Assembly (NCBI RefSeq): GCF_963921235.1
Contig: NC_086097.1
Coordinates: 52,888,001-52,952,000, forward strand
Reading direction: 5' to 3'
DNA length: 64,000 nucleotides
Source: Mobula hypostoma
Taxonomy: Eukaryota
Translations under genes and position numbers: made by a program
Shown: piece after piece, positions 1 to 64,000 of the stretch
How positions within the stretch are numbered: the stretch's first letter is position 1
Layout: each line of letters begins with the position of its first letter
Notes under the pieces: generated by a model
Database searches by the model: none
Seen by the model: only the letters and a program-made list of their open reading frames with translations
Told to the model about the DNA's origin: nothing

Positions 1-952
1 ATCCCTTCTTTTGTCTGAATAAGCCAATGGTCCCCAAAGGAATCAATAACATAAAGCAACAGCTCAACCACCTGCACCAAGAACAAGAGTTCCCCAAATA
101 TTTCCTCCCTTTTTTATATCCACTTAAAATTCTTTAAACACTGCATGGGAGTATTAAAATACATGTCCATTTACCAGAAAAGGTAGGCTTTCTTCAGATA
201 ATGGTCATTTTCACAATATTTTGGCACGTTTTCTATGTTGCAATCAACCTACAAAAAATTGCAGAATGCTTTAACAAGATAATACAAAAATATAAAAATT
301 CTTACATAATAACACCTTACTGTTTAGTACTTATTCTTTATTCCAAAAAAACTCCATCAATTTTTTTCCTCCATGCTCCTAAATAGTAAGAATGCTCAGA
401 TCCGTGCTTTTTTTTTTGATATCACTACAATAACCTCATTGTTCTTGAGAAGGTGTAAGAAACTCTCCTTCTTAATAAAACAGCTGCAGTTCCTGTCATT
501 GGACTTTATTAAGAAAATTGTATTTTTCTGAACCAAGGCTAACTTTTTAAATTTTAATCTTCTTTTCTCCTACTTATTGGTACTCATGCATCAAAATTCC
601 ATTAACAGCACTTTATGATTAGTATGCACCGACCATTTATATCCCCTCTGCCAGAAACCTCCTATCAGTAGTTCCAAATATCAAGACAGTCAAGACTGAC
701 AACTCAGAAGTGCACAATATTTAAGAAGTACCAACAGTACCCTACACACTTTGTATACCAGCCATTTGGGTTACAATGTGGTCACCTTTGTATCAATGAG
801 CCAGTTATATTTCATTTTCACTGTTTTTTATTTTCATTTTAGTATATAGTTAAATAAGCTTCTCGTATTAAAATCAAGGACATTTTCTTACCTACACCTC
901 TCTCTCCCATTTTTATAAATTTAGCATCCAAAATAAAAGCATTTCAAGTCAC

Positions 953-1035
953 CTGAACCACTGTAACTCCATACTCCTTAAGTGAGTCTGATGACTTTTC
1001 TAGCTGTTGAAGGAATAAGTTGATTTCTGGGTTTA
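953..1035 (-). CDS. TXNDC16: Thioredoxin domain-containing protein 16, second visible coding exon; the gene continues beyond the window start
   Basis: On the minus strand: ttttcag acceptor, 83 nt, CAG|GTGAC donor. The phase-1 join to the upstream exon reads INPEINLFLQQLEKSSDSLKEYGVTVVQ, resembling human [28 protein letters not shown] as I recall it. Confidence 0.85.
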
Positions 1036-1539
1036 CTGAAAAATAAAATCATGCTTAAGTCATTTAAACAACATTTCTTCTGTAATCAATAACAACTAGT
1101 AATAGATTGAAATGCCAGCCTGCAGGATGTATTTGTGATCTGCCAACATTACAATTTTAGAGGCAGGGCTATTCAACCAAGCCATGATAGAAAGTAGGGA
1201 CAGGAAGGAAAATGGATTTAGTCAGAACAATTAGTAACAACTAGAGGGTTCAATTATCATTAAACTGAAATTCAAACTAACTTTAACAATTAAACTAGTT
1301 GCAAAGGAGACTAAAATTTGAAACTTATATTGATTCTTTTTACGTGGATACTACAGACCAGTCAAAAGTAGAAAGAGCTATGTACAATTTTCCTCCAGGA
1401 GTTAAAATTCAATTTTAAAAGACAATTATATTGATTTTAAGTATAATTTTGGAGGAGTACTCTTTAAGGTTATGTGCTCAATCATCTACTTTGGGTACAC
1501 TTTTTTTTTATTTAATATATTGCTTGTCCTAGTATCAAA

Positions 1540-2210
1540 CACTCAATAGTGCAGGTTGGGTACAACGTGAACCTCTTTTACATGAATCACAAACTATTAG
1601 CAGGCATGTGCATAAGGGCACATGGCTATTACAAAGTCATTGGAGTTTAGAAATGGAGAAATTTTGTTACATTTGCTTGGCTACACCTGGAGTACCATGC
1701 GGAGTTTTGAGCTACTTAAAAAAAAGCAAGCTAGGAGGCATTCAAAACAGGATTACCAGGATAATTTCTGGAACAAGAGGATTGTCCTGTCAAGAGAGGC
1801 TAAAGAGGGTGGTTTGTATTCTTTGGAGTTCAGAAAAAATAAAGAGTGATCTTATTGAAATTTATGAGATCCAAGCAGGCAAGACAACATGGATTTTGAG
1901 ACGTTTTTATTAGTGGGAGAGTTGGAACAATGGGACGTAGCTTCAAGATAAGGAGCCAGTCATTTAAAACCAAGATATGTAAAAATTGTTCTTGGAGGGT
2001 AGTGAATCTCTGGAATTCTCTCACTGGAGAGTGAGGAGGCAAGCTTGTTGGACGTACTTTCAAATGAAAGAAGGTAAGTTTTTGTAAGATTGGGGGATTG
2101 AGGGCAAAGAGAAGGAATGAGTCCTGGAATATATCAGTAAGCATCATATTGAATGGCAGGGTAGGCTTGTACAGTCAGATGGACCACCTCCACTCCTACA
2201 TTCTTGTGTT
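1540..2210 (+). mobile_element. Degenerate CR1 LINE 3' fragment
   Basis: Frameshifted RT C-terminal remnants (LEFR...GLYSLEFRK) and a CR1-like 3' end (gatggaccacctccactcct). Confidence 0.75.
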
Positions 2211-2533
2211 TCCAATACATTGCCTCAAAAATTATCCTTAAACCCAATCTTAGAAAATCAACTATGCCAAACCATTATTGGTAAATATTTCATGTTTTTT
2301 AAACTATGTGGCCTCCACATGAGACTTTTATAGTCAAGAACATTTTTATACAACTTCAGCTACCATTTTCAAATCTTTAGGTTGATCAAAATTTACACTC
2401 AAGATGGAAAGACCAACTGACTACCATTTGCAAAAATTGACTAATGCATTGAATATACAAAATAAACAAGTGAGATAAGATTTCAATTTTAATGCAGAAT
2501 TTTGCTTCAAGTGCTCAATATGCAAATACTCAC

Positions 2534-2690
2534 TTATTCTTTTGAAGTATATTAGAGAAGGTTTTCCCGTCTGCAGGATGCTGGCGAAGTGTTGCTGATT
2601 TGCATCGTGAGGGATCTTTACACCATCAAGGATACTTAACTGACCAGTACACAACAAAAATACATAAAGATAGTACTGCCCTTGAGCCAT
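2534..2690 (-). CDS. TXNDC16: TXNDC16 first coding exon (exon 2778-2534; signal-peptide-like N-terminus)
   Basis: Acceptor ttttttcAG at 2780-2779, donor AA|GTGAGT at 2533. Reads MAQGQYYLYVFLLCTGQLSILDG...FASILQTGKPSLIYFKRI, similar to human STLQPGKASLAYF. 157 nt, ending in phase 1. An in-frame upstream ATG lies at 2756. The head-to-head arrangement with GPR137C matches known synteny. Confidence 0.85.
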
Positions 2691-3039
2691 TTCAGTGGAC
2701 GGTTGAAGGCAACAATGATCTCCGAATTGCTCGTATAATTTGAATGAAATCCTCATCAAAATTTTTCTTTATTTCAATCTGAAAAAAAGAAATTAGCGAT
2801 AACATGTATTCCACAAAGTCATTTTAACTGCCAGTTTATCATAAAGATAAATTATGTTACTAACACCAATGCATCAGAACCTACAAACTTGAGACTGAAA
2901 AAGAGTTCACTTATTATAAAACATAAAAAACCAACACTAAATAACCCATTAATTGGAATACATGAGTATTTGTACTGAAATTTTTTTCTATTAAGAATAT
3001 CAACCCTGCATTTCATATTTCCTTCCACAATAAATTCCC

Positions 3040-3475
3040 ATTGGAGTTTAGAAGAACGCGGGGTGGGGTGGGGGGGAAACGATCTCATTGAGACCTACTG
3101 AATGTTGAAGGGACTAGATAGGGTGAATGTGGAGAGGATGGATGTGGGAAGGATGCTTCCTATGGTGGGGGTATCCAGAACTCGTGGACACAGCCTCAAA
3201 ATTGAGGGACGACCTTTTAAAACAGAGGTAAAGAGGAATTCTTTTAGCCAGAGGGTCGTGAATCTGTGGAATGCTCTGCCACAGACTGTGGTGGATGCCA
3301 AGTCCATGGGTATATTTAAAGCAGAAGTTGATTCTTTCCTGATTGCTCAGGGCATCAAAGGATATGGCAAGAAAGCAGGTGTATGAGGTTGAGTGGGGTC
3401 CAGGATCAGCCATGATAGAATGGCAGGGCAGACTTGTCAGATTGAATGGCCGAATTCTGCTCCTATGTCTTATGA
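3040..3475 (+). mobile_element. CR1 LINE 3' end fragment
   Basis: ORF LKGLDRV...RTRGHSLKIEGRPFKTEVKRNSFSQRVVNLWNALP, followed by the typical tail aattctgctcctatgtcttatg. Confidence 0.85.
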
Positions 3476-3477
3476 AG

Positions 3478-3482
3478 TAAGT

Positions 3483-3529
<47 letters not shown>

Positions 3530-3803
3530 CGTGCGCGCGCGCGCAACTCCTGGTGGAGTCATTGGGGGCGCTATCATGACAAGCATTTTGCACCGATCTT
3601 TTTGGTATGCTCATCGTACGGCATGTCTTCTGAAACCTGGCGGAGCCCATCCCTCTCCAGGTCTTTTTTTTTACGAGGTTGGGTTGTTAGCTCGACACTC
3701 AACCCAGGCACAGATGGGGAGCGTGCAAAGCAGCCGGCCAGATTCGAACTCAGGACCTCTCGCCCTGAAGTCCAGCGCTAATGCCACTAGGCCACCAGCC
3801 GGC
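3478..3803 (-). mobile_element. tRNA-derived SINE with microsatellite tail
   Basis: The minus-strand head has an A box (TGGCCTAGTGG) and a B box (GAGTTCGAATC). Flanked by the direct repeat cttatgaag (3469-3477 and 3803-3811). Confidence 0.8.
3485..3545. repeat. (GT)n/(GC)n alternating purine-pyrimidine microsatellite
   Basis: Directly visible in the sequence. Confidence 0.95.
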
Positions 3804-3879
3804 TTATGAAGCTGATACGTTGCTTCAATATGAGAATCATAATTAATCAACACTTATCTAATAAAAAGTAGAAAAAAAA

Positions 3880-4346
3880 GTCGAGGAACTGATTGTGGAC
3901 TTCAGGACGGGGGAAATTGGGAGAACACACACCAGTTCTCATTGAGGGGTTAGCAGTGGAAACGTTGAGTAGTTCCAAGTTCCTTGGTGTCAACACCTGA
4001 CAGGATCTACCCTCGGCCTAGCAGAATGATGCAATCGTGAAGAAGCATACTATCTCTTACGTCATTAGGAGATAGCATGTCGCTAAACACTAGCAAATTT
4101 CTACTCCTGCACCATGGAGAGCATTCTAACAGGCTGCATATGGAGAGGGCAATACACAGGATCGTAAGATGCCTCAGAAGGTTGTAGATTCAACCATTTC
4201 CATCACGGGCACACAACACTGAGGACATCTTCAAACGGCAGTGTCCAAGAGGGTGGTCTTCATCATTAAGGATCCTGACCATCCAGGAAATGTTCTTTTC
4301 TCATTACTACCACTGGAGAGGGGGTAAAGGAACTTGAAAACCCACA
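3880..4346 (+). mobile_element. Rex-Babar-like LINE 3' fragment, interrupted by a Penelope copy and resuming at about 5327-5510
   Basis: ELIVDFR...HTPVLIEG...KFLGV motif; same family as 34930-35770 and 42380-42960. Confidence 0.65.
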
Positions 4347-4357
4347 CCAAAGTTCAG

Positions 4358-5300
4358 GCAACACACATCAAAGTTGCTGGTGAACGCAGCAGGCCAGGAA
4401 GCATCTCTAGGAAGAAGTGCAGTCGACATTTCGGGCCGAGACCCTTCGTCAGGACCAACTGAAAGAAGAGCTAGTAAGAGATTTGAAAGTGGGAGGGGGA
4501 GGGGGAGATCCAAAATGATAGGAGAAGACAGGAGGGGGAGGGATGGCGCCAAGAGCTGGACAGGTGATTGGCAAAAGGGATATGAGAGGATCATGGGACA
4601 GGAGGCCCAGGGAGAAAGACAAGGGGGAGGGGAGGGTTAAAACCCAGAGGATGGGCAAAGGGTATAGTGAGAGGGACAGAGGGAGAAAAAGGAGAAAGAG
4701 AAAAAGTGTGTATATAAATAAATTATGGATGGGGTACAAGCGGGAGGTGGAACATTAGCGGAAGTTTGAGAAGTCAATGTTCATGCCATCAGGTTGGAGG
4801 CTACCCAGACGGAATATAAGGTGTTGTTCCTCCAACCTGAGTGTGGCTTCATCTTTACAGTAGAGGAGGCTGTGGATAGACATATCAGAATGTGAATGGG
4901 ACGTGGAATTAAAATGTGTAGCCACTGGGAGATCCTGCTTTCCCTGGCAGATAGAGCGTAGGTGTTCAGCAAAACGATCTCCCAGTCTGCATCGGGTCTT
5001 GGCAATATATAGAGGCCACATCGGGAGCACCAGACACAGTATATCACCCCAGCCGACTCACAGGTGAAGTGTCACCTCACCTGGAAGGACTGTCTGGGGC
5101 CCTGAATGGTGGTAAGGGAGGAAGTGTAAGGGCATGTGTAGCACTTGTTCTGCTTACAAGGATAAGTGCCAGGAGGGAGATCAGTGGGGAGGGATGGGGG
5201 GGGACGAATGGACAAGGGAGTCGCATAGGGAGCGATCCCTGCGGAAAGCAGAGGGGGGAAGGGAAAGATGTGCTTAGTGGTGGGATCCCGTTGGAGGTGG
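4358..5300 (-). mobile_element. Penelope-like element, 5'-truncated (GIY-YIG region plus terminal repeat), copy 1
   Basis: Frameshifted YIAKTRCRLGDRFAEHLRS...RLEEQHLIFRLGSLQPDGMNIDF. Candidate TSD accaaagttca on both sides. Confidence 0.85.
4421..4456 (-). ncRNA. Minimal hammerhead ribozyme motif (GAAAT-GTC variant)
   Basis: Reverse complement: GGTC-CTGACGA-AGGGTCTCGGCCC-GAAAT-GTC-GACT. Confidence 0.65.
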
Positions 5301-6476
5301 CCAACCAAAGTTCAAACCAAAGTTCAGGAGCAGCTTCTTCTCCTCTGCCATCAGATGTCATTGTCTATGGACACATGAACAATACCTCACTACTCCTCTT
5401 TTGCAGTGTTCATTCATTTTTATTGTGACTTATACTAATTTGTTAATCCTGCACTGTATTCTGCCACACAAAAAAAAACTTCATGACATTTGTTAGTGAC
5501 AATAAACCTGGGCTTCTGAGCTCAGCTTCTGTAAAGATTTGATAAACTGGAAATAATTTTCCTTGTGATAAGAAACCAAAACAAAAATAATCTATCTCGC
5601 AGTCCATCAAAAGGTGGATCTAAAGGGATCATGTAGGGTATAAAGAGAAGACTGATAAAAGAGAACTGTGCAGATGGCCTTAGGTTACAAGTGCATGAGG
5701 TTAATCACCTGAGCATGTAAAGGGGTAAAGGTTTAAGGTCTTGGAGTGTTTCCATTCATTTAACCAACTCCAGAGATACAACGAGTTTTTCACCAAATAC
5801 TCAACCCTTGGATTATACAGAGAATGGTAAGGAAAGCTCTTCAGAATGCAGCCAATCAAAGCTTTTAAAAAGCAGTTTTAGCAAAACTTGTCTCTTCTCT
5901 TATATGCAGCTCACCTGTCAATGTGATTTTCCACACTGTCCCACTTTGATTTCTCCACTTCCAGTAGTTTTCCATTGAAACATGGCATTATTTTATGACA
6001 CTTAACTCCATATTTCAAATCAGACCTTTTTAACTCTCCAGGCTAAACACGGGGCTGAAAATAGAAAGTGCTGGAAACGTGCAACAGCTCCAGCAGATCA
6101 GTAAGGAAAGAAAGAAAAAGAATGAATGCTTCAATCTTTCAATTGGGTTGAATAAATTCAGGTTATAACTACTATCTCCAATGTTTCAGATAACATCAAT
6201 TGGCGATGATTCTGCTAATGCCACTTACACTTTCTCAACACCTACTTTTGTTCTATTCATCTCATCGCTTTCCCATGTTAACTTAAACCAGCATCCTTTC
6301 CTTTTGTTTTTACTTCCCCTCCCTATTTTTTTACAAAATCTAGTTTTCCCGTACTAAAGAATTGGAAACCTGAAACGTTACCTTGATTGTCTCTCTAGAA
6401 ATGGTTTTTGCAGCATTTTCTAAATTTAAAAAATACTAGTGTGGTTCCAAGAGCAAAGGGTTCCAGAAAACCTGGT

Positions 6477-7458
6477 CACACGAGGAAATCTGCAGATGCT
6501 GGAATTTCAAGCAACACACATCAAAGTTGCTAGTGAACGCAGCAGGCCAGGCAGCATCTCTAGGAAGAGGTGCAGTCGACGTTTCAGGCCGAGACCCTTC
6601 GTCAGGACTAACTGAAGGAAGAGTGAGTAAGAGATTTGAAAGTTGGGGGGGGGGGGGAGCGAAGAGATCCAAAATGATAGGAGAAGACAGGAGAGGGAGG
6701 GATGGAGCCAAGAGCTGGACAGGTGATTAGCAAAAGGGATACGAGAGGATCATGGGACAGGAGGTCCGGGAAGAAAGACAAAGGGGGGGGGGAACCCAGA
6801 GGATGGGCAAGGGGTATATTCAGAGGGACAGAGGGAGAAAAAGGAGAGAGAGAGAAAGAATGTGTGTATAAAAGTAAGTAACAGATGGGGTACGATGGGG
6901 AGGTGGGGCATTAGCGGAAGTTAGAGAAGTCGATGTTCATGCCATCAGGTTGGAGGCTACCCAGATGGAATATAAGGTGTTGTTCCTCCAACCTGAGTGT
7001 GGCTTCATCTTTACAGTAGAGGAGGCCATGGATAGACATGTCAGAATGGGAATGGGATGTGGAATTAAAATGTGTGGACACTGGGAGATTCTGCTTTCTC
7101 TGGCGGACAGAGCGTAGGTGTTCAGCAAAGCGGTCTCCCAGTCTGCGTCGGGTCTCGCCAATATATAAAAGGCCACATCGGGAGCACCAGACACAGTATA
7201 TCACCCCAGCCGACTCACAGGTGAAGTGATGCCTCACCTGGAAGGACTGTCTGGGGCCCTGAATGGTGGTAAGGGAGGAAGTGTAAGGGCATGTGTAGCA
7301 CTTGTTCCGCTTACAAGGATACGTGCCAGGAGGGAGATCAGTGGGGAGGGATGGGGGGGGGGCGAATGGACAAGGGAGTCGCATAGGGAGCGATCCCTGC
7401 GGAAAGCAGAGGGGGGAAGGGAAAGATGTGCTTAGTGGTGGGATCCCATTGGAGGTGG
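6477..7458 (-). mobile_element. Penelope-like element copy 2 (GIY-YIG endonuclease region open)
   Basis: ORF 6911-7519 reads CKRNKCYTC...VIYCVWCSRCGLLYIGETRRRLGDRFAEHLRSV, a Cys-rich linker followed by GIY-YIG. Confidence 0.9.
6574..6609 (-). ncRNA. Minimal hammerhead ribozyme motif, consensus core intact
   Basis: Reverse complement: AGTC-CTGACGA-AGGGTCTCGGCCT-GAAAC-GTC-GACT. Confidence 0.75.
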
Positions 7459-8632
7459 CCAACCAAAGTTCAAACCAAAGTTCAGGAGCAGCTTCTTCTC
7501 CTCTGCCATCAGATGTCATTGTCTATGGACACATGAACAATACCTCACTACTCCTCTTTTGCAGTGTTCATTCATTTTTATTGTGACTTATACTAATTTG
7601 TTAATCCTGCACTGTATTCTGCCACACAAAAAAAACTTCATGACATTTGTTAGTGACAATAAACCTGGGCTTCTGAGCTCAGCTTCTGTAAAGATTTGAT
7701 AAACTGGAAATAATTTTCCTTGTGATAAGAAACCAAAACAAAAATAATCTATCTCACAGTCCATCAAAGGTGGATCTAAAGGGATCATGTAGGGTATAAA
7801 GAGAAGACTGATAAAAGAGAACTGTGCAGATGGCCTTAGGTTACAAGTGCATGAGGTTAATCACCTGAGCATGTAAAGGGGTAAAGGTTTAAGGTCTTGG
7901 AGTGTTTCCATTCATTTAACCAACTCCAGAGATACAACGAGTTTTTCACCAAATACTCAACCCTTGGATTATACAGAGAATGGTAAGGAAAGCTCTTCAG
8001 AATGCAGCCAATCAAAGCTTTTAAAAAGCAGTTTTAGCAAAACTTGTCTCTTCTCTTATATGCAGCTCACCTGTCAATGTGATTTTCCACACTGTCCCAC
8101 TTTGATTTCTCCACTTCCAGTAGTTTTCCATTGAAACATGGCATTATTTTATGACACTTAACTCCATATTTCAAATCAGACCTTTTTAACTCTCCAGGCT
8201 AAACACGGGGCTGAAAATAGAAAGTGCTGGAAACGTGCAACAGCTCCAGCAGATCAGTAAGGAAAGAAAGAAAAAGAATGAATGCTTCAATCTTTCAATT
8301 GGGTTGAATAAATTCAGGTTATAACTACTATCTCCAATGTTTCAGATAACATCAATTGGCGATGATTCTGCTAATGCCACTTACACTTTCTCAACACCTA
8401 CTTTTGTTCTATTCATCTCATCGCTTTCCCATGTTAACTTAAACCAGCATCCTTTCCTTTTGTTTTTACTTCCCCTCCCTATTTTTTTACAAAATCTAGT
8501 TTTCCCGTACTAAAGAATTGGAAACCTGAAACGTTACCTTGATTGTCTCTCTAGAAATGGTTTTTGCAGCATTTTCTAAATTTAAAAAATACTAGTGTGG
8601 TTCCAAGAGCAAAGGATTCCAGAAAACCTGGT

Positions 8633-8765
8633 CACACGAGGAAATCTGCAGATGCTGGAATTTCAAGCAACACACATAAAAGTTGCTAGTCCTGACGAAG
8701 GGTCTCGGCCCGAAACGTCGACTGTACCTCTTCCTAGAGATGCTGCCTGGCCTGCTGCGTTCACT
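8633..8765. mobile_element. Penelope-derived mini element with internal inversion; contains a + strand hammerhead motif at 8688-8723
   Basis: Terminal-repeat sequence only. Flanked by agaaaacc(t/a)ggt (8621-8632 and 8766-8777). Confidence 0.8.
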
Positions 8766-9155
8766 AGAAAACCAGGTGATTTTTTTCTCGGATCAAAGAT
8801 TTTACAACAGTAACAAAACCATTATAGCAAGAAGCAGCTCCCATTAGCAAATTGGTCGAGGGGATGCAGGTTTAAGATTCTGGCTAAATGATCATTGTGT
8901 AATTGTGCTCTGGAATATGTTGTCTGCAAGGGTGTTTGAAACAGAAACGGTGCCCTCGAAAAAAAGTGGATGGGTATTTATAAGAGAAAATAGTTTACGG
9001 GACTCATTCACAGGCGTGGATTGTACTACTGAGAATTAGCCGAATTGATTGATTTATGACTAAACAACTACTACCCACACAAAAACTCAAAATGCTGTAA
9101 ATACTCAGACAGAGAAGCAACATCAGCAGAGAGAAGAAAACAGAATTCATATTTC

Positions 9156-11090
9156 AGCAACACACATCAAAGTTGCTGGTGAATGCAGCAGGCCAGGCAG
9201 CATCTCTAGGAAGAGGTACAGTCGATGTTTCAGGCCGAGACCCTTCGTCAGGACTAACTGAAGGAAGAGTGAGTAAGAGATTTGAAAGTTGGAGGGGGTG
9301 GGGGAGATGCAAAATGATAGGAGAAGACAGGAGGGGGAGGGATGGAGCCAAGAGCTGGACAGGTGATAGGCAAAAGGGGATATGAGAGGATCATGGGACA
9401 GGAGGTCCGGGAAGAAAGACAAGGGGGAGGAACCCAGAGGATGGGCAAGAGGTATATTCAGAGGGACAGAGGGAGAAAAAGGAGAGTGGGAGAAAGAATG
9501 TGTACATAAAAATAAGTAACAGATGGGGTACGAGGGGGAGGTGGGGCATTAGCGGAAGTTAGAGAGTCAATATTCATGCCATCAGGTTGGAGGCTACCCA
9601 GATGGAATATAAGGTGTTGTTCCTCCAACCTCAGTGTGGCTTCATCTTTACAGTAGAGGAGGGCGTGGATAGACATGTCAGAATGGGAATGGGATGTGGA
9701 ATTAAAATGTGTGGCCACTGAGAGATCCTGCTTTCTCTGGCGGACAGAGCGTAGGTGCTCAGCAAAACGATCTCCCAGTCTGCGTCGGGTCTCACCAATA
9801 TATAAAAGGCCACGTCGGGAGCACCGGACACAGTATATCACCCCAGCCGACTCACAGGTGAAGTGTCGCCTCACCTGGAAGGACTGTTTGGGGCCCTGAA
9901 TGGTGCTAAGGGAGGAAGTGTAAGGGCATGTGTAGCACTTGTTCCGCTTACACGGATAAGTGCCAGGAGGGAGATCAGTGGGGAGGCATGGGGGGGGGGG
10001 ACGAATGGACAAGGGAGTCGCGTAGGGAGCGATCCCTGCGGAAAGCGGTGGGGGGCGGGGGGAAGGTGTGTTTAGTGGTGGGATCCCGTTGGAGGTGGCG
10101 GAAGTTACGGAGAATAATATGTTGGACCCGGAGGCTGGTGGGGTGGTAGGTGAGGGCCAGGGGAACCCTATTCCTAGTGGGGTGGCGGGAGGATGGAATG
10201 AGAGCAGATATACGTGAAATGGGGGAGATGCGTTTGAGAGCAGAGTTGATGGTGGTGGAAGGGAGGCCCCTTTCTTTAAAAAAAGGACATCTCCCTCGTC
10301 CTAGAATGAAAAGCCTCATCCTGAGAGCAGATGCGGCGGAGACGGAGGAATTGCGGGAAGGGAATGGCGTTTTTGCAAGAGACAGGGTGAAAAGAGGAAT
10401 AGTCCAGATAGCTGTGAGAGTCAGTAGGCTTATAGTAGACATCAGTGGATAAGCTGTCTCGAGAGACAGAAAGATCTAGAAAGGGGAGGGAGGTGTCGGA
10501 GATGGACCAGGTAAACTTGAGGGCAGGGTGAAAGTAGGAGGCAAAGTTAATAAAGTCAACGAGTTCTGCATGCGTGCAGGAAGCAGCGCCACTGCAGTCG
10601 TCGATGTAGCGAAGGAAAAGTGAGGGACAGATACCAGAATAGGCACGGAACATAGATTGTTCCACAAACCCAACAAAAAGGCAGGCATAGCTAGGACCCA
10701 TACGGGTGCCCATAGCTACACCTTTAGTTTGGAGGAAGTGGGAGGAGCCAAAGGAGAAATTATTAAGAGTAAGGACTAATTCCGCTAGACGGAGCAGAGT
10801 GGTGGTAGAGGCGAACTGATTACGTCTGGAATCCAGAAAGAAGCGTAGAGCTTTGAGACCTTCCTGATGGGGGATGGAAGTATATAAGGACTGGACATCC
10901 ATGGTGAAAATAAAGCGGTGGGGGCCAGGGAACTTAAAATCGTCGAAAAGTTTAACAGCGTGAGAAGTGTCACGAACATAGGTCGGAAGGGATTGAACAA
11001 GGGGGAATAAAACCGTGTCGAGGTATACAGAAACGAGTTCGGTGGGGCAGGAGCAAGCTGAGACAATAGGTCGGCCAGGACAGGCAGGTT
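9156..11090 (-). mobile_element. Penelope-like element copy 3: RT plus GIY-YIG endonuclease, frameshifted and 5'-truncated; hammerhead-like motif at 9220-9255
   Basis: RT motifs MDVQSLYTSIP, QTKGVAMGTRMGPSYA, FLRYIDD, FLDL and VYYKPT; endonuclease YIGETRRRL. Candidate TSD tatttc(a/g)gc. Confidence 0.92.
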
Positions 11091-11348
11091 ATTTCGGCTC
11101 GATTGCCTACTACCAAACGTTCCGATGGATGGCCAACAAATTGAAACATTTAATTCCGTTTCGCTATCCGAAGTTACTACCTGGCCTGTTATTTTTTTCT
11201 GATTTTATTTCAGATTTTTGAGCGCCTTCGATTAATATCGTTCAGGATTCCGTTTAATTTCCAAGGCAATATAAAATATCGCCACGTAGTTCAGAACTCA
11301 ATGTACCAAAAAACAAAGAAAACACAAACACTGCTTACACAGCCCTAC

Positions 11349-11500
11349 CTGGAGCTGTTGTGCTCTACATCGGAACGTCCGACAGGCCAGATTAGTGGCA
11401 ACTCGGCATCTCGTCTCCCATAGGAGCTGCTGCTGCTGCCCTCGTTGACAACGCTTTCTATTCTTGGCTATTTCTGATGTCGATTAAACTGTTGCCCACC
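11349..11500 (-). other. TXNDC16: Probable non-coding first exon of TXNDC16 (boundaries approximate)
   Basis: Minus-strand donor-like sites CAG|GTAGGG (about 11348) and GTAAGC (about 11338) sit next to the promoter. The assignment is inferred. Confidence 0.45.
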
Positions 11501-11700
11501 GCTTCCGGTACTGGCACAGGCTTCTGACTACGCGTGCGCCCACCTCAAATCCGCCCCTCCCCCCGGTCTGATTGACGTGCAGGGATGACCCGGCTCCCCC
11601 AATCAGAGACCGATGGGGGCGGGCTGGTCGGCGGCTGGCTGGATGTGTTTTTTTTTGTTGTCGGAGCTGAGGCAGCGGACGGATGGCGAGTGTTTGTCCG
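11480..11700. promoter_or_regulatory. Bidirectional CpG-rich promoter (TXNDC16/GPR137C)
   Basis: CTTCCGG ETS-like site (11502), CGCGTGCGC NRF1-like site (11531), GC boxes (11551, 11615), CCAATCA (11599), CTGATTG/TGACGT (11568-11578). No TATA box seen. Confidence 0.7.
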
Positions 11701-11725
11701 TAGCAATCGCTGGATACTCGTGACC

Positions 11726-12112
11726 ATGTCCCCGCAGAGCTCGGCTGCGAACGCGGGTCTGTTCTCATCATTGACGGCAGCTCCAGACAAGCCGATTGAG
11801 GCTGCGGTGCCCCCCTCAGTGGAGCTCGGCTTGACCGTGGTTTACACCGCTCTGTACTCTCTGCTTTTCCTATTCGTTTACCTGCAGCTCTGGTTGGTCT
11901 TGCACTATAAGCACAAGCGCTTCAGTTACCAGACCGTATTTTTGTTTCTCTGTCTGCTCTGGGCAGGGCTGAGGACTACCCTCTTTTCGTTTTACTTTAA
12001 AAATTGTGTCCAGGCCAATCAGTTGGAGCCTTTGCCTTACTGGCTGCTGTATTGTTTCCCTGTGTGTTTGCAGTTCTTCACGTTGTGTCTGCTAAATCTT
12101 TATTTTGCGCAG
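11726..12112 (+). CDS. GPR137C: GPR137C integral (lysosomal) membrane protein, exon 1
   Basis: accATG start. Reads MSPQSSAA...[60 protein letters not shown]...NLYFAQ|gtatgt. 387 nt. Confidence 0.93.
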
Positions 12113-14321
12113 GTATGTTTTTTTAGAAAGAAAAAGTAAAATAGAAATTAATTTTAATGCCTCCTACATGTTTTGGTGGATAATTGACATTATAATCTCT
12201 AGAAACCGCAGAGCATTAGCTAAAGCGTTGATGTACGAACTGTCTTTGTCCTTTTAATATAAAGATAACAGCCGGCTGTGTTCTGAGATGTAAATCAGAT
12301 TGTATAATGCAGATTTCAACTGTACTGGTTCCTGAGAGGGATGAAAACGTAAATATGAAAGACTTGTTTTGTTCTGGTGATATTTAAATCTCGACAGTAG
12401 GAAAAAAAAGTATTTTAACCCGTTTCATTCCGATATTAGATAAATCCCACTTATGACGTTCATTGGTTTGACCGTCTCTTCGTCTCAATGCAACGCTCAG
12501 CTGTTTATTGTAAAATCTTTTTACCGTTTTTTTAAACCTTGAAGTTGCAGCATTTTTCCCCATTCAGTGGTTACTAAAATTACAAAATGAATAGTTCCCT
12601 AAAGTGGATAGAATTGTCAATTCGTTAATCTGATGGCATTAATTTTGTTTTTTTTTAATCTAAACAATTAATGGTGTCGTCTCGCGAATGAAGCGATTGA
12701 GTTATTGACTGGCAATTGGGAGGTAGTTGACAAACGGTTATTAAACTTTTGGGAAGGATTTGGTGTAACAACCCGTTTTATGGCAATGACGTATGCACCC
12801 CAGTGTTCTGGTGTTCACGTATTTAGGGTTGTCAGCTTGGTCCTGCAAAAAGGAATATTCTAAAACTTTTAATTACAGGTAAGGAATCTATATCATGCAA
12901 TTGCAGAATTATTGCATTATTTAAAGTTTTTTCGAGAATGAGTTTGGTATCTTGTTTGCGTGTCCTTGAACAGTTAATGTTAAGAAAATATTACAAGAGA
13001 AAATTGATTTCTAGAGGCGATCCCGCGCCGAGTTTGGACCGTTGGACATCCGGCCACTGCTCCTGATTTCAATTCAACTTTTATCGTGACTAGTTATCTC
13101 CAAAAGTTGCGCAAAATGTTGAAGTAATCAATAATAGATCTCGTATTTCAGGATTATATAAACCATTACGAAAGTGTACTTCCATGTAATTTAGTAACAC
13201 TTCTATTTTTATAGAGAACCGGTGTAATAACTTTTGTCAGACATTGTACATTGGATTTATCAACCTGGTGTGTTAATATCAGTGCCCTATTGGAAAGCTG
13301 TATGCAAAACGTTGCTGTTATCTATTTGATCCGACAGAATTCCATGTTAATACCACACGTGTATGGAGACGCCCATTTCTTGCTTTCTGGACATTTCCAA
13401 ACAGTTAGTCCCCACTTTCATCTCATTAAGAGCTGTTTCGAGTCTTCAAGGATCCAAGCTTTTGGCTTGAGTAGCGCTTGCATCTTGTCTGTATCCTGCG
13501 TGTTTAAATTTCTTTTCCCCGAAGAACAGTGGGTGTTGAGCATTACATGCTTCTAACGATTTTTGCAACAAAGGGAGGTTGGGGGTTGTTTCAGGGTTAA
13601 GGGAGGAAAATGTTGGCTCCTTCAGCCGTGAGATTGATGCTGGGGCAAGCACCAGAGCATTTGACCTAGTCCTTCTGAGATCAAACAGAGGCCATAAGTG
13701 TGTTGGAGCTTTGCACAAACAGTGTTTGTTAAATAAACTTATTGAGAACAATAATTTGTAATTTGGCTTATAAACTGCAGTGCAACTGAAATTCTACAAT
13801 ACAACTGTTTAAACCCCGTTGCGTTTCTGCAAGTATTTTAATGCATTAATGGGATATCAAATAATACTGATATTAGATTGAAGCATTTATCTGCTTGGTA
13901 GACAATTATTGACACTGGTCTGTAGAAAGATATTGGTTCCGTGCTAGGAGTGGCCAGCGCTTAGCACCTGTCACTGGAACCTATCATAGTCTTTGATTTG
14001 TACTTGTAAGATGAGATGAAAATCAGGCATTAATGGATAACCTTTTACAGTTTTTGGATTGAATCTCAGTTTTTGCTGAGTGCAAATGTAGCTTTCAAAT
14101 CTGTAAATTAGTATCTAAAGGACTAAAATCTTCTGAGCTATTGATGTTCTGTGTTTATTTACGTTATTACACAGTGCAAAGCTCTTTACAAACACTTCTA
14201 CAGGTCTAAAGCTCCTTCCAATTATTAAGGCAAGAGTTTACATCTTCCATCCTCACTGGGTGATGAAATAAATTACATTTGACTTGTGAATCCCTAAAAC
14301 TGAAAACATTAAATGTTATTA

Positions 14322-16513
14322 CAACAAAATGGTGCAAATGCTTGGCATGAGAGAAGAGCTTGCCAATGTAGTTTGGAGAAGGATATTGGCAGGCATGACT
14401 GCAGAGCACAGATGGCTGAAGTGTCTGGGACTAGATCACAAGGTGCAGGACAGGCATGTCCCATAGAGAAAAAAGTTCTTAAATGGCAAGATGACTGTGG
14501 CTGACAAAGGAAGTTAAAGACTGCATAACAGCCAAGGAATGGGCATAATAAGGTAGCAAAAGTGAGTGGGAAATTGGATGATTGGGAAGATATTAAAATC
14601 GAACAAAAGGCAACTTTAAAAAAAGCTCTAATAAGGGAAAAGATTACATATGAGGGCAAACTAGCCAATAATATAACGCAGGATACCAAAAGTTTTTTTT
14701 TCAGTTGTATAAAGAGTAAAAGGGAGGTGAGTTGATATTGGACCACTGGAAAATGATGTAGGTGAGATAGTAGTGGGGGACAAAGAAGTGGCAGATGAAC
14801 TTAATGGGTACTTTCTTCTGTCTTTACTGTGGAAGACACCAGTAGTGTGCTAGAGATGCAGGGAATGCCATTGCTATCACAAAGGAAAAAGTGCTAGACA
14901 AACTCAAAGGTCTTAAGGTGGATAAGTCGCCTGGACCAGACGGACTACATCCCAGAGTCCTCAGAGGTTGCTGAAGAGATAACCGATAAATTGGTCATGA
15001 TCTTTCAAGAATCACTTGATTCCGGCTTGGTCCCGGAGGACTGAAAAATTGCAAATGTCACTCCACTCCTTAAGGGAGGAAGGCAAAAGAAAGGAAATTA
15101 TAGGTCAGTTAACCTAACCTCAGTGCTTGGAAAAATGTTGGAATCCATTATTAAGGATGAGGTTTTGGGGTACTTTGAGACAAAATGATAAAATAAGTCA
15201 AAGTCAGCACGGTTTCTGTAAAGGGAAATCTTGCCTGACAGATCTGTTGGAGTTCTTCGAGGAACTAACAAGCAGCATGGACAAAGGAGAGGCAGTGGAT
15301 GTCATTTACTTGTGTTTCAGAAGGCATTTGATAAGGTGCCCCACAAGAGGCTGCTTAACAAGAAAATCCCATGATGTTACAGGAAAGATACTGGCATGTG
15401 TAGAGGAATGGCTGGTAGGCAGGAGACAGCAAGTGGGAATAAAAGTGGCCTTTTCTGGTTGGCTGCCAGTGACCAGTGGTGCTCCTCAGGGGTCAGTATT
15501 GGGACCGCTACTTTTCACATTGTTTGTCAATGATTTGGATAATGGAATTGATAGTTTTGTGACAAGGTTTGCAGATGTTGAGAAGATGGGTGGAGGTGTC
15601 GGTGGTGCTGAAGAAGCAATGCGATTGCAGTGAGATTTAGACAAATTAGAAGAATGTGCAAAAAAGTAGCAGATGGAATACAGTGTTGGGAAATACTGTA
15701 TACAATTATGCATTTTGGTAAAAGGAACAATAGTATGGACTATTATCTAAATGGGGAGAATGTTCAAACATAAGAGGTGCAGAGAGACATGGGAGTCCTC
15801 GTGCAAGATTCCCAGATGGTTAATTTGTGGGTTGAGCCTGTGGTAAAGAAGGCAAATGCAATATTGGCATTTATTTCAAGGGGAATAGAATATGAAAGCA
15901 AGGAGATAATGCTGAGGCGTTATAAGACACTAGTCAGGCTACACGGAGTATTGTCAATAGTTCTGGGTCCCATATCTCAGAAAAGATGTGTTCTCATTGG
16001 AGAGTCCAGAGGAGGTTTGTGAGGGTGATTCTAGGAATGAAAGGGATTCTAGGAATGAAAGGGTTAATGTATGAGTAGCATTTGGCAGCTTTGGGCTTGT
16101 ACTCACTGGAATTTAGAAGAATGCATGGGGACCTCATTGAAACCTATCAAATATTGAAAGGATGAGATAAGGTGGATATGGAGAGGATGTTTCCTATGGT
16201 GGGGGTATCCAGAACTAGAGGGCACAGCCTCAAAATTGAGGAGAAACTTTTCAGAACAGAGGTAAGGAATATTTTTTTTTAGCCAGAGAGTAGTGAATCT
16301 GTGGAATGCTCTGCTATAGTCTGCAGTGGAGGCCAAGTCTATGGGTATATTTAAGGTGGAAGTTGATAGTTTCCTGATTGGTCAGGGCGTCAAAGGATAT
16401 GGTGAGAAGGCAGGTGTATGGGGTTGAGTGGGATCTGGGATCAGCCATGATGAAATGGCAGAATAGACTCAATGGGTTGAATGGCCTAATTCTGCTCCCA
16501 TGTCTTATGGTCT
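14322..16513 (+). mobile_element. CR1 LINE ORF2 remnant (RT) with 3' end
   Basis: SQHGFCKGKSCLTDLLEFFEE, GAPQGSVLGPLLF and FAD motifs; many stops and frameshifts. Confidence 0.92.
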
Positions 16514-16939
16514 GGGACTGATAAACTGAATTACTGTTTTTTTGGCAAAGTCAAAAGGGGCCCTGAATGTAAGAACAGTTAAACCTTGCATTGAAAACGA
16601 ACAAAAAGCTTGCTGTTTTAACATGAATATTCCATCCCTTGTATTCAAAGGGATGTAATTTAAGTCTTCAAAACCCTGAATTAATACAATTATTAAAAAT
16701 ACAATCTCTTCTTTCTATGGGTTTAGGTATCACCATCTGAAATAGCACAACTTCTACCTATATGGAAAGCAAAGCTATCAGCTATGATTTTAAAACAGTC
16801 ATGTCTATCCCATTCTTACTTGCATTTTTAAATTTGCTTTTCTTCAATGGGAAACAAATTTTTCATTTTTAAGTCTATAAACAGTTAACCCCACGTTGCT
16901 AATTGTTGAATTACTGTATTCCTGTGAAATACATTAGGT

Positions 16940-17100
16940 GCATTAGAAACATTTAAGATACCCTAGATAGGCACATGGATGATAGACAAGTAGAGGGTTA
17001 TGTGGGTGGGGAAGGATTAGATTGATCTTAGAGTAGGTTAAAAGGTTGGCATAACATTGTGGGTTAGAGGGCCTGTATGGTGTTGCTATGTTCTATGCAT
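16940..17100 (+). mobile_element. CR1-related 3' end fragment
   Basis: Resembles the 3' end of the 54150 and 58215 subfamilies (ggcctgtatggtgttgctatgttctatg). Confidence 0.6.
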
Positions 17101-19804
17101 GTTTAAGTTATTCTCCTAAATAAAATGCATGTTGTTTTAAAGTACTGGTCTACTCCCTTGGCAACTGATATTTTTCTGAAGTGTGTAGAGCAGGAAGGGC
17201 CATATGGGAATGAGAAGAATAAAATGAGCTGGAGGAAGCAGGAGACGAGAAGGATAAATTTTCTCCATAAAACATTTGGATTCAATTTAATTTTGTCAAT
17301 TTTAGCATCATTTTTACCATAGACTCTGAAAATCTTCAGCTAAGAAATTCACTTTCTTAAAACTCATTTGGCAGTCACTTTCCTCAAAAATAGCCAGCCG
17401 GCTCCTTTCCTTGCAAGCTTTCCAGCCATGCTGGGTTGAACTTGGAGTTAGCAATTTGGCCTCATAAAACAGTCAAACACTGAAGAAATGGCCAGGTTGC
17501 AGCCCCGTCTGATTAGCCAGTGGGGCATGGGAGGATAATACTTTCTTCAAAAGTCAACCCTAACCATTCAAAGTGCTCCATCTCCTCTGTTCTTGGTTAA
17601 TTAAAATTCCACACCCTTCCTAACTCACCAAGTTCAGATAGTTTTATATCCTTCCTACAGATGTGCATGCTTGTACTTTTGCCCTAATGCAGACTAGAAT
17701 CTCCAACTTTTATGTCAGCATTCATTTTCCATTTTTCCAGATTTTGGATTGCTAGAAACCATTTATAAGTAATTGTAGAAAAGGCAGCTGTAAATTTAGT
17801 GGTAAAATCAAAGGGTGAATGACCTCCTCTGTTTTTCTGAATTGAATCTGGCAATTTCCTTACATCACCCATTTAAGTTAATCATATTGGACACTCTAGG
17901 CTTTCCCATCTCCTTCCCATTTGCTCTTCACACCATGGCACTGCTAAGGGATTCCCCTATTTCATTAAAATTTCTTCTTGCCCCAGCACGTTTCCTTCCC
18001 AGCAAAAACGTTCTGCTGGAGGAGCTCAGTGTGTTGTCCAGTGTTTGTGGGGGGTGGGAATTGTATTCAAGCCGGACATGTTGACTTTTCATATCTAAAC
18101 TCTGCAATTCCAGGTACACACCTTGACTAACTGAGTTCATCAGGTGAATTTTGTTGCTGCAGGTTCCAGCATTTAGCCTCTTGTCTCCACATTTGCTCCC
18201 CAAATTCACTTGCTATTTTCTAACAGAATTGTTTTATCTATAAATTCCAGAAATATGCTGTGGCTATTGATTTCTGCTTATGTAAACATCCCTTCCTATT
18301 TTGCCTTTCTCAACCTTTTTGTCCTAGAGAAACACTTGAAATAATGTTCAGGTCTTGGGGTGGGGGGGGATAAATAAATTATTATATCTATAACTCACAT
18401 TACGTTAGTGTGATCAGTAAGTTGTAGATATACTAATCCAAAAATAATTGCCAATACTCTTTTAAGTAGAGAATGAATTTCTAGCCAACCTTTCTTGGGG
18501 TGGGGCGGGGGGCGGGGGGACAGATAGTTAAGCTTAGCTTGCCTTTCTTGAAATCTTTTTCCCTTCCATAAATTTTTAAACTCGTATGGCAAACATAATA
18601 AATTTCTGTCAAATAACTGGCTTAAGCCAAAATGGGTTTTAATTTGTTAAAAGGTAGGTTTGGTAAATTTAAATTTTCTACTACACGGGTAGAGTTTGTT
18701 TACTCCATAAGTCAGTTGGCAATGTGTAAGGGCAAGTTGAAGGTAATTTGGGAGGGAGAGGCTGATGTCATAGCCCAAGTTGGGCGAGTCTATTCAAAAC
18801 TCAGAAAACACACTTCATGCTCCTTATCAGCCTATCGCCCTCCCCTCCATGCAATACAGCGCTCGCCAATTATCAACAGCTTCCCCTATCTTGCATCAAA
18901 AACTGAGAATGGACTCAACCAAGTAAACATGGTCCTACTACACGCTGCCATACTGAGCTGAGATTGCTAATGGCTCTACTCAGTCACTGTCCACCACTGC
19001 AAGCACTAGCATCATGCGTTGCACAAAGTTCAAAAAACAATGTTTATAGTTTTAATCACAATCTCTTGCGGAACCCCAGTTGAGAAACCCTGGTGTAGTG
19101 GTTGGAATGGCCAGAAGCAACATCTGATAAATTGTGTTGATACAATTTTCACAGATGTAGAGAGATTACATTCTGAAATTACACATCAAATGTGGAAAGT
19201 TAGAACAAAAAGGAAAAGCAAATTTGACTTTTTAGAAAGTTGTATGCTGTTCTGAATGTAGTTGTAATCAGTGCACTGATTATTTTTCACAAGTTGCATT
19301 TCTTAATGGTTTCAAAGTAAACATTGTTTATCAGTTAACTGTTTAGCTTGTGTAATTAACAAAGATCTTGCCTGATTTCATTGGGCAATTACTGCATAAT
19401 TATCCTCCTAAGGATAATTAAGTGAAGAGTGACTACTATTAGAAATAAGCAGTCAGTCAGGAAACGGTTTTGCATTGGCTAAACATTTCGTATTCTGCTG
19501 TCTGCAAATTGGAATACTGTAGTTCCAATTTGTGGAATTATGTGACTTGCAAAATAAAATATTACATAATGCTCTGTACTGAGTCAATAGAAGTTGAATC
19601 CAGTTTCCGGCTCATTTCTACTGTAGCCAGACTTGCCTTCAGCAACTAACAAATCAAGATACAATTTGTTGGTGAATGTATTACATACTTACTACCCGTT
19701 TCCAACCCATACAAGTTGGTCCCATTGTCAATGCAAACCATTGAATACTTTCTGGGTTTAGATGAACACTCTAGGTCAATAATGAACTGTCAGCTTTGTT
19801 TTTT

Positions 19805-20610
19805 TTATTCATTTATAAGATGTAGACATCATCAGCATTTATTGCCCATCCCTAGTTGCCCTTGAGAGGATGGTGATGAGCTGCCTTCTTGAACCACTGC
19901 AGTCCCTGAGGTGTAGATACACTCACAGTGCTGTTAGGGAGGGAATTCCAGGATTTTGATCCAGCGACAAATGACTTGGCGATATGTTTCCAAGTCAGGA
20001 CAGTGAGTGACTTGGAGGGGGATTCCCAAGTGGTGGTGTTCCCAGGTATCTGCTGTTCTCGTCCACCTAGATGGTAGTGGTCGTGGGTCTGGAAGGTGCA
20101 GCCTTAGGAACTTTGTGTTATTGCAGTGCATCTTGTAGATAGTACACACTGTTGCAACTGTTTGTTGATGGTGGTGGATTGGATGCTCGTGGAAGGGGTA
20201 CCAATCAAGTGGGCTGCCTTGTACTGGATGGTGTCAAGCTTGAGTGTTGATGGAGCTGCACTCATCCAGGTGAGTGGCAAGTATTCCATTACACTCCTGA
20301 CCCGAGCCTTGTAGATGGTGGACAGGATTTGGGGAGACAAGAAGTGAGTTGCACACCGCAGGATTCCTAGCCTTTAATCTGCTCTGGTAGCCAGGGCGTT
20401 TATGTGGCTAGATCAGCTCAGTTTCCTATCAATGGTAACCTCCAGGATGTAGATAGTAGGAGATTCAGTAGTGATGCCATTGAATGTCAAGGGACGATGG
20501 TTAGTGCCTCTCTTGTTGGAGATGGTCATTGTCCGGCACTTGCAAGGCTGGAATGTTACTTCCACTTGTCAGTCCAAACCTGGATATTGTCGAGCTCCTA
20601 CTGCATTTGT
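19805..20610 (-). mobile_element. Non-LTR LINE (CR1/L2 group) 3' fragment
   Basis: ILSTIYKARVRSVMEYLPLTWMSAA...LDTIQYKAAHLIG; A-rich tail with AATAAA on the minus strand. Confidence 0.7.
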
Positions 20611-20889
20611 GAAAACCAGAAACAATTTTACTTTTCAGGGGAAATGCTTACAAAGGTGAATGAGGTGGAGTTGGTCAGATTTGGAGGGGAAATTGGAGTT
20701 TATATGGAGATTTGGAATTTATATGTATATAAATTGCATCTCATGACTTTAGTGTGAGCTCTTAATTCCTTGTATGTTGTTGTGCATCCAATCATCTGAG
20801 AGACTGCAACAAGTTGGATGGGTTGCTTATCCAGATTTTAGTGCTTTTGGTAAAGAACTGTGGGGGAACTTTTGAACAGTTTTAGGAGC

Positions 20890-21285
20890 AATCATGTCAA
20901 TAAACCCTTGGAGGCAAGGTCATCATTATGTGCTATGTCATATGTGTGCAATCATGCTCTATGACCACGATTGTTCTTGGCAAATTCTACAGAGTGGCCT
21001 GCCTTTGCCACCTTCTGGGCGGTCTCTTTATAAGACAGGTGACCCCAACCATTATCAATATTCTTCAGAGATTGTCTGCCTGGTGTCAGTGGTCACATAA
21101 TCAGAGCTTGTGATGTGTACCAGCTACTCATTTAACCATCCACCAGCTGGTCCCATGGCTTTAGGTGACCCTGATTGAGGGACTAAACAGTGCTACACCT
21201 TGCCCGAGGGTGGCTGCAGGCTAGCAGAGGAAAGGAGTGCCTTGCACCTCCTTTGGTAGAGACATATCTCCAGCTTGCCACCCAA
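20890..21285. repeat. Unclassified interspersed repeat; second copy at 28361-28465 plus 29065-29330
   Basis: Clear similarity between the two copies (caatcatgtcaataaacc...ataagacaggtgacccca...). Confidence 0.8.
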
Positions 21286-22924
21286 TAAAACAAGGTAGTC
21301 CCTGCATCGTTATCCCTCTTCTGAAAGATATATTTTAATTATATATTTTAGACACATGCTTTACTGATGAGGTGATTAAGGAAGCATTTTGTGTCATAGT
21401 GCATGATTTATTATCATTCATAGACAATGTATCAAGCCTTAATCCTTCAGATTAAGATTACTCAGATTTATTTCTCAGTAGTCCTGTTAGTATTTTAAAT
21501 AATGAGCCCATGGGGCTTACTAGTTATGGAAGTTAATTGATGTCTTTTTATATTGGTGGTCAGAAGGAAGCAAAGGAGGTCAGATAAGAAGTCTGTTTAT
21601 TCATTACTCATGAAGGGTCTTTCTGTATTTGCCAATCCTTCGGAACACATTATTTTCAGAGGAAGCATTGTATCTTTTACCAGGAAGAACTCTACAGTCA
21701 TTTCTTCACTTCAGTGTGTGATTGTTCACAACCCCAAAAGTTTTATTACCAGGTGATGCGTCTTATTTTTATGAATTGGTTTCAGAATTTGGAGCTTATA
21801 ACCAATTGTTTTTTTTTAACCTCATTATGGACCATTGTTAGCAATACTTGAATCCACTCGAGCTGCGGAGAGATTGAATTGGATTTGAGTATTTCCACAC
21901 TTCCTTGAACTAGCAAATCTAGCAACCTGGTGTTTCATTAGAGAAACAAAGGTAGATTTATAAGTATTAGCAGATCCTATAATGTGCTTCCCCTTCTCCC
22001 TCTTTTGGTGTTATACTACCATTCCCTAAGTGTCAGTGAACTTTTCTCAGGGACCCTGCTTGTCGGTGCCCATGCTCGTGAAAAGTGACTTGTGTTGGTA
22101 TCAAGCAGTAGTAAATCAAAGCAACTGGACTTGCTGTGTTGTCTAGAAGACGCTTTGCCACTCATCCAAGAGGCTTCTTCACTTCTAATCCATGGTGGGT
22201 AGTTCGCTGGCTTTTAAACTTGAGTTGTTTAAAGGTATAGCAATTGTAGAAGCTATCTTTGTCGAACCGGAAAACCCATCCCTGAACAGGGGGTGGGATA
22301 CAACGTTACCTATCGGCTACTTACAATGCAGTCCTCACATCTCTACCCCGGCGTCTCCACAACAGTTCACACATCCATTCATGCAAAAATAAGACTAATG
22401 ACCCTCCCATTACCTCTACAACGCTTAAAGACCCTCATTTTCATTTTTAAAATCTTTTTATTGATATATAATCTTCTACAGCTATAAAGTACAAACGTTC
22501 AACAAATTAGTATTTATATAATTAATAAAGCTGAAAAAAACTTGTATATGCTAATGAAAAAGAAATTTTATATAAGAAACAGATCGTTTTATGAAGCCTC
22601 TATTTCCTTAATTCTTAAAAAGAATAAAGATCCTACTGATTGTGCATCATACAGACCGATATCTCTTCTGAATGTAGACTCTAAAATTTTTTCAAAAATT
22701 CTAGCAACTAGACTGGAGAAGGTGTTACCTCAAATTATTTCCATGGATCAAACCGGATTTATTAAAAATCGCTATTCATCCTTTAATATTAGGAGGTTAA
22801 TGAATATTGTTTACACCCCCTCATTTACTACCCCGGAATGTACTATCTCATTAGATGCTGAGAAAGCCTTTGACAGAGTTGAATCGCCTTATTTATTTAA
22901 TGTTCTTGAGAAATTTAATTTTAA

Positions 22925-23035
22925 TTTGACATTTATATCTTGGATTAAATTGTTATTTTACTTTGACATTTATATCTTGGATTAAATTGTTATTTTACTT
23001 TGACATTTATATCTTGGATTAAATTGTTATTTTAC
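22925..23035 (+). repeat. 3 x 37-bp perfect tandem repeat inside the L1 RT
   Basis: tttgacatttatatcttggattaaattgttattttac repeated three times. Confidence 0.95.
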
Positions 23036-24219
23036 TCCCCGGTAGCCTCGGTTTGTACAAATAATTATAGATCTCCTTTTTTTCGTCTTTTTCGTGGTAC
23101 TAGGCAAGGTTGCCCTCTTAGTCCTTTACTATTTAATATTGCTCTTGAACCTTTAGCAATTGCTGTTCGTGACTCGCCAAATATTGTTGGTATTACCCAT
23201 GGAAACGAAATACATAAATTATCATTATATGCAGATGATTTGTTGTTATACATCTCTAACCCGGAGAAGTCAATTCCTGCTATCCTAGATCTGTTAGCTC
23301 AATTTAGTAACTTCTCTGGTTGCAAATTGAATCTTAGTAAGAGTGAATTATTCCCTTTAAATAAGCATGTACCTAATTATGGACGTTTACCATTTAAATT
23401 GGTTACTGATTCATTTATATATTTAGGGATAACAATTACGAAAAAATATAAAGATTTATTTAAAGCTAATTTTTTTACCTTTAATTGATCAGATTAAATT
23501 TTTATTTACCAAATGGTCCCCAATCTCTTTGTCTTTGATTGGTCGGATTAATGCTATTAAGATGATCATTTTGCCCAAATTTTTGTACATATTCCAATCG
23601 GTACCAATTTTTATCCCAAAATCTTTTTTTGATAACGTAGATTCAAAAATTTCCTCATATATTTGGCAGAATAAAAATCCTAGGTTAGGTAAAGGGTATC
23701 TACAGAAATCTAAAAAGGAGGGGGGGCTCGCCCTCCCAAATTTTAGATTCTATTATTGGGCAATTAATATTCGATATTTAAAATTTTGGTTACAAGATTT
23801 GGACGCATCTTTAAACCCTCATTGGGTAAATCTTGAATCTAGTTCATTACAAGGGTTTTCCTTGGGTTCGGTTTTAGGAACTTTACTTCCTTTTACTTCT
23901 GTTAAATCATATAAACAAATGAACATCCCAATAGTTAAGCATACTTTACGTATATGGTTTCAATTCCGAAGATATTTTGGGTTTAATCAATTTATTCTAG
24001 CAAGTCCCATTATATCAAATTTTCTTTTTCAACCTTCCACGATGGATCAAGCTTACTTTGATTGGAAAACCAAAGGTATAATATTTTTAAGCAACATACA
24101 TCAAAGTTGCTGGTGAACGCAGCAGGCCAAGCAGCATCCATAGGAAGAGGTGCAGTCGACGTTTCAGGCCGAGACCCTTTGTCAGGACTAACTGAAGGAA
24201 CCTAACCTAACCTTCAGTT

Positions 24220-24255
24220 AGTCCTGACGAAGGGTCTCGGCCTGAAACGTCGACT
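24220..24255 (+). ncRNA. Minimal hammerhead ribozyme motif; predicted cleavage after 24251
   Basis: AGTC-CTGACGA-AGGGTCTCGGCCT-GAAAC-GTC^GACT. Confidence 0.75.
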
Positions 24256-24512
24256 GCACCTCTTCCTATGGATGCTGCTTGGCCTGCTACGTTCACCAGC
24301 AACTTTGATGTATGTTGCTTGAATTTCCAGCATCTGCAGAATTCCTGTTGTTTGCGTTTAAATTCACTACTGCGAAGCCTCTTCCGGTGATGCCTACACC
24401 GAAGAAGTTTAGATCCTCTCTTCGACGGGAGTTCAGTGAAACCATCTCTCACTGCTCCCCATCTGTAATTTCATCGGCTCTTCAACTTTTCGACCACACA
24501 CTTCCTTCAGTT

Positions 24513-24548
24513 AGTCCTGATGAAGGGTCTCGGCCTGAAACGTCGACT
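24513..24548 (+). ncRNA. Minimal hammerhead ribozyme motif; predicted cleavage after 24544
   Basis: AGTC-CTGATGA-AGGGTCTCGGCCT-GAAAC-GTC^GACT. Confidence 0.75.
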
Positions 24549-27500
24549 GCACCTCTTCCTATGGATGCTGCTTGGCCTGCTGCGTTCACCAGCAACTTTG
24601 ATGTGTGTTGCTTGAATTTCCAGCATCTGCAGAATTCCTGTTGTTTGCGTATAATATCTTTTCGCGATTTATTTTTGGATAATTGTTTTATGTCTTTTGA
24701 TCAACTTTCTAATAAATATAACTTACCCAGATCTCACTTTTTTAGGTATCTACAGATTAGAAACTTTTTAATTACTGTTTCCCCTAATTTTCCACACCCA
24801 TATCCAATGGACACTTTGGAAAAAATCTTAGATTTAAATCTCTCTCAGAAAAGTGTAGTAGCAATTATATATAATATAATTATGAATCTATGTCCTGATG
24901 CTTCTAATAAAATTAAAGCTGACTGGGAAAGAGAACTTGAGATTAATATACCGACTGAAAAATGGGAAAAAATTCTTCAGTTGGTGAACTCATCCTCCAT
25001 ATGTGCTAAGCATAGGTTGATACAGTTTAAAGTAGTGCACAGGGCTTATATGTCCAAAGATAAACTATCTCGTTATTACTCTTATATTAATCCAATATGT
25101 GACAGATGCCATTCCGAGATAGCTTCTTTAACCCACATGTTTTGGTCACGTCCCTTGTTGGAGAAATATTGGAAAGATATTTTTGATATTATTTCAACGG
25201 TCCTAAATATAGACTTATAACCTCATCCAATTACTGCTATCTTTGGACTACCAATGATAGATTTAAATAATTTAACCTCTTCATCACGAAGGATGATTGC
25301 ATTTCTTTCTTTAATAGCTAGAAGGTCCATTTTGTTGAATTGGAAAGAGATTAATCCTCCTACTCTATTTCATTGGTTTTCACAAACTATGGTGTGTTTG
25401 AATTTGGAGAAAATTAGAAGTGCAGTTTATGACCCTTCCATTAAGTTTGAAAAAACTTGGAGGCCATTCATTCAGCATTTTCATTTGATGTAATTTGATC
25501 ATTTCCAAATTTGTTTTATCTCTCTGTACTGTTGTTGGAGGGGAATGGAGTCGTCGACACTAAGGTTTTCTTCTTTTCCACTTTTAAGTTGTTAGTTTTG
25601 CCCAAGTCTTTTAGTTTGTTGATTAAGTTTGTTTTTCTTTGGGGATGGGGTTTGCTTTTTTTTTGTTTTTTTTTTCTTTTTCATGATTTTTTTTCCAGTT
25701 TTTTTTTGCTTTGTATTATCCGTGGTTAATTCTACATGTTTGGGAGCTTTGTTGATTTACACTACTTGGTTTTGCAATTACTTTTTTAAGTGTAACAATA
25801 TATCTCCTATTATTTGTATTATTGCTATGTTTTGTTTCTATATTTTGAAATTAATAAAAAGATTGAAAAAGAAAGAAAGAAAAAGAAGGAAAAAGAGAAC
25901 TCCAACTAACTAAAAAAAAACCCACTAACTACAAAAAAAAACCATTAGGAACCAACACCCAGAGCAATACATCTTAGAATCATCTATATATATATAAAAT
26001 ATATATATTTTAAAAAGAAACGCAAAATCATATTTATATAACATAAAATTGGAAGGAAACCATACAAATTAATTCAAATTAAATGATAATATTTGGCAAA
26101 AGAGCCCCACCTTCTCTCAAAATCGAATCAGGGATCAAAAGTTCTACTTCTAATTTTTTCCAAACTAAGACGTAACATTACTTGGGAAAATCATTGAATT
26201 AGTGTAGGAGCAGAGGTATCTTTCCACTTCAATAAAATAGCCCTTCTTGCCAACAATGTAACAAATGCAATTACATGTTGGTTTGAAAATGAAATACCCT
26301 GAATATGATGCGGAGCTATTCCAAATAGAGCAGTCAATGTATTAGGTTGTAAATTAATTTTCAAAGCTTTAGAAGTTGTAGAAAATATTTCAATGAGGGA
26401 CATGACCAGAACATATGTGACAGAGTAGCTACTTCATTTTTACACCTATCACAATAATTGTCTATATTAGGAAATATTTTGGATAACCTCTCATATAAAG
26501 ACCCTCAGATGATTGCTATACCTTTAAACAACCCCGTTTATAAGATTGAAAACTACCCACATGGATTAGAAGAGAAGAAGCCTCTTGGATGAGTGGCGAA
26601 ATGTCTTCTAGACAACACAGCAAGTCCAGTTGCCTTGATTTACTACTGCTTGGTATACAATGACCTGGATGACTGAGAGCCTTCATGGATAATTGTGTTG
26701 GAACTTGTCCAAGCAAGAGATTAAGCCGTAATTAGGATAAAAACATGAAGTCAACTGGAACCCTCCATTGGAAATGTTTGTAAATGTCCACCTGACTGTC
26801 ATTGCAGACCAGGAATCAAACTAGGAGTTCTGTTCATTGCTTAGCATTGTGCATTTTCCAACTGGACCATTGAGGTGTCAGTGAATGTTACAATGGTATT
26901 AATTAACACTTCCTGATATGCAATAACGTGATATTGTATAAAGTACTGATGGGTAGAACATTAATTGACATTTCTAGATGCTTGGAATGGGAAGCTGAGT
27001 GACGCTGTTCACAGCCCTCGAGTATCAGTGTAATAATTTTGTAGTACTCCAGAACTCCATAGAAATGATCATGACCCCAAACAATGCCTGTCACCTGCAC
27101 ATACCTTTTGTACATCTTTAACAAAGTCTGATTGGCAAGTTCTGTGAGTGATTGGGTTTTGGTATTTCTCGAATATCAATGCAGCCAAGTATATACAAAT
27201 CATTAGCTAACCCCATGTTGCATGGTATCTAATGTGAATGATTATTAAAAGATTTTATGCAGCTGTTTAATTTGTACAGCTATCTGTAGGTAAACTTGGT
27301 GCTTTTTTATCCTTCCATTTGTGTTGAGGCTTGTCATGTCTTTTTTCAAAAATGTGCTGCACATGGTTAAATATAGTGCTGCAGCAGGGCACTGACGTGA
27401 TTTCTAAAGATTTCATTAATTTAGCTATAGCAAAGAACCTCTTTAAGATGGGTTAAGAAGATGAGAACAATTAGATTCATTACAGCATGACCGCAAGAAT

Positions 27501-28467
27501 GTGAAATTTACAAATTTAGGCAGTGAAATTTACAAAGCAATTGCCATTTTAAGTTGAGATTTGTGCTTTACATCAGGAAAAAATAAGGGAATTTCCCTGA
27601 ATAGCATTATCTCTTTCGTACTTGCATTTCTGCTCCAAGCACCTGATCCTAGTTCAGTATTCCTGTTCCTTCTAATGCCGTTGTCTTTCTCCCTTGATAA
27701 TTCCAATTGTGTATTATTTGGGAGAAGTTCCTTGGTTTCTTAACCCCCATTCTAATAATTTGTGGTTTGGGGTTTACTAGCAAGGCTGGTGCAAAGTGTA
27801 AAATTAATTTCACATGTTCTATTTGGATTCTTCTAACACGATTCGCCCTTCAGACCTAATTCTGCTCTTCTGCCCTCCCATTTCCAATATATCTCCAATC
27901 TGCTTACTTGATAATAAAGTTGAATTAATTTCAGAACATTGGCTTCCTTGAAGTATCTGGGCAGTGTTCAAATGCAAAGGAAATAATGTAGTCTTTATAA
28001 AACACTTTTTTGACCCTCATGGAACTGTGCCATGACCCACATTTTTAGGGATAAAATGTCAAAACTTTAAAGTACATGGGGGGAAATATTCTAAAACCTT
28101 ACTAGGAGTGTTTAACTTTTTGGGGGAAGACGCAGGCATTGGACGACTTAAAAGAGAAAGTTCATGGGAGATTTAAGACTTATTCCAAATTGATTTATCC
28201 AGTGATAATCATTTAAATAAAATTACTAAAAGTGAAGTTGAAGGAAGACAAGAATAATGGGCTTATCATTATGTACCATGCCATCATGGTCTATGATCCT
28301 GATTATTGGCAAATTCTATAGACAACTACTTGCATTTGCACTGTTGAACAGTGTTGGGATCAATCATGTCAATAAACCATTTGAAGCAAGGTCATCATTA
28401 TGTGGCTTTCCATATGATGTAGGCAATCATGCTCTATGATCATGATTGTCTTTGACCAATTCGATAG

Positions 28468-29064
28468 TAGATTATGAGAACACTCAGTCCTCTTTTATTG
28501 TCATTTAGAAATGCATACATGCTTTAAGAAATGATACAATGTTGTTTCTCTGGAGTGATATCACAGAAAACAAGACAAACCAAAGACTAACACTGACAAA
28601 ACCACATAATTATAACATATAGTTACAGCAATGCAAAGCAATACCATAATTTGATGAAGAACAGTCCATAGGCACAGTAAAAAAAAATAGTCTCAAAGTC
28701 CCCGAGTCGATTGACTCCCGAGTCCCTGATAGCAGTAGCAAAAGGGAGAAACTCCCTGCCATAAACTTCCAGGCACCGTCAACTTGCCGATACCTTGGAA
28801 GCAGCCGACCGTGGTCCATCCGTCCGAAAACTCCGAGCTTCCGAGCAGCCTCTCCGATACGGCCTCCCGAGCGCCATCCTCTGCCGAGCACCTTCAACCT
28901 CTCCCCAGCTGCTGAAACACGCAAAGCCGAGGATTTTGAGGCCTTCAGCTCCAGAGATTCCGGTTACCACACAGTAGCAGCGGTAGCAAAGCAGACAATT
29001 CAGAAGTTTTCCAGATGTTCTGCTATGCACTCTCGTCTGTCTCCATCAAATCAGAATTGTGCAC
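28468..29064 (-). repeat. Unclassified repeat inserted in the 28361-29330 repeat; partial copy at 50728-50815
   Basis: Shared agattatgag...cagtcctcttttattgtcatttag...aagaaatgatacaat between the two sites. Confidence 0.65.
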
Positions 29065-29904
29065 ATTGCTGCCTTCTGGGCAGTGCCTTTATAAGACAGG
29101 TGACCCCAGCCATTATCAATACTCTTCAGTGATTGTCTGCCTAGCATCAGTGGTCACATCACCAGGACTTGTGATGTGCACCAGCTACTCATAGGACCAT
29201 CCACCACCTGCTCCCATGGCTTCATGTGATGTTGATCGGGGTGGGTGGGCTAAACAGGTGATAGGACTTGCCCAAGGGTAATCTGCAGGCTAGCGGAAGG
29301 AAGGAGCATCTTACACCTCCTTTGATACCCAAGCCACCTGTGTTACTGCTGAAAAATTAATTTCATGGCATTTATACCTGGGGTATATATGCCTATTAAA
29401 AAAAATTTGAACTTGAGAATTTGAGGTAATGCATTGTGATCTGGAATTCACTGCCTGACAAGGTGGGAGTAGATTCAGTGGTTTTGAAAGAAATCATAAC
29501 TATTGGAGGGGAGGGTGTGTGTGTGTATCTGGAGAAATGCCAAGGAATGGCTATGAAAATGGTAAAATATCCTCTTATGGTGACCATATAATACTGCATA
29601 CCACCATAATGAACATCAAGCATCACTGTTCTGTTACAGCTTCCCAATATTACATAAGCAATTTTGAATTAAATGTAACCAACGTAGCTGTACCCTACAT
29701 TATCCACTCTCTTCTATGACAGTTGGCTTCAGAACTTGATTTTGCTAATAGTTTTCCTTCACGCTATGCTTGCCCTTCAAATTTGACCGTGATTCAGCTC
29801 CAGCTTCCTTTCAATCTCCAGATTCATCATGTGCTTGAACAGAGTTAGGCCCTTCAACCATTCGTTTAGATCATGGCAGGCCTATGCTTCGAACCCATTA
29901 ACTT

Positions 29905-31220
29905 TGTAGAACACAAGAAATAGGAGTAGGCCATCCGGCCCATCGAGCCTGCCCCACCATTCAATAAGATCATGGCTGATCTGTCTGTAAACTCAGCTCC
30001 ATCTACCTGCCTTTTCCCCGTAACCCTGAATTCCCTTACTACGTAAAACCTATCTAACTGTTTCTTAAATACATTTAGTGAAGAAGCCTCAACTGCTCTC
30101 CTGGGCAGAGAATTCCACAGATTCACCACTCCCTGGGAAAAACAGTTTCTCCTCATCTTCATCCTAAATCTTCTCCCCTGAATCTTGAGGCAATGTCCCC
30201 TAGTTCTAGTCTCATCTACCATTGGAAACAACTTTCCTACTTCTATCGTATCTATCCCTTTCAAAATGTTGTATGTTTCTATAAGATCCCGTCTCATTCT
30301 TCTGAACTCCAGAGAGTATAGTCCCAGACGACTCAATCTTTCCTCATAGGTTAACCCTTTCATCCCTGGAATCAACCTGGTGAACCTCCTCTGCACTGCC
30401 TCCAAAGCCAGTATATCCTTCCTCAAGTATGGAGACCAGAACTGCACACAGTACTCCAGGTGCGGATTCACCAGTACCCTGTATAGTTGCAGCATAACCT
30501 CCCTGCTTTTGAATTCAAGCCCTCTGGCAATGAAGGACAACTTTTTGTGATTCATGCACAAGCACTCCCAAGTCCCTCGGCACAACAGCATGCTACAATC
30601 TTTCACCATTTAAATCATAATCTGCTCTTCTATTATTCCTTCCAAAGTGGATGGTCTCGCAGTGACCAACATTGTATTCCATCTGCCAGACCTTGACTGA
30701 CTTACTTAACCCATCTATATCTCTCTGCAGACTCTCCACCTCCTCTGTACAATTTGCTTTTCCACTCAGTTTAGTGTCATCAGCAAATTTTGTTATGCTA
30801 CACTTAGTCCCCTCTTGCAAATCATCAATGTAAATGGTAAACAGCTGCGGGCCCAGCACCGACCCCTGCGGCACCCCACTCACCACTGACTGCCAACCGG
30901 AGAAACACCCATTTATACCAACTCTCTGTCTTCTATTGGTTAACCAATCCACTATCCATGCCAATACACTTCCTCCAACTCCATACATCCGTATCTTATT
31001 TATAAGTCTCTTGTGCTGCACCTTATCGAACACCTGAAAATCCAAGTATACAACATCCACCTGTTCCCCTCTATCCACTGCACTCATTATGTCCTCAAAG
31101 AACTCCAGTTAGTTTGTCAAACAGGACCTGCCCTTTCTGAATCTATGCTGTGTCTGTCTAATGGAACCACTCCTTTCTAAATGTTTTGCTATTTCTTCCT
31201 TAATGACAGCTTCAAGCATT
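29905..31220 (-). mobile_element. CR1 LINE RT 3' portion
   Basis: VDVVYLDFQ, SGVPQGSVLGP, KFADD and PHLEYCVQFWSP motifs. Confidence 0.92.
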
Positions 31221-31514
31221 GTAAACAAATAATACTTTTTGGTCCTGAATTTCATTTCTCTTGGGTGGCTACAACATTTGCATATCTTTTTTTAAAGAAA
31301 AGCTTAGTTCTTGCAAGCCCTTCTTCCTAATTTTAAGATCATCTTAAGATTCCAACATCAGATGAAATGGTTTCTTTTTGTATTACATTTTATAATTTTA
31401 AATACATCAACTGGATTGCACCCTTAATTCTAATGAACTTGGTCTAATTAAGCAGACTTTGATAACATTCATTGAACCTGCTATGCTATTCTGATGTAGT
31501 TTTCCTTTTGAGTA

Positions 31515-31823
31515 AAGTAAAGGCATCTGTTAGTCTTGCGAGACCATGGAGACCAAGTCTTCACTCTCCATGGCGCAGGCCTGGGGAAGGTTGTATGGAA
31601 GACTGGCAGTTGCCCATGCTGCAAGTCTCCCCTCTCCACGACACTGATGTTGTCCAAGGGAAGGGCATTAGGACCCATACAGCTTGGCACTAGTGTCGCT
31701 GCAGAGCACTGTGTGATTAAGTGCTTTGCTCAAGGACACTCACACGCTGCCTTGGCTAGGGCTTGAACTCACGACCTTCAGATCGCTAGTTGAATGCCTT
31801 AACCACTTGGCCACGTGCCCACG
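31515..31823 (-). mobile_element. tRNA-derived SINE
   Basis: Head GGGCACGTGGCCAAGTGGTTAAGGC...GTGAGTTCAAGCCC. 12-bp TSD tccttttgagta (31503-31514 and 31824-31835). Confidence 0.88.
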
Positions 31824-32039
31824 TCCTTTTGAGTATTGTGCCCAAAACTAAACATTACTCAGAACAGAAACCAATCAGCTCTGCAACCAAATTGCATTCT
31901 TAGTTTTAAATCTGAATCCCATGCTAAGTGCCAATATTTCACGAGCTTTCCTGGTTACTCATATCTGTGAACTCCTTTTCACATTTGAAACCTCAATCCT
32001 GGAACACCTATTCAAATGCTGAAATCCATTTCCCCTACC

Positions 32040-32975
32040 TCTAACAGTTATTCCTGGACAAAGTAGGTAGTTTTCCTTCCACCCGCCAGCATTAAATGGA
32101 TCATCCTTGGCAAATTCTGTCAGCTCCCACTAGGTTCCACCACCAGGTACATAGTCTCTCACCTCTCCTTTCACATTTTGAAAGGGTCATCCCTTTTGCA
32201 ACTCCCTGGTCAGCTCCTCCCCATTAAGTAGCATGTTCCCATACAGCAGCAGGAGATGCAACTCCTATCTGATCACTCTGCCCTACCAACACAGAAATCC
32301 ATGTCTTTTGCTTCTACTTTTTCATCTCACCTCAGTCCCATTTGGAGAATCCAAATGCAGGTTGAGTGACTGCATTGTGAAGAACCTGTGCTCAGTCTGC
32401 AGGAGGCCATGAATCTGTTGCCTGATTCATTTCTTTCCCACTCTAACTTCAATGTAGCCTCCTACATTATCACAACAGCCAATACAAGTTCGAGGAGCAA
32501 ATGCCTCATCTTCCAACTAGACACTTTGCAGCCTGAACTTGATATCAAGTTCTCTTACTATGGATAACTTGCTTTTTATTCATTTGTCTGCCATTCTTTT
32601 TAACTTTCACATCTATATTCTAGTCTGCTGAGCATATTCTATCCAGTAAGATGGACTTTATAAAGGCATTCAAACATTTAAAACTTTTTAATACTTTAAA
32701 ACATTAGCAACGTGTTACACAGATAAAGGAGATTAACTGCCTTTTTCTGCCTATTGGAGAAAATATTCCACCTGTTCTACCAATCCATCCACCCCCCTGC
32801 CCCCCATCTTCTCTGCTACCTATACCAACATTTTTACTCTTTCTAGGTTTTTGATGGGGTCCAAGGCATGAAACATTTCTTCATTCTGCCTGTCGTGCAT
32901 ACCATCCAAATGTTGTTCCAGCATTTTCTGTTTGTACTTCAGATTTCTAGTCTCTACAGTTCTTTGATTTTTCTC
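32040..32975 (+). mobile_element. Highly degenerate Penelope-like remnant
   Basis: Patchy similarity to the reverse complement of copies 1-3, covering the endonuclease region and terminal repeat. Confidence 0.55.
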
Positions 32976-34929
32976 CAGCTCATCTTTGCATCTTTCCAGC
33001 CTGGTTTCTTGCCTGTAATGATCAAAACTGCAAAATAGTATTCCCTTCCTGTTATCTTGACTATATTTCTTTTCTGCAACCTCAGAAGACTTTGGCTCAT
33101 TTGACCTAGTTTGTATATTTCTCTTGTGTCTTTTTACATGATCAGCAAAACTAATATTTCTATGATTAACTAGAAGTGGCTAGATTATTTCCAATTGCAA
33201 TTTCACACTCCACGGAATGACAAAATTTATTTTCCCGATCTCCTCGCCTCCTGGCAACTGCAGCATCAACCCAATGTCATGTTTCAATTCCATCATGAAC
33301 ATGCCCTCACTTTCTCATCGGTGCATTGTTCCTGTTCTGTCAGAGCAAGCCTGATTCCTCACCTGTATAAACCAGACCTATCCACCTTGTACATTTTTCT
33401 TTTCCATTCTCTCATGCCATCATCTTCAAATTAAATTTACTGAAAACTAATCCTTGATCTCTTTAGATTGTAAGTGGAATTCTCATTCGATTTCTACCTA
33501 AATTTCACTTTTTAAAACCCTCCTTGAAATTACTTCTCTTGTTAAATATTGGAAAGATCATAGTCTTCATACGTGACTCCCAGTTACAAGCTGTGTTTTA
33601 GTCTTCCAGCGATTTCAATTGATGATTTAACCTTCCAGACTGTTTTACTTTCTCTTTTTGAATTGTTATATTAGCCCATCTGTTCCTGATCTTCTTCAAC
33701 ATGCCTTTGCCACAGTTGAGTCTGAAGGTATCAATATTCTCTTAGCAAACGTCCCATCCACTAATTTAAACCAGCTGAACCAAAACTCCGTTCAGTATCA
33801 ATCCTCCCTGGATAATCATTCTTGTGTTCACTGTTGAAGATTAAATAACTAGAAGACACTAACACGTGTAGTAAAATTTCATCCCTATGTTATTCCCCTC
33901 TGATGCCTTGCATTCATCCCATTTGAACAAACGTCTGGTGTTTCCACCCTTTGTTCAACTGTTTGTGGTTGCGTGAGCCAGAGCAAGATTTTTACACCAA
34001 TCTGTCTTTCACTTTCTGCTCCCCTGTCCAACTTCCTTTGATCAAACTGGTAGTCAGTCCCCTGAGCTAACTTTGCCTTCATATTATTTTGATGGCATGC
34101 ACATGAAAGGCAGAGTATAAATGTATAGTTTTCTGACAGGAAGTATAAATTCTGTCTTCACATTTTTGTTTGAATCTAATGACTCCTAGGGCTTCCATCT
34201 CCTATTAAAAATACATTGTTTTGAAACATTGGGTTTTCTTCCTTGGCAGCATTAATAAATTCGCCTTGTATTTTGAGACCTTTCAACACTTAACGGTACT
34301 CAAATGTCCTTTACCTAGTAGCACTGATATTACAAAGAAATTATCTGTGTTTTTGTCCACTTTCCTCTTTGTACTTTTAATTGATGTTTTTCCTACTTTG
34401 TCAAATTTGCCCTTGGAATCCTGTCTTCCTTTATATAATCTGTTCATGTCTTCTCTGGAAGGATGAAGGGAAAATATCTCCACTTGGGTTGTACATGAGC
34501 AAAGCCTCCTGTTGGCCATTGCTTTAACTGTCTTCCTCCATTTTCTGAATCTTCACCCTGTACGCTGTCAAATTACAGGAGCAAGATCCACTCATGTGAC
34601 AAGGGTAGATTATAGCTTGTTTTACACAAACTTTGAATTCCACAATGTGTTTTAGCACAACACATTTTCCAGATGTTCAGCATGCATTCCAAATTCCTTT
34701 TGGCAAAGTCAGATAATACTGCATTTATAAAATCCTTGACTGCATTTTCAGCCTCTTTTGTCATTTAATGTCCCCTGCTCTACATATCATCCCTCCCTTT
34801 GTTCCCTGACTTAAAATTTTTCTTGTCAACTCATCCAAATTTAGATGAAATGTCATCATCCTAGATTGTAAGCAATTATTAACAATTTTAATAAATTGCA
34901 TCTCACTGACGATCTAGACAAGTGCACCT

Positions 34930-35770
34930 CAAGGATATGTGCTTACCCACTGCTCTACACTCTTTTCACGTGACTGTGGCTAGGCAAAGCCATCTATAAG
35001 TTTCCTGTGGCAGAATTTCAGACTGTGACAAGAAGGCTTACAGGAGTGAGATTGGCTGGTTAAGGGTTGTTTCACCCTTGCGCTGTGTCAGCAAGACCAA
35101 GGAACTGATTGTAAACCTCAGAAAGGGGAAGTCAGGAGAACACATCAGTCCTCATTGAGGGGGTCAGTGGTGGAAAGGGTGAGCAGCCATTTCCCGGGCA
35201 TTGATATCCCAGAGGATCTATCCTGGACACAACATATTAATGTAAGCACGAAGAAGGCATGCCAGCAGTTCTACTTCATTGGGAGCTTGAGCAGATTTAG
35301 TACATCAATAAAGACCCTTAAATTTCTATTTATGTGGTGGACAGCATTCTAACAGGTTGCATCACTGCTTGTTGAGGTGGCTTTAGTGCACAGGATTTGC
35401 AAGAGTTTGCAGTGAGTATTAGATTCAACCAACTCCATTATAGGCAGAACACTCCTCACCAGGGTGTCTTCAGAGGTGTTGCCTCAAAGCCGCATATATC
35501 CTTAAAGACCCCCATGAACTGGAGCATGTCATTTCTCATTGCTAGCATCAGGGAGGAGGCACAGAATCCTGAAGATGCCTATTCAATGATTTAGAAACAG
35601 CTTCTTTCCCTCTGCCATCACGTTTCTGAATGGTACTTGATCACTACCTCATTATTTTTTGTTTGTACTATTTCATTGTTGTAATTAATAGATTTTTGTC
35701 CTTGCATTGCATTGGCTGCAAAATGCAAGTTTCACATGTCAGCAATCATAATAAATCTGATTCTGATTTC
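34930..35770 (+). mobile_element. Rex-Babar-like LINE 3' fragment
   Basis: SKTKELIV...VERVSSHFPGIDIPEDLSW...KKACQQFYFI; ends aataaatctgattctgatt. Confidence 0.7.
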
Positions 35771-37409
35771 TCGAGTTGGTAATTTTCAGTTTTTCCATTC
35801 AGAATTCCAGCATTTCATGTACATTGCGTTCTTTGGGAGGAATTGCATTTCCTAATCTGAATATTTTGGAAACAATCCTACTCGCCTAACAAATTAAAGA
35901 TGTTTAACTTTTTTCTATTTTACTGAAATGTTAAGCAATCCCTTTTAATCACTATTTTACTGTTTTCTATTTTTTGATTTCAGCCTTTTTAGAGGTTACA
36001 ACTGGTATTGTCCTTGTAGATCCAAATCCCAAATGTTGCGTAGGATCATTCTCTCACCATGTCGATATCCTTGCCTAAAATATTAATAATAGGTGAACAT
36101 GAACATGATGCTTTATTCCATGAAGCAATCATATTGTCTTTCACTCAGTTTCACTCAAGCCACTAGAATTTTCTTCTCTCAGTTTATACAGTTTTTTTTA
36201 GCATTTCATTAGAATGGCCTATCTGTTCATTGCTTTTGCATATAGATCTAAAATCGGGATATTTTTCTCCAGATTTGCATGTTCCTATGATCTAAACTTG
36301 GGGTTCAGGCTAAAACATTTTAAGTCATCTGACATTTCTACCTAATGCAGTTGTGTAGCATAATCTATATGTAAGTATGAATACAATTGTGTAAGCAGAA
36401 TGTGGAAATACAATAAAGCAAATATATTTTGAAATCATTACAATCAATGAGTTACCTATATTTCTAGAGATAAGGATGGTTTTACCCAGCTGCACCTTCT
36501 GCAGTTGTACCAAGATAAAGTGAGTCCTTCATGATCCATGACACATACTCTTCGCCATACTTCCATTCAGATATTTCCTCTTCACATAGCATTTGCTAAC
36601 TTTTCAAAATTACCATTTCACACAACAATTTGTAATATTTCAAGCCTCATAATGAAATGTTTCTTCTATGGTCTTTCTAATGTTTCATAGCTCTGTGATA
36701 GTTACTTCCATAAACCAACTTAATTTCTTCCTGTGTGGACATTACTGACATAGCACCAAAGAGCTACAACCAGCCACTGGGCTTTTCATAAATAGATACT
36801 TACCAATTTAAGAATTTCCTAGAAACTGAAATGTCCTATATAAACGGCTTTTTTTTTCTCTTCCTTGCTTTCAATAACTCTCTCCAGTGGCTTGCTGTAA
36901 CTAAATTTTCTCCTCCTTAACCAGGATACTCCTCTTTCTTCCCCCCAACCCCCCACCCAACCCACTTGTTTCCTCCTGTTTCTTGGCTGCATTATAATGC
37001 TGGACAATGTCACCTGCAGAAAACATGACAATTTTTAGCTATGTCACATCTATTTCTGCCTAACCCTCAACCATGTTATCTAATCCAAAGTGTTCTTATG
37101 AATAATTGAATACGATCACTTCAGCCCTCCTATCACTTACTTATGTTTTTATCTTCATTCCCAGTACTCCATAGTGAAGTAAATTAACTGCTTTGTCATT
37201 TCATTTGGTGTTACATTTATCCTCTCAAAAGACCACTTACATCCATGCCAAGCTTTTGGCCAACCCTCCTAATCTGTATTGAATTCACTGATCCAATGAA
37301 AGAAATTAGTAAATTGGCTTGAAGATTTAATGTCCTGTGCACAATTGTTTTGTACTATTGAATTCACTTTCTGATTGTTTCATTATTATAATGTGCATCT
37401 TTTTTGCAG

Positions 37410-37459
37410 GTTATTTTCAAGGCTAAAGCCAAATATTGTCCAGAACTTAACAAATACAA
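37410..37459 (+). CDS. GPR137C: GPR137C exon 2
   Basis: tttttgcag|VIFKAKAKYCPELNKYK|gtgagt. 50 nt, phase 0 to 2. Confidence 0.88.
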
Positions 37460-37667
37460 GTGAGTAGCAAATATGCATTCTGGAAATAGTTACATTAAAA
37501 TGAGCATATTTCCAAAGAACATGATTTCACAAATTAGCATTTCTGTTACTTCATGAATTAAGTGGCCAAAAACATTTTTTTGTGAATTTGGCTTAAAATG
37601 TGTTGAAAATGATGTACAGTATGTCAGTGTTTGATTTGCAACATATTATAGCAGTTTCTACCCATCA

Positions 37668-40600
37668 GTAGACCATAAGACATAGGAGTAGAATTAGGCC
37701 ATTTGGCTCATCGAATCTGCTCCACCATTCAATCATGGCTAGTCCTTTTTTTCCCCTCCCCCCACCCCCCCCCCCCGCCAGCCGCATTCCGCGGTCTTCT
37801 CCCCGTAACCTTTCATGCTTTGGCCAATCAAGAACCTATCAAGCTCTGCCTTAAATACACCTGGCCTCCACAGCTGCCTGTTTCAAATTCACCACCCTCT
37901 GGCTAAAGAAATTTCTCCACATCTGTTTCGAAAGGGTGCCCCTCTATCCTGTAGCTGTATCCTCTTGCCCTATACTCCCCCACCACGGGGAAACAACTTT
38001 TCCACATCTAATGTCTAGACCTTCCAACGTTCAAAGTTTCCATGAGATCCCCCCCACACACACATCCTTTTAAATTCCAGTGAATAGAGACCCAGAGCTA
38101 TCAAACATTCCTAGTATGATAACTCTTTCATTCCCAGAATCATCCTTGCCAACCTTCTTTGAACTCTCTCCAATGCCAGCCCATTTTTTTTAAGATGATG
38201 AGCCCAGAACTGTTCACAATACTCGAGGTGAGGCCTCACCAGTGCCTTATAAAGCCTCAGCATCACATCCCTGCTCTTGTATTCAAGACCTCTTGAAATG
38301 AATGCCAACATTGCATTTGCCGCCTTCACCACCAACGCTACCTGCAACCTTATGTTTTGCACAAAGACTCCCAAGTCCCTTTGCATTTCAAATTTTTGGA
38401 TTTTCTCCCCATTTAGAAAATAGTCCACACATTTATTTCTTCTACAAAAGTGCATGATCATGCATTTTCCAACATTGTATTTCATTTGCCACTTTCTTGC
38501 CTATCCTCCTAATCTGTGGCTAAGTCCTTCTGCAGTCTACCTGTTTCCTCAACCCTATCTGCCTCTCCACCCATCTCCATATCATCTGCAAACTGTCACC
38601 AATGCCACCTATTCATCTAAATCATTAACATGCAGCATAAAAAGCAGTCCCAACACTGACCCCTGTGGAACACCACTAGTCACTGACAGCCAATTCAAAA
38701 AGGATCCTTTTATTCCCACTCACTGCCTCCTACCGATCAGCCAATGCTCTAACCATGCCAGTAAATTTCCTGTAAGACCATTGGCTGTTAACTTGGAAAT
38801 CAGCCTCATATGTGGCACCTTGACAAAGGCCTTCTGAAAATCCAAGTAAGCAACATCCACTACATCCCCTTTATCTATCCTACTTGTTATCTCCTCAAAG
38901 AATTCCAACAGGTTCATCGGGTAAGATTTTCCCTTAAGGAAACCATGCTGACTTTGTCCTATCTTGTCCAGTGTCATTAAGTACTCCATAATCTCCATCC
39001 TTAACAATTGACTGCAACATCTTCCCAACCACTGAGGTCAGGCTAATTGGTCTATAATTTCCTTTCTGCTGCCTCTCTCCTTTCTTAGAGTGGAGTGCCA
39101 TTTGCAATTCTCCAGTCCTCTGACACCATGCCCAAGTCCAATGATTTTTGAAAGATCATTACTAATGCCTCCACAATCTCTGCTGCCACCTCTTTCAGAA
39201 CCCTAGGGTGCAGTTCCTCTGGTCCAGTTAACTTGGGTACCCTTGGGTCTTTCAGCTTTTTGAGCATCTTCTTCCTTGTAATAGTAACTGCACTCACTTC
39301 TCTTCCCTCACACCCTTCAACAGCTGACACACTGCTAGTGTCTTCCACAGTGAAGACTGATGCAAAATACTCATTTAGTTCATCTGCCATTTCCTTGGCC
39401 CCTGTTGTTATTTTTCCAGCCTTGTTTTCTAATGGTCCTATATCCACTCTCATCTCTTATTTTTTACATACTTGAAAAAGCCTTTACTATCCACTTTGAT
39501 ACTGTTTGCTAGTTTGTTTTCATATTTCATCTTTTCCCTCCTAATAATTTTAGTTGCTCTCTGTAGACTTCTAGAAGTTCCCAATGTTTTATCTTCCAAC
39601 TAATTTTTGCTTATTATATGCCCTCACTTTTGCTTTAACATTAGCTTTGACTTCCCATGGTTGTACTATTTTGCCATTTGAGAATTTCTTCATTTTGGAA
39701 TGCATCTGTCCTGCACCTTCCTCATTTTCCAGAAACCTGTGCCATTGCTGCTGTCTTGGCATCCCTGCCAGCATCTCCTTCCAATTTAGTTTGGCCAATT
39801 CCTCTGTCATACCACTGTATTTCCTTTACTCCGCTGAAATACTGCTACGTCAGACTTAACTTTCTCCCCATCAGATTTCAAGTTGAACTCAGTCATATTG
39901 TGATCACTCTCTCCTTGGGGTCTTTCTAACTTAAACTCCTTAATTAGCTCCAGTTGATTACATAACACCCAATCCAATATAATTCATCCCCTAGTGGGCT
40001 CAATAATGTACTACTGTAAAAAGCCATCTCATAAGCATTCAACAAACGCTCTCAAGATCCATTTCCAACCTGATTTTCCCAATTGACTTGCATGTTGAAA
40101 TCTCCCATGACTATCATAACGTTGCCCTTTTGACATACCTTTTCTGTTTCCTGTCTTAATCTGTAGTCCACATCCCAGCTTCTGTTGGGAGGCCTGTATA
40201 TAACTGCCATCAGGATCCTTTCACCCTTGCAGTTTCTTGACTCAATCCACAGTGGTTCAACATCTTCTGCTCCTGTGTCACATCTTTCTACTGATTTGAT
40301 GCCATTCTTTACCAGCAGAGCCAGGCCACCCTCTCTGCCTACCTTCTTATCGCTCCAATACAATGTGTAGCCTTGTACATTCAGCTCCCAACTACAACCG
40401 TCCTTGAGCCATGATTCAGTGATGGCCACAACATCACACCTGACAATCTGTAATAGTGCAACAAGATCATCCACCTTATTTCTTGCATTCTGTGCTTTGA
40501 GATTTAACAGTTTGTGTACTGTATTTGCTACCCTTTTTGATTCTGCATCCCTAATGCACTGATGCTCCTATAATCTGCCTGCCCTTTCTGACAGTCTGAC

Positions 40601-40940
40601 TGCACACCATCTTGCTCTTATACCATCTGGCGTATCCTGAGTCCCTTCATTCTGGTTCTCACCTCCCTGCCAAATTAGTTTAAACCTTTCCCAACAGCTC
40701 CAACAAACCTGCCCACGAGAATATTGATTCCCCTTGGGTTCAGGTGCAACCCACCCTTTTGTACAGGTCGTGCCTCCCCCAGAAGAGGTCCAATGATCTA
40801 AGAACCTGAAGCCCTGCCACCTTCACCAGCTTCTCAACCACACATTTAGCTGCCAGATCATCCTGTTTCTACCCTCACTGGCGCATGGCACAGGTAGCAA
40901 TCCAGAAATTACTACCCTGGAGGTCCTGCTTCTCAGTTTT
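37668..40940 (-). mobile_element. Long degenerate CR1 LINE (APE endonuclease plus RT)
   Basis: DVVAITESWL, YRPP, MGDFN, SQHGF and YLDFQKAF motifs; 3' tail agaccataagacatagg on the + strand. Confidence 0.92.
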
Positions 40941-41167
40941 CTCCCTTGCTCTCTCATTTCTCTCTTGAAGCTTTCCAAGTGGGTGGTTATCAAAAAAGTG
41001 CTTTATTCATTACACTCTTGTGACTCTGTTTACTAAATTCAATTACTGAAATAGAATTTGTATGAAGCAGCATGTAACTAATACAAATTGTATTTACTAA
41101 TGCTAATTCAGATTATTGATGTATGTACATGGAGCTTTCTCTAACTATTTTTTTTCAATGCTCTCAG

Positions 41168-41396
41168 GATTCCATTACGGCTCACATTCTTGTTTGTTAG
41201 TATTCTGTTTCTGGTGGTGAATTTCACATGTGCAGTACTTGTCCAAGGAAATGTGCCAGAAAACCAATTGAAATGGACAGTGTTTGCTCGAGTGCTCATC
41301 AATGATAGCCTTTTTGTACTTTGTGCCATATCATTAGCAGTGTGCATCCTCAAAATCGCAAAAATGTCATCTGCAAATGTTTATCTCGAGTCAAAG
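41168..41396 (+). CDS. GPR137C: GPR137C exon 3
   Basis: ctctcag|[24 protein letters not shown]...[14 protein letters not shown]...[10 protein letters not shown]|gtaagg. 229 nt. Confidence 0.93.
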
Positions 41397-42379
41397 GTAA
41401 GGTTACTTTTCAAACTCATGCACTTTAAAAATGTACTTTAAATATTGTTAACATCTATTTGTCTCCCAATTTTTTAATGCTTTTTAAAAATTAAACTGAC
41501 ATTTTCAGTCAAATTAATTTATGTATGTATTTATTTATTTATTTCTACTTTGTACCTTCAACTTTGATTTTAAACCCACATTTTTTATTGGTAGCCAGAT
41601 ATTCTTGGGAGCCATTAAGCAGCAGAAATTGTCTAATTTTCATTATTACCACTATGCAGATTTCAAGAGAATTATGCCTCACTATTTGAATGGAAAGTGG
41701 CTCTCCCCTTACTATTAGTCATGGGAGTACCTTGATGCAGGCCACAAGTAAACAACATATTTGGTATCCTAGATAATTTAATTCTATTAATTATGGAAAT
41801 TGTATAATAGTGTCAAATTCAGTTAATCACCAGGAGCTATACTCTGACCACTACACTATTGCACAATACCAGAAAGTTATAGTAAAAGCAGTAAATACTG
41901 GAAATGTTCAGCGAGTCGGACAGCATCTGTGGTGAAAGCAGTGTTAATGTTTCAGCTCACTGACTTTCCATCTCAGTTGTATCAAGTTTCTGAAACGAGC
42001 GTTTTTAAATTGCAGGTGGGAGGGTAGTAGTGGAGAGAAAAAGGGAATGTCTGCAATGCAATAAATGGGTTGATAGTTGCTGATGCTATCAAATTAGAGG
42101 TAATGTAAGTTTGTTAATTGCTAATTATCCTGAAAGATAAGAAAATCAAATCGAAATGAGGTTTATAGGGTTTTAAATGCTGTGACTGAGATGCAGAGCA
42201 TTGCATTTGCTGGACATCTGGAAAGAAAATAAATGCGAGAAAAAAAAGCAGTAAATCAGACAATATTGATGAAAAGAGTAAATCTGAAATGTTGGTGATC
42301 TTGCAGGAAAACAAGTAAATAAATTACTTATATTGAATAGATTTTTAAGAAGTGCAAAAACTGAAATACTGTATTTTTT

Positions 42380-42960
42380 TTAAAGTGAGGTAGTGTTCAT
42401 GGGTTCAATGTCCATTTAGAAATCAGATGGCAGAGGGGAAGAAGCTGTTCCTGTATTGCTGAGTGTGTTCCTTCAGCTTCTGTACCTCCTATCTGATAGT
42501 GATAGTGAGAAAAGGGCATGCCTAGGTACCGGACCTCCTAGGTGCTGGAGGTTCTTAATAATGGACGCTGCCTTTCTGAGACACCGCTCCCTGAAGATGT
42601 CCTGGGTATTTTGTCGGCTAGTACCCAAGATGGAGCTGACTAGATTTACAACCTTCTACAGCTTCTCTCGGTCCTGTGCAGTATCCCCTCCACACCAGAC
42701 AGTGATGCAGCCTGTCAGTGTTCTCCACGATACAACTATAGAAGTTTTCGAGTGTATATGTTGACGTGCCAAATCTCTTCAAACTCCTAATAAAGTATAG
42801 CCACTGTCTTGCCTTCTTTATAACTACATCGATATGTTGGGACCAGGTTAAATCCTCAGCGATCTTGACACCGAGGAACTTGAAGTTGCTCACTCTCTCC
42901 ACTTCTGATCCATCTATGAGGATTGGTATTGTGTTCCTTTGTCTTACCCTTCCTGAAATC
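42380..42960 (-). mobile_element. Rex-Babar-like LINE 3' fragment
   Basis: ERVSNFKFLGVKIAEDLTWSQHIDVVIKKARQWLYFIRSL. Confidence 0.75.
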
Positions 42961-42999
42961 CATGCTATCTCTCCTGGAAAGTCACCGTTCTTACTTTAT

Positions 43000-45900
43000 T
43001 TTTAAGGAACTCTTCATGCAGCAAATGCCTGATCAAGTTTGAATAGCCCTCACTAATGCACCTGTGAAGTACTATGGGGAGCTTGCTAAAATACTTGATA
43101 GTCTACACAGCCAGGCAGTAGTACATAATTCCTCCTCTCTTCCCTGCCTCATTAAGCCTCATCAGCAAGGCACCTGACAAAGTCACCCGCAGCTGCGAAA
43201 CAGACAATGTGGGCCACGTTTTCACAGTGCTCGCTTGGATATGAACGCTAGGAAGTGCTGACCACTTTGCAGCTTTGACAGTACCAGTGTATCGGGATAT
43301 CAGAGGTCCGTGAACACCATGGATTCCAGCTGCCAGGGCTGTCTAGTCTTCATTACAGGCACCCTTTCAGGGCAACACCTCCTGTGTGACACTGGTGCTC
43401 AAGTGAATGTGCTGCCAGCATTGCTTATTGACAAGAAGGCAAAGAGCGACAAAACCTCACTGGAGGCTGTCAACGGCAGCAGGATCCAGACTGACTGGGA
43501 CACAATGAGTGATGCTGTGCTTCAGTGGGCAACGTTACACATGCAACTTCATCCTGGCTACAGTGGCTAGACCTCTGCTCTGTGTTTGCCCAAGGACTAT
43601 TCGTCAACCCTTATTTTAAAAAAGAACTGCTGGCTTGTAGATATCAAGGACTTTGGGTTGTTATCCTACTCCCCCAGTAAGTTCTCCACAATGACTATCA
43701 AATGCATGCACCACCATGTACGAGTTTATTCGACTGCTGGATGAATGCCCGAGCCTCACCAAGCCCACATTCTTTACTATCATCACAAAATATGGAGTTA
43801 AGCACCACATTTGCCATTAGTCCATGCCTGCGCATGTGGACTGAACCCTAAAAAGCTGGCAACAGTGAGGGCAGAGTTTGCCAACAAGGGAAGACTTGAC
43901 ATTGTACACTGGTCAAATAGCCCTACTTTGCTCCTCCATCTGGTCCCTAAGTCCATTGGTGGTTGCCACCAGTGTGGCAATTAACGTTGCCTTAATGACA
44001 ATGTTCCCCCTACTTTGTAAAGACTAGTGTGTGCACACACCCCCCAGTGACAACAACATGTGCACACTGAATTTTATATAGTGGTATTCATTTTAACAGC
44101 TTGAGAAACATTGTCGATCAGAACTTTGATCTCCTCTGGGTTTGATCGTTTTCACTGTCGTTCATCAGCACTCTGAAAACAGATATCAGGCCTGTAGCGG
44201 GTAATGAAGGATTTTCTCGCTGGAGCTTTTTCACACCGTCAATATGTGATTTGCTTGCTGAACGTCACTTTAAAACGTCAAGTTTCCAAATATTACCCCA
44301 CTTCCCACTTGCAAAAGTTGCTGGAGAATTTGTATCACGACAATACGCATAGGCAACACCAGTTTCTGTATTGTACAAAAATATTTCTCATAGCTACACA
44401 TTCCTGATCTCATGAGCTTTAGGTGTAGTAGTTTCTACTGTTCCATTAAACCATTATGCTTTAAATGAACTTGCAGTTCTTTTCTGTTTCTTTAGAATTC
44501 AGCATAGCGCCAAATTTGACATAGTGAATCAATTAATTGCTTCAATAAAAATAGGATAAATAAGCTCGTTCTAAAATATGCAGGCACATCATCGCAAACT
44601 CCACGTTGTCCACATCAGAAACCAGAAAAGGAAATGTGATTGTGTATGATAGCATAATTAACATGCTAACGAGGTAGAGTGTGACGGCCTTTTGTGCATA
44701 GTTTTCCTTTGTGCATGCGCGCACCTTGGAGGGAACGTTGCTTAATGAGGCTACCACCCCCAATCATTACTCGGTCTCACACATCCAAGAATTTCTGGCA
44801 CTTAACCAGAAAATTTCTTTTCAAAGTCGATCTAGTTAAGGGCTACCATTGCATGCTTGTGCTCAGAGGCCAGTCACGAAACACCTGTGATACCATTTTG
44901 CCTCTGAGTTTCTGCAAATAACGTTTGGGCTGAAAAAATGCAGCACGGATTTTCCAGTGACTGTTGGACTCTGTATTAAAAGACTTCGATTTGCTTTTTG
45001 TTTACCTGGATGACATGCTTGTCGCCAAATCTGAACACATATCTCATCTCTGCACACTTTTCAAGTGCTTAACCAACAGTGACAGATTATTAATCCTGCT
45101 AAATGCCAGTTTGGTTTCGCAACCATTTACTTTCTTGGTCATCGCGTCACTGCAGAAGGTGCGAAACCCCTCCCATCAAAAGTGACCGCTATTATGGATT
45201 TCCCACTGCACCACACTAAAAAGCTGCAGGAGTTTTTGGGTATGGTGAATTTCTATCACCACTTCATTCACAAGCTGCTGAACTTGTGCTCCCCTTGTAC
45301 AGCATACTTAAAAGCAGCACTATACGAGGAAATGTGTGGCAGCTTCTCACCAGCCGCCAGCAGTTCTCTTCCCCCAAAAGGAAATACCGCCCGTTTGGCC
45401 ATGAGCTTCTCAGTGTCTACCTGGCTGTCCGTCATTTGAATTTTCTTCTGTTTCACAGCATTCGTTGACCACAAGTCCCTCGTGCACACGATGGCCAAAA
45501 TATTGGCCTATTGGTCTGCACAGCAGTGATGCCACCTGGCCTGCATGTCTGAATTCACAACTGCTATACAACATATCAAGGAGTGAAATAATGCCGTGGC
45601 TAATTGCCTCTCACGGCCAGCCGTTGCGGCCATACTTGTGAGAGTTGGCTATGGCAGCCGACCAAGTTACAGACCCAAAGCCACAGGCCTGTGGTTGGCT
45701 GACATTAAGTTCGAGGAAGCTGGGGTTTCTCTCCTGTGCGATGCCTCAACCAGTCACCCTCGCCCCATAGTGCCCACAAACTGATAGACTGTTTTTAACT
45801 CCATAAATGGCCTCTTGCATCTGGGCCAGAAGGCCTCACAGAAATTGGTTGCTCTGAAGTTTGTGTGGCATGAAGGATGTGCGTGATTGGACTGCAGCCT

Positions 45901-47112
45901 CTATGGCGTGCCAGCAAGCAAAACTTGACCAGCGCGTTCAGGTGCCATTTTGAGGTCCCCGAGTGACAGTTTTACTAGTCAATATGGACCTAGTTGGTCC
46001 TCTTCCTCCCCCCGCGCCCCCCCACGGTTTCTCACACCACCTTACCATGGTGGACTGTAGAACCTTCAGATGGCCAAAGATCATCCCTCCAGCATTGACG
46101 ACAGCCGCAGACGTGGCTCCGGCGTTCATTAGCAACTGGGTTGCTCCGTTTGGTACCCCATCTGATATTTCCTTTGACCATGGTCCCCAGCTCATATCAG
46201 ATCTCTGGGCTGCAATGGCCCATAACCTCAACGTTGGGCTACATCACACCACAGCGTGTCACCTGCAGTCCAATGGCCTATGTGGGTGGTTTCACCACTC
46301 CTTTAAAGCTGCTCTGAGGGCTCCCTGATGGATGAGTGTGGGCATGATCATCTCCCGTGGGTCCTGCTGGGGCTCAGAACAGCACCAAATGAGGACCTGC
46401 ACTCTGTCGCTGAGGTGGTATATGGGCAGCTGTTACGAGTGCCAAGTAATTTTATTCCTGACGCCATGACCGCCTGGTCAGCCTCTCAACAGTGTTCATC
46501 CTGCTCAGTAAATTCAATTCCCTTGCACCTATTCCTACCTCCCATCATAGTGTGCAGCAATCTTGGGTTCCTGTTAACTTGCATTCCACCTCATTTGTTT
46601 TCATCTGCCATGATGCATACCAACATCCCCTTAGGCCCATGTGATGGCCCATACCTGTTTTGGAATGGAGAGAAAAGACTCGTATCATAAGGTGGGTAAA
46701 CCTGAAGTGATTTGGGAGATCACTTCAATCCGCCCACCGAGTTTTGGAGCGTTCTGCTACTATCCCTTTGTCATCATGACATGAGCATGGGTGTGTCAAC
46801 ACACCTCTGGACAAGCCAGAGTTACCTGCTGTTCCAACATCCATGGACCATGGGACCCGAGCCGGGTGGATCATCTGAGCTCCGGACGGGCTGTCAATGC
46901 TGATTTTAGTAAATTCTTGTCGGGGTGGGGGCTGTAATGGGAATGCAATTGGTGGAGACGTACAGAATTCACAACCACCAACATTGAGTTGGTGTTCACT
47001 TTAAGAGGCAGGTCTGATGTGATTACATAAATACTGTTACCGTGCTTTGTCTTCAGTTTTTTGGAGATCATAAAAGCAGTTGTCACAGTTTCTCTGAAAC
47101 AAAAAGCCACAC
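43000..47112 (+). mobile_element. Degenerate Ty3/Gypsy LTR retrotransposon (protease-RT-RNaseH-integrase; possible 3' LTR from 46933)
   Basis: Protease LCDTGA; RT KVDLVKGYH and VYLDD; LQEFLGMVNFY; integrase MDLVGPLP...FGTPSDISFDHGPQ. A G-rich polypurine-like tract precedes TGTAA at 46933. Confidence 0.88.
43999..44740. mobile_element. Non-autonomous hAT-type DNA transposon (MITE)
   Basis: TIRs caatgttccc / gggaacgttg; 8-bp TSD cttaatga (43991-43998 and 44741-44748). Confidence 0.85.
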
Positions 47113-47129
47113 ACTATTTTGTTTGTGGA

Positions 47130-47345
47130 AACCTTCGGTATGTTCTCCCCGTCACCGCTTGGGTTTCCTCTATACGCTTCTTTCTTTCCACGTTCCAAAG
47201 ATGTACATGGGTTAGTGAGTTGGCGCTGGGAATTTGATAACACTTGCGGAGTGTCCAGTGCAAATCCCTGCTAACTTAATTTGTTGCAAATGATGCATTT
47301 CACTGTTTCAATGTACATGTGATAAATAAAGATAACCTAATCTGC
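47130..47345 (+). mobile_element. V-SINE-like fragment
   Basis: atgttctccccgt...tgggtttcctc...tccaaagatgt resembles the V-SINE core as I recall it. Confidence 0.55.
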
Positions 47346-47602
47346 AATTATGGTCAACGACTGCATTTTTGTCATCTTTTTGAGCATTTTCCAAATCTTG
47401 GTATTCAATAACTTCAGAATAAACAATATTTCCTGTTCTGTCTGAACTGGCCAGTATTGATAGATCATCAACCAATCCAGTTTTTCTCTCCACTGCTATT
47501 GCATAACCTGAGACTGTGGATGTCGGGATCTGGAGCAGCAAACAATCTGCTGAAGGAGCTCTGTGGGTTGTGCAGCTTCTGTGGAAGGAGACGAGTTGTT
47601 GA

Positions 47603-47803
47603 AGCGAGGAAATCTGCAGATGCTGGAATTTCAAGCAACACACACAAAAAAAATGCCGGTGGACGCAGCAGGCCACGCAGCATCTATAGGAAGAGGTACA
47701 GTCGAGATTTCGGTCCTGATGAAGGGTCTCGGCCTGAAACATTGACTGTACCTCTTCCTATAGATGCTGCCTGGTCTGCTGCGTTCACCAGCATTTTTTG
47801 TGT
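47603..47803. mobile_element. Palindromic Penelope-derived mini element with a hammerhead-like motif at 47712-47747 (GAAAC-ATT variant)
   Basis: Inverted terminal-repeat arms; CTGATGA...GAAAC core on the + strand. Confidence 0.8.
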
Positions 47804-48191
47804 AGGAGTTGACATTTCAGTTTGAAACCCTGGATCAAAATAAGAAATATTGACAATGCATTTCCACTCTCAGATGCTGCTTAACTTACTGAGTCCCTCC
47901 AGAACATTGTTTATTACTTCACCTTTTCTTTCCATCCTCCCTTCTGTATCTTGATATTTACTTGATTCCTGGCTTTGCCTGGTGTTAATGAGAGGTCATT
48001 GATCTGCAGTGTAAATCCCCTTTTTCTCCGCTATTGCTACTTGGCCAGCTGGTTATTCCAGCACGTTCTGAATTTCAGATTTCCAGCATCTGTCGTTTTT
48101 TTTTTTTGCTTTTCAGTTACCTAGAAACTGCAGTGGATTAACATTGAGAATTATCTGTTGAACCTTTGATTAACGTGTATTCTTTCTTCAG

Positions 48192-48341
48192 GGAACATCT
48201 GTTTGTCAGGCCATGATTGTGGGTGCTGCAGTGATCCTACTTTATATCTCCAGGGCTTCCTATAACCTGGTGGTTGTTTTCATGGCCCCAGAGGATAGGC
48301 CCAGTTCGTTCAACTATGGCTGGTACAATGTATCTGATCAG
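48192..48341 (+). CDS. GPR137C: GPR137C exon 4
   Basis: ttcttcag|GTSVCQAMIVGAAVILLYISRASYNLVVV...FNYGWYNVSDQ|gtaagc. 150 nt. Confidence 0.93.
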
Positions 48342-49179
48342 GTAAGCACAATAATGTAATTTTCTGCTTAAAACCAAAGCAGCTGTGTGGTTTTTGAGTC
48401 ATCTTTGAGGGGTGATTTCACTTGCATATTCAGCAATAACTTTGAAGTCTGTTATTTAGGAGGCAGAGTATACCAAATGCTAGAAATACTCAATGCCAAA
48501 AATGTTCCTGATTCCAGCATTTATGGTCTCTTGAGTTGTTGGAAATGCTTAGCAGGTCAAACTGCATCTGCGGAAAGAGAAACAGTTGTAGTTTTATATC
48601 TCCTCAACCATCAGGCTCTTTAACCAGGGAGGATAATTTTACTCAACTTCACTCACCCCAGCCTATGGTTCCACAACCTATGGACTCACTTTCAAGAACT
48701 CTACAATCATGTCCCAATATTTATTGCTTTTTTCAAATTTTCTTTGTACAGTTTGTCTTTTGTACCTTGGCTGTTTGTCCCTCTATGTGCAATTTAATTA
48801 ACTCTATTGGTTCTATATAATTACTGTGAATGCCCACAAGAAAATGAATCTGGGTCATGTATGGTGACAAAGCTTGATAAACTTAGTCTGAACTTTGACA
48901 GAACTGAAAAGGGGATACACTTGTCAAGCTGCGGGGAGGGTGGGGACGGGAATGTCTCTCATTAAAACTGGAGTGATGAGGATCAGCTGTAAAGAAAGAT
49001 CAATGATTGAATGGCAGCAGTTACACGATGAGAACTAAGACACAAGAATGTGGGAGTTACAAAATACTTAACAGGAGGAAAAGCTCATCAGGTCAGTCTG
49101 AAGAGTCTCACAAAGAAAATAAACTGAGCTGAGATGACAAATGGATGACTGATTTCTAAAGAAATTTTAAAAACTGGTA

Positions 49180-50060
49180 AAATTCAGTTCTAACTAGAAG
49201 GCTACAATGTGCGCAGACAGAAAATGGGGTGCTGTATGTTAAACTTGCATTGGGTCTGTCAAACAGTGCAGGAAGCCACGGATTGATGGGTCAGAGGAAT
49301 GGAATGAAGAATTAAAACAGACAATTGGAAATTCTGGGTTGCCACTGTAGATTGCAAGCAAATGTTCCACTAAGCAATGGTCCAATCTGCCAATCTGCAT
49401 TCCATCAATGTGAACACTGAATGCAGTACATTGGGTTGGAAGGGGTGTAAGTGAATTGCTGCTTCATCTGCAAAGATTATTTGGGTCTGTGGATGGTAGG
49501 AACCACAGAGATGAAAGAACTAGTGCTGCATTGCCTGTGGCTGGTGGAACATGCTGTAAGAAAAGGGGGCATTAGTAGCAATATAGGGAGTCACAATGGG
49601 AATGGTCCTTGTGAAATGCTGAAAGAGGTGGAGAGTGAAATGTGAACACAAAATACTTTGCAGATGCTGGGGTCAAAGCAACACTCACAACACGCTGGAG
49701 GAACTCAGCAGGTCGGGCAGCATCCGTGGAAACGATCAATCAACGTTTCGGGCCGGAACCTGACAACCGAAGGGTTCCAGCCCGAAACGTTGACTGATCG
49801 TTTCCACGGATGCTGCCCGACCTGCTGAGTTCCTCCAGCGTGTTGGGAGAGCGAAATGTGTTAGGTGATGGGATTTCTTTGGAGGTGGCAACAAATGATC
49901 TGTTGAATGCCAGGCTGTTGGAGTGAAAGGTGAGGGCCAGGGAAATCTCTATCCTTACTCTCTCCCCTCTGGGACAGAGCAGGAGCATAGACATGGGAAA
50001 TGGGTGAGATGAAGTAGAGGACTTTAACGTTAGTAGAGAAGAAAAAAGTGAGGCATGTAC
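49180..50060 (-). mobile_element. Degenerate Penelope-like remnant hosting a palindromic mini element (49645-49845)
   Basis: LALTFH...FNRSF similarity to copy 3. The insert is flanked by ggagag(t/c)gaaatgtg (49630-49644 and 49846-49860). Confidence 0.7.
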
Positions 50061-50305
50061 TGAAATTCCCATCAGAACAAAAATTAAATATTCCACCACA
50101 AAATGAGTCTTTGACCTGAAGCATTAACAGAATTAATTAAATAAATTGAAACAAGATGGTCTTTTACAAGTTAAGACACCATTTCCAAACTACTTTAAAT
50201 GTTCATTGATTTATCTTTTTTCCATTGCCTTTATTGGATTTTCCTTTGAATGTTGCATCTGACTCTTTTTCGATTGTACTAAACTGCATTAATGTTTACT
50301 TACAG

Positions 50306-50431
50306 GCTGATGTTGAAAAAGTCAGTGACCAAGCTTATGTGGCATTTGGAATCATTCTTTTCCTTTGGGAGCTCTTGCCTACAAGTTTGGTGGTATTCTT
50401 TTTCAGAGTGCAGAGGCCAAATCAAAATCTG
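50306..50431 (+). CDS. GPR137C: GPR137C exon 5
   Basis: ttacag|ADVEKVSDQAYVAFGIILFLWELLPTSLVVFFFRVQRPNQNL|gtatga. 126 nt. Confidence 0.93.
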
Positions 50432-51024
50432 GTATGAAATTGCTTTAACAGATTTTCTTGAAAGATAAGTTTTCCCTTTCATCTATCACATGCCTCTAGC
50501 AATGTTTATTTTAAATTGTTCAATGTGTAGTGCTAACACTTTTAATGCTTCCCCATTCTCCAGTGAATGCTCTTACAAATGGACACAGGTAGAAAAATGA
50601 AGGCGTCGACCGTTCAGTTCCTAAAGCTTTCTCTGCCATTCGATCCAAGGCTGATTTTGCACTCATGTTTTTAACGCTTTATGTGCTTAACAAATCTCAG
50701 TCCTACAGAACTACAACTTTTTTTTTTAGATTATGAGGGCACACAGTCCTCTTTTATTGTCATTTAGTAATGCATGCATTAAGAAATGATACAATATTCC
50801 TCCGGTGTGATATCAAACTTGTAAACTTGACCTAGTATCAAGATCTGCTCTTAACCACTTCTCAAGCTTGCTATAACTTGAAGTTTGCTCAAAACTGTAC
50901 TAAAGCACTACTTCACTACATTTGATTGCTGGCCCTTCAGATCTCAAATTAAGATTTTGTCAGTGCCATTTGTTTGCCCCAATTGTATCCATAAAGTACT
51001 TCTTTCTTCTCCCTGCATGAGATG

Positions 51025-53330
51025 ATAAAACACAGGAGCAGAATTAGGCCATTTGGCCCATTGAGTCTGATCTGCCATTTCATCATGACTGATGTACTTC
51101 CCCCTCAGCCCCAATCTCCTCCCTTCTCCCAGTATCCTTTCTTACCCTGACTAATAAAGAATCCTTGAGCCTCTGCCTTAAATATACCCAATGACCTGGA
51201 CTCTACAGCCACCTGTGTCAATGAATTCAATAGATTCACCACTCTGGCTAAATAAATACCTCATCTCCATTATAAATTGATGTACCCCTATTCTGAGGCT
51301 GTGTCCCCTGGTCTTAGAGTTCCCCACCATCGGAAGCATTCTCTCCACATCCACTCTATCTAGGCCTTCCAACATTTGATAGGTTTCAATGAGATCTCTT
51401 TCCCCCATCCCCATTCTTCTGAATTCCAGTGAGTACAGACCCAGAGCCTTCAAACACTCCTTGTGTGATGAGCCTTTCCATTCTGAAATCATTTTCCTGA
51501 ACATCCTTTGAACCATGAACAATGTCAGCACATCCTTTCTTAGATAAAAGACCTATACCTGCTCTCAGTTCTCCAACTGAGGCCTCAGCAGTGTCTTAAA
51601 TGCTCAACATTACACCCTTGCTTTTAATTTCTAGTCCTCTCAATGAATGCTAATATTGTATTTGCCTTACTCATCACTGACTCAACCTGTAAATTAACCT
51701 TTAGGGAATTCTGCACCTCAGATTTTTTTAAATTTTCTCTCCATTTAGAAAATAGTCTTTTTATTTCTATCAAAATACATGACCATACACTTCCCGACAC
51801 TGTATTCCATCTGCCACTTGTTTGTCCATTCTCCTAATCTGTCCAAGTTCTTCTGCAGCCTCTCTGCTTTCTCAACACTAACTGACCCTCCAACTATCTT
51901 CTTATCGTTCACAAACTTGGCCACAAAACCGTCAATTCCATCATCCAAATCATTGACATGTAATATAAAAGAATCAGTTGCAATACAGACTCCTGAGAAA
52001 CACCACTAGTCACCGGCAGCCAACCAGAAAAGGCTGTCCTTTATTTCCACTCTTTGCCTCCTGCCAATCAGCCAACGCTAGTATCTTTCCTGTAGTACCA
52101 CAGGTTTTTAACTTGTTAAGCAAATCTCATGTGTGGCTTCTTGTCAAAGGCCTTCTGAAAATCCAAGTTCACAACATCCACCAATTCTCCTTTGTCTATC
52201 CTGCTTGTTATTTCTTCAAAGAATTCCAACAGATTTGTCAGGCAAGATTTTCCCTTAAGGAAACCATGCTGACTTTGGGTGTTTTATCATGTGCCTCCAA
52301 ATACCCTGAAACCACATCCTTAACAATTGACTTGCACATATTCCCAACCACTGAGATCAGACTAACAGGCCTATCATTTCCTTTCTTCTGCCCCTCTCCC
52401 TTCCTGGACAATAGAGTGACATTTCCAATTTTCTAGTTCTCCAGAACCATTCCAGAATTGATTCTTGAAAGATCATTACTAATGCATCCACAGACTCTTC
52501 GGCCAGTTCTTTCAGAACCTTGGGGTGTACACCATTTGGTCCAGGTGGTATATTTACCTTCAGACCTTTCAGTTTCCCAAGCACCTACTCCCAGTAATGG
52601 CAACATCACTCACTTCTGCCCCCTGACACTGTCATACTGCTAGTGTCTTCTACACTGCGGACTGATGCAAAAAACTCATTCAGTTCATCTGCCATGTCAT
52701 TGTCCCCCATTACTCCCTCTCCAGCATCATTTTTCAGTGGTTCAGTACCTTAGATTAGTTTTTTTTTAAAGCATCCCATGGTTTTGCCATCCTAGCTTGA
52801 GAATACTATACTTCGGGATGTATCTATCCTGCACCTTCTGAATTGCTCCCAGAAAATCCAGCCATTGCTGCTCTGCTGTCATCCCTGCTAGTGTCCCCTT
52901 CCAATCAATTTTAGCAAGCTGTCCTTTCATGCCCCTGTAATTCCCTTTACTCCACTGTAATACAGATACATCTGACTTGCTTGCTAGGTCCATTTCATGT
53001 CCTCCCTTTGCCCTTCTGATTTCCCTCACAGGTTTATTCTTGTCCTTTTTACAGTCATGGTGGATTTATGTCGCTTTTTTTCTGATCAGATCTCAATATC
53101 CATTGTCATGAAAGGTCCCCTAAACTTGTCAAGTTTACCCTTCACCCTAACAGGATTGTGCTGCCCCTGGATTCCTGATATCACGCAAGTTCCAACTTTC
53201 CATTCTTACCCCTTCTTTCAGACAAGCTCATTTACTTCTGCTAGATCCGGCCTAATTCCTCCAAAACTAATCCCTCTCCAGTTTAGGGTGCAAACTTGCA
53301 GACCTGTCCCATCCTTTTCCACCACTATCT
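51025..53330 (-). mobile_element. Degenerate CR1 LINE fragments (composite)
   Basis: GPNGVHPKVLKE, FVAKFVND and GLYSLEFRR motifs; CR1 3' end near 51030. Confidence 0.85.
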
Positions 53331-53659
53331 TAAAAAAAAAAAATAGAATTAGTTACTAGAGCCAAGAAATCACTCAATTTCTTGCCCAGCCTCATTCCCT
53401 GGAGGGGATCAATATTGTACCCTCCATAGCGGTTGAAATTTAAAGTATTAAGGTCTGATTTGTTAAATGGGAAAATGATCACTTGTACACAACAGAACAA
53501 TTTTTAAGTGTTGCTTTTAAACTGTCTTATCTAATGCTTGTACAGAACATGGCAGGATTGTGCAAATTTTCATTTTTAGTAAAATTGCTTTTGATAATTG
53601 TACAGCTTCTCCCGTAGCTTTTTATGCTATTGAACCTGTTGCATTGATGTCTCTTACAG

Positions 53660-53784
53660 GGATCAGGAGGAATGATAAACAGTCACAGTTTCAGTTCCAG
53701 GGCATATTTTTTTGATAATCCAAGGCGGTATGATAGTGATGATGATTTAAGTCGAAGTAGTGGCTCAAGAGGAGAGCGAGGAAG
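53660..53784 (+). CDS. GPR137C: GPR137C exon 6
   Basis: ttacag|[41 protein letters not shown]|gtacgt. 125 nt, ending in phase 2. Confidence 0.93.
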
Positions 53785-54149
53785 GTACGTAAAATTTAAG
53801 AGTGAAATCTTCAAATCCTGAAAATGTGGCTTTTTTTAATCTTAGAAGCATTCCTGAAGAGTGGTCATTGCAATTCTTCAAAAACATTTTATTGTTACAA
53901 AATTTCCCTTTCTGGAAAGGTAGAAATGCACTTTAGCATGCTGGCGCTTATGACCAGGAATAATTAACATTGTTTTCCAGTAGTTTTCGTACTCCAGTTT
54001 TATTGGTTCTGAAATGTACTGGATATATACGGCTGTGAAACACAAAAACCTAGTTCTCCATTTCTTCAGAAGTCTTTGACAAGAACAAAGTTAAACAATT
54101 TTGAACAGGCTCTTATTAACATTAACAGATTGTTATTGACATTAGTTTA

Positions 54150-56872
54150 ATACATAGAACAGTACAGCACAGTACAGGCCCTTCAGCCCACAATGTTGTG
54201 CCGACCCTCAAACCCTGCCTCCCATATAAGCCCCCAACCTCAATTCCTCCATATACCTGTCCAGTAGTCTCTTAAACTTTACTAGTCTATCTGCCTCCAC
54301 CACTGACTCAGGCAGTGCATTCCACGCACCAACCACTTTCTGAGTAAAAAACCTTCCTCTAATATCCCCCTTGAACTTCCCACCCCTTACCTTAAAGCCA
54401 TGTCCTCTTGTGTTGAGCAGTGGTGCCCTGGGAAAGAGGCACTGGCTATCCACTCCATCTATTCCTCTTATTACCTTGTACACCTCTATCATGTCTCCTC
54501 TCATCCTCCTCCTCTCCAAAGAGTAAAGCCCTAGCTCCCTTAATCTCTGATCATAATGCATACTCTCTAAACCAGGCAGCATCCTGGTAAATCTCCTCTG
54601 TACCCTTTCCAATGCTTCCACATCCTTCCTATAGTGAGGCGACCAGAACTGGACACAGTACTCCAAGTGTGGCCTAACTAGAGTTTTATAGAGCTGCATC
54701 ATTACATCGCGACTCTTAAACTCTATCCCTCGACTTATGAAAACTAACACCCCAAAAGCTCTGCCTTGGAGTTTGTCCTTCCAAAGTGTACCACCTCACA
54801 CTTCTCAGGGTTGAACTCCATCTGCCACTTCTCAGCCCACTTCTGCATCCTATCAATGTCTCCCTGCATCTTCGACAATCCTCTACACTATCTACAACAC
54901 CACCAACCTTTGTGTCGTCTGCAAACTTGCCAACCCACCCTTCTATCCCAACATCCAGGTCGTTAATAAAAATCACGAAAAGTAGAGATCCCAGAACAGA
55001 TCCTTGTAGGACACCACTAGTCACAATCCTCCAATCTGAATGTACTCCCTCCACCACAACCCTCTGCCTTCTGCAGGCAAGCCAATTCTGAATCCACCTG
55101 GCCAAACTTCCCTGGATCCCATGCCTTCTGACTTTCTGAATAAGCCTACCGTGTGGAACCTTGTCAAATGCCTTACTAAAAGCCATGTAGATCACATCCA
55201 CTGCACTACCCTCATCTATATGCCTGGTCACCTCCTCAAAGAACTCTATCAGGCTTGTTAAACATGATCTGCCCTTCACAAAGCCAGGCTGACTGTCCCT
55301 GATCAGACCATGATTCACTAAATGCACAGAGATCCTATCTCTAAGAATCTTTTCCAACAGCTTTCCCACCACAGGCGTAAGGCTCACTGGTCTATAATTA
55401 CCCGGACTATCGCTACTACCTTTTTTGAACAAGGGAACAACATTCGCCTCCCTCCAATCCTCCGGTACCATTCCCGTGGACAACGAGGACATAAAGATCC
55501 TAGCCTGAGGCTCAGCAATCTCTTCCCTTGCTTCGTGGAGCAGCCTGGGGAATATTCCGTCAGGCCCCGGGGATTTAACCGTCCTAATGTATTTTAACAA
55601 CTCCAACACCTCCTCTCCCTTAATATCAACATGCTTCAGAATATCAACCTCACTCATATTGTCCTCACTGTCATCAAGTTCCCTCTCATTGGTGAATACC
55701 AAAGAGAAGTATTCATTGAGGACCTCGCTCACTTCCACAGCCTCCAGGCACATCTTCCCACCTTTATCTCTAATCGGTCCTACCTTCACTTCTGTCATCC
55801 TTTTTTTTTTTCTTCACATAATTGAAGAATGCCTTGGGGTTTTCCTTTACCCTACTCGCCAAGGCCTTCTCATGCCCCCTTCTTGCTCTTCTCAGCCCCT
55901 TCTTAAGCTCCTTTCTTGCTTCCCTATATTCCTCAAAAGACCCATCTGATCCCTGCTTCCTAAATCTCATGTATGCTGCCTTCTTCCACCTGACTAGATT
56001 TTCCACCTCACTTGTCACCCATGGTTCCTTCACCCTACCATTCTTTATCTTCCTCACTGGGACAAATTTATCCCTAACCTCCTGCAAGAGATCTTTAAAC
56101 ATCGACCACATGTCCATAGTACATTTCCTTGCAAAAACATCATCCCAATTCACACCCGTAAGTTCTAGCCTTATAGCCTCATAATTTGCCCTTCCCCAGT
56201 TAAAAATTTTCCTGTCCTCTCTGATTCTGTCCTTTTCCATGATAATGCTAAAGGCCAGGGAGCGGTGGTCACTGTCCCCCAGCTGCTCACCCACTGGGAG
56301 ATCTGTGACCTGACCCGGTTCATTACCTAGTACTAGATCTAGTATGGCATTCCCCCTAGTTGGCCTGTCCACATACTGTGACAGGAATCCGTCCTGGACA
56401 CACTTAACAAACTCTGCCCCATCTAAACCCTTGGAACTAATCAGGTGCCAATCAATATTAGGGAAGTTAAAGTCACCCATGATAACAACCCTGTTATTTT
56501 TGCACCTTTCCAAAATCTGCCTCCCAATCTGCTCCTCTGTATCTCTTCTGCTACCAGCTACCAGGGAGCCTATAGACTACCCCCAGTAGAGTAACTGCTC
56601 CCTTCCTGTTCCGGACTTCCACCCATACTGACTCAAAAGAGGATCCTGCTACATTACCCACCCTTTCTGTAGCTGTAATAGTATCCCTGACCAGTAATGC
56701 CACCCCTCCTCCCCTCCCCCCCATCCCTTTTAAAGCACTGAAATCCAGGAATATTGAGAATCCATTCCTGCCCTGGTGCCAGCCAAGTCTCTGTAATGGC
56801 CACTACATCATAATTCCATGTATGTATCCAAGCTCTCAGTTCATCACCTTTGTTCCTGATGCTTCTTGCATT
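54150..56872 (-). mobile_element. Younger CR1 LINE ORF2 (endonuclease plus RT), few frameshifts and internal deletions
   Basis: NARSIRNK...VAITETWL, MGDFN, NYRPVSLT, QGSVLG and KFADD motifs across four long ORFs. Confidence 0.95.
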
Positions 56873-58214
56873 CTTCATTAAATATTTGCAGTTCTCTGTA
56901 TATCAATATTCAAAGTAACTCCAGACAGTGTAAATAAACCTGACCTCTAAACTTCAGTTCAGCGACACAATGTTTGACTTGACATCTATAGAATAAAAAT
57001 TGAGACTATAGGTCTAAAATTACACATTCATTCTGCTTTCTGTTACTGACCAGTAATGAACGAATAACCATGAGATGATCTTAAAGGAAAATCTCCAATT
57101 GTGAGCATCCAGGGAGATCAGCACAATATCAAAATGAAATTTTGTATTCCAAGATTTTGTACCAGAATATGAAAGGCCGCACTAGTAACAAATGACACTT
57201 ACAAAGGACCATTGTAAATCTTCAATAAAATTCAGGCCAATTAATACTTGCAAGAGTTACTGAAATGCAACTTAATGGGGAAAAATAAAATGCTACTAAG
57301 AAACTAAAACAAATGCACTTTCAGGCCTGGAATCCAATGTTACACTTCTTGAGGATATCAAATCTATTATGAGCAAAATAAATGTGTAGTAGTTAAAGAA
57401 CATTTATGTAGCAAATTAATTCACTATGCATCTTCTTCCTGATGATTTTAAGTTGGATCTGTGTACCTTGGCAATTGATATCAAGGGGCAAGTGGCCTTT
57501 GTCCTCTGTCAAACTGCATATTGAGAGAAACAATTTGGAAAGAGAGAAGACAAATGGGTCTTCATGATGGTCTACCATGTTCAAGTGAAGTCCCTTGTTC
57601 ACTCTTGATGTAGCATTGTGGACAGAAGCAAATTAACATACCTGATATTCCTAATACTGCCTAGGATAGATGTCAAAAGAGTTGGTATTACTGTTTATCA
57701 TTAAGCACTCATCTGAGGAACATAATATTATTATATTTGTGATCTAGTTGTGTTGATGGATAGGTGGAAAAACAGTATCAGACACTTCGTTCAAATATTA
57801 ACTTGCATTTTGCATCTAGTTTGTACTGCAAAAGTTGCTGCCTTGTGCGATTAAATCATTTTCTTCCCACAGTGGTTGCGATGAACGCAGCAGCCTACTG
57901 GTGCTTCAGTTTGACACTGGTATCTGTTCATCTCAGATGGTGACAGATGAGCTGCAATGAGTAAGGCAGAAAGTGCTTCCTGCAGTAGGATTAGTCATGC
58001 TTTGCAGCTATATACAGTAAAAAGCTAGATAAAGGTGGGCAAGAGCAGAGGACCAAGAGCTTGGAAGTAAAATGCTCAAACTGACACATTACTACTATGG
58101 CCAGAGTTGTCTTCAAATTCATTCTTGCTTTGCATTCAGTTATCCTGTAGACATGCCCTTGTGTTCCCTTCTGAGAGTTTTCTGTACCAACACTCACCCC
58201 ACCCAACCCCAGCA

Positions 58215-59345
58215 ATAGAGTCATAGTCATAGAAAAGTACAGCACAGAAACTAGCCCTTGGCCCATCTAGACTGTGCCGAACCATTTAAACTGTCTACTC
58301 CCATCAATCTGTGCAGGGACCAGAGCACTCCATGCCCCGACCATTGTACCTATCCAAAGTTCTCTTAAACATTGAAATTGAGCTTGCATCTACCACTTGT
58401 GCTAGCAGCTTGTTCCACACCGTCCAGACTCTGAGTGAAGAAGTTTCCCCTCGTGTTCCCCTTAAACTTTTCACCTTTCACTGTTACCCCATGACCTCTA
58501 GTTGTACTCCCACTCAACCTCAATGGGGGGTAAAATAAAGTTTGCTTGCATTTACCCTATCTATACCCTTCATAATTTTGTCCACCTGTATCAAATCTCC
58601 TCTATTCTTTGGAACATAGAAGACTTAAAGCCCTAAATTATTCAATCTTTCCTTATAACTTGAGTCCTCTAGACCTGGCAACATACTTGTAAATTTTCTC
58701 TGTACTCTTTCACCCTTGTTTACTTCTTTCCTGTAGGTAGCTGACCAAAACTGAACACACTACTCCAAGTTTGACCTCACCAATGTCTTGTACAACTTCA
58801 ACACAACATCCCATGTTCTGTACTCGTACTTTAATTTATGAAGGCCAATGTGCCAAAAGCTTTCTTTACGACCATACCTACCTGTGACATCACTTTAAAT
58901 GAATTATGAATGGACCAGTATTCCCAGATGCCTTTGTTCTACCACACTCCTCAGTGCCCTACTCCTCACTCTGTGAGACCTACCCTGGTTGTTCCTACCA
59001 AAGTGCAACACCCCGCCCTTGTCTATATTAAATTCCAGCTGCCATTTTTCAACCCATTTTTCCAGCTGATCCAGATCCCTCTGCAAGCCACATTAGTCTT
59101 CCTTGCTGTTCAGTAGATCCCCAGTCTCTCATCTGCAAATTTGCTGATCCAGTTAACCATCCATAGCATTGATTGATTATAGATGAGAAGCAATAACAGA
59201 CCTAGCATTGATTCCTGCGGCACACCACTAGTCATAGTCCTCCAGTCAGAGTGGCAACCATCTACTATCACTCTCTGGCTTCTCCCACGAAGCCAATGTC
59301 TAATCCAGTTTACAACCTCATCTTGAATGCCAAGCAACTGAACCA
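58215..59345 (-). mobile_element. Degenerate CR1 LINE 3' portion
   Basis: SGVPQES, SKFAD and QRDLDQLEKWVEKWQLEFN motifs. Confidence 0.85.
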
Positions 59346-60882
59346 ACTGTGCTTACTGTCGCATTATCCCTGGATCTCCACTTATCTGTCACGTCATGAA
59401 ATTTTTTTTTTTTTTTTGGAGGCCCATTTTGTAAGGAAAAATCAAATCCTTTATGCTAAATATAAGATAACCTGGAGATGAAAGTACATGAACAAATGTT
59501 ACCATAATTAACTAGTCACATATCTAGATTATATTTATTAAATCTCCTGTTAAATCTGACCACAGGACTGGAGCAAGATTTAAATTGTCTTCAGTTAATG
59601 ATCTTTGAATGGATTTATTGCTGAATGATCTGATTTATTTTCCCAATGCAGTCAATACAGAACAAAACTGTATTTGCTACAACTGTTTCCTATTTCCAAG
59701 TACATTCAATTTTCAGTTGTGCTGTACTCTTAAGCTTAAACTTGTAGCAAGATAAAACATTTGAATGTTTTACTATTATATGAAAAATGAAGCTAGTTAA
59801 TACTACACTTGAATTTCCAGCACTTGTTGACGATCAGCAATTTTGTTTAAGAAATGATATTTTAAGTTCCTCCATAATAAATAGGATAATCCAAACAAGT
59901 CACTTAAAAAAAGTAGTCCATTGGAATATCAGCAAATCTGAAATGTTTCACTCACCCAGTGTCTCTAAACTACAAAAGGTGTATTTATTAGAATCTCTTC
60001 TATATGAAGCCCAGATGGAGATGAGATTTCAATTTTGAAGATAAAATGTTGCACCCTCCGGCCCCTTCACACTCATTCTTTTAACAGGGGGATCTGTTGA
60101 TTGTCTTTCCTTTAAGAGGGAGAGTAGACAATTACCATTTTTCCAGATCTTTGTTGTGCATGAGTTCAAAAATGTGCCTTAGGTCAAACCTGTCTGTAAT
60201 GCCTTTGTAACTTAAGCATTAACTCTCGGATATAATATCATTAGGAAAGTAAATACTTTGGAATCACTTAAAAACACTAAATTTGGAGCAATAGATGGCA
60301 TTGGAAAAGATTCCATAGTATGTAATCAGAAAATTGAGGTCTTTGTTTTTGCAACATGAATTGAGACGGCAGTTTGTATTTATTTCATTTTACTTTTAGG
60401 AAGTTGTGGTTCCCCACTTCCCCAGCACTTATTGTCATGCTACATTAATAACAATAAGAACAGCAAATTGAGTCTAGAGCTCTACCTCACTGATGTCCAA
60501 ACAACATTGTGATCTAACACTGTTTTCTCTTATCACCTCTTGACCATCACAACAAGATGCTGCAGGAATACATGGTTTCATCCTGTGATTTTCCCAGCCT
60601 ATGCTTCTAAACTCGTGTTCAAACTTGCTGGAAGATATTTTTCCTCCCCACACGCAAAAGGGAGCTTTTCTCTTTTTCTACTACATTCCCATCTTCAAGC
60701 TAAAGTATCCAGAAAATAAATAATTGTAACAATACAGGCGAATGCTTGGAGCGGGTCAGCTATCTGGCTGCCAAAGTAATTTGGGGAAAGAATAGAAAAG
60801 ATAAAAATGTTAAAAATACTACCATTAAAATTGTTCTTTTTAATTAGACTAAAAATCCCTTTCCTTTTTTTTTCCTTTAAAG

Positions 60883-61084
60883 CATCCTATCCACAACACC
60901 ACAAGGCACTGGTTGGTATGGAGCAACCCATAGGAATAGCAATTACACTGTAGTCTCTCACTTGCTGAACGGACCTCCAGCAGCTACAACACCACTGCTC
61001 TTCGCTTATGGTAATATCCAAAATAATCACCACCATAACTATTACTCAACGCCACAAAACTATTACTTGACACCCCAGAACTAG
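60883..61084 (+). CDS. GPR137C: GPR137C exon 7 (terminal coding exon)
   Basis: Polypyrimidine tract, then aag|(S)ILSTTPQGTGWYGA...HLLNGPPAATTPLLFAYGN...HHHNYYSTPQNYYLTPQN*. This resembles the human GPR137C tail (HLNGP...PLLF...YVTPQN), and the phase matches exon 6. Confidence 0.92.
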
Positions 61085-63000
61085 TATGAATCTGCAGTTA
61101 GTTTTGTGGAAATGCTTGCACATCAGTTTGCATGGACTGACCTCTTGTGTCAGTACGAAAGAAATGCTGTCTGAATTCAATTTCTGGCATTGAGCGAAAG
61201 ATCTTTGGAATTTCAGAGCTGCATCAATGACCATCAGCATACAAATGACCTGCACCATTGCAGCTTGCTTTGAGTATAGTAGGTTAGACTGTGTATTGCA
61301 CTTTTTAGCCTGCACTTGCAATCTGAACCGAGTATTGGAATGATATCATTCTGGCTTTATTAATATCTACATATCTTGAGGGCTTTTTGGATTAATCTGG
61401 GCCAGGCAGATGCAATTATTCCTAATATGATCAATATGAACTTGGTTTTAATGTATCTATTAAGTGAGTTAACTTTCAATCAGCTATTTTAAACTAACCA
61501 AGACAGGCAGTTTAAAATGCATTAATGCTGTGATGCATGTATTTAAGGTATTCTTAAGACTTGGCAATTTCATTTGGACTTGTACAGTTTTGCCATGGTA
61601 ATACAGTATTAATGAGTTGGTTATATATATATATATATATCCAACTTCTACATTTAATGAGTTTTGCTTAAGTGACCAACTATGTAATATGATATAATAT
61701 TTCAGTATTTACCATTTTGAAATCTTACAGAATGGGCTTGAGTTGTCTGACAAATAAACCTGGCAACTGTCAATGTGTTAATATTTCTATCTATAGCCTA
61801 AATTTGTTAGCATTACCTTAAACTATTTTGATATAGTCAAGTTGCATGTTTATTTTAGTGAAGTCAAATCTCATTACCCACATGGTAATTTGATTATCTG
61901 GAGTTTCTTTGTTCTTGAGGGCTAGTTTCTTCACACAAAGAAGAAATGCTTCTAGGCTCTGTGATGTAATTCCAAACATGTAATAACATGCACATCAGCA
62001 TGTTTTGTACACATTTGAACTTTGAGAGATGACCAGATATTTAAGTATACTACACAATTATTGTAGGGCACAGATTAAAATAGACTTTTCAAAGTTTGCA
62101 CACTTCTTGACTTTGTTAAAATAGTGCAGCTTAAATGTTAGTAAATGTAAATTATTGGTTATTAAACTTTCTGGATGTGCTGTATTTTTGTATGTAGTCA
62201 CTGTTGGAAGCTGCACAATATATGTATGTATGTCTCAGGTCTTCAATGAAAAACTTCAGCAACAATAAGATAAATCTATTAAATGGTCTTTTAAATCTGC
62301 ACTTGAGTACTGAATTTGCACAATGTTCATCTTCAATCCTGCTATGTTTTTAAAAGCTTTCCAGCATGAGATTCAATTATTTCTAATGTAATGTACCTGG
62401 GCCAAAATTTTGTGGTTGTCAGTTTCAGGATTTAATTTAAATGTTATAGGTAACGGTCACTTAATATGGCCAAAAATATTTTGCCCATATTTTGCCCTAT
62501 TTGGTGCATCAAGGATGACGTTTAGCAGTTTGTTTACATACAGAATGTACTTGATAGGTGTCATTTTAAATGGGTGATGCCTCAGTGTATATATAGTATT
62601 GTTCTTTTTGGAGTAAGGCAGGATAGATCAAGGAGCAGGATAATAACAAAAAATCAGCAATAGCTTCATAATTCATTTTTGTATCTGTTAATTTTGTGCT
62701 ATATTCTAAACAACCATTTGGTACATAAATTTGATTTTAAAATGTGCCCTACAGTACCATGTAAATTGTAAGATCTAGTCTTTTGGAAAATGGGTATACA
62801 TGTTTGTCATTATACATGAATATATTTGTTTCTGTGTGGAAAAAGTACTAATTCCTGAATTGCATTTATCATCCTAATTTTTAGTATGATTAAAACATTG
62901 GAGAGCATCGTAGACAGATGGTCTTCTGAAGAAACTATTCAAAACATTGTGTTCTGTTTCTCTAAGTTATCCCATGTTCTAGGTTGAATTGGGTGTGTTC
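61085..63000 (+). other. GPR137C: Probable GPR137C 3' UTR (end not determinable)
   Basis: Transposon-poor AU-rich sequence after the stop codon; AATAAA at 61753. Confidence 0.5.
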
Positions 63001-64000
63001 AAGGGAGATGAGGGCCATAGATAAGGATTATCACATTGTTAATGGAAAAATAACTAGGTCATGCAAGATGCTCTAAGATTTGTATCATTCCATCAGGAAA
63101 AATTAATTTAGTGATTTAATTTTAATACCTGTTGATGTTCAGCAGCCATTTGTATCTTGCAGACTTGCATCTCTACTTTATCGTCAACAAAGCCTCTAGA
63201 ATTTAAATCTACTGCATATGTAAATATTATCAAGATTAAACTGATGTAGAAGTAGAGTATCTTAGGAATGTTGATCCTATATGTGCACAATATTGAAACT
63301 AAAATTTGAATCATTCAGCATAAATTAATTTAAAACTTTGCTGAATACTAATCTTAGACATTAAAATTGTTTATTACTGCTCAAATTCATGTAGTCTTTC
63401 ACTGCAGCATGCTTAATGAACCAAGAGCTTATTCTATTTTCCATCCAGTCCATGAGTGAATTATCTAACTGGCAATCCATCAGAGGATCAAATACTTAAT
63501 CTCATTGCTGCATGAAGTGTTCTTCCATGAACCAGGATATGAACAAGCAAACAAATGTTACCCTCTTTGGCTTGATCTGTGATTTGTAATTGATCAGCTT
63601 AGCTCTAGCTTTGTTGTCTAAATGATCATGTCACAAGGTCAAGCTCTCCAATTGGAACCCGATAAACTGTGATTTTTATCTTCATTTCTGACATTAGAAC
63701 AAACAACATAATGACCATTTCAACACAGAATGATGCACTTTCTTTATTGAAAATATTTGTAAATTATTTTTCAGTAACACTTCAAAATTGAATGATTTGT
63801 AATGCTTCAATCTACAAAGTTTTGTCTGTGTAGCACTATTGAAAGGTATTGTACTGTTAATAATTTAACTGTAAATTTACCACTTCTGTTAATTGTGAAG
63901 CTATACTTGAGGCTTTGTTTTATTGTGACCAATGAATGTAATGAACTTACTATTAAAAAAAGTTGTAACAAGCACTTCCATATTTAAATAAATGTTTTAT

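Follow-up and report, generated by a model that had tools for sequence, protein, structure and literature searches.

Truncated copies of a Neptune-like Penelope element with minimal hammerhead motifs at the TXNDC16 and GPR137-family locus of Mobula hypostoma

The window, that is, the whole 64-kb stretch of DNA analysed here, holds exons of two host genes and several insertions of a repeat family (Table 1). TXNDC16 is encoded on the minus strand; a donor site and a CpG-rich promoter suggest a non-coding first exon near 11350-11500, and the copies E1, E2 and E3 lie upstream of the three coding exons, within this putative first intron. The second gene belongs to the GPR137 family, with later plus-strand exons located by motif near 41.3, 48.3, 50.4 and 53.7 kb, and is probably GPR137C, given its synteny with TXNDC16. 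The original prediction held that the motifs at 24220, 24513 and 47712 are sense in this gene, which the exon evidence on the plus strand supports. It also placed those at 4421, 6574 and 9220 in sense orientation in a TXNDC16 intron, which is probable: the coding exons agree, and the first exon is the putative one above. The host introns carry six complete motifs in sense and two in antisense orientation, few and non-independent as these are, which indicates that sense copies have not been purged.

Table 1. Host exons, repeat copies and hammerhead motifs in the window.
Feature	Position	Strand	Remarks
TXNDC16 coding exons (three)	2778-2520, 1035-952, 248-174 (approx.)	-	match PF24508
E1, 5'-truncated copy, short 3' end	4358..5302	-	target duplication 13-16 bp (4343-4358, 5313-5328)
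Hammerhead motif of E1	4421..4456	-	GGUC stem I, C15.2>U
X, host intron DNA with a second copy at 7460-8634	5303..6477		see X'
E2: endonuclease end, 3' UTR, pLTR with long tail	6478..7459	-	chimeric
Intact motif of E2, sense to TXNDC16	6574..6609	-	cut site 6578/6577
X', duplicate of 5303-6477	7460..8634		differs over 1175 bp by 2 substitutions and 2 homopolymer gaps
P, short insertion with 5' inversion	8635..8768		12-bp target duplication, one mismatch
Intact motif in P, antisense to TXNDC16	8688..8723	+	additional to the original prediction
E3, longest copy, 5'-truncated within RT region, short 3' end	9157..11089	-	possible 6-bp target duplication
Hammerhead motif of E3	9220..9255	-	single change G16.2>A; predicted cut site 9224/9223
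CX4CxxC linker and GIY-YIG endonuclease	9569..9970	-	C-C-H-H residues recognisable; Arg replaces one linker-adjacent Cys
RT core fragment	10273..11088	-	74% identity to Chiloscyllium punctatum protein; 52-63% to invertebrate-type relatives
GPR137-family gene, coding exon 1	11726..12112	+	paralogue name GPR137C from synteny with TXNDC16
D, single insertion within L1-like element	24089..24648		13-bp target duplication, one mismatch
Inverted-arm motif of D	24154..24189	-	G8>A; fuzzy search
D1, intact motif, sense to GPR137C	24220..24255	+	predicted fully paired with inverted arm
D2, intact motif	24513..24548	+	293 nt downstream of D1
Short palindromic insertion	47604..47797		long-tailed partial arm (minus) and decayed-motif arm (plus)
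Motif of this insertion	47712..47747	+	GGUC stem I, G16.2>A and C17>U
Palindromic insertion, second pLTR family	49648..49846		15-bp target duplication, one mismatch

Upstream of the motif and on the same strand, matches were found to a reverse transcriptase (RT) profile (PF00078, E 3e-6, short of the curated cut-off) and to a GIY-YIG profile (PF01541, E 2e-5, above the cut-off), in the same order as in single-ORF relatives (P0024, for example), where RT is followed by a C-terminal GIY-YIG. An ORF joining both domains had been described; the domains and their strand stand, while the single frame does not, as the longest copy (E3) is spread over three frames, with changes near 10280 and 9990, and lacks the N-terminal 290-440 residues relative to six relatives. 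A PDB search using a full-length relative returned no match, and NCBIfam returned weak group I intron endonuclease matches alone, all under the cut-off. The CX4CxxC linker between RT and GIY-YIG is seen in E1, E2 and E3; linkers of the form CX2-5CxxC occur in 91 of the 93 relatives of sufficient length (set of 120) and are common to Neptune and Nematis as presented by Craig et al. (2021, PMC8557442). The family is thus probably a Neptune-like EN+ Penelope-like element (PLE), its placement in Neptune and not Nematis resting on the linker and the host range. The RT, linker and C-terminal GIY-YIG, the 5' truncation, partial tandems and inverted 5' copy, and the tail of 30-40 bp at one end all resemble the Neptune clade as that article describes it; no microsatellite targeting was seen at the insertions here.

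The general PLE layout is also present: a pLTR that extends into the beginning of the ORF, copies in tandem and in inverted order, an optional tail and target duplications. Contig joints from 24647/24650 to 24357 show that in other copies the tail continues into the ORF leader, and the 36-codon frame in D, which no protein match covers, is probably the ORF start. Among the papers examined, none reports this element family from sharks or rays, and it may well already be catalogued in Repbase or Dfam.

A scan of the window with CTGANGA-N3-25-GAAAC gave seven matches against 1.0 expected, a number reached by none of 100 shuffles, and six of the seven belong to the Penelope hammerhead family. By fuzzy search, eight complete minimal type I motifs were found, approximately one per 8 kb. 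The six positions and strands originally predicted were correct, and two more motifs existed: 8688, within the originally described interval but on the opposite strand, and 24154. That the string stands in all terminal repeats was an overstatement: it occurs exactly in four of the eight (6574, 8688, 24220 and 24513), or three of the six then named. All eight have an extra A between positions 9 and 10.1, and seven keep C3-A9 and G12-A14, the exception being 24154. The palindromic ACGU at stem III, without loop 3, is found in five, and the other three are CpG-decayed. The A15.1-U16.1 pair, the NUH site and helices I and II accompany this core, as do the extra nucleotide at 9/10.1, the G10.1 pair and the palindromic 15.2-16.2 described by Cervera 2014. 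In the second pLTR family stem II is retained with a different loop II, position 17 is U, and the core is broken at the inversion junction. Domains, linker and motif anatomy therefore agree with the proposal of a Penelope-like element whose terminal repeat bears a minimal type I hammerhead.

This association is already known, and the present cartilaginous-fish, high-density family extends it. Metazoan PLE motifs, as described in the text of Cervera 2014 (PMC4209133), share the position in the pLTR, the 4-5 bp helix I, the extra base before 10.1 and the absence of loop 3; they are mostly solo copies and opposite-strand pairs, known from the fish elements Neptune, Poseidon and Xena. The Schistosoma minimal hammerheads have a helix II of 7-8 bp, unlike the 4 bp seen here, where 10.1-11.1 is G-U in about 75-84% of contig depth. 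Cartilaginous fishes are not named in the passages of that article consulted; its supplements, like those of Li, Clavereau and Pollet (2026), may list chondrichthyan motifs.

The 3' ends of the insertions, set by eye from the target duplications, lie at +67, +67, +69 and about +98 to +104 past the cut site. The optional tail is accordingly 31-37 nt, in agreement with the PLE anatomy (30-40 bp) given by Frangieh et al. (2024, PMC11167929) and Craig et al. (2021). An inverted arm is found in all four short insertions, as in published PLEs; in P, the tail arm (8635-8690, minus) and the hammerhead arm (8687-8768, plus) are adjoining pieces of a single pLTR, with a 4-base overlap. Of ten family arms, none has its start at the cut site, and the 5' ends of five cluster 31-48 nt upstream of it.

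The observed anatomy, ends and decay are best explained, with a probability of about 0.8, as dead, 5'-truncated copies of a very high-copy Neptune-like Penelope, whose hammerhead is kept in the source elements and is a neutral passenger once inserted, host pre-mRNA presumably being cut rarely if ever. The source-element pLTR would carry a minimal type I hammerhead with a stem I of 4-5 bp, an extra A before G10.1, a 4-bp stem II and a loopless palindromic ACGU stem III, which would allow folding only as a dimer. It most likely depends on the element's own protein, and its job, judging from the literature, may be the processing of tandem element transcripts. New copies would arise by target-primed reverse transcription on uncut RNA, probably from two start points that lie about 67 and 100 nt beyond the cut site. 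Priming by both target strands would give the inverted arms, one bearing the tail, and many cDNAs would end 30-50 nt 5' of the cut site, yielding SINE-like solo hammerhead pieces. Inserted motifs would decay neutrally as passengers, and their sense placement in the TXNDC16 and GPR137C introns would be the chance expectation at such copy density. The published account of the Anolis Poseidon element PAc is similar in that two 3' ends occur past the hammerhead, and in its priming on both strands, uncut RNA template and AT-rich targets at several sites (PMC11167929). PAc belongs to another clade, and its ORF starts inside the hammerhead, whereas here the first ATG follows the cut site at a distance of about 140 nt.

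Conservation and decay were compared in assembled contigs of four of 24 runs (two DNA, two presumed RNA); the two DNA runs, X1 and X5, represent two species and gave 88,554 and 63,439 contig records. Summed contig depth was used solely as a ratio and not as copy number, and the ratio of pLTR to ORF-start depth was about 50-80 in X1 and 40-100 in X5; depth across the cut site and molecule starts or ends were disregarded, contigs being unable to show ends. The largest piles of loose ends mark the boundaries of stem I on either side (24513-24515 and 24548-24549) and were present at the 5' end (24513) and the 3' end in four of four runs, which indicates that divergent subfamilies have just the ribozyme block in common. 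In X1 and X5, respectively, CpG loss was 9.7 and 12.7% at G16.2, 7.5 and 10.0% at C17 and 8.5 and 7.4% at G1.1, compared with 8.0-11.0% in loop II and 5.9-10.8% in the flank. G12>A reached 3.4 and 5.6%, roughly one fifth of the fraction of copies that have G12 in a CpG. This test covers the 3' half of the core; the 5' half gave no variant rows, and C15.2>U was likewise unlisted. Missing variant rows at 24461-24530 were rejected as evidence of conservation: the N7 C/T difference is seen in six of the eight window copies, yet even this variant is absent there. From the shared block and the CpG loss, the motif is conserved in the source elements and neutral after insertion. The expected conservation of the core across copies thus holds for the block common to subfamilies, and the 3' half of inserted copies decays like flank. 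Possible A-to-I editing was also noted in family copies, the candidate A-to-G positions being the equivalents of 24561 and 24591.

The neutral-like CpG decay is a family-level, not a locus-specific, observation that bears on a reading as domesticated intronic hammerheads. Those of amniotes (RECK and others), as described in PMC6155905, also present a type I motif, sense in a host intron, but they are canonical, single-copy and ultraconserved, whereas the motifs here are minimal, young, within an element and decaying.

The conserved block could instead be a protein-binding or RT-pausing signal that has the letters of a hammerhead and is no ribozyme. Folds of the monomers have no advantage over shuffled sequences (z -1.41 to 0.27, in itself an uninformative result), the search with hammerhead models that had been proposed, run with Rfam at E<=10, gave five matches and no hammerhead, the insertion templates are uncut, and the five arm ends cluster just upstream of the cut site. 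Moreover, hammerhead mutants of the Anolis element left insertion in vitro unaffected in the account of PMC11167929. Nevertheless, the motif retains all catalytic residues along with the C17 site and the palindrome, the shared block stops exactly at stem I, and related motifs are described as cleaving in vitro (PMC4209133, PMC11167929), so that we consider such a signal very unlikely. Motif pattern scans of metagenome contigs and viral contigs gave no matches.

In the local fold of E1-E3, an upstream helix pairs with the core, with a mean unpaired probability of 0.18-0.56 for the core and below 0.05 for stem II. Dimers were evaluated with a nearest-neighbour model, which is without tertiary contacts; the absolute costs of 14-25 kcal/mol come without an active-ribozyme positive control. 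Cleavage of host pre-mRNA in cis, by an E2+E1 or E3+E1 dimer that lowers or alters the output of TXNDC16 from intron 1, draws on the three sense copies keeping C3-A9 and G12-A14 and on both combinations forming all dimer pairs in the model. The compatible pairs are 2.2-4.8 kb apart (2153 nt for E2+E1), resembling the spacing of about 3 kb in natural PLE tandems, PLE dimers cleave weakly in vitro (both as described in PMC4209133), and the sole antisense arm (8687-8768) can mask only one of the three copies. Against it stand the predicted pairing of the core with the upstream helix, the neutral CpG decay, the Anolis motif, which in the account of PMC11167929 was cut only with protein and left no RNA-seq ends at its cut site, and the reported cleavage of one in nine Xenopus dimer elements. 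Host cleavage of this kind is thus improbable; if true genome-wide, it would mean that a major source of intron cleavage has been overlooked, and only if host introns are cut would the picture of gene regulation in this group of fishes change.

D consists of an inverted arm (24089-24200, minus) followed on the plus strand by a pLTR, the leader, the first 36 ORF codons and another pLTR, the plus-strand part carrying two complete motifs in 1.5 units without coding capacity. In the model, the D1-D2 dimer costs 25 kcal/mol by itself and 86 kcal/mol when the inverted arm is present; the arm should thereby mask one member of the tandem motif pair in GPR137C. The segment 24205-24648 might belong to a retrozyme-like mini-PLE family, cut at both motifs into a 293-nt monomer that is circularised and retrotransposed, and not be a one-off template jump. 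The two intact motifs at that distance, with every dimer pair possible, fit this idea, and chondrichthyan retrozyme units, proposed as PLE derivatives, reportedly average 363 bp. Non-LTR retrozymes, as described in PMC7229834 and by Li, Clavereau and Pollet (2026, 10.64898/2026.07.22.740005), likewise have a pair of type I motifs spaced by about 300 nt and are non-coding and PLE-derived; D differs in its 1.5 units, its minimal motif and the inverted arm masking one motif. However, the unit junction (24496/24497) sits 48 nt upstream of the cut site and is flanked by short homology, 3 of 120 positions distinguish D1 from D2, and the layout equals the published derivative with two direct plus one inverted pLTR. 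In addition, among the 32 contig pieces listed (155,830 lie beyond the list), none crosses the junction and four stop there. A mini-PLE family is therefore unlikely. A ribozyme-ligated circle as the direct template of D was rejected, the unit junction not being at the cut site.

More remote still is a combined scenario in which hammerhead-bearing pLTR pieces are so dense in this fish lineage that sense pairs occur in most long introns. Such pairs, here E2+E1 in TXNDC16 intron 1, would form cis-dimers and cut host pre-mRNA when PLE protein is present, and would otherwise be held off by the anti-core helix and by inverted arms (dsRNA, ADAR-edited), with the 293-nt D unit as a nascent retrozyme from a deleted PLE.

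Under the preferred reading as dead PLE copies, the family would give a clear genomic record of PLE insertion, with two RT start sites, two-strand priming and an uncut template. Its young copies, natural dimers and natural mutants are good material for studying the in vivo role of the PLE hammerhead. As a separate observation, E2 and E1 have an identical 5' junction and flank, yet differ by 7.4% substitutions across the 3' 797 bp, and, barring a mis-assembly, the E1/X/E2/X' arrangement looks like a chimeric duplication.

The hammerhead core pattern was matched seven times in the window, against 1.0 expected, and six of the seven matches belong to the Penelope-like element (PLE) family. A search with mismatches allowed returned eight complete motifs, each of which was aligned base by base. 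The six positions and strands of the original prediction were all correct, and the motifs at 8688 (plus) and 24154 (minus) had been overlooked. The string quoted for every terminal repeat is unchanged in four of the eight motifs and altered in the rest, with differences that are mainly CpG transitions; C3-A9 and G12-A14 are retained in seven. The family is of an already described kind and was rightly recognized as such. An Rfam search of the window did not recognize the motif, and single motifs folded no better than shuffles; both results would be expected for a hammerhead form without helix III.

On the minus strand, TXNDC16 exons match PF24508, and an acceptor precedes the coding exon at 2778. 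A donor at 11349 and a CpG-rich stretch suggest a non-coding first exon. The GPR137-family gene begins at 11726 on the plus strand, with later exons presumably near 41.3, 48.3, 50.4 and 53.7 kb, judging by motifs. The predicted sense assignments of the motifs follow from these gene orientations. Positions 11350-11726 form a short CpG-rich, head-to-head promoter region between the two genes, and the truncated 5′ end of the PLE copy E3 lies ~260 bp from the putative first TXNDC16 donor.

It had been suggested that host transcripts could contain self-cleaving RNA. Within intron 1 of GPR137C, transcription reaches the inverted arm of insertion D first; this arm would pair over ~110 bp with either of the two direct pseudo-LTRs (pLTRs), D1 or D2, leaving one motif free, and it raises the modelled cost of the D1-D2 dimer from 25 to 86 kcal/mol. 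Decay has affected the motif at 47712, which is also masked in part. The three copies in the TXNDC16 intron lie 2.2-4.8 kb apart and share a single antisense arm, enough to mask one of them. Every dimer pair forms in the models of E2+E1 and E3+E1, and E3+E2 has one mismatch, which would make this intron a better cleavage candidate than GPR137C intron 1. In modelled local folds, an upstream helix draws in the catalytic core; when the upstream 21 nt were shuffled, in a post hoc trial on one copy, 1 of 300 shuffles paired the core as strongly. The predicted fold has the pyrimidine-rich 3′ UTR end (6594-6628, minus, and equivalents) pairing with CUGA..GAAGGG and hiding the core. Such pairing is a possible off-switch, and the loose-end consensus of another subfamily retains, by eye, part of the complementarity. 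Low activity is reported for PLE hammerhead dimers by Cervera and De la Pena (2014, PMC4209133), and activity in one of nine Xenopus dimer elements by Li, Clavereau and Pollet (2026, 10.64898/2026.07.22.740005); in the account of PMC11167929, the PAc motif of Anolis needed protein and no RNA-seq ends fell at its cut site. Meaningful cleavage of host RNA by these motifs is unlikely, with a probability near 10%.

From two DNA runs (organisms A and B) and two runs guessed to be RNA, contigs were compared with 24350-24720 at 85% likeness; for DNA, 88,554 and 63,439 contig records were placed. The pLTR depth is some tens of times that of the ORF start, and solo pieces therefore predominate. The largest loose-end piles, at 24513-24515 and 24548-24549, mark the outer ends of stem I. 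Another abundant subfamily has the ribozyme block in common and little else nearby, which amounts to conservation among source lineages. Decay shares are depth-weighted from the variant rows listed, one DNA run being counted in part; there are no rows at 24461-24530, so the comparison covers the 3′ half of the motif, not C3-A9. CpG loss at G16.2, C17 and G1.1 is 7.4-12.7%, against 8.0-11.0% in loop II and 5.9-10.8% in the flank; G12>A reaches 3.4-5.6%, about one fifth of the share of copies with a CpG there. In inserted copies, the 3′-half CpGs are lost like those of loop II and flank, and this half is unprotected. Its sole frequent non-decay variant is C or U at 11.1, either of which pairs with G10.1. 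Both guessed RNA runs show less CpG loss than the DNA runs at seven of the eight CpG positions compared, within and outside the motif, as if younger copies were over-represented. One position is level in organism A, in which 24583 remains lower (6.0 vs 9.0%). At family level, A>G is also higher in the guessed RNA than in the DNA runs at 24561 (11.7/5.9% vs 0.9/1.4%) and 24591 (4.4/3.5% vs 0.9/1.5%), although DNA and RNA samples differ and three further A>G sites lack an excess in both; A-to-I editing of palindromic copies could account for it.

PLE insertions in the window and their target duplications
Insertion	Coordinates	Motifs (strand)	Target duplication	Remark
E1	4358..5302	4421 (-)	13-16 bp	one mismatch
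E2	6478..7459	6574 (-)		
P	8635..8768	8688 (+)	12 bp	one mismatch
E3	9157..11089	9220 (-)	6 bp	doubtful
D	24089..24648	24154 (-), 24220 (+), 24513 (+)	13 bp	one mismatch
47.6 kb	47604..47797	47712	none clear	
49.7 kb	49648..49846		15 bp	one mismatch

An inverted arm is present in all four short insertions. The two arms of P are adjoining pieces of a single pLTR, an arrangement that resembles L1 twin priming. Relative to the cut site, 3′ ends lie at +67 to +69 in three arms, at ~+98 to +104 in four (two being duplicates), and at +49 and ~+57 in two inverted partners; this spread matches the optional tail of 30-40 bp known from PLEs, attributed in Frangieh et al. (PMC11167929) to two internal RT start sites. 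Short-arm 5′ ends lie at -48, -43, -41, -33, -31, -8 and +44. None of ten family arms begins at the cut, and the RNA templates were therefore uncut, as also described in vitro for the Anolis element (PMC11167929). The 5′-end cluster directly upstream of the motif may, at a guess, reflect a transcript start in the pLTR. Inside it lies TCAGTT (24507-24512 and equivalents), which precedes the cut site by ~36 nt and is initiator-like by consensus.

D runs in the order inverted pLTR, pLTR, leader, 36 codons, pLTR, a layout already published for one type of internally deleted PLE. Its D1 and D2 motifs are intact and 293 nt apart, and it resembles a retrozyme unit; none of the contig pieces listed crosses the unit junction. 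The palindrome centre (24201-24210) holds a short CCTAA doublet, absent from the element and probably due to RT slippage. D breaks a plus-strand L1/Tx1-like element (22488-25220) in GPR137C intron 1, and the reading frame of that element continues across the target duplication. At 49411-49945, the palindrome of a second pLTR family sits inside an older, decayed PLE remnant, with weak tblastn and blastn matches on both sides.

Both domains of the predicted RT plus GIY-YIG ORF, the RT as a fragment, precede the 9220 motif on its own strand, but the E3 copy is split over three frames. Aligned to six relatives, E3 also lacks 290-440 N-terminal residues, and is therefore dead. Bamboo-shark proteins match its RT at 70-74% identity; for the other relatives among the 120 of 314 matches listed, coral, anemone, crinoid and snail being among those named, identity is 51-63%. 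A CX4CxxC linker occurs in all three long copies (E1, E2, E3) and in 91 of the 93 relatives long enough to contain one. This motif is given by Craig et al. (PMC8557442) as marking Neptune and Nematis; by its linker the element may be called Neptune-like.

E1 and E2, each with the intron DNA that follows it (X and X′), form a tandem duplication. The host parts (1175 bp) differ by 0.17% substitutions, whereas E1 and E2 differ by 7.4% over the 3′ 797 bp and have their 5′ junction in common; E2 is therefore a chimera, with the junction of E1, the tail of P and a different ~800-bp body. It may have arisen by repair templated on a third copy or cDNA, by recombination with conversion, or by mis-assembly. 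Elsewhere in the window, translations gave fragments resembling Gypsy-type protease, RT and integrase at 43262-46690, and several minus-strand fragments resembling CR1-like LINEs at 29866-31108, 38111-40567 and 54208-56576.

Follow-up and report, generated by a model that had tools for sequence, protein, structure and literature searches.

A Penelope/Poseidon insertion with tandem hammerhead motifs in GPR137C intron 1 of Mobula hypostoma, likely formed by repeated copying of a short RNA

Introduction

Two hammerhead ribozyme motifs lie on the same strand in a GPR137C intron of Mobula hypostoma, in a 64,000-nt stretch of DNA which we refer to as the window (contig NC_086097.1, positions 52,888,001 to 52,952,000 of the forward strand) and whose coordinates are used throughout. 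A preliminary description of the window, made from its letters, read the unit as an internally deleted Penelope element with the architecture of a nascent retrozyme, which could release a small or circular RNA from the intron. The locus raises the question of how such a tandem arose, and whether it can release or spread anything. Our preferred answer, which we consider probable, is that it is a single Penelope/Poseidon insertion, whose RT likely copied a short, uncleaved RNA (approximately -44 to +248) three times during one integration, which has no second copy in the assembly and for which masking within the host pre-mRNA is predicted. Signed positions are given relative to the cut of the parent ribozyme, +1 being the first base after the cut, and junctions are written as ORF-side base/pLTR-side base.

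Two hammerheads in a three-armed insertion

Sequence inspection of 24220-24650 confirmed two minimal type-I hammerheads with intact cores, on the strand and with the predicted cuts first described (Table 1). In hammerhead 1 the 5' strand of stem I (AGUC, 24220-24223) is followed by the core CUGACGA (24224-24230), the second copy having CUGAUGA; in both, a stem I of 4-5 bp (3' strand GACU) and a 3-bp stem II are followed by GAAA-CG-UC. Loop III is absent, and the 4-nt palindrome A15.1-C-G-U16.1 can build stem III only by pairing two copies with each other, in keeping with the dimer-type ribozymes already supposed. The motifs lie in a direct repeat of 151 nt with 97% identity (3 differences in 146 shared columns) at a spacing of 293. 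A 28-nt core has 49,010 exact matches in the genome, against 0 for a control, and is not a chance occurrence. Rfam returned no match at the gathering threshold in the window, and no hammerhead among ten weak matches, and identification as a ribozyme therefore relies on core and pairings and on the minimal hammerhead without loop III described for Penelope-like elements (PMC4209133, partial text).

Table 1 Features of the insertion and its surroundings (window coordinates).
Feature	Position	Strand	Remarks
Host LINE	22488..25880	+	Frameshifted, 5'-truncated; A-rich tail, matches to RT and zf-RVT; split by the insertion
TSD, left copy	24077..24084	+	TATAATAT; 9 nt with the preceding G; perhaps 13 nt with one base lost
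Inverted arm (third copy)	24089..24200	-	Element +69 to -43
Spacer	24201..24210	.	10 nt, CCTAA twice; joins the head-to-head arms; not parent sequence
Arm 2	24211..24499	+	Element -41 to +248; holds the pLTR end, hammerhead 1, the tail and the ORF start
Hammerhead 1	24220..24256	+	Minimal type-I; predicted cut after 24251
ORF start	24390..24499	+	First 36 codons of the parent 991-aa RT + GIY-YIG ORF
Stem-loop	24399..24478	+	Element +148 to +227, just 5' of most junctions
Junction	24499..24501	+	+248/A/-44; alternatively 3-4 nt CAC(T) microhomology with one substitution
Arm 3	24501..24649	+	Element -44 to +105: hammerhead 2 and tail
Hammerhead 2	24513-24549	+	Predicted cut after 24544
TSD, right copy	24650..24657	+	

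Both motifs are thus real, and the two-motif picture had overlooked a third, inverted copy, the host LINE and the TSD. The inverted arm is complementary to ribozyme 1 and its tail, ends 10 nt upstream of arm 2 and carries a third hammerhead in which core G8 is changed to A and which, judged by this change, is likely dead. The spacer between the head-to-head arms resembles a short insertion from templated repair. The 5' ends of the three arms fall at -43 (inverted), -41 (arm 2) and -44 (arm 3), and all three carry a private base, +19G, seen in 5 of 225 records, all from this locus, while 94 carry A. One TSD and a shared private base imply one insertion from one template. The arms differ pairwise by 3-4 bases, which implies a young insertion; one difference, at the family-polymorphic position +61, sets arm 3 apart from the other two and counts against a single-template view.

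The interrupted element, which we take to be a LINE of the L1/Tx1 type, allows the empty site to be read: the joint 24075>24649 is present in other copies of the host LINE, with 8-9 letters fitting both sides (three of four sequencing runs). Its RT region also holds a 37-nt sequence in three tandem copies (22911-23036). The Penelope start codon opens a 276-codon frame (24390-25217), through ribozyme 2 into the remaining host LINE ORF, which is probably accidental. More truncated or inverted Penelope copies, of the same or older families, lie upstream of and inside GPR137C (4350-11090, 8639-8770 and 47607-47804).

The parent element and its family

Among thirteen retrieved copies are full-length elements whose ribozymes lie about 3.5 kb apart. 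The natural full-length copy L038 has a 3518-nt unit with a 991-aa open frame, which starts with the peptide previously noticed between the two cuts; of this ORF only the first 36 residues are kept here, and the unit is without an RT, as had been said. The parent is a young element, and the three arms are 96-99% identical to L038 (arm 2, 98.6%), which bears out the Penelope origin. The parent ORF matches RVT_1 (E 3.5e-5) and GIY-YIG (E 3.3e-4), both weak and under Pfam cut-offs, and had no match in a PDB sequence search. We presume the clade to be Poseidon, from domain order.

In the first 30 core matches the 3' ends fall mostly at +57 to +70 or +100 to +113, and 11 of the 30 5' ends at -26 to -65. 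Head-to-head arms mostly pair a short (+57 to +70) with a long (+100 to +112) tail, in agreement with two start sites. Such head-to-head pairs are common in the family, eight being counted by eye less than 500 nt apart among the first 100 core matches, for none of which was a same-strand exact-core neighbour found within 1 kb. Full-length copies with a short 5' pLTR also exist (L118, L202), and in L088, L111 and L149 tail pieces of 28-62 nt are repeated head to tail at the insertion 5' ends, which resembles a re-start of the enzyme at the tail sites. As the main source of tandems, tail re-initiation was rejected: two tail ends gave 3 and 3 matches, from ~49,000 cores.

The stem-loop at +148 to +227 is a candidate protein-binding signal; in the parent it scores z -4.25, for a window hand-picked by eye, and at this locus a change at 24473 breaks one pair.

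Junctions across the genome

The junction of this locus was found at a single place in the genome, both with exact matching and with up to two mismatches allowed. Being unique, it implies that the unit has not spread, which opposes the retrozyme-type mobility first envisaged, and a junction confined to one locus is the outcome that the preliminary description had itself named as speaking against it.

Similar layouts with other junctions are not rare. A first search, biased to this layout and contributing part of the arm-end sample used below, returned 25 distinct loci in its top 28 rows, this locus included, with mostly different junctions. As a less biased sample, an ORF 20-mer at +179 yielded 97 loci among the first 100 of 907 matches, of which 64 were examined and the other 33 set aside, their ORF running on beyond +327 according to a second 20-mer; a 20-mer at +110 contributed 32 loci not already sampled, from the first 100 of its 910 matches. 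Same-strand hammerhead pairs less than 520 nt apart were present at 13 of 64 loci in the former sample and 6 of 32 in the latter, with both hammerheads intact in five pairs of each. Together with L020, this makes 20 pair loci in 305-330 Mb, which scales to about 200 genome-wide, a figure that is an extrapolation rather than a genome-wide count and a lower bound, as only holders of the exact 20-mer were sampled. Nearly all loci with pairs have their own junction.

Sixty-four junctions could be placed, counting the siblings L094 and L100, leaving out the unreadable L104 and L113 and excluding loci in which the ORF piece merely ends. The ORF side fell at +114 to +200 in 9, +201 to +234 in 5, +235 to +301 in 44, +302 to +400 in 2 and beyond in 4, with the peak just 3' of the stem-loop. 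On the pLTR side, 22 lay at -26 to -65, 33 at -66 to -200 and 9 further away; none of the 64 lay 3' of -26, and none was at the ribozyme cut. The median unit was 385 nt, 52 of 64 measuring 190-520 nt.

One junction, +269/-32, recurs at five loci (L004, L009, L021, L022, L025) with different flanks and at least three haplotypes; a spreading family was rejected on account of these haplotypes, and the recurrence fits what is expected from preferred RNA ends. Stem I of the hammerhead begins at -32, where solo insertions also commonly have their 5' end. Four further pairs share a junction with different flanks, L093/L094, L099/L100, L217/L218 and L151/L158, and these count against our preferred explanation. 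The first pair lies 1.07 Mb apart on C1 and shares its inversion point too, the second 70 kb apart on C1 and shares the same 26-nt deletion, the third 835 kb apart on C50; in all three the flanks are unrelated and the tail ends differ. Segmental duplication was rejected for L093/L094 and L099/L100, as flanks are not shared, and such close siblings may stem from composites mobilised again locally, or from a single complex that inserted twice.

Probable repeated copying of a short RNA

The Poseidon enzyme nicks both strands of AT-rich DNA, starts internally at two adjacent 'tail' sites and uses uncleaved RNA; for the anole element, uncleaved RNA is the main template and the RNA requires ORF sequence 3' of the start sites (PMC11167929). 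The architecture in Table 1 could be produced by the same steps. The enzyme would nick both strands of AT-rich DNA and start inside an uncleaved RNA at two adjacent tail sites. From the first nick, extension would run from +105 to the RNA 5' end, after which the copy would jump to the 3' end of the same RNA (+248) and run to the 5' end again. From the other nick, extension would run from +69 to the RNA 5' end, and repair would join the two ends via the spacer. The template would be a fragment of the pLTR-ORF boundary of a full-length copy, trimmed just beyond the protein-bound stem-loop, and such trimming would explain unit sizes of 200-500 nt; by analogy with the anole system, short RNAs may be trimmed to a protein-bound core.

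Repeated copying of a linear RNA is consistent with where the arms end. Among arms that pass the core and then stop, 13 of 30 ended within 3 nt of the junction point of their own locus, compared with 4.1 expected (p ~5e-5), in a test that leaves out the -31 to -33 peak. In a permutation version 24 of 48 arm ends matched their own junction, compared with 7.4 expected; both tests exclude arms stopping inside the core or crossing the junction, and the ends were hand-read from BLAST ends. In L232, for example, an arm starts at -86 and the junction is also at -86. Two loci have two junctions each, +267/-160 and +268/-888 in L185 and two different ones in L026, which indicates jumps to a preferred 3' end rather than one circle.

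The template at this locus looks linear, yet the family is probably not uniform, and both linear and circular templates probably occur in it. Two or more extra bases were present at the junction in 17 of 61 single-pass loci and in none of 17 multi-pass loci (p 0.017). In the latter the same junction is repeated with at most one extra base, often on both inverted arms, and these clean junctions suggest covalent, circular templates for part of the family. Other loci carrying such a junction, as masters for the non-splice multi-pass loci, were absent for L008 and L172, the two searched of about 14.

The same observation can be applied to this locus, in which case the template was a covalent RNA circle of ~293 nt, its ends ligated at +248/-44, copied by rolling reverse transcription. 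At twelve sibling loci (L008, L078, L093, L116, L127, L137, L139, L140, L172, L194, L197 and L238) each pass and both inverted arms carry the same junction, extra bases being nearly absent, and circular intermediates have been proposed for Penelope-like elements (PMC4209133, partial text). A circle has no end at -41 or -43, however, where the other two arms stop, at most 3 nt from the junction, and the junction is neither GT-AG nor at the ribozyme cut; we therefore consider a circle unlikely here. Not being GT-AG, the junction also speaks against a back-spliced circRNA as the template.

We give a slightly lower standing, again an unlikely one, to the loss of 3.2 kb by microhomology-mediated DNA deletion from a full-length element inserted first. 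The CAC(T) overlap at the junction can be read in this way, which counts against repeated copying; deletion of this kind has been described for Penelope copies in a rotifer (PMC3846280, partial text), and the existence of full-length copies with short 5' pLTRs also favours it. Breakpoints of deletions would however be expected to scatter over 3.2 kb, whereas 67 nt on one side hold 44 of the 64. Deletion also leaves unexplained why -44 coincides with the 5' ends of the other two arms, as at other loci, and why the same junction is found on both inverted arms. The junction pattern across loci is better accommodated by re-copying of short RNA than by the internal deletion originally assumed.

GT-AG junctions in part of the family

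Three junction types coincide with GT-AG in the parent: 213/-65 (L217, L218), 276/-34 (L151, L158) and 374/-34 (L140). Chance predicts GT-AG at ~0.09% per junction, compared with five loci among roughly 95, some from targeted searches, pointing to spliced or back-spliced templates as judged from these sequences. The donor at +277 needs a G allele, which was present in 9 of 9 sampled parents with the four-site haplotype of L158, and in a tenth parent with three of the four sites. The junction is passed four times in L151 and twice each in L158 and L218, with 5' ends inside the unit, as would be expected from back-spliced circles. In L218 the first arm differs from the next two at +9 and +28, which is hard to square with a simple monomer circle; in L151, a later duplication is suggested by alternating bases. 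A fourth splice junction predicted from a +452 donor had no matches. The Drosophila virilis Penelope has an intron that ends at helix I (PMC4209133, partial text).

L151 (G000:C2:157.816-157.818 Mb) and L158 (G000:C50:58.412 Mb) have a 310-nt unit with different TSDs, cores intact in part and no inverted arm. Descent of one from the other as master and daughter on two chromosomes was rejected, as their haplotypes differ at 4 sites. On these features they are the best candidates for live retrozymes in the family.

Relation to known elements

By every feature tested the locus is a derivative of a Penelope-like element: an RT + GIY-YIG parent ORF, a pLTR minimal hammerhead with two tail lengths, and a TSD insertion with an inverted pLTR. 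It shares these with published Penelope/Poseidon insertions, as well as the head-to-head arm, a TSD of 8-13 nt, an AT-rich target and a partial tandem (PMC11167929; PMC3846280 and PMC2377424, partial texts). It is unlike them in that just the first 110 ORF nt lie between two pLTR ends, and a preferred jump point 110-160 nt into the ORF is undescribed in PMC11167929 and in the available parts of PMC3846280 and PMC2377424.

Non-LTR retrozymes offer the other comparison, and the likeness noticed at the outset holds: tandem type-I hammerheads 293 nt apart, in a unit within their 150-450 nt range, no RT, a TSD of more than 4 nt and sequence from a Penelope-like pLTR (PMC7229834 and 10.64898/2026.07.22.740005, partial texts). 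With two complete motifs, the locus falls within the operational retrozyme definition in the available part of that preprint. Unlike retrozymes, it is one unit with a private junction, a ribozyme lacking loop III and an inverted masking arm; with its junction at 1 place, a single junction at the locus and no array, it lacks the multi-copy feature, and for this reason we do not file it as a non-LTR retrozyme. Although it has the layout of a nascent one, it is most likely an inert by-product.

The preliminary description knew of no such element in this lineage, but the same bioRxiv preprint describes non-LTR retrozymes with a mean length of 363 bp from one chondrichthyan genome, arguing for their derivation from Penelope-like elements (10.64898/2026.07.22.740005, partial text). 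It proposes retrozyme birth via local tandem duplication of the terminal repeat, in contrast to this locus, where the tandem appears to have been made at insertion. In the literature covered, with subscription papers, Repbase and Dfam outside its scope, we found no account of a preferred jump point, of GT-AG Penelope-like units or of a Mobula Penelope, although the consensus set or species list of the preprint may include a Mobula Penelope family.

Other reverse transcriptases show related behaviour. The enzymes of R2 and group II introns jump end to end between templates, from a 5' end to a 3' end, often with a few extra bases, and in L1 twin priming two primers on one RNA give an inversion. 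The copying proposed here differs from these in starting internally and in jumping back onto the same RNA, to the part lying 3' of the start site.

Taken alone the locus is of little import, one intronic insertion among 49,000 ribozyme-bearing copies. The junction set is of interest to retroelement and ribozyme specialists, as ~200 units could show the birth of ribozyme repeats: the junctions of a young family give readable RNA ends, with short templates not joined at the ribozyme cut, a preferred 3' end beside a candidate binding hairpin, and three GT-AG types. Tandem formation in Penelope-like elements has been called open (PMC2377424, partial text), hammerhead-cut circles have been proposed (PMC4209133, partial text), and the available part of the 2026 preprint ties retrozymes to pLTRs without a sequence-level mechanism (10.64898/2026.07.22.740005). 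The family supplies a sequence-level model, amenable to testing, of how Penelope tandems form and retrozymes are born. A broader reading, which we regard as possible and put forward tentatively, is that the genome records hundreds of independent retrozyme births, in which the enzyme re-copies short pLTR-ORF RNAs, setting the 200-500 nt unit, and a subset of the templates are circles made by the spliceosome rather than by the ribozyme, by back-splicing from ORF donors at +213, +276 and +374 to acceptors just 5' of the hammerhead. If true, this jump would account for partial-tandem pLTRs in all Penelope-like elements, with units that lack an inverted arm, for example the 310-nt array L151, as live starting points.

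Unlikely release of RNA from the host transcript

Exon 1 of the host gene is 100% identical to a Mobula birostris protein named GPR137C. It ends near 12118 and exon 2 starts near 37420, placing the unit in intron 1 in the sense orientation, in agreement with the earlier placement. In the pre-mRNA, the inverted arm and the ribozyme 1 region are predicted to form a near-perfect hairpin of 113 bp (24086-24323), and in the folding model the ribozyme 1 core pairs with the inverted arm with a probability of 1.0. Forcing the double hammerhead cost +22 to +26 kcal/mol in 24211-24650 alone and +86 to +92 kcal/mol with the inverted arm included, energies that ignore tertiary contacts and protein help. 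As the inverted arm is transcribed first and is predicted to pair with ribozyme 1, the initial proposal that the intron releases a small or circular RNA is not supported: a 293-nt circle from GPR137C pre-mRNA is unlikely under this model, in which the predicted intronic product is the hairpin rather than a circle. Transcripts that begin in the spacer would avoid the masking arm, but no promoter is evident. In contigs from four of 22 sequencing runs, none of the 22 recorded as RNA, no joint among those listed corresponded to the 293-nt circle or to the junction of this locus.

These results bear on the original view of an active nascent retrozyme, in which the double hammerhead excises 293 nt and the piece is circularised and can reinsert. 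Both cores and the ACGU palindrome are intact, all double-hammerhead pairs at the locus are Watson-Crick or G-U, the folding cost without the inverted arm is like that of two sibling units (+22 kcal/mol), the tail start sites and stem-loop are kept, and dimers of axolotl retrozymes cleave well (PMC7229834, partial text). The view nevertheless appears very unlikely, given the unique junction, the predicted hairpin in any host-gene transcript, only 41 nt of pLTR upstream with no evident promoter of its own, and an excised 293 nt that fold no better than shuffles (z -1.43). Published cleavage is also poor or protein-dependent: minimal hammerheads of Penelope-like elements cleave poorly (PMC4209133, partial text), the anole Poseidon ribozyme cuts only in the presence of its protein, and reads ending at the cut position were absent (PMC11167929), and among Xenopus dimers 1 of 9 cleaved (10.64898/2026.07.22.740005, partial text). 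Nesting of two or three independent insertions, in which each later one homed into the pLTR of the first, is highly improbable. In vitro, the anole enzyme does nick the ORF-pLTR junction of its own element (PMC11167929), but a single TSD surrounds the whole block, with no inner TSD, and the private base is common to all three arms.

Two features of the intronic RNA may be added. The 113-bp hairpin is a likely substrate for A-to-I editing or Dicer, and the pLTR pyrimidine tract and CAG at 24501-24510, a splice acceptor in sibling junctions, lie in sense in intron 1 and could seed a cryptic exon.
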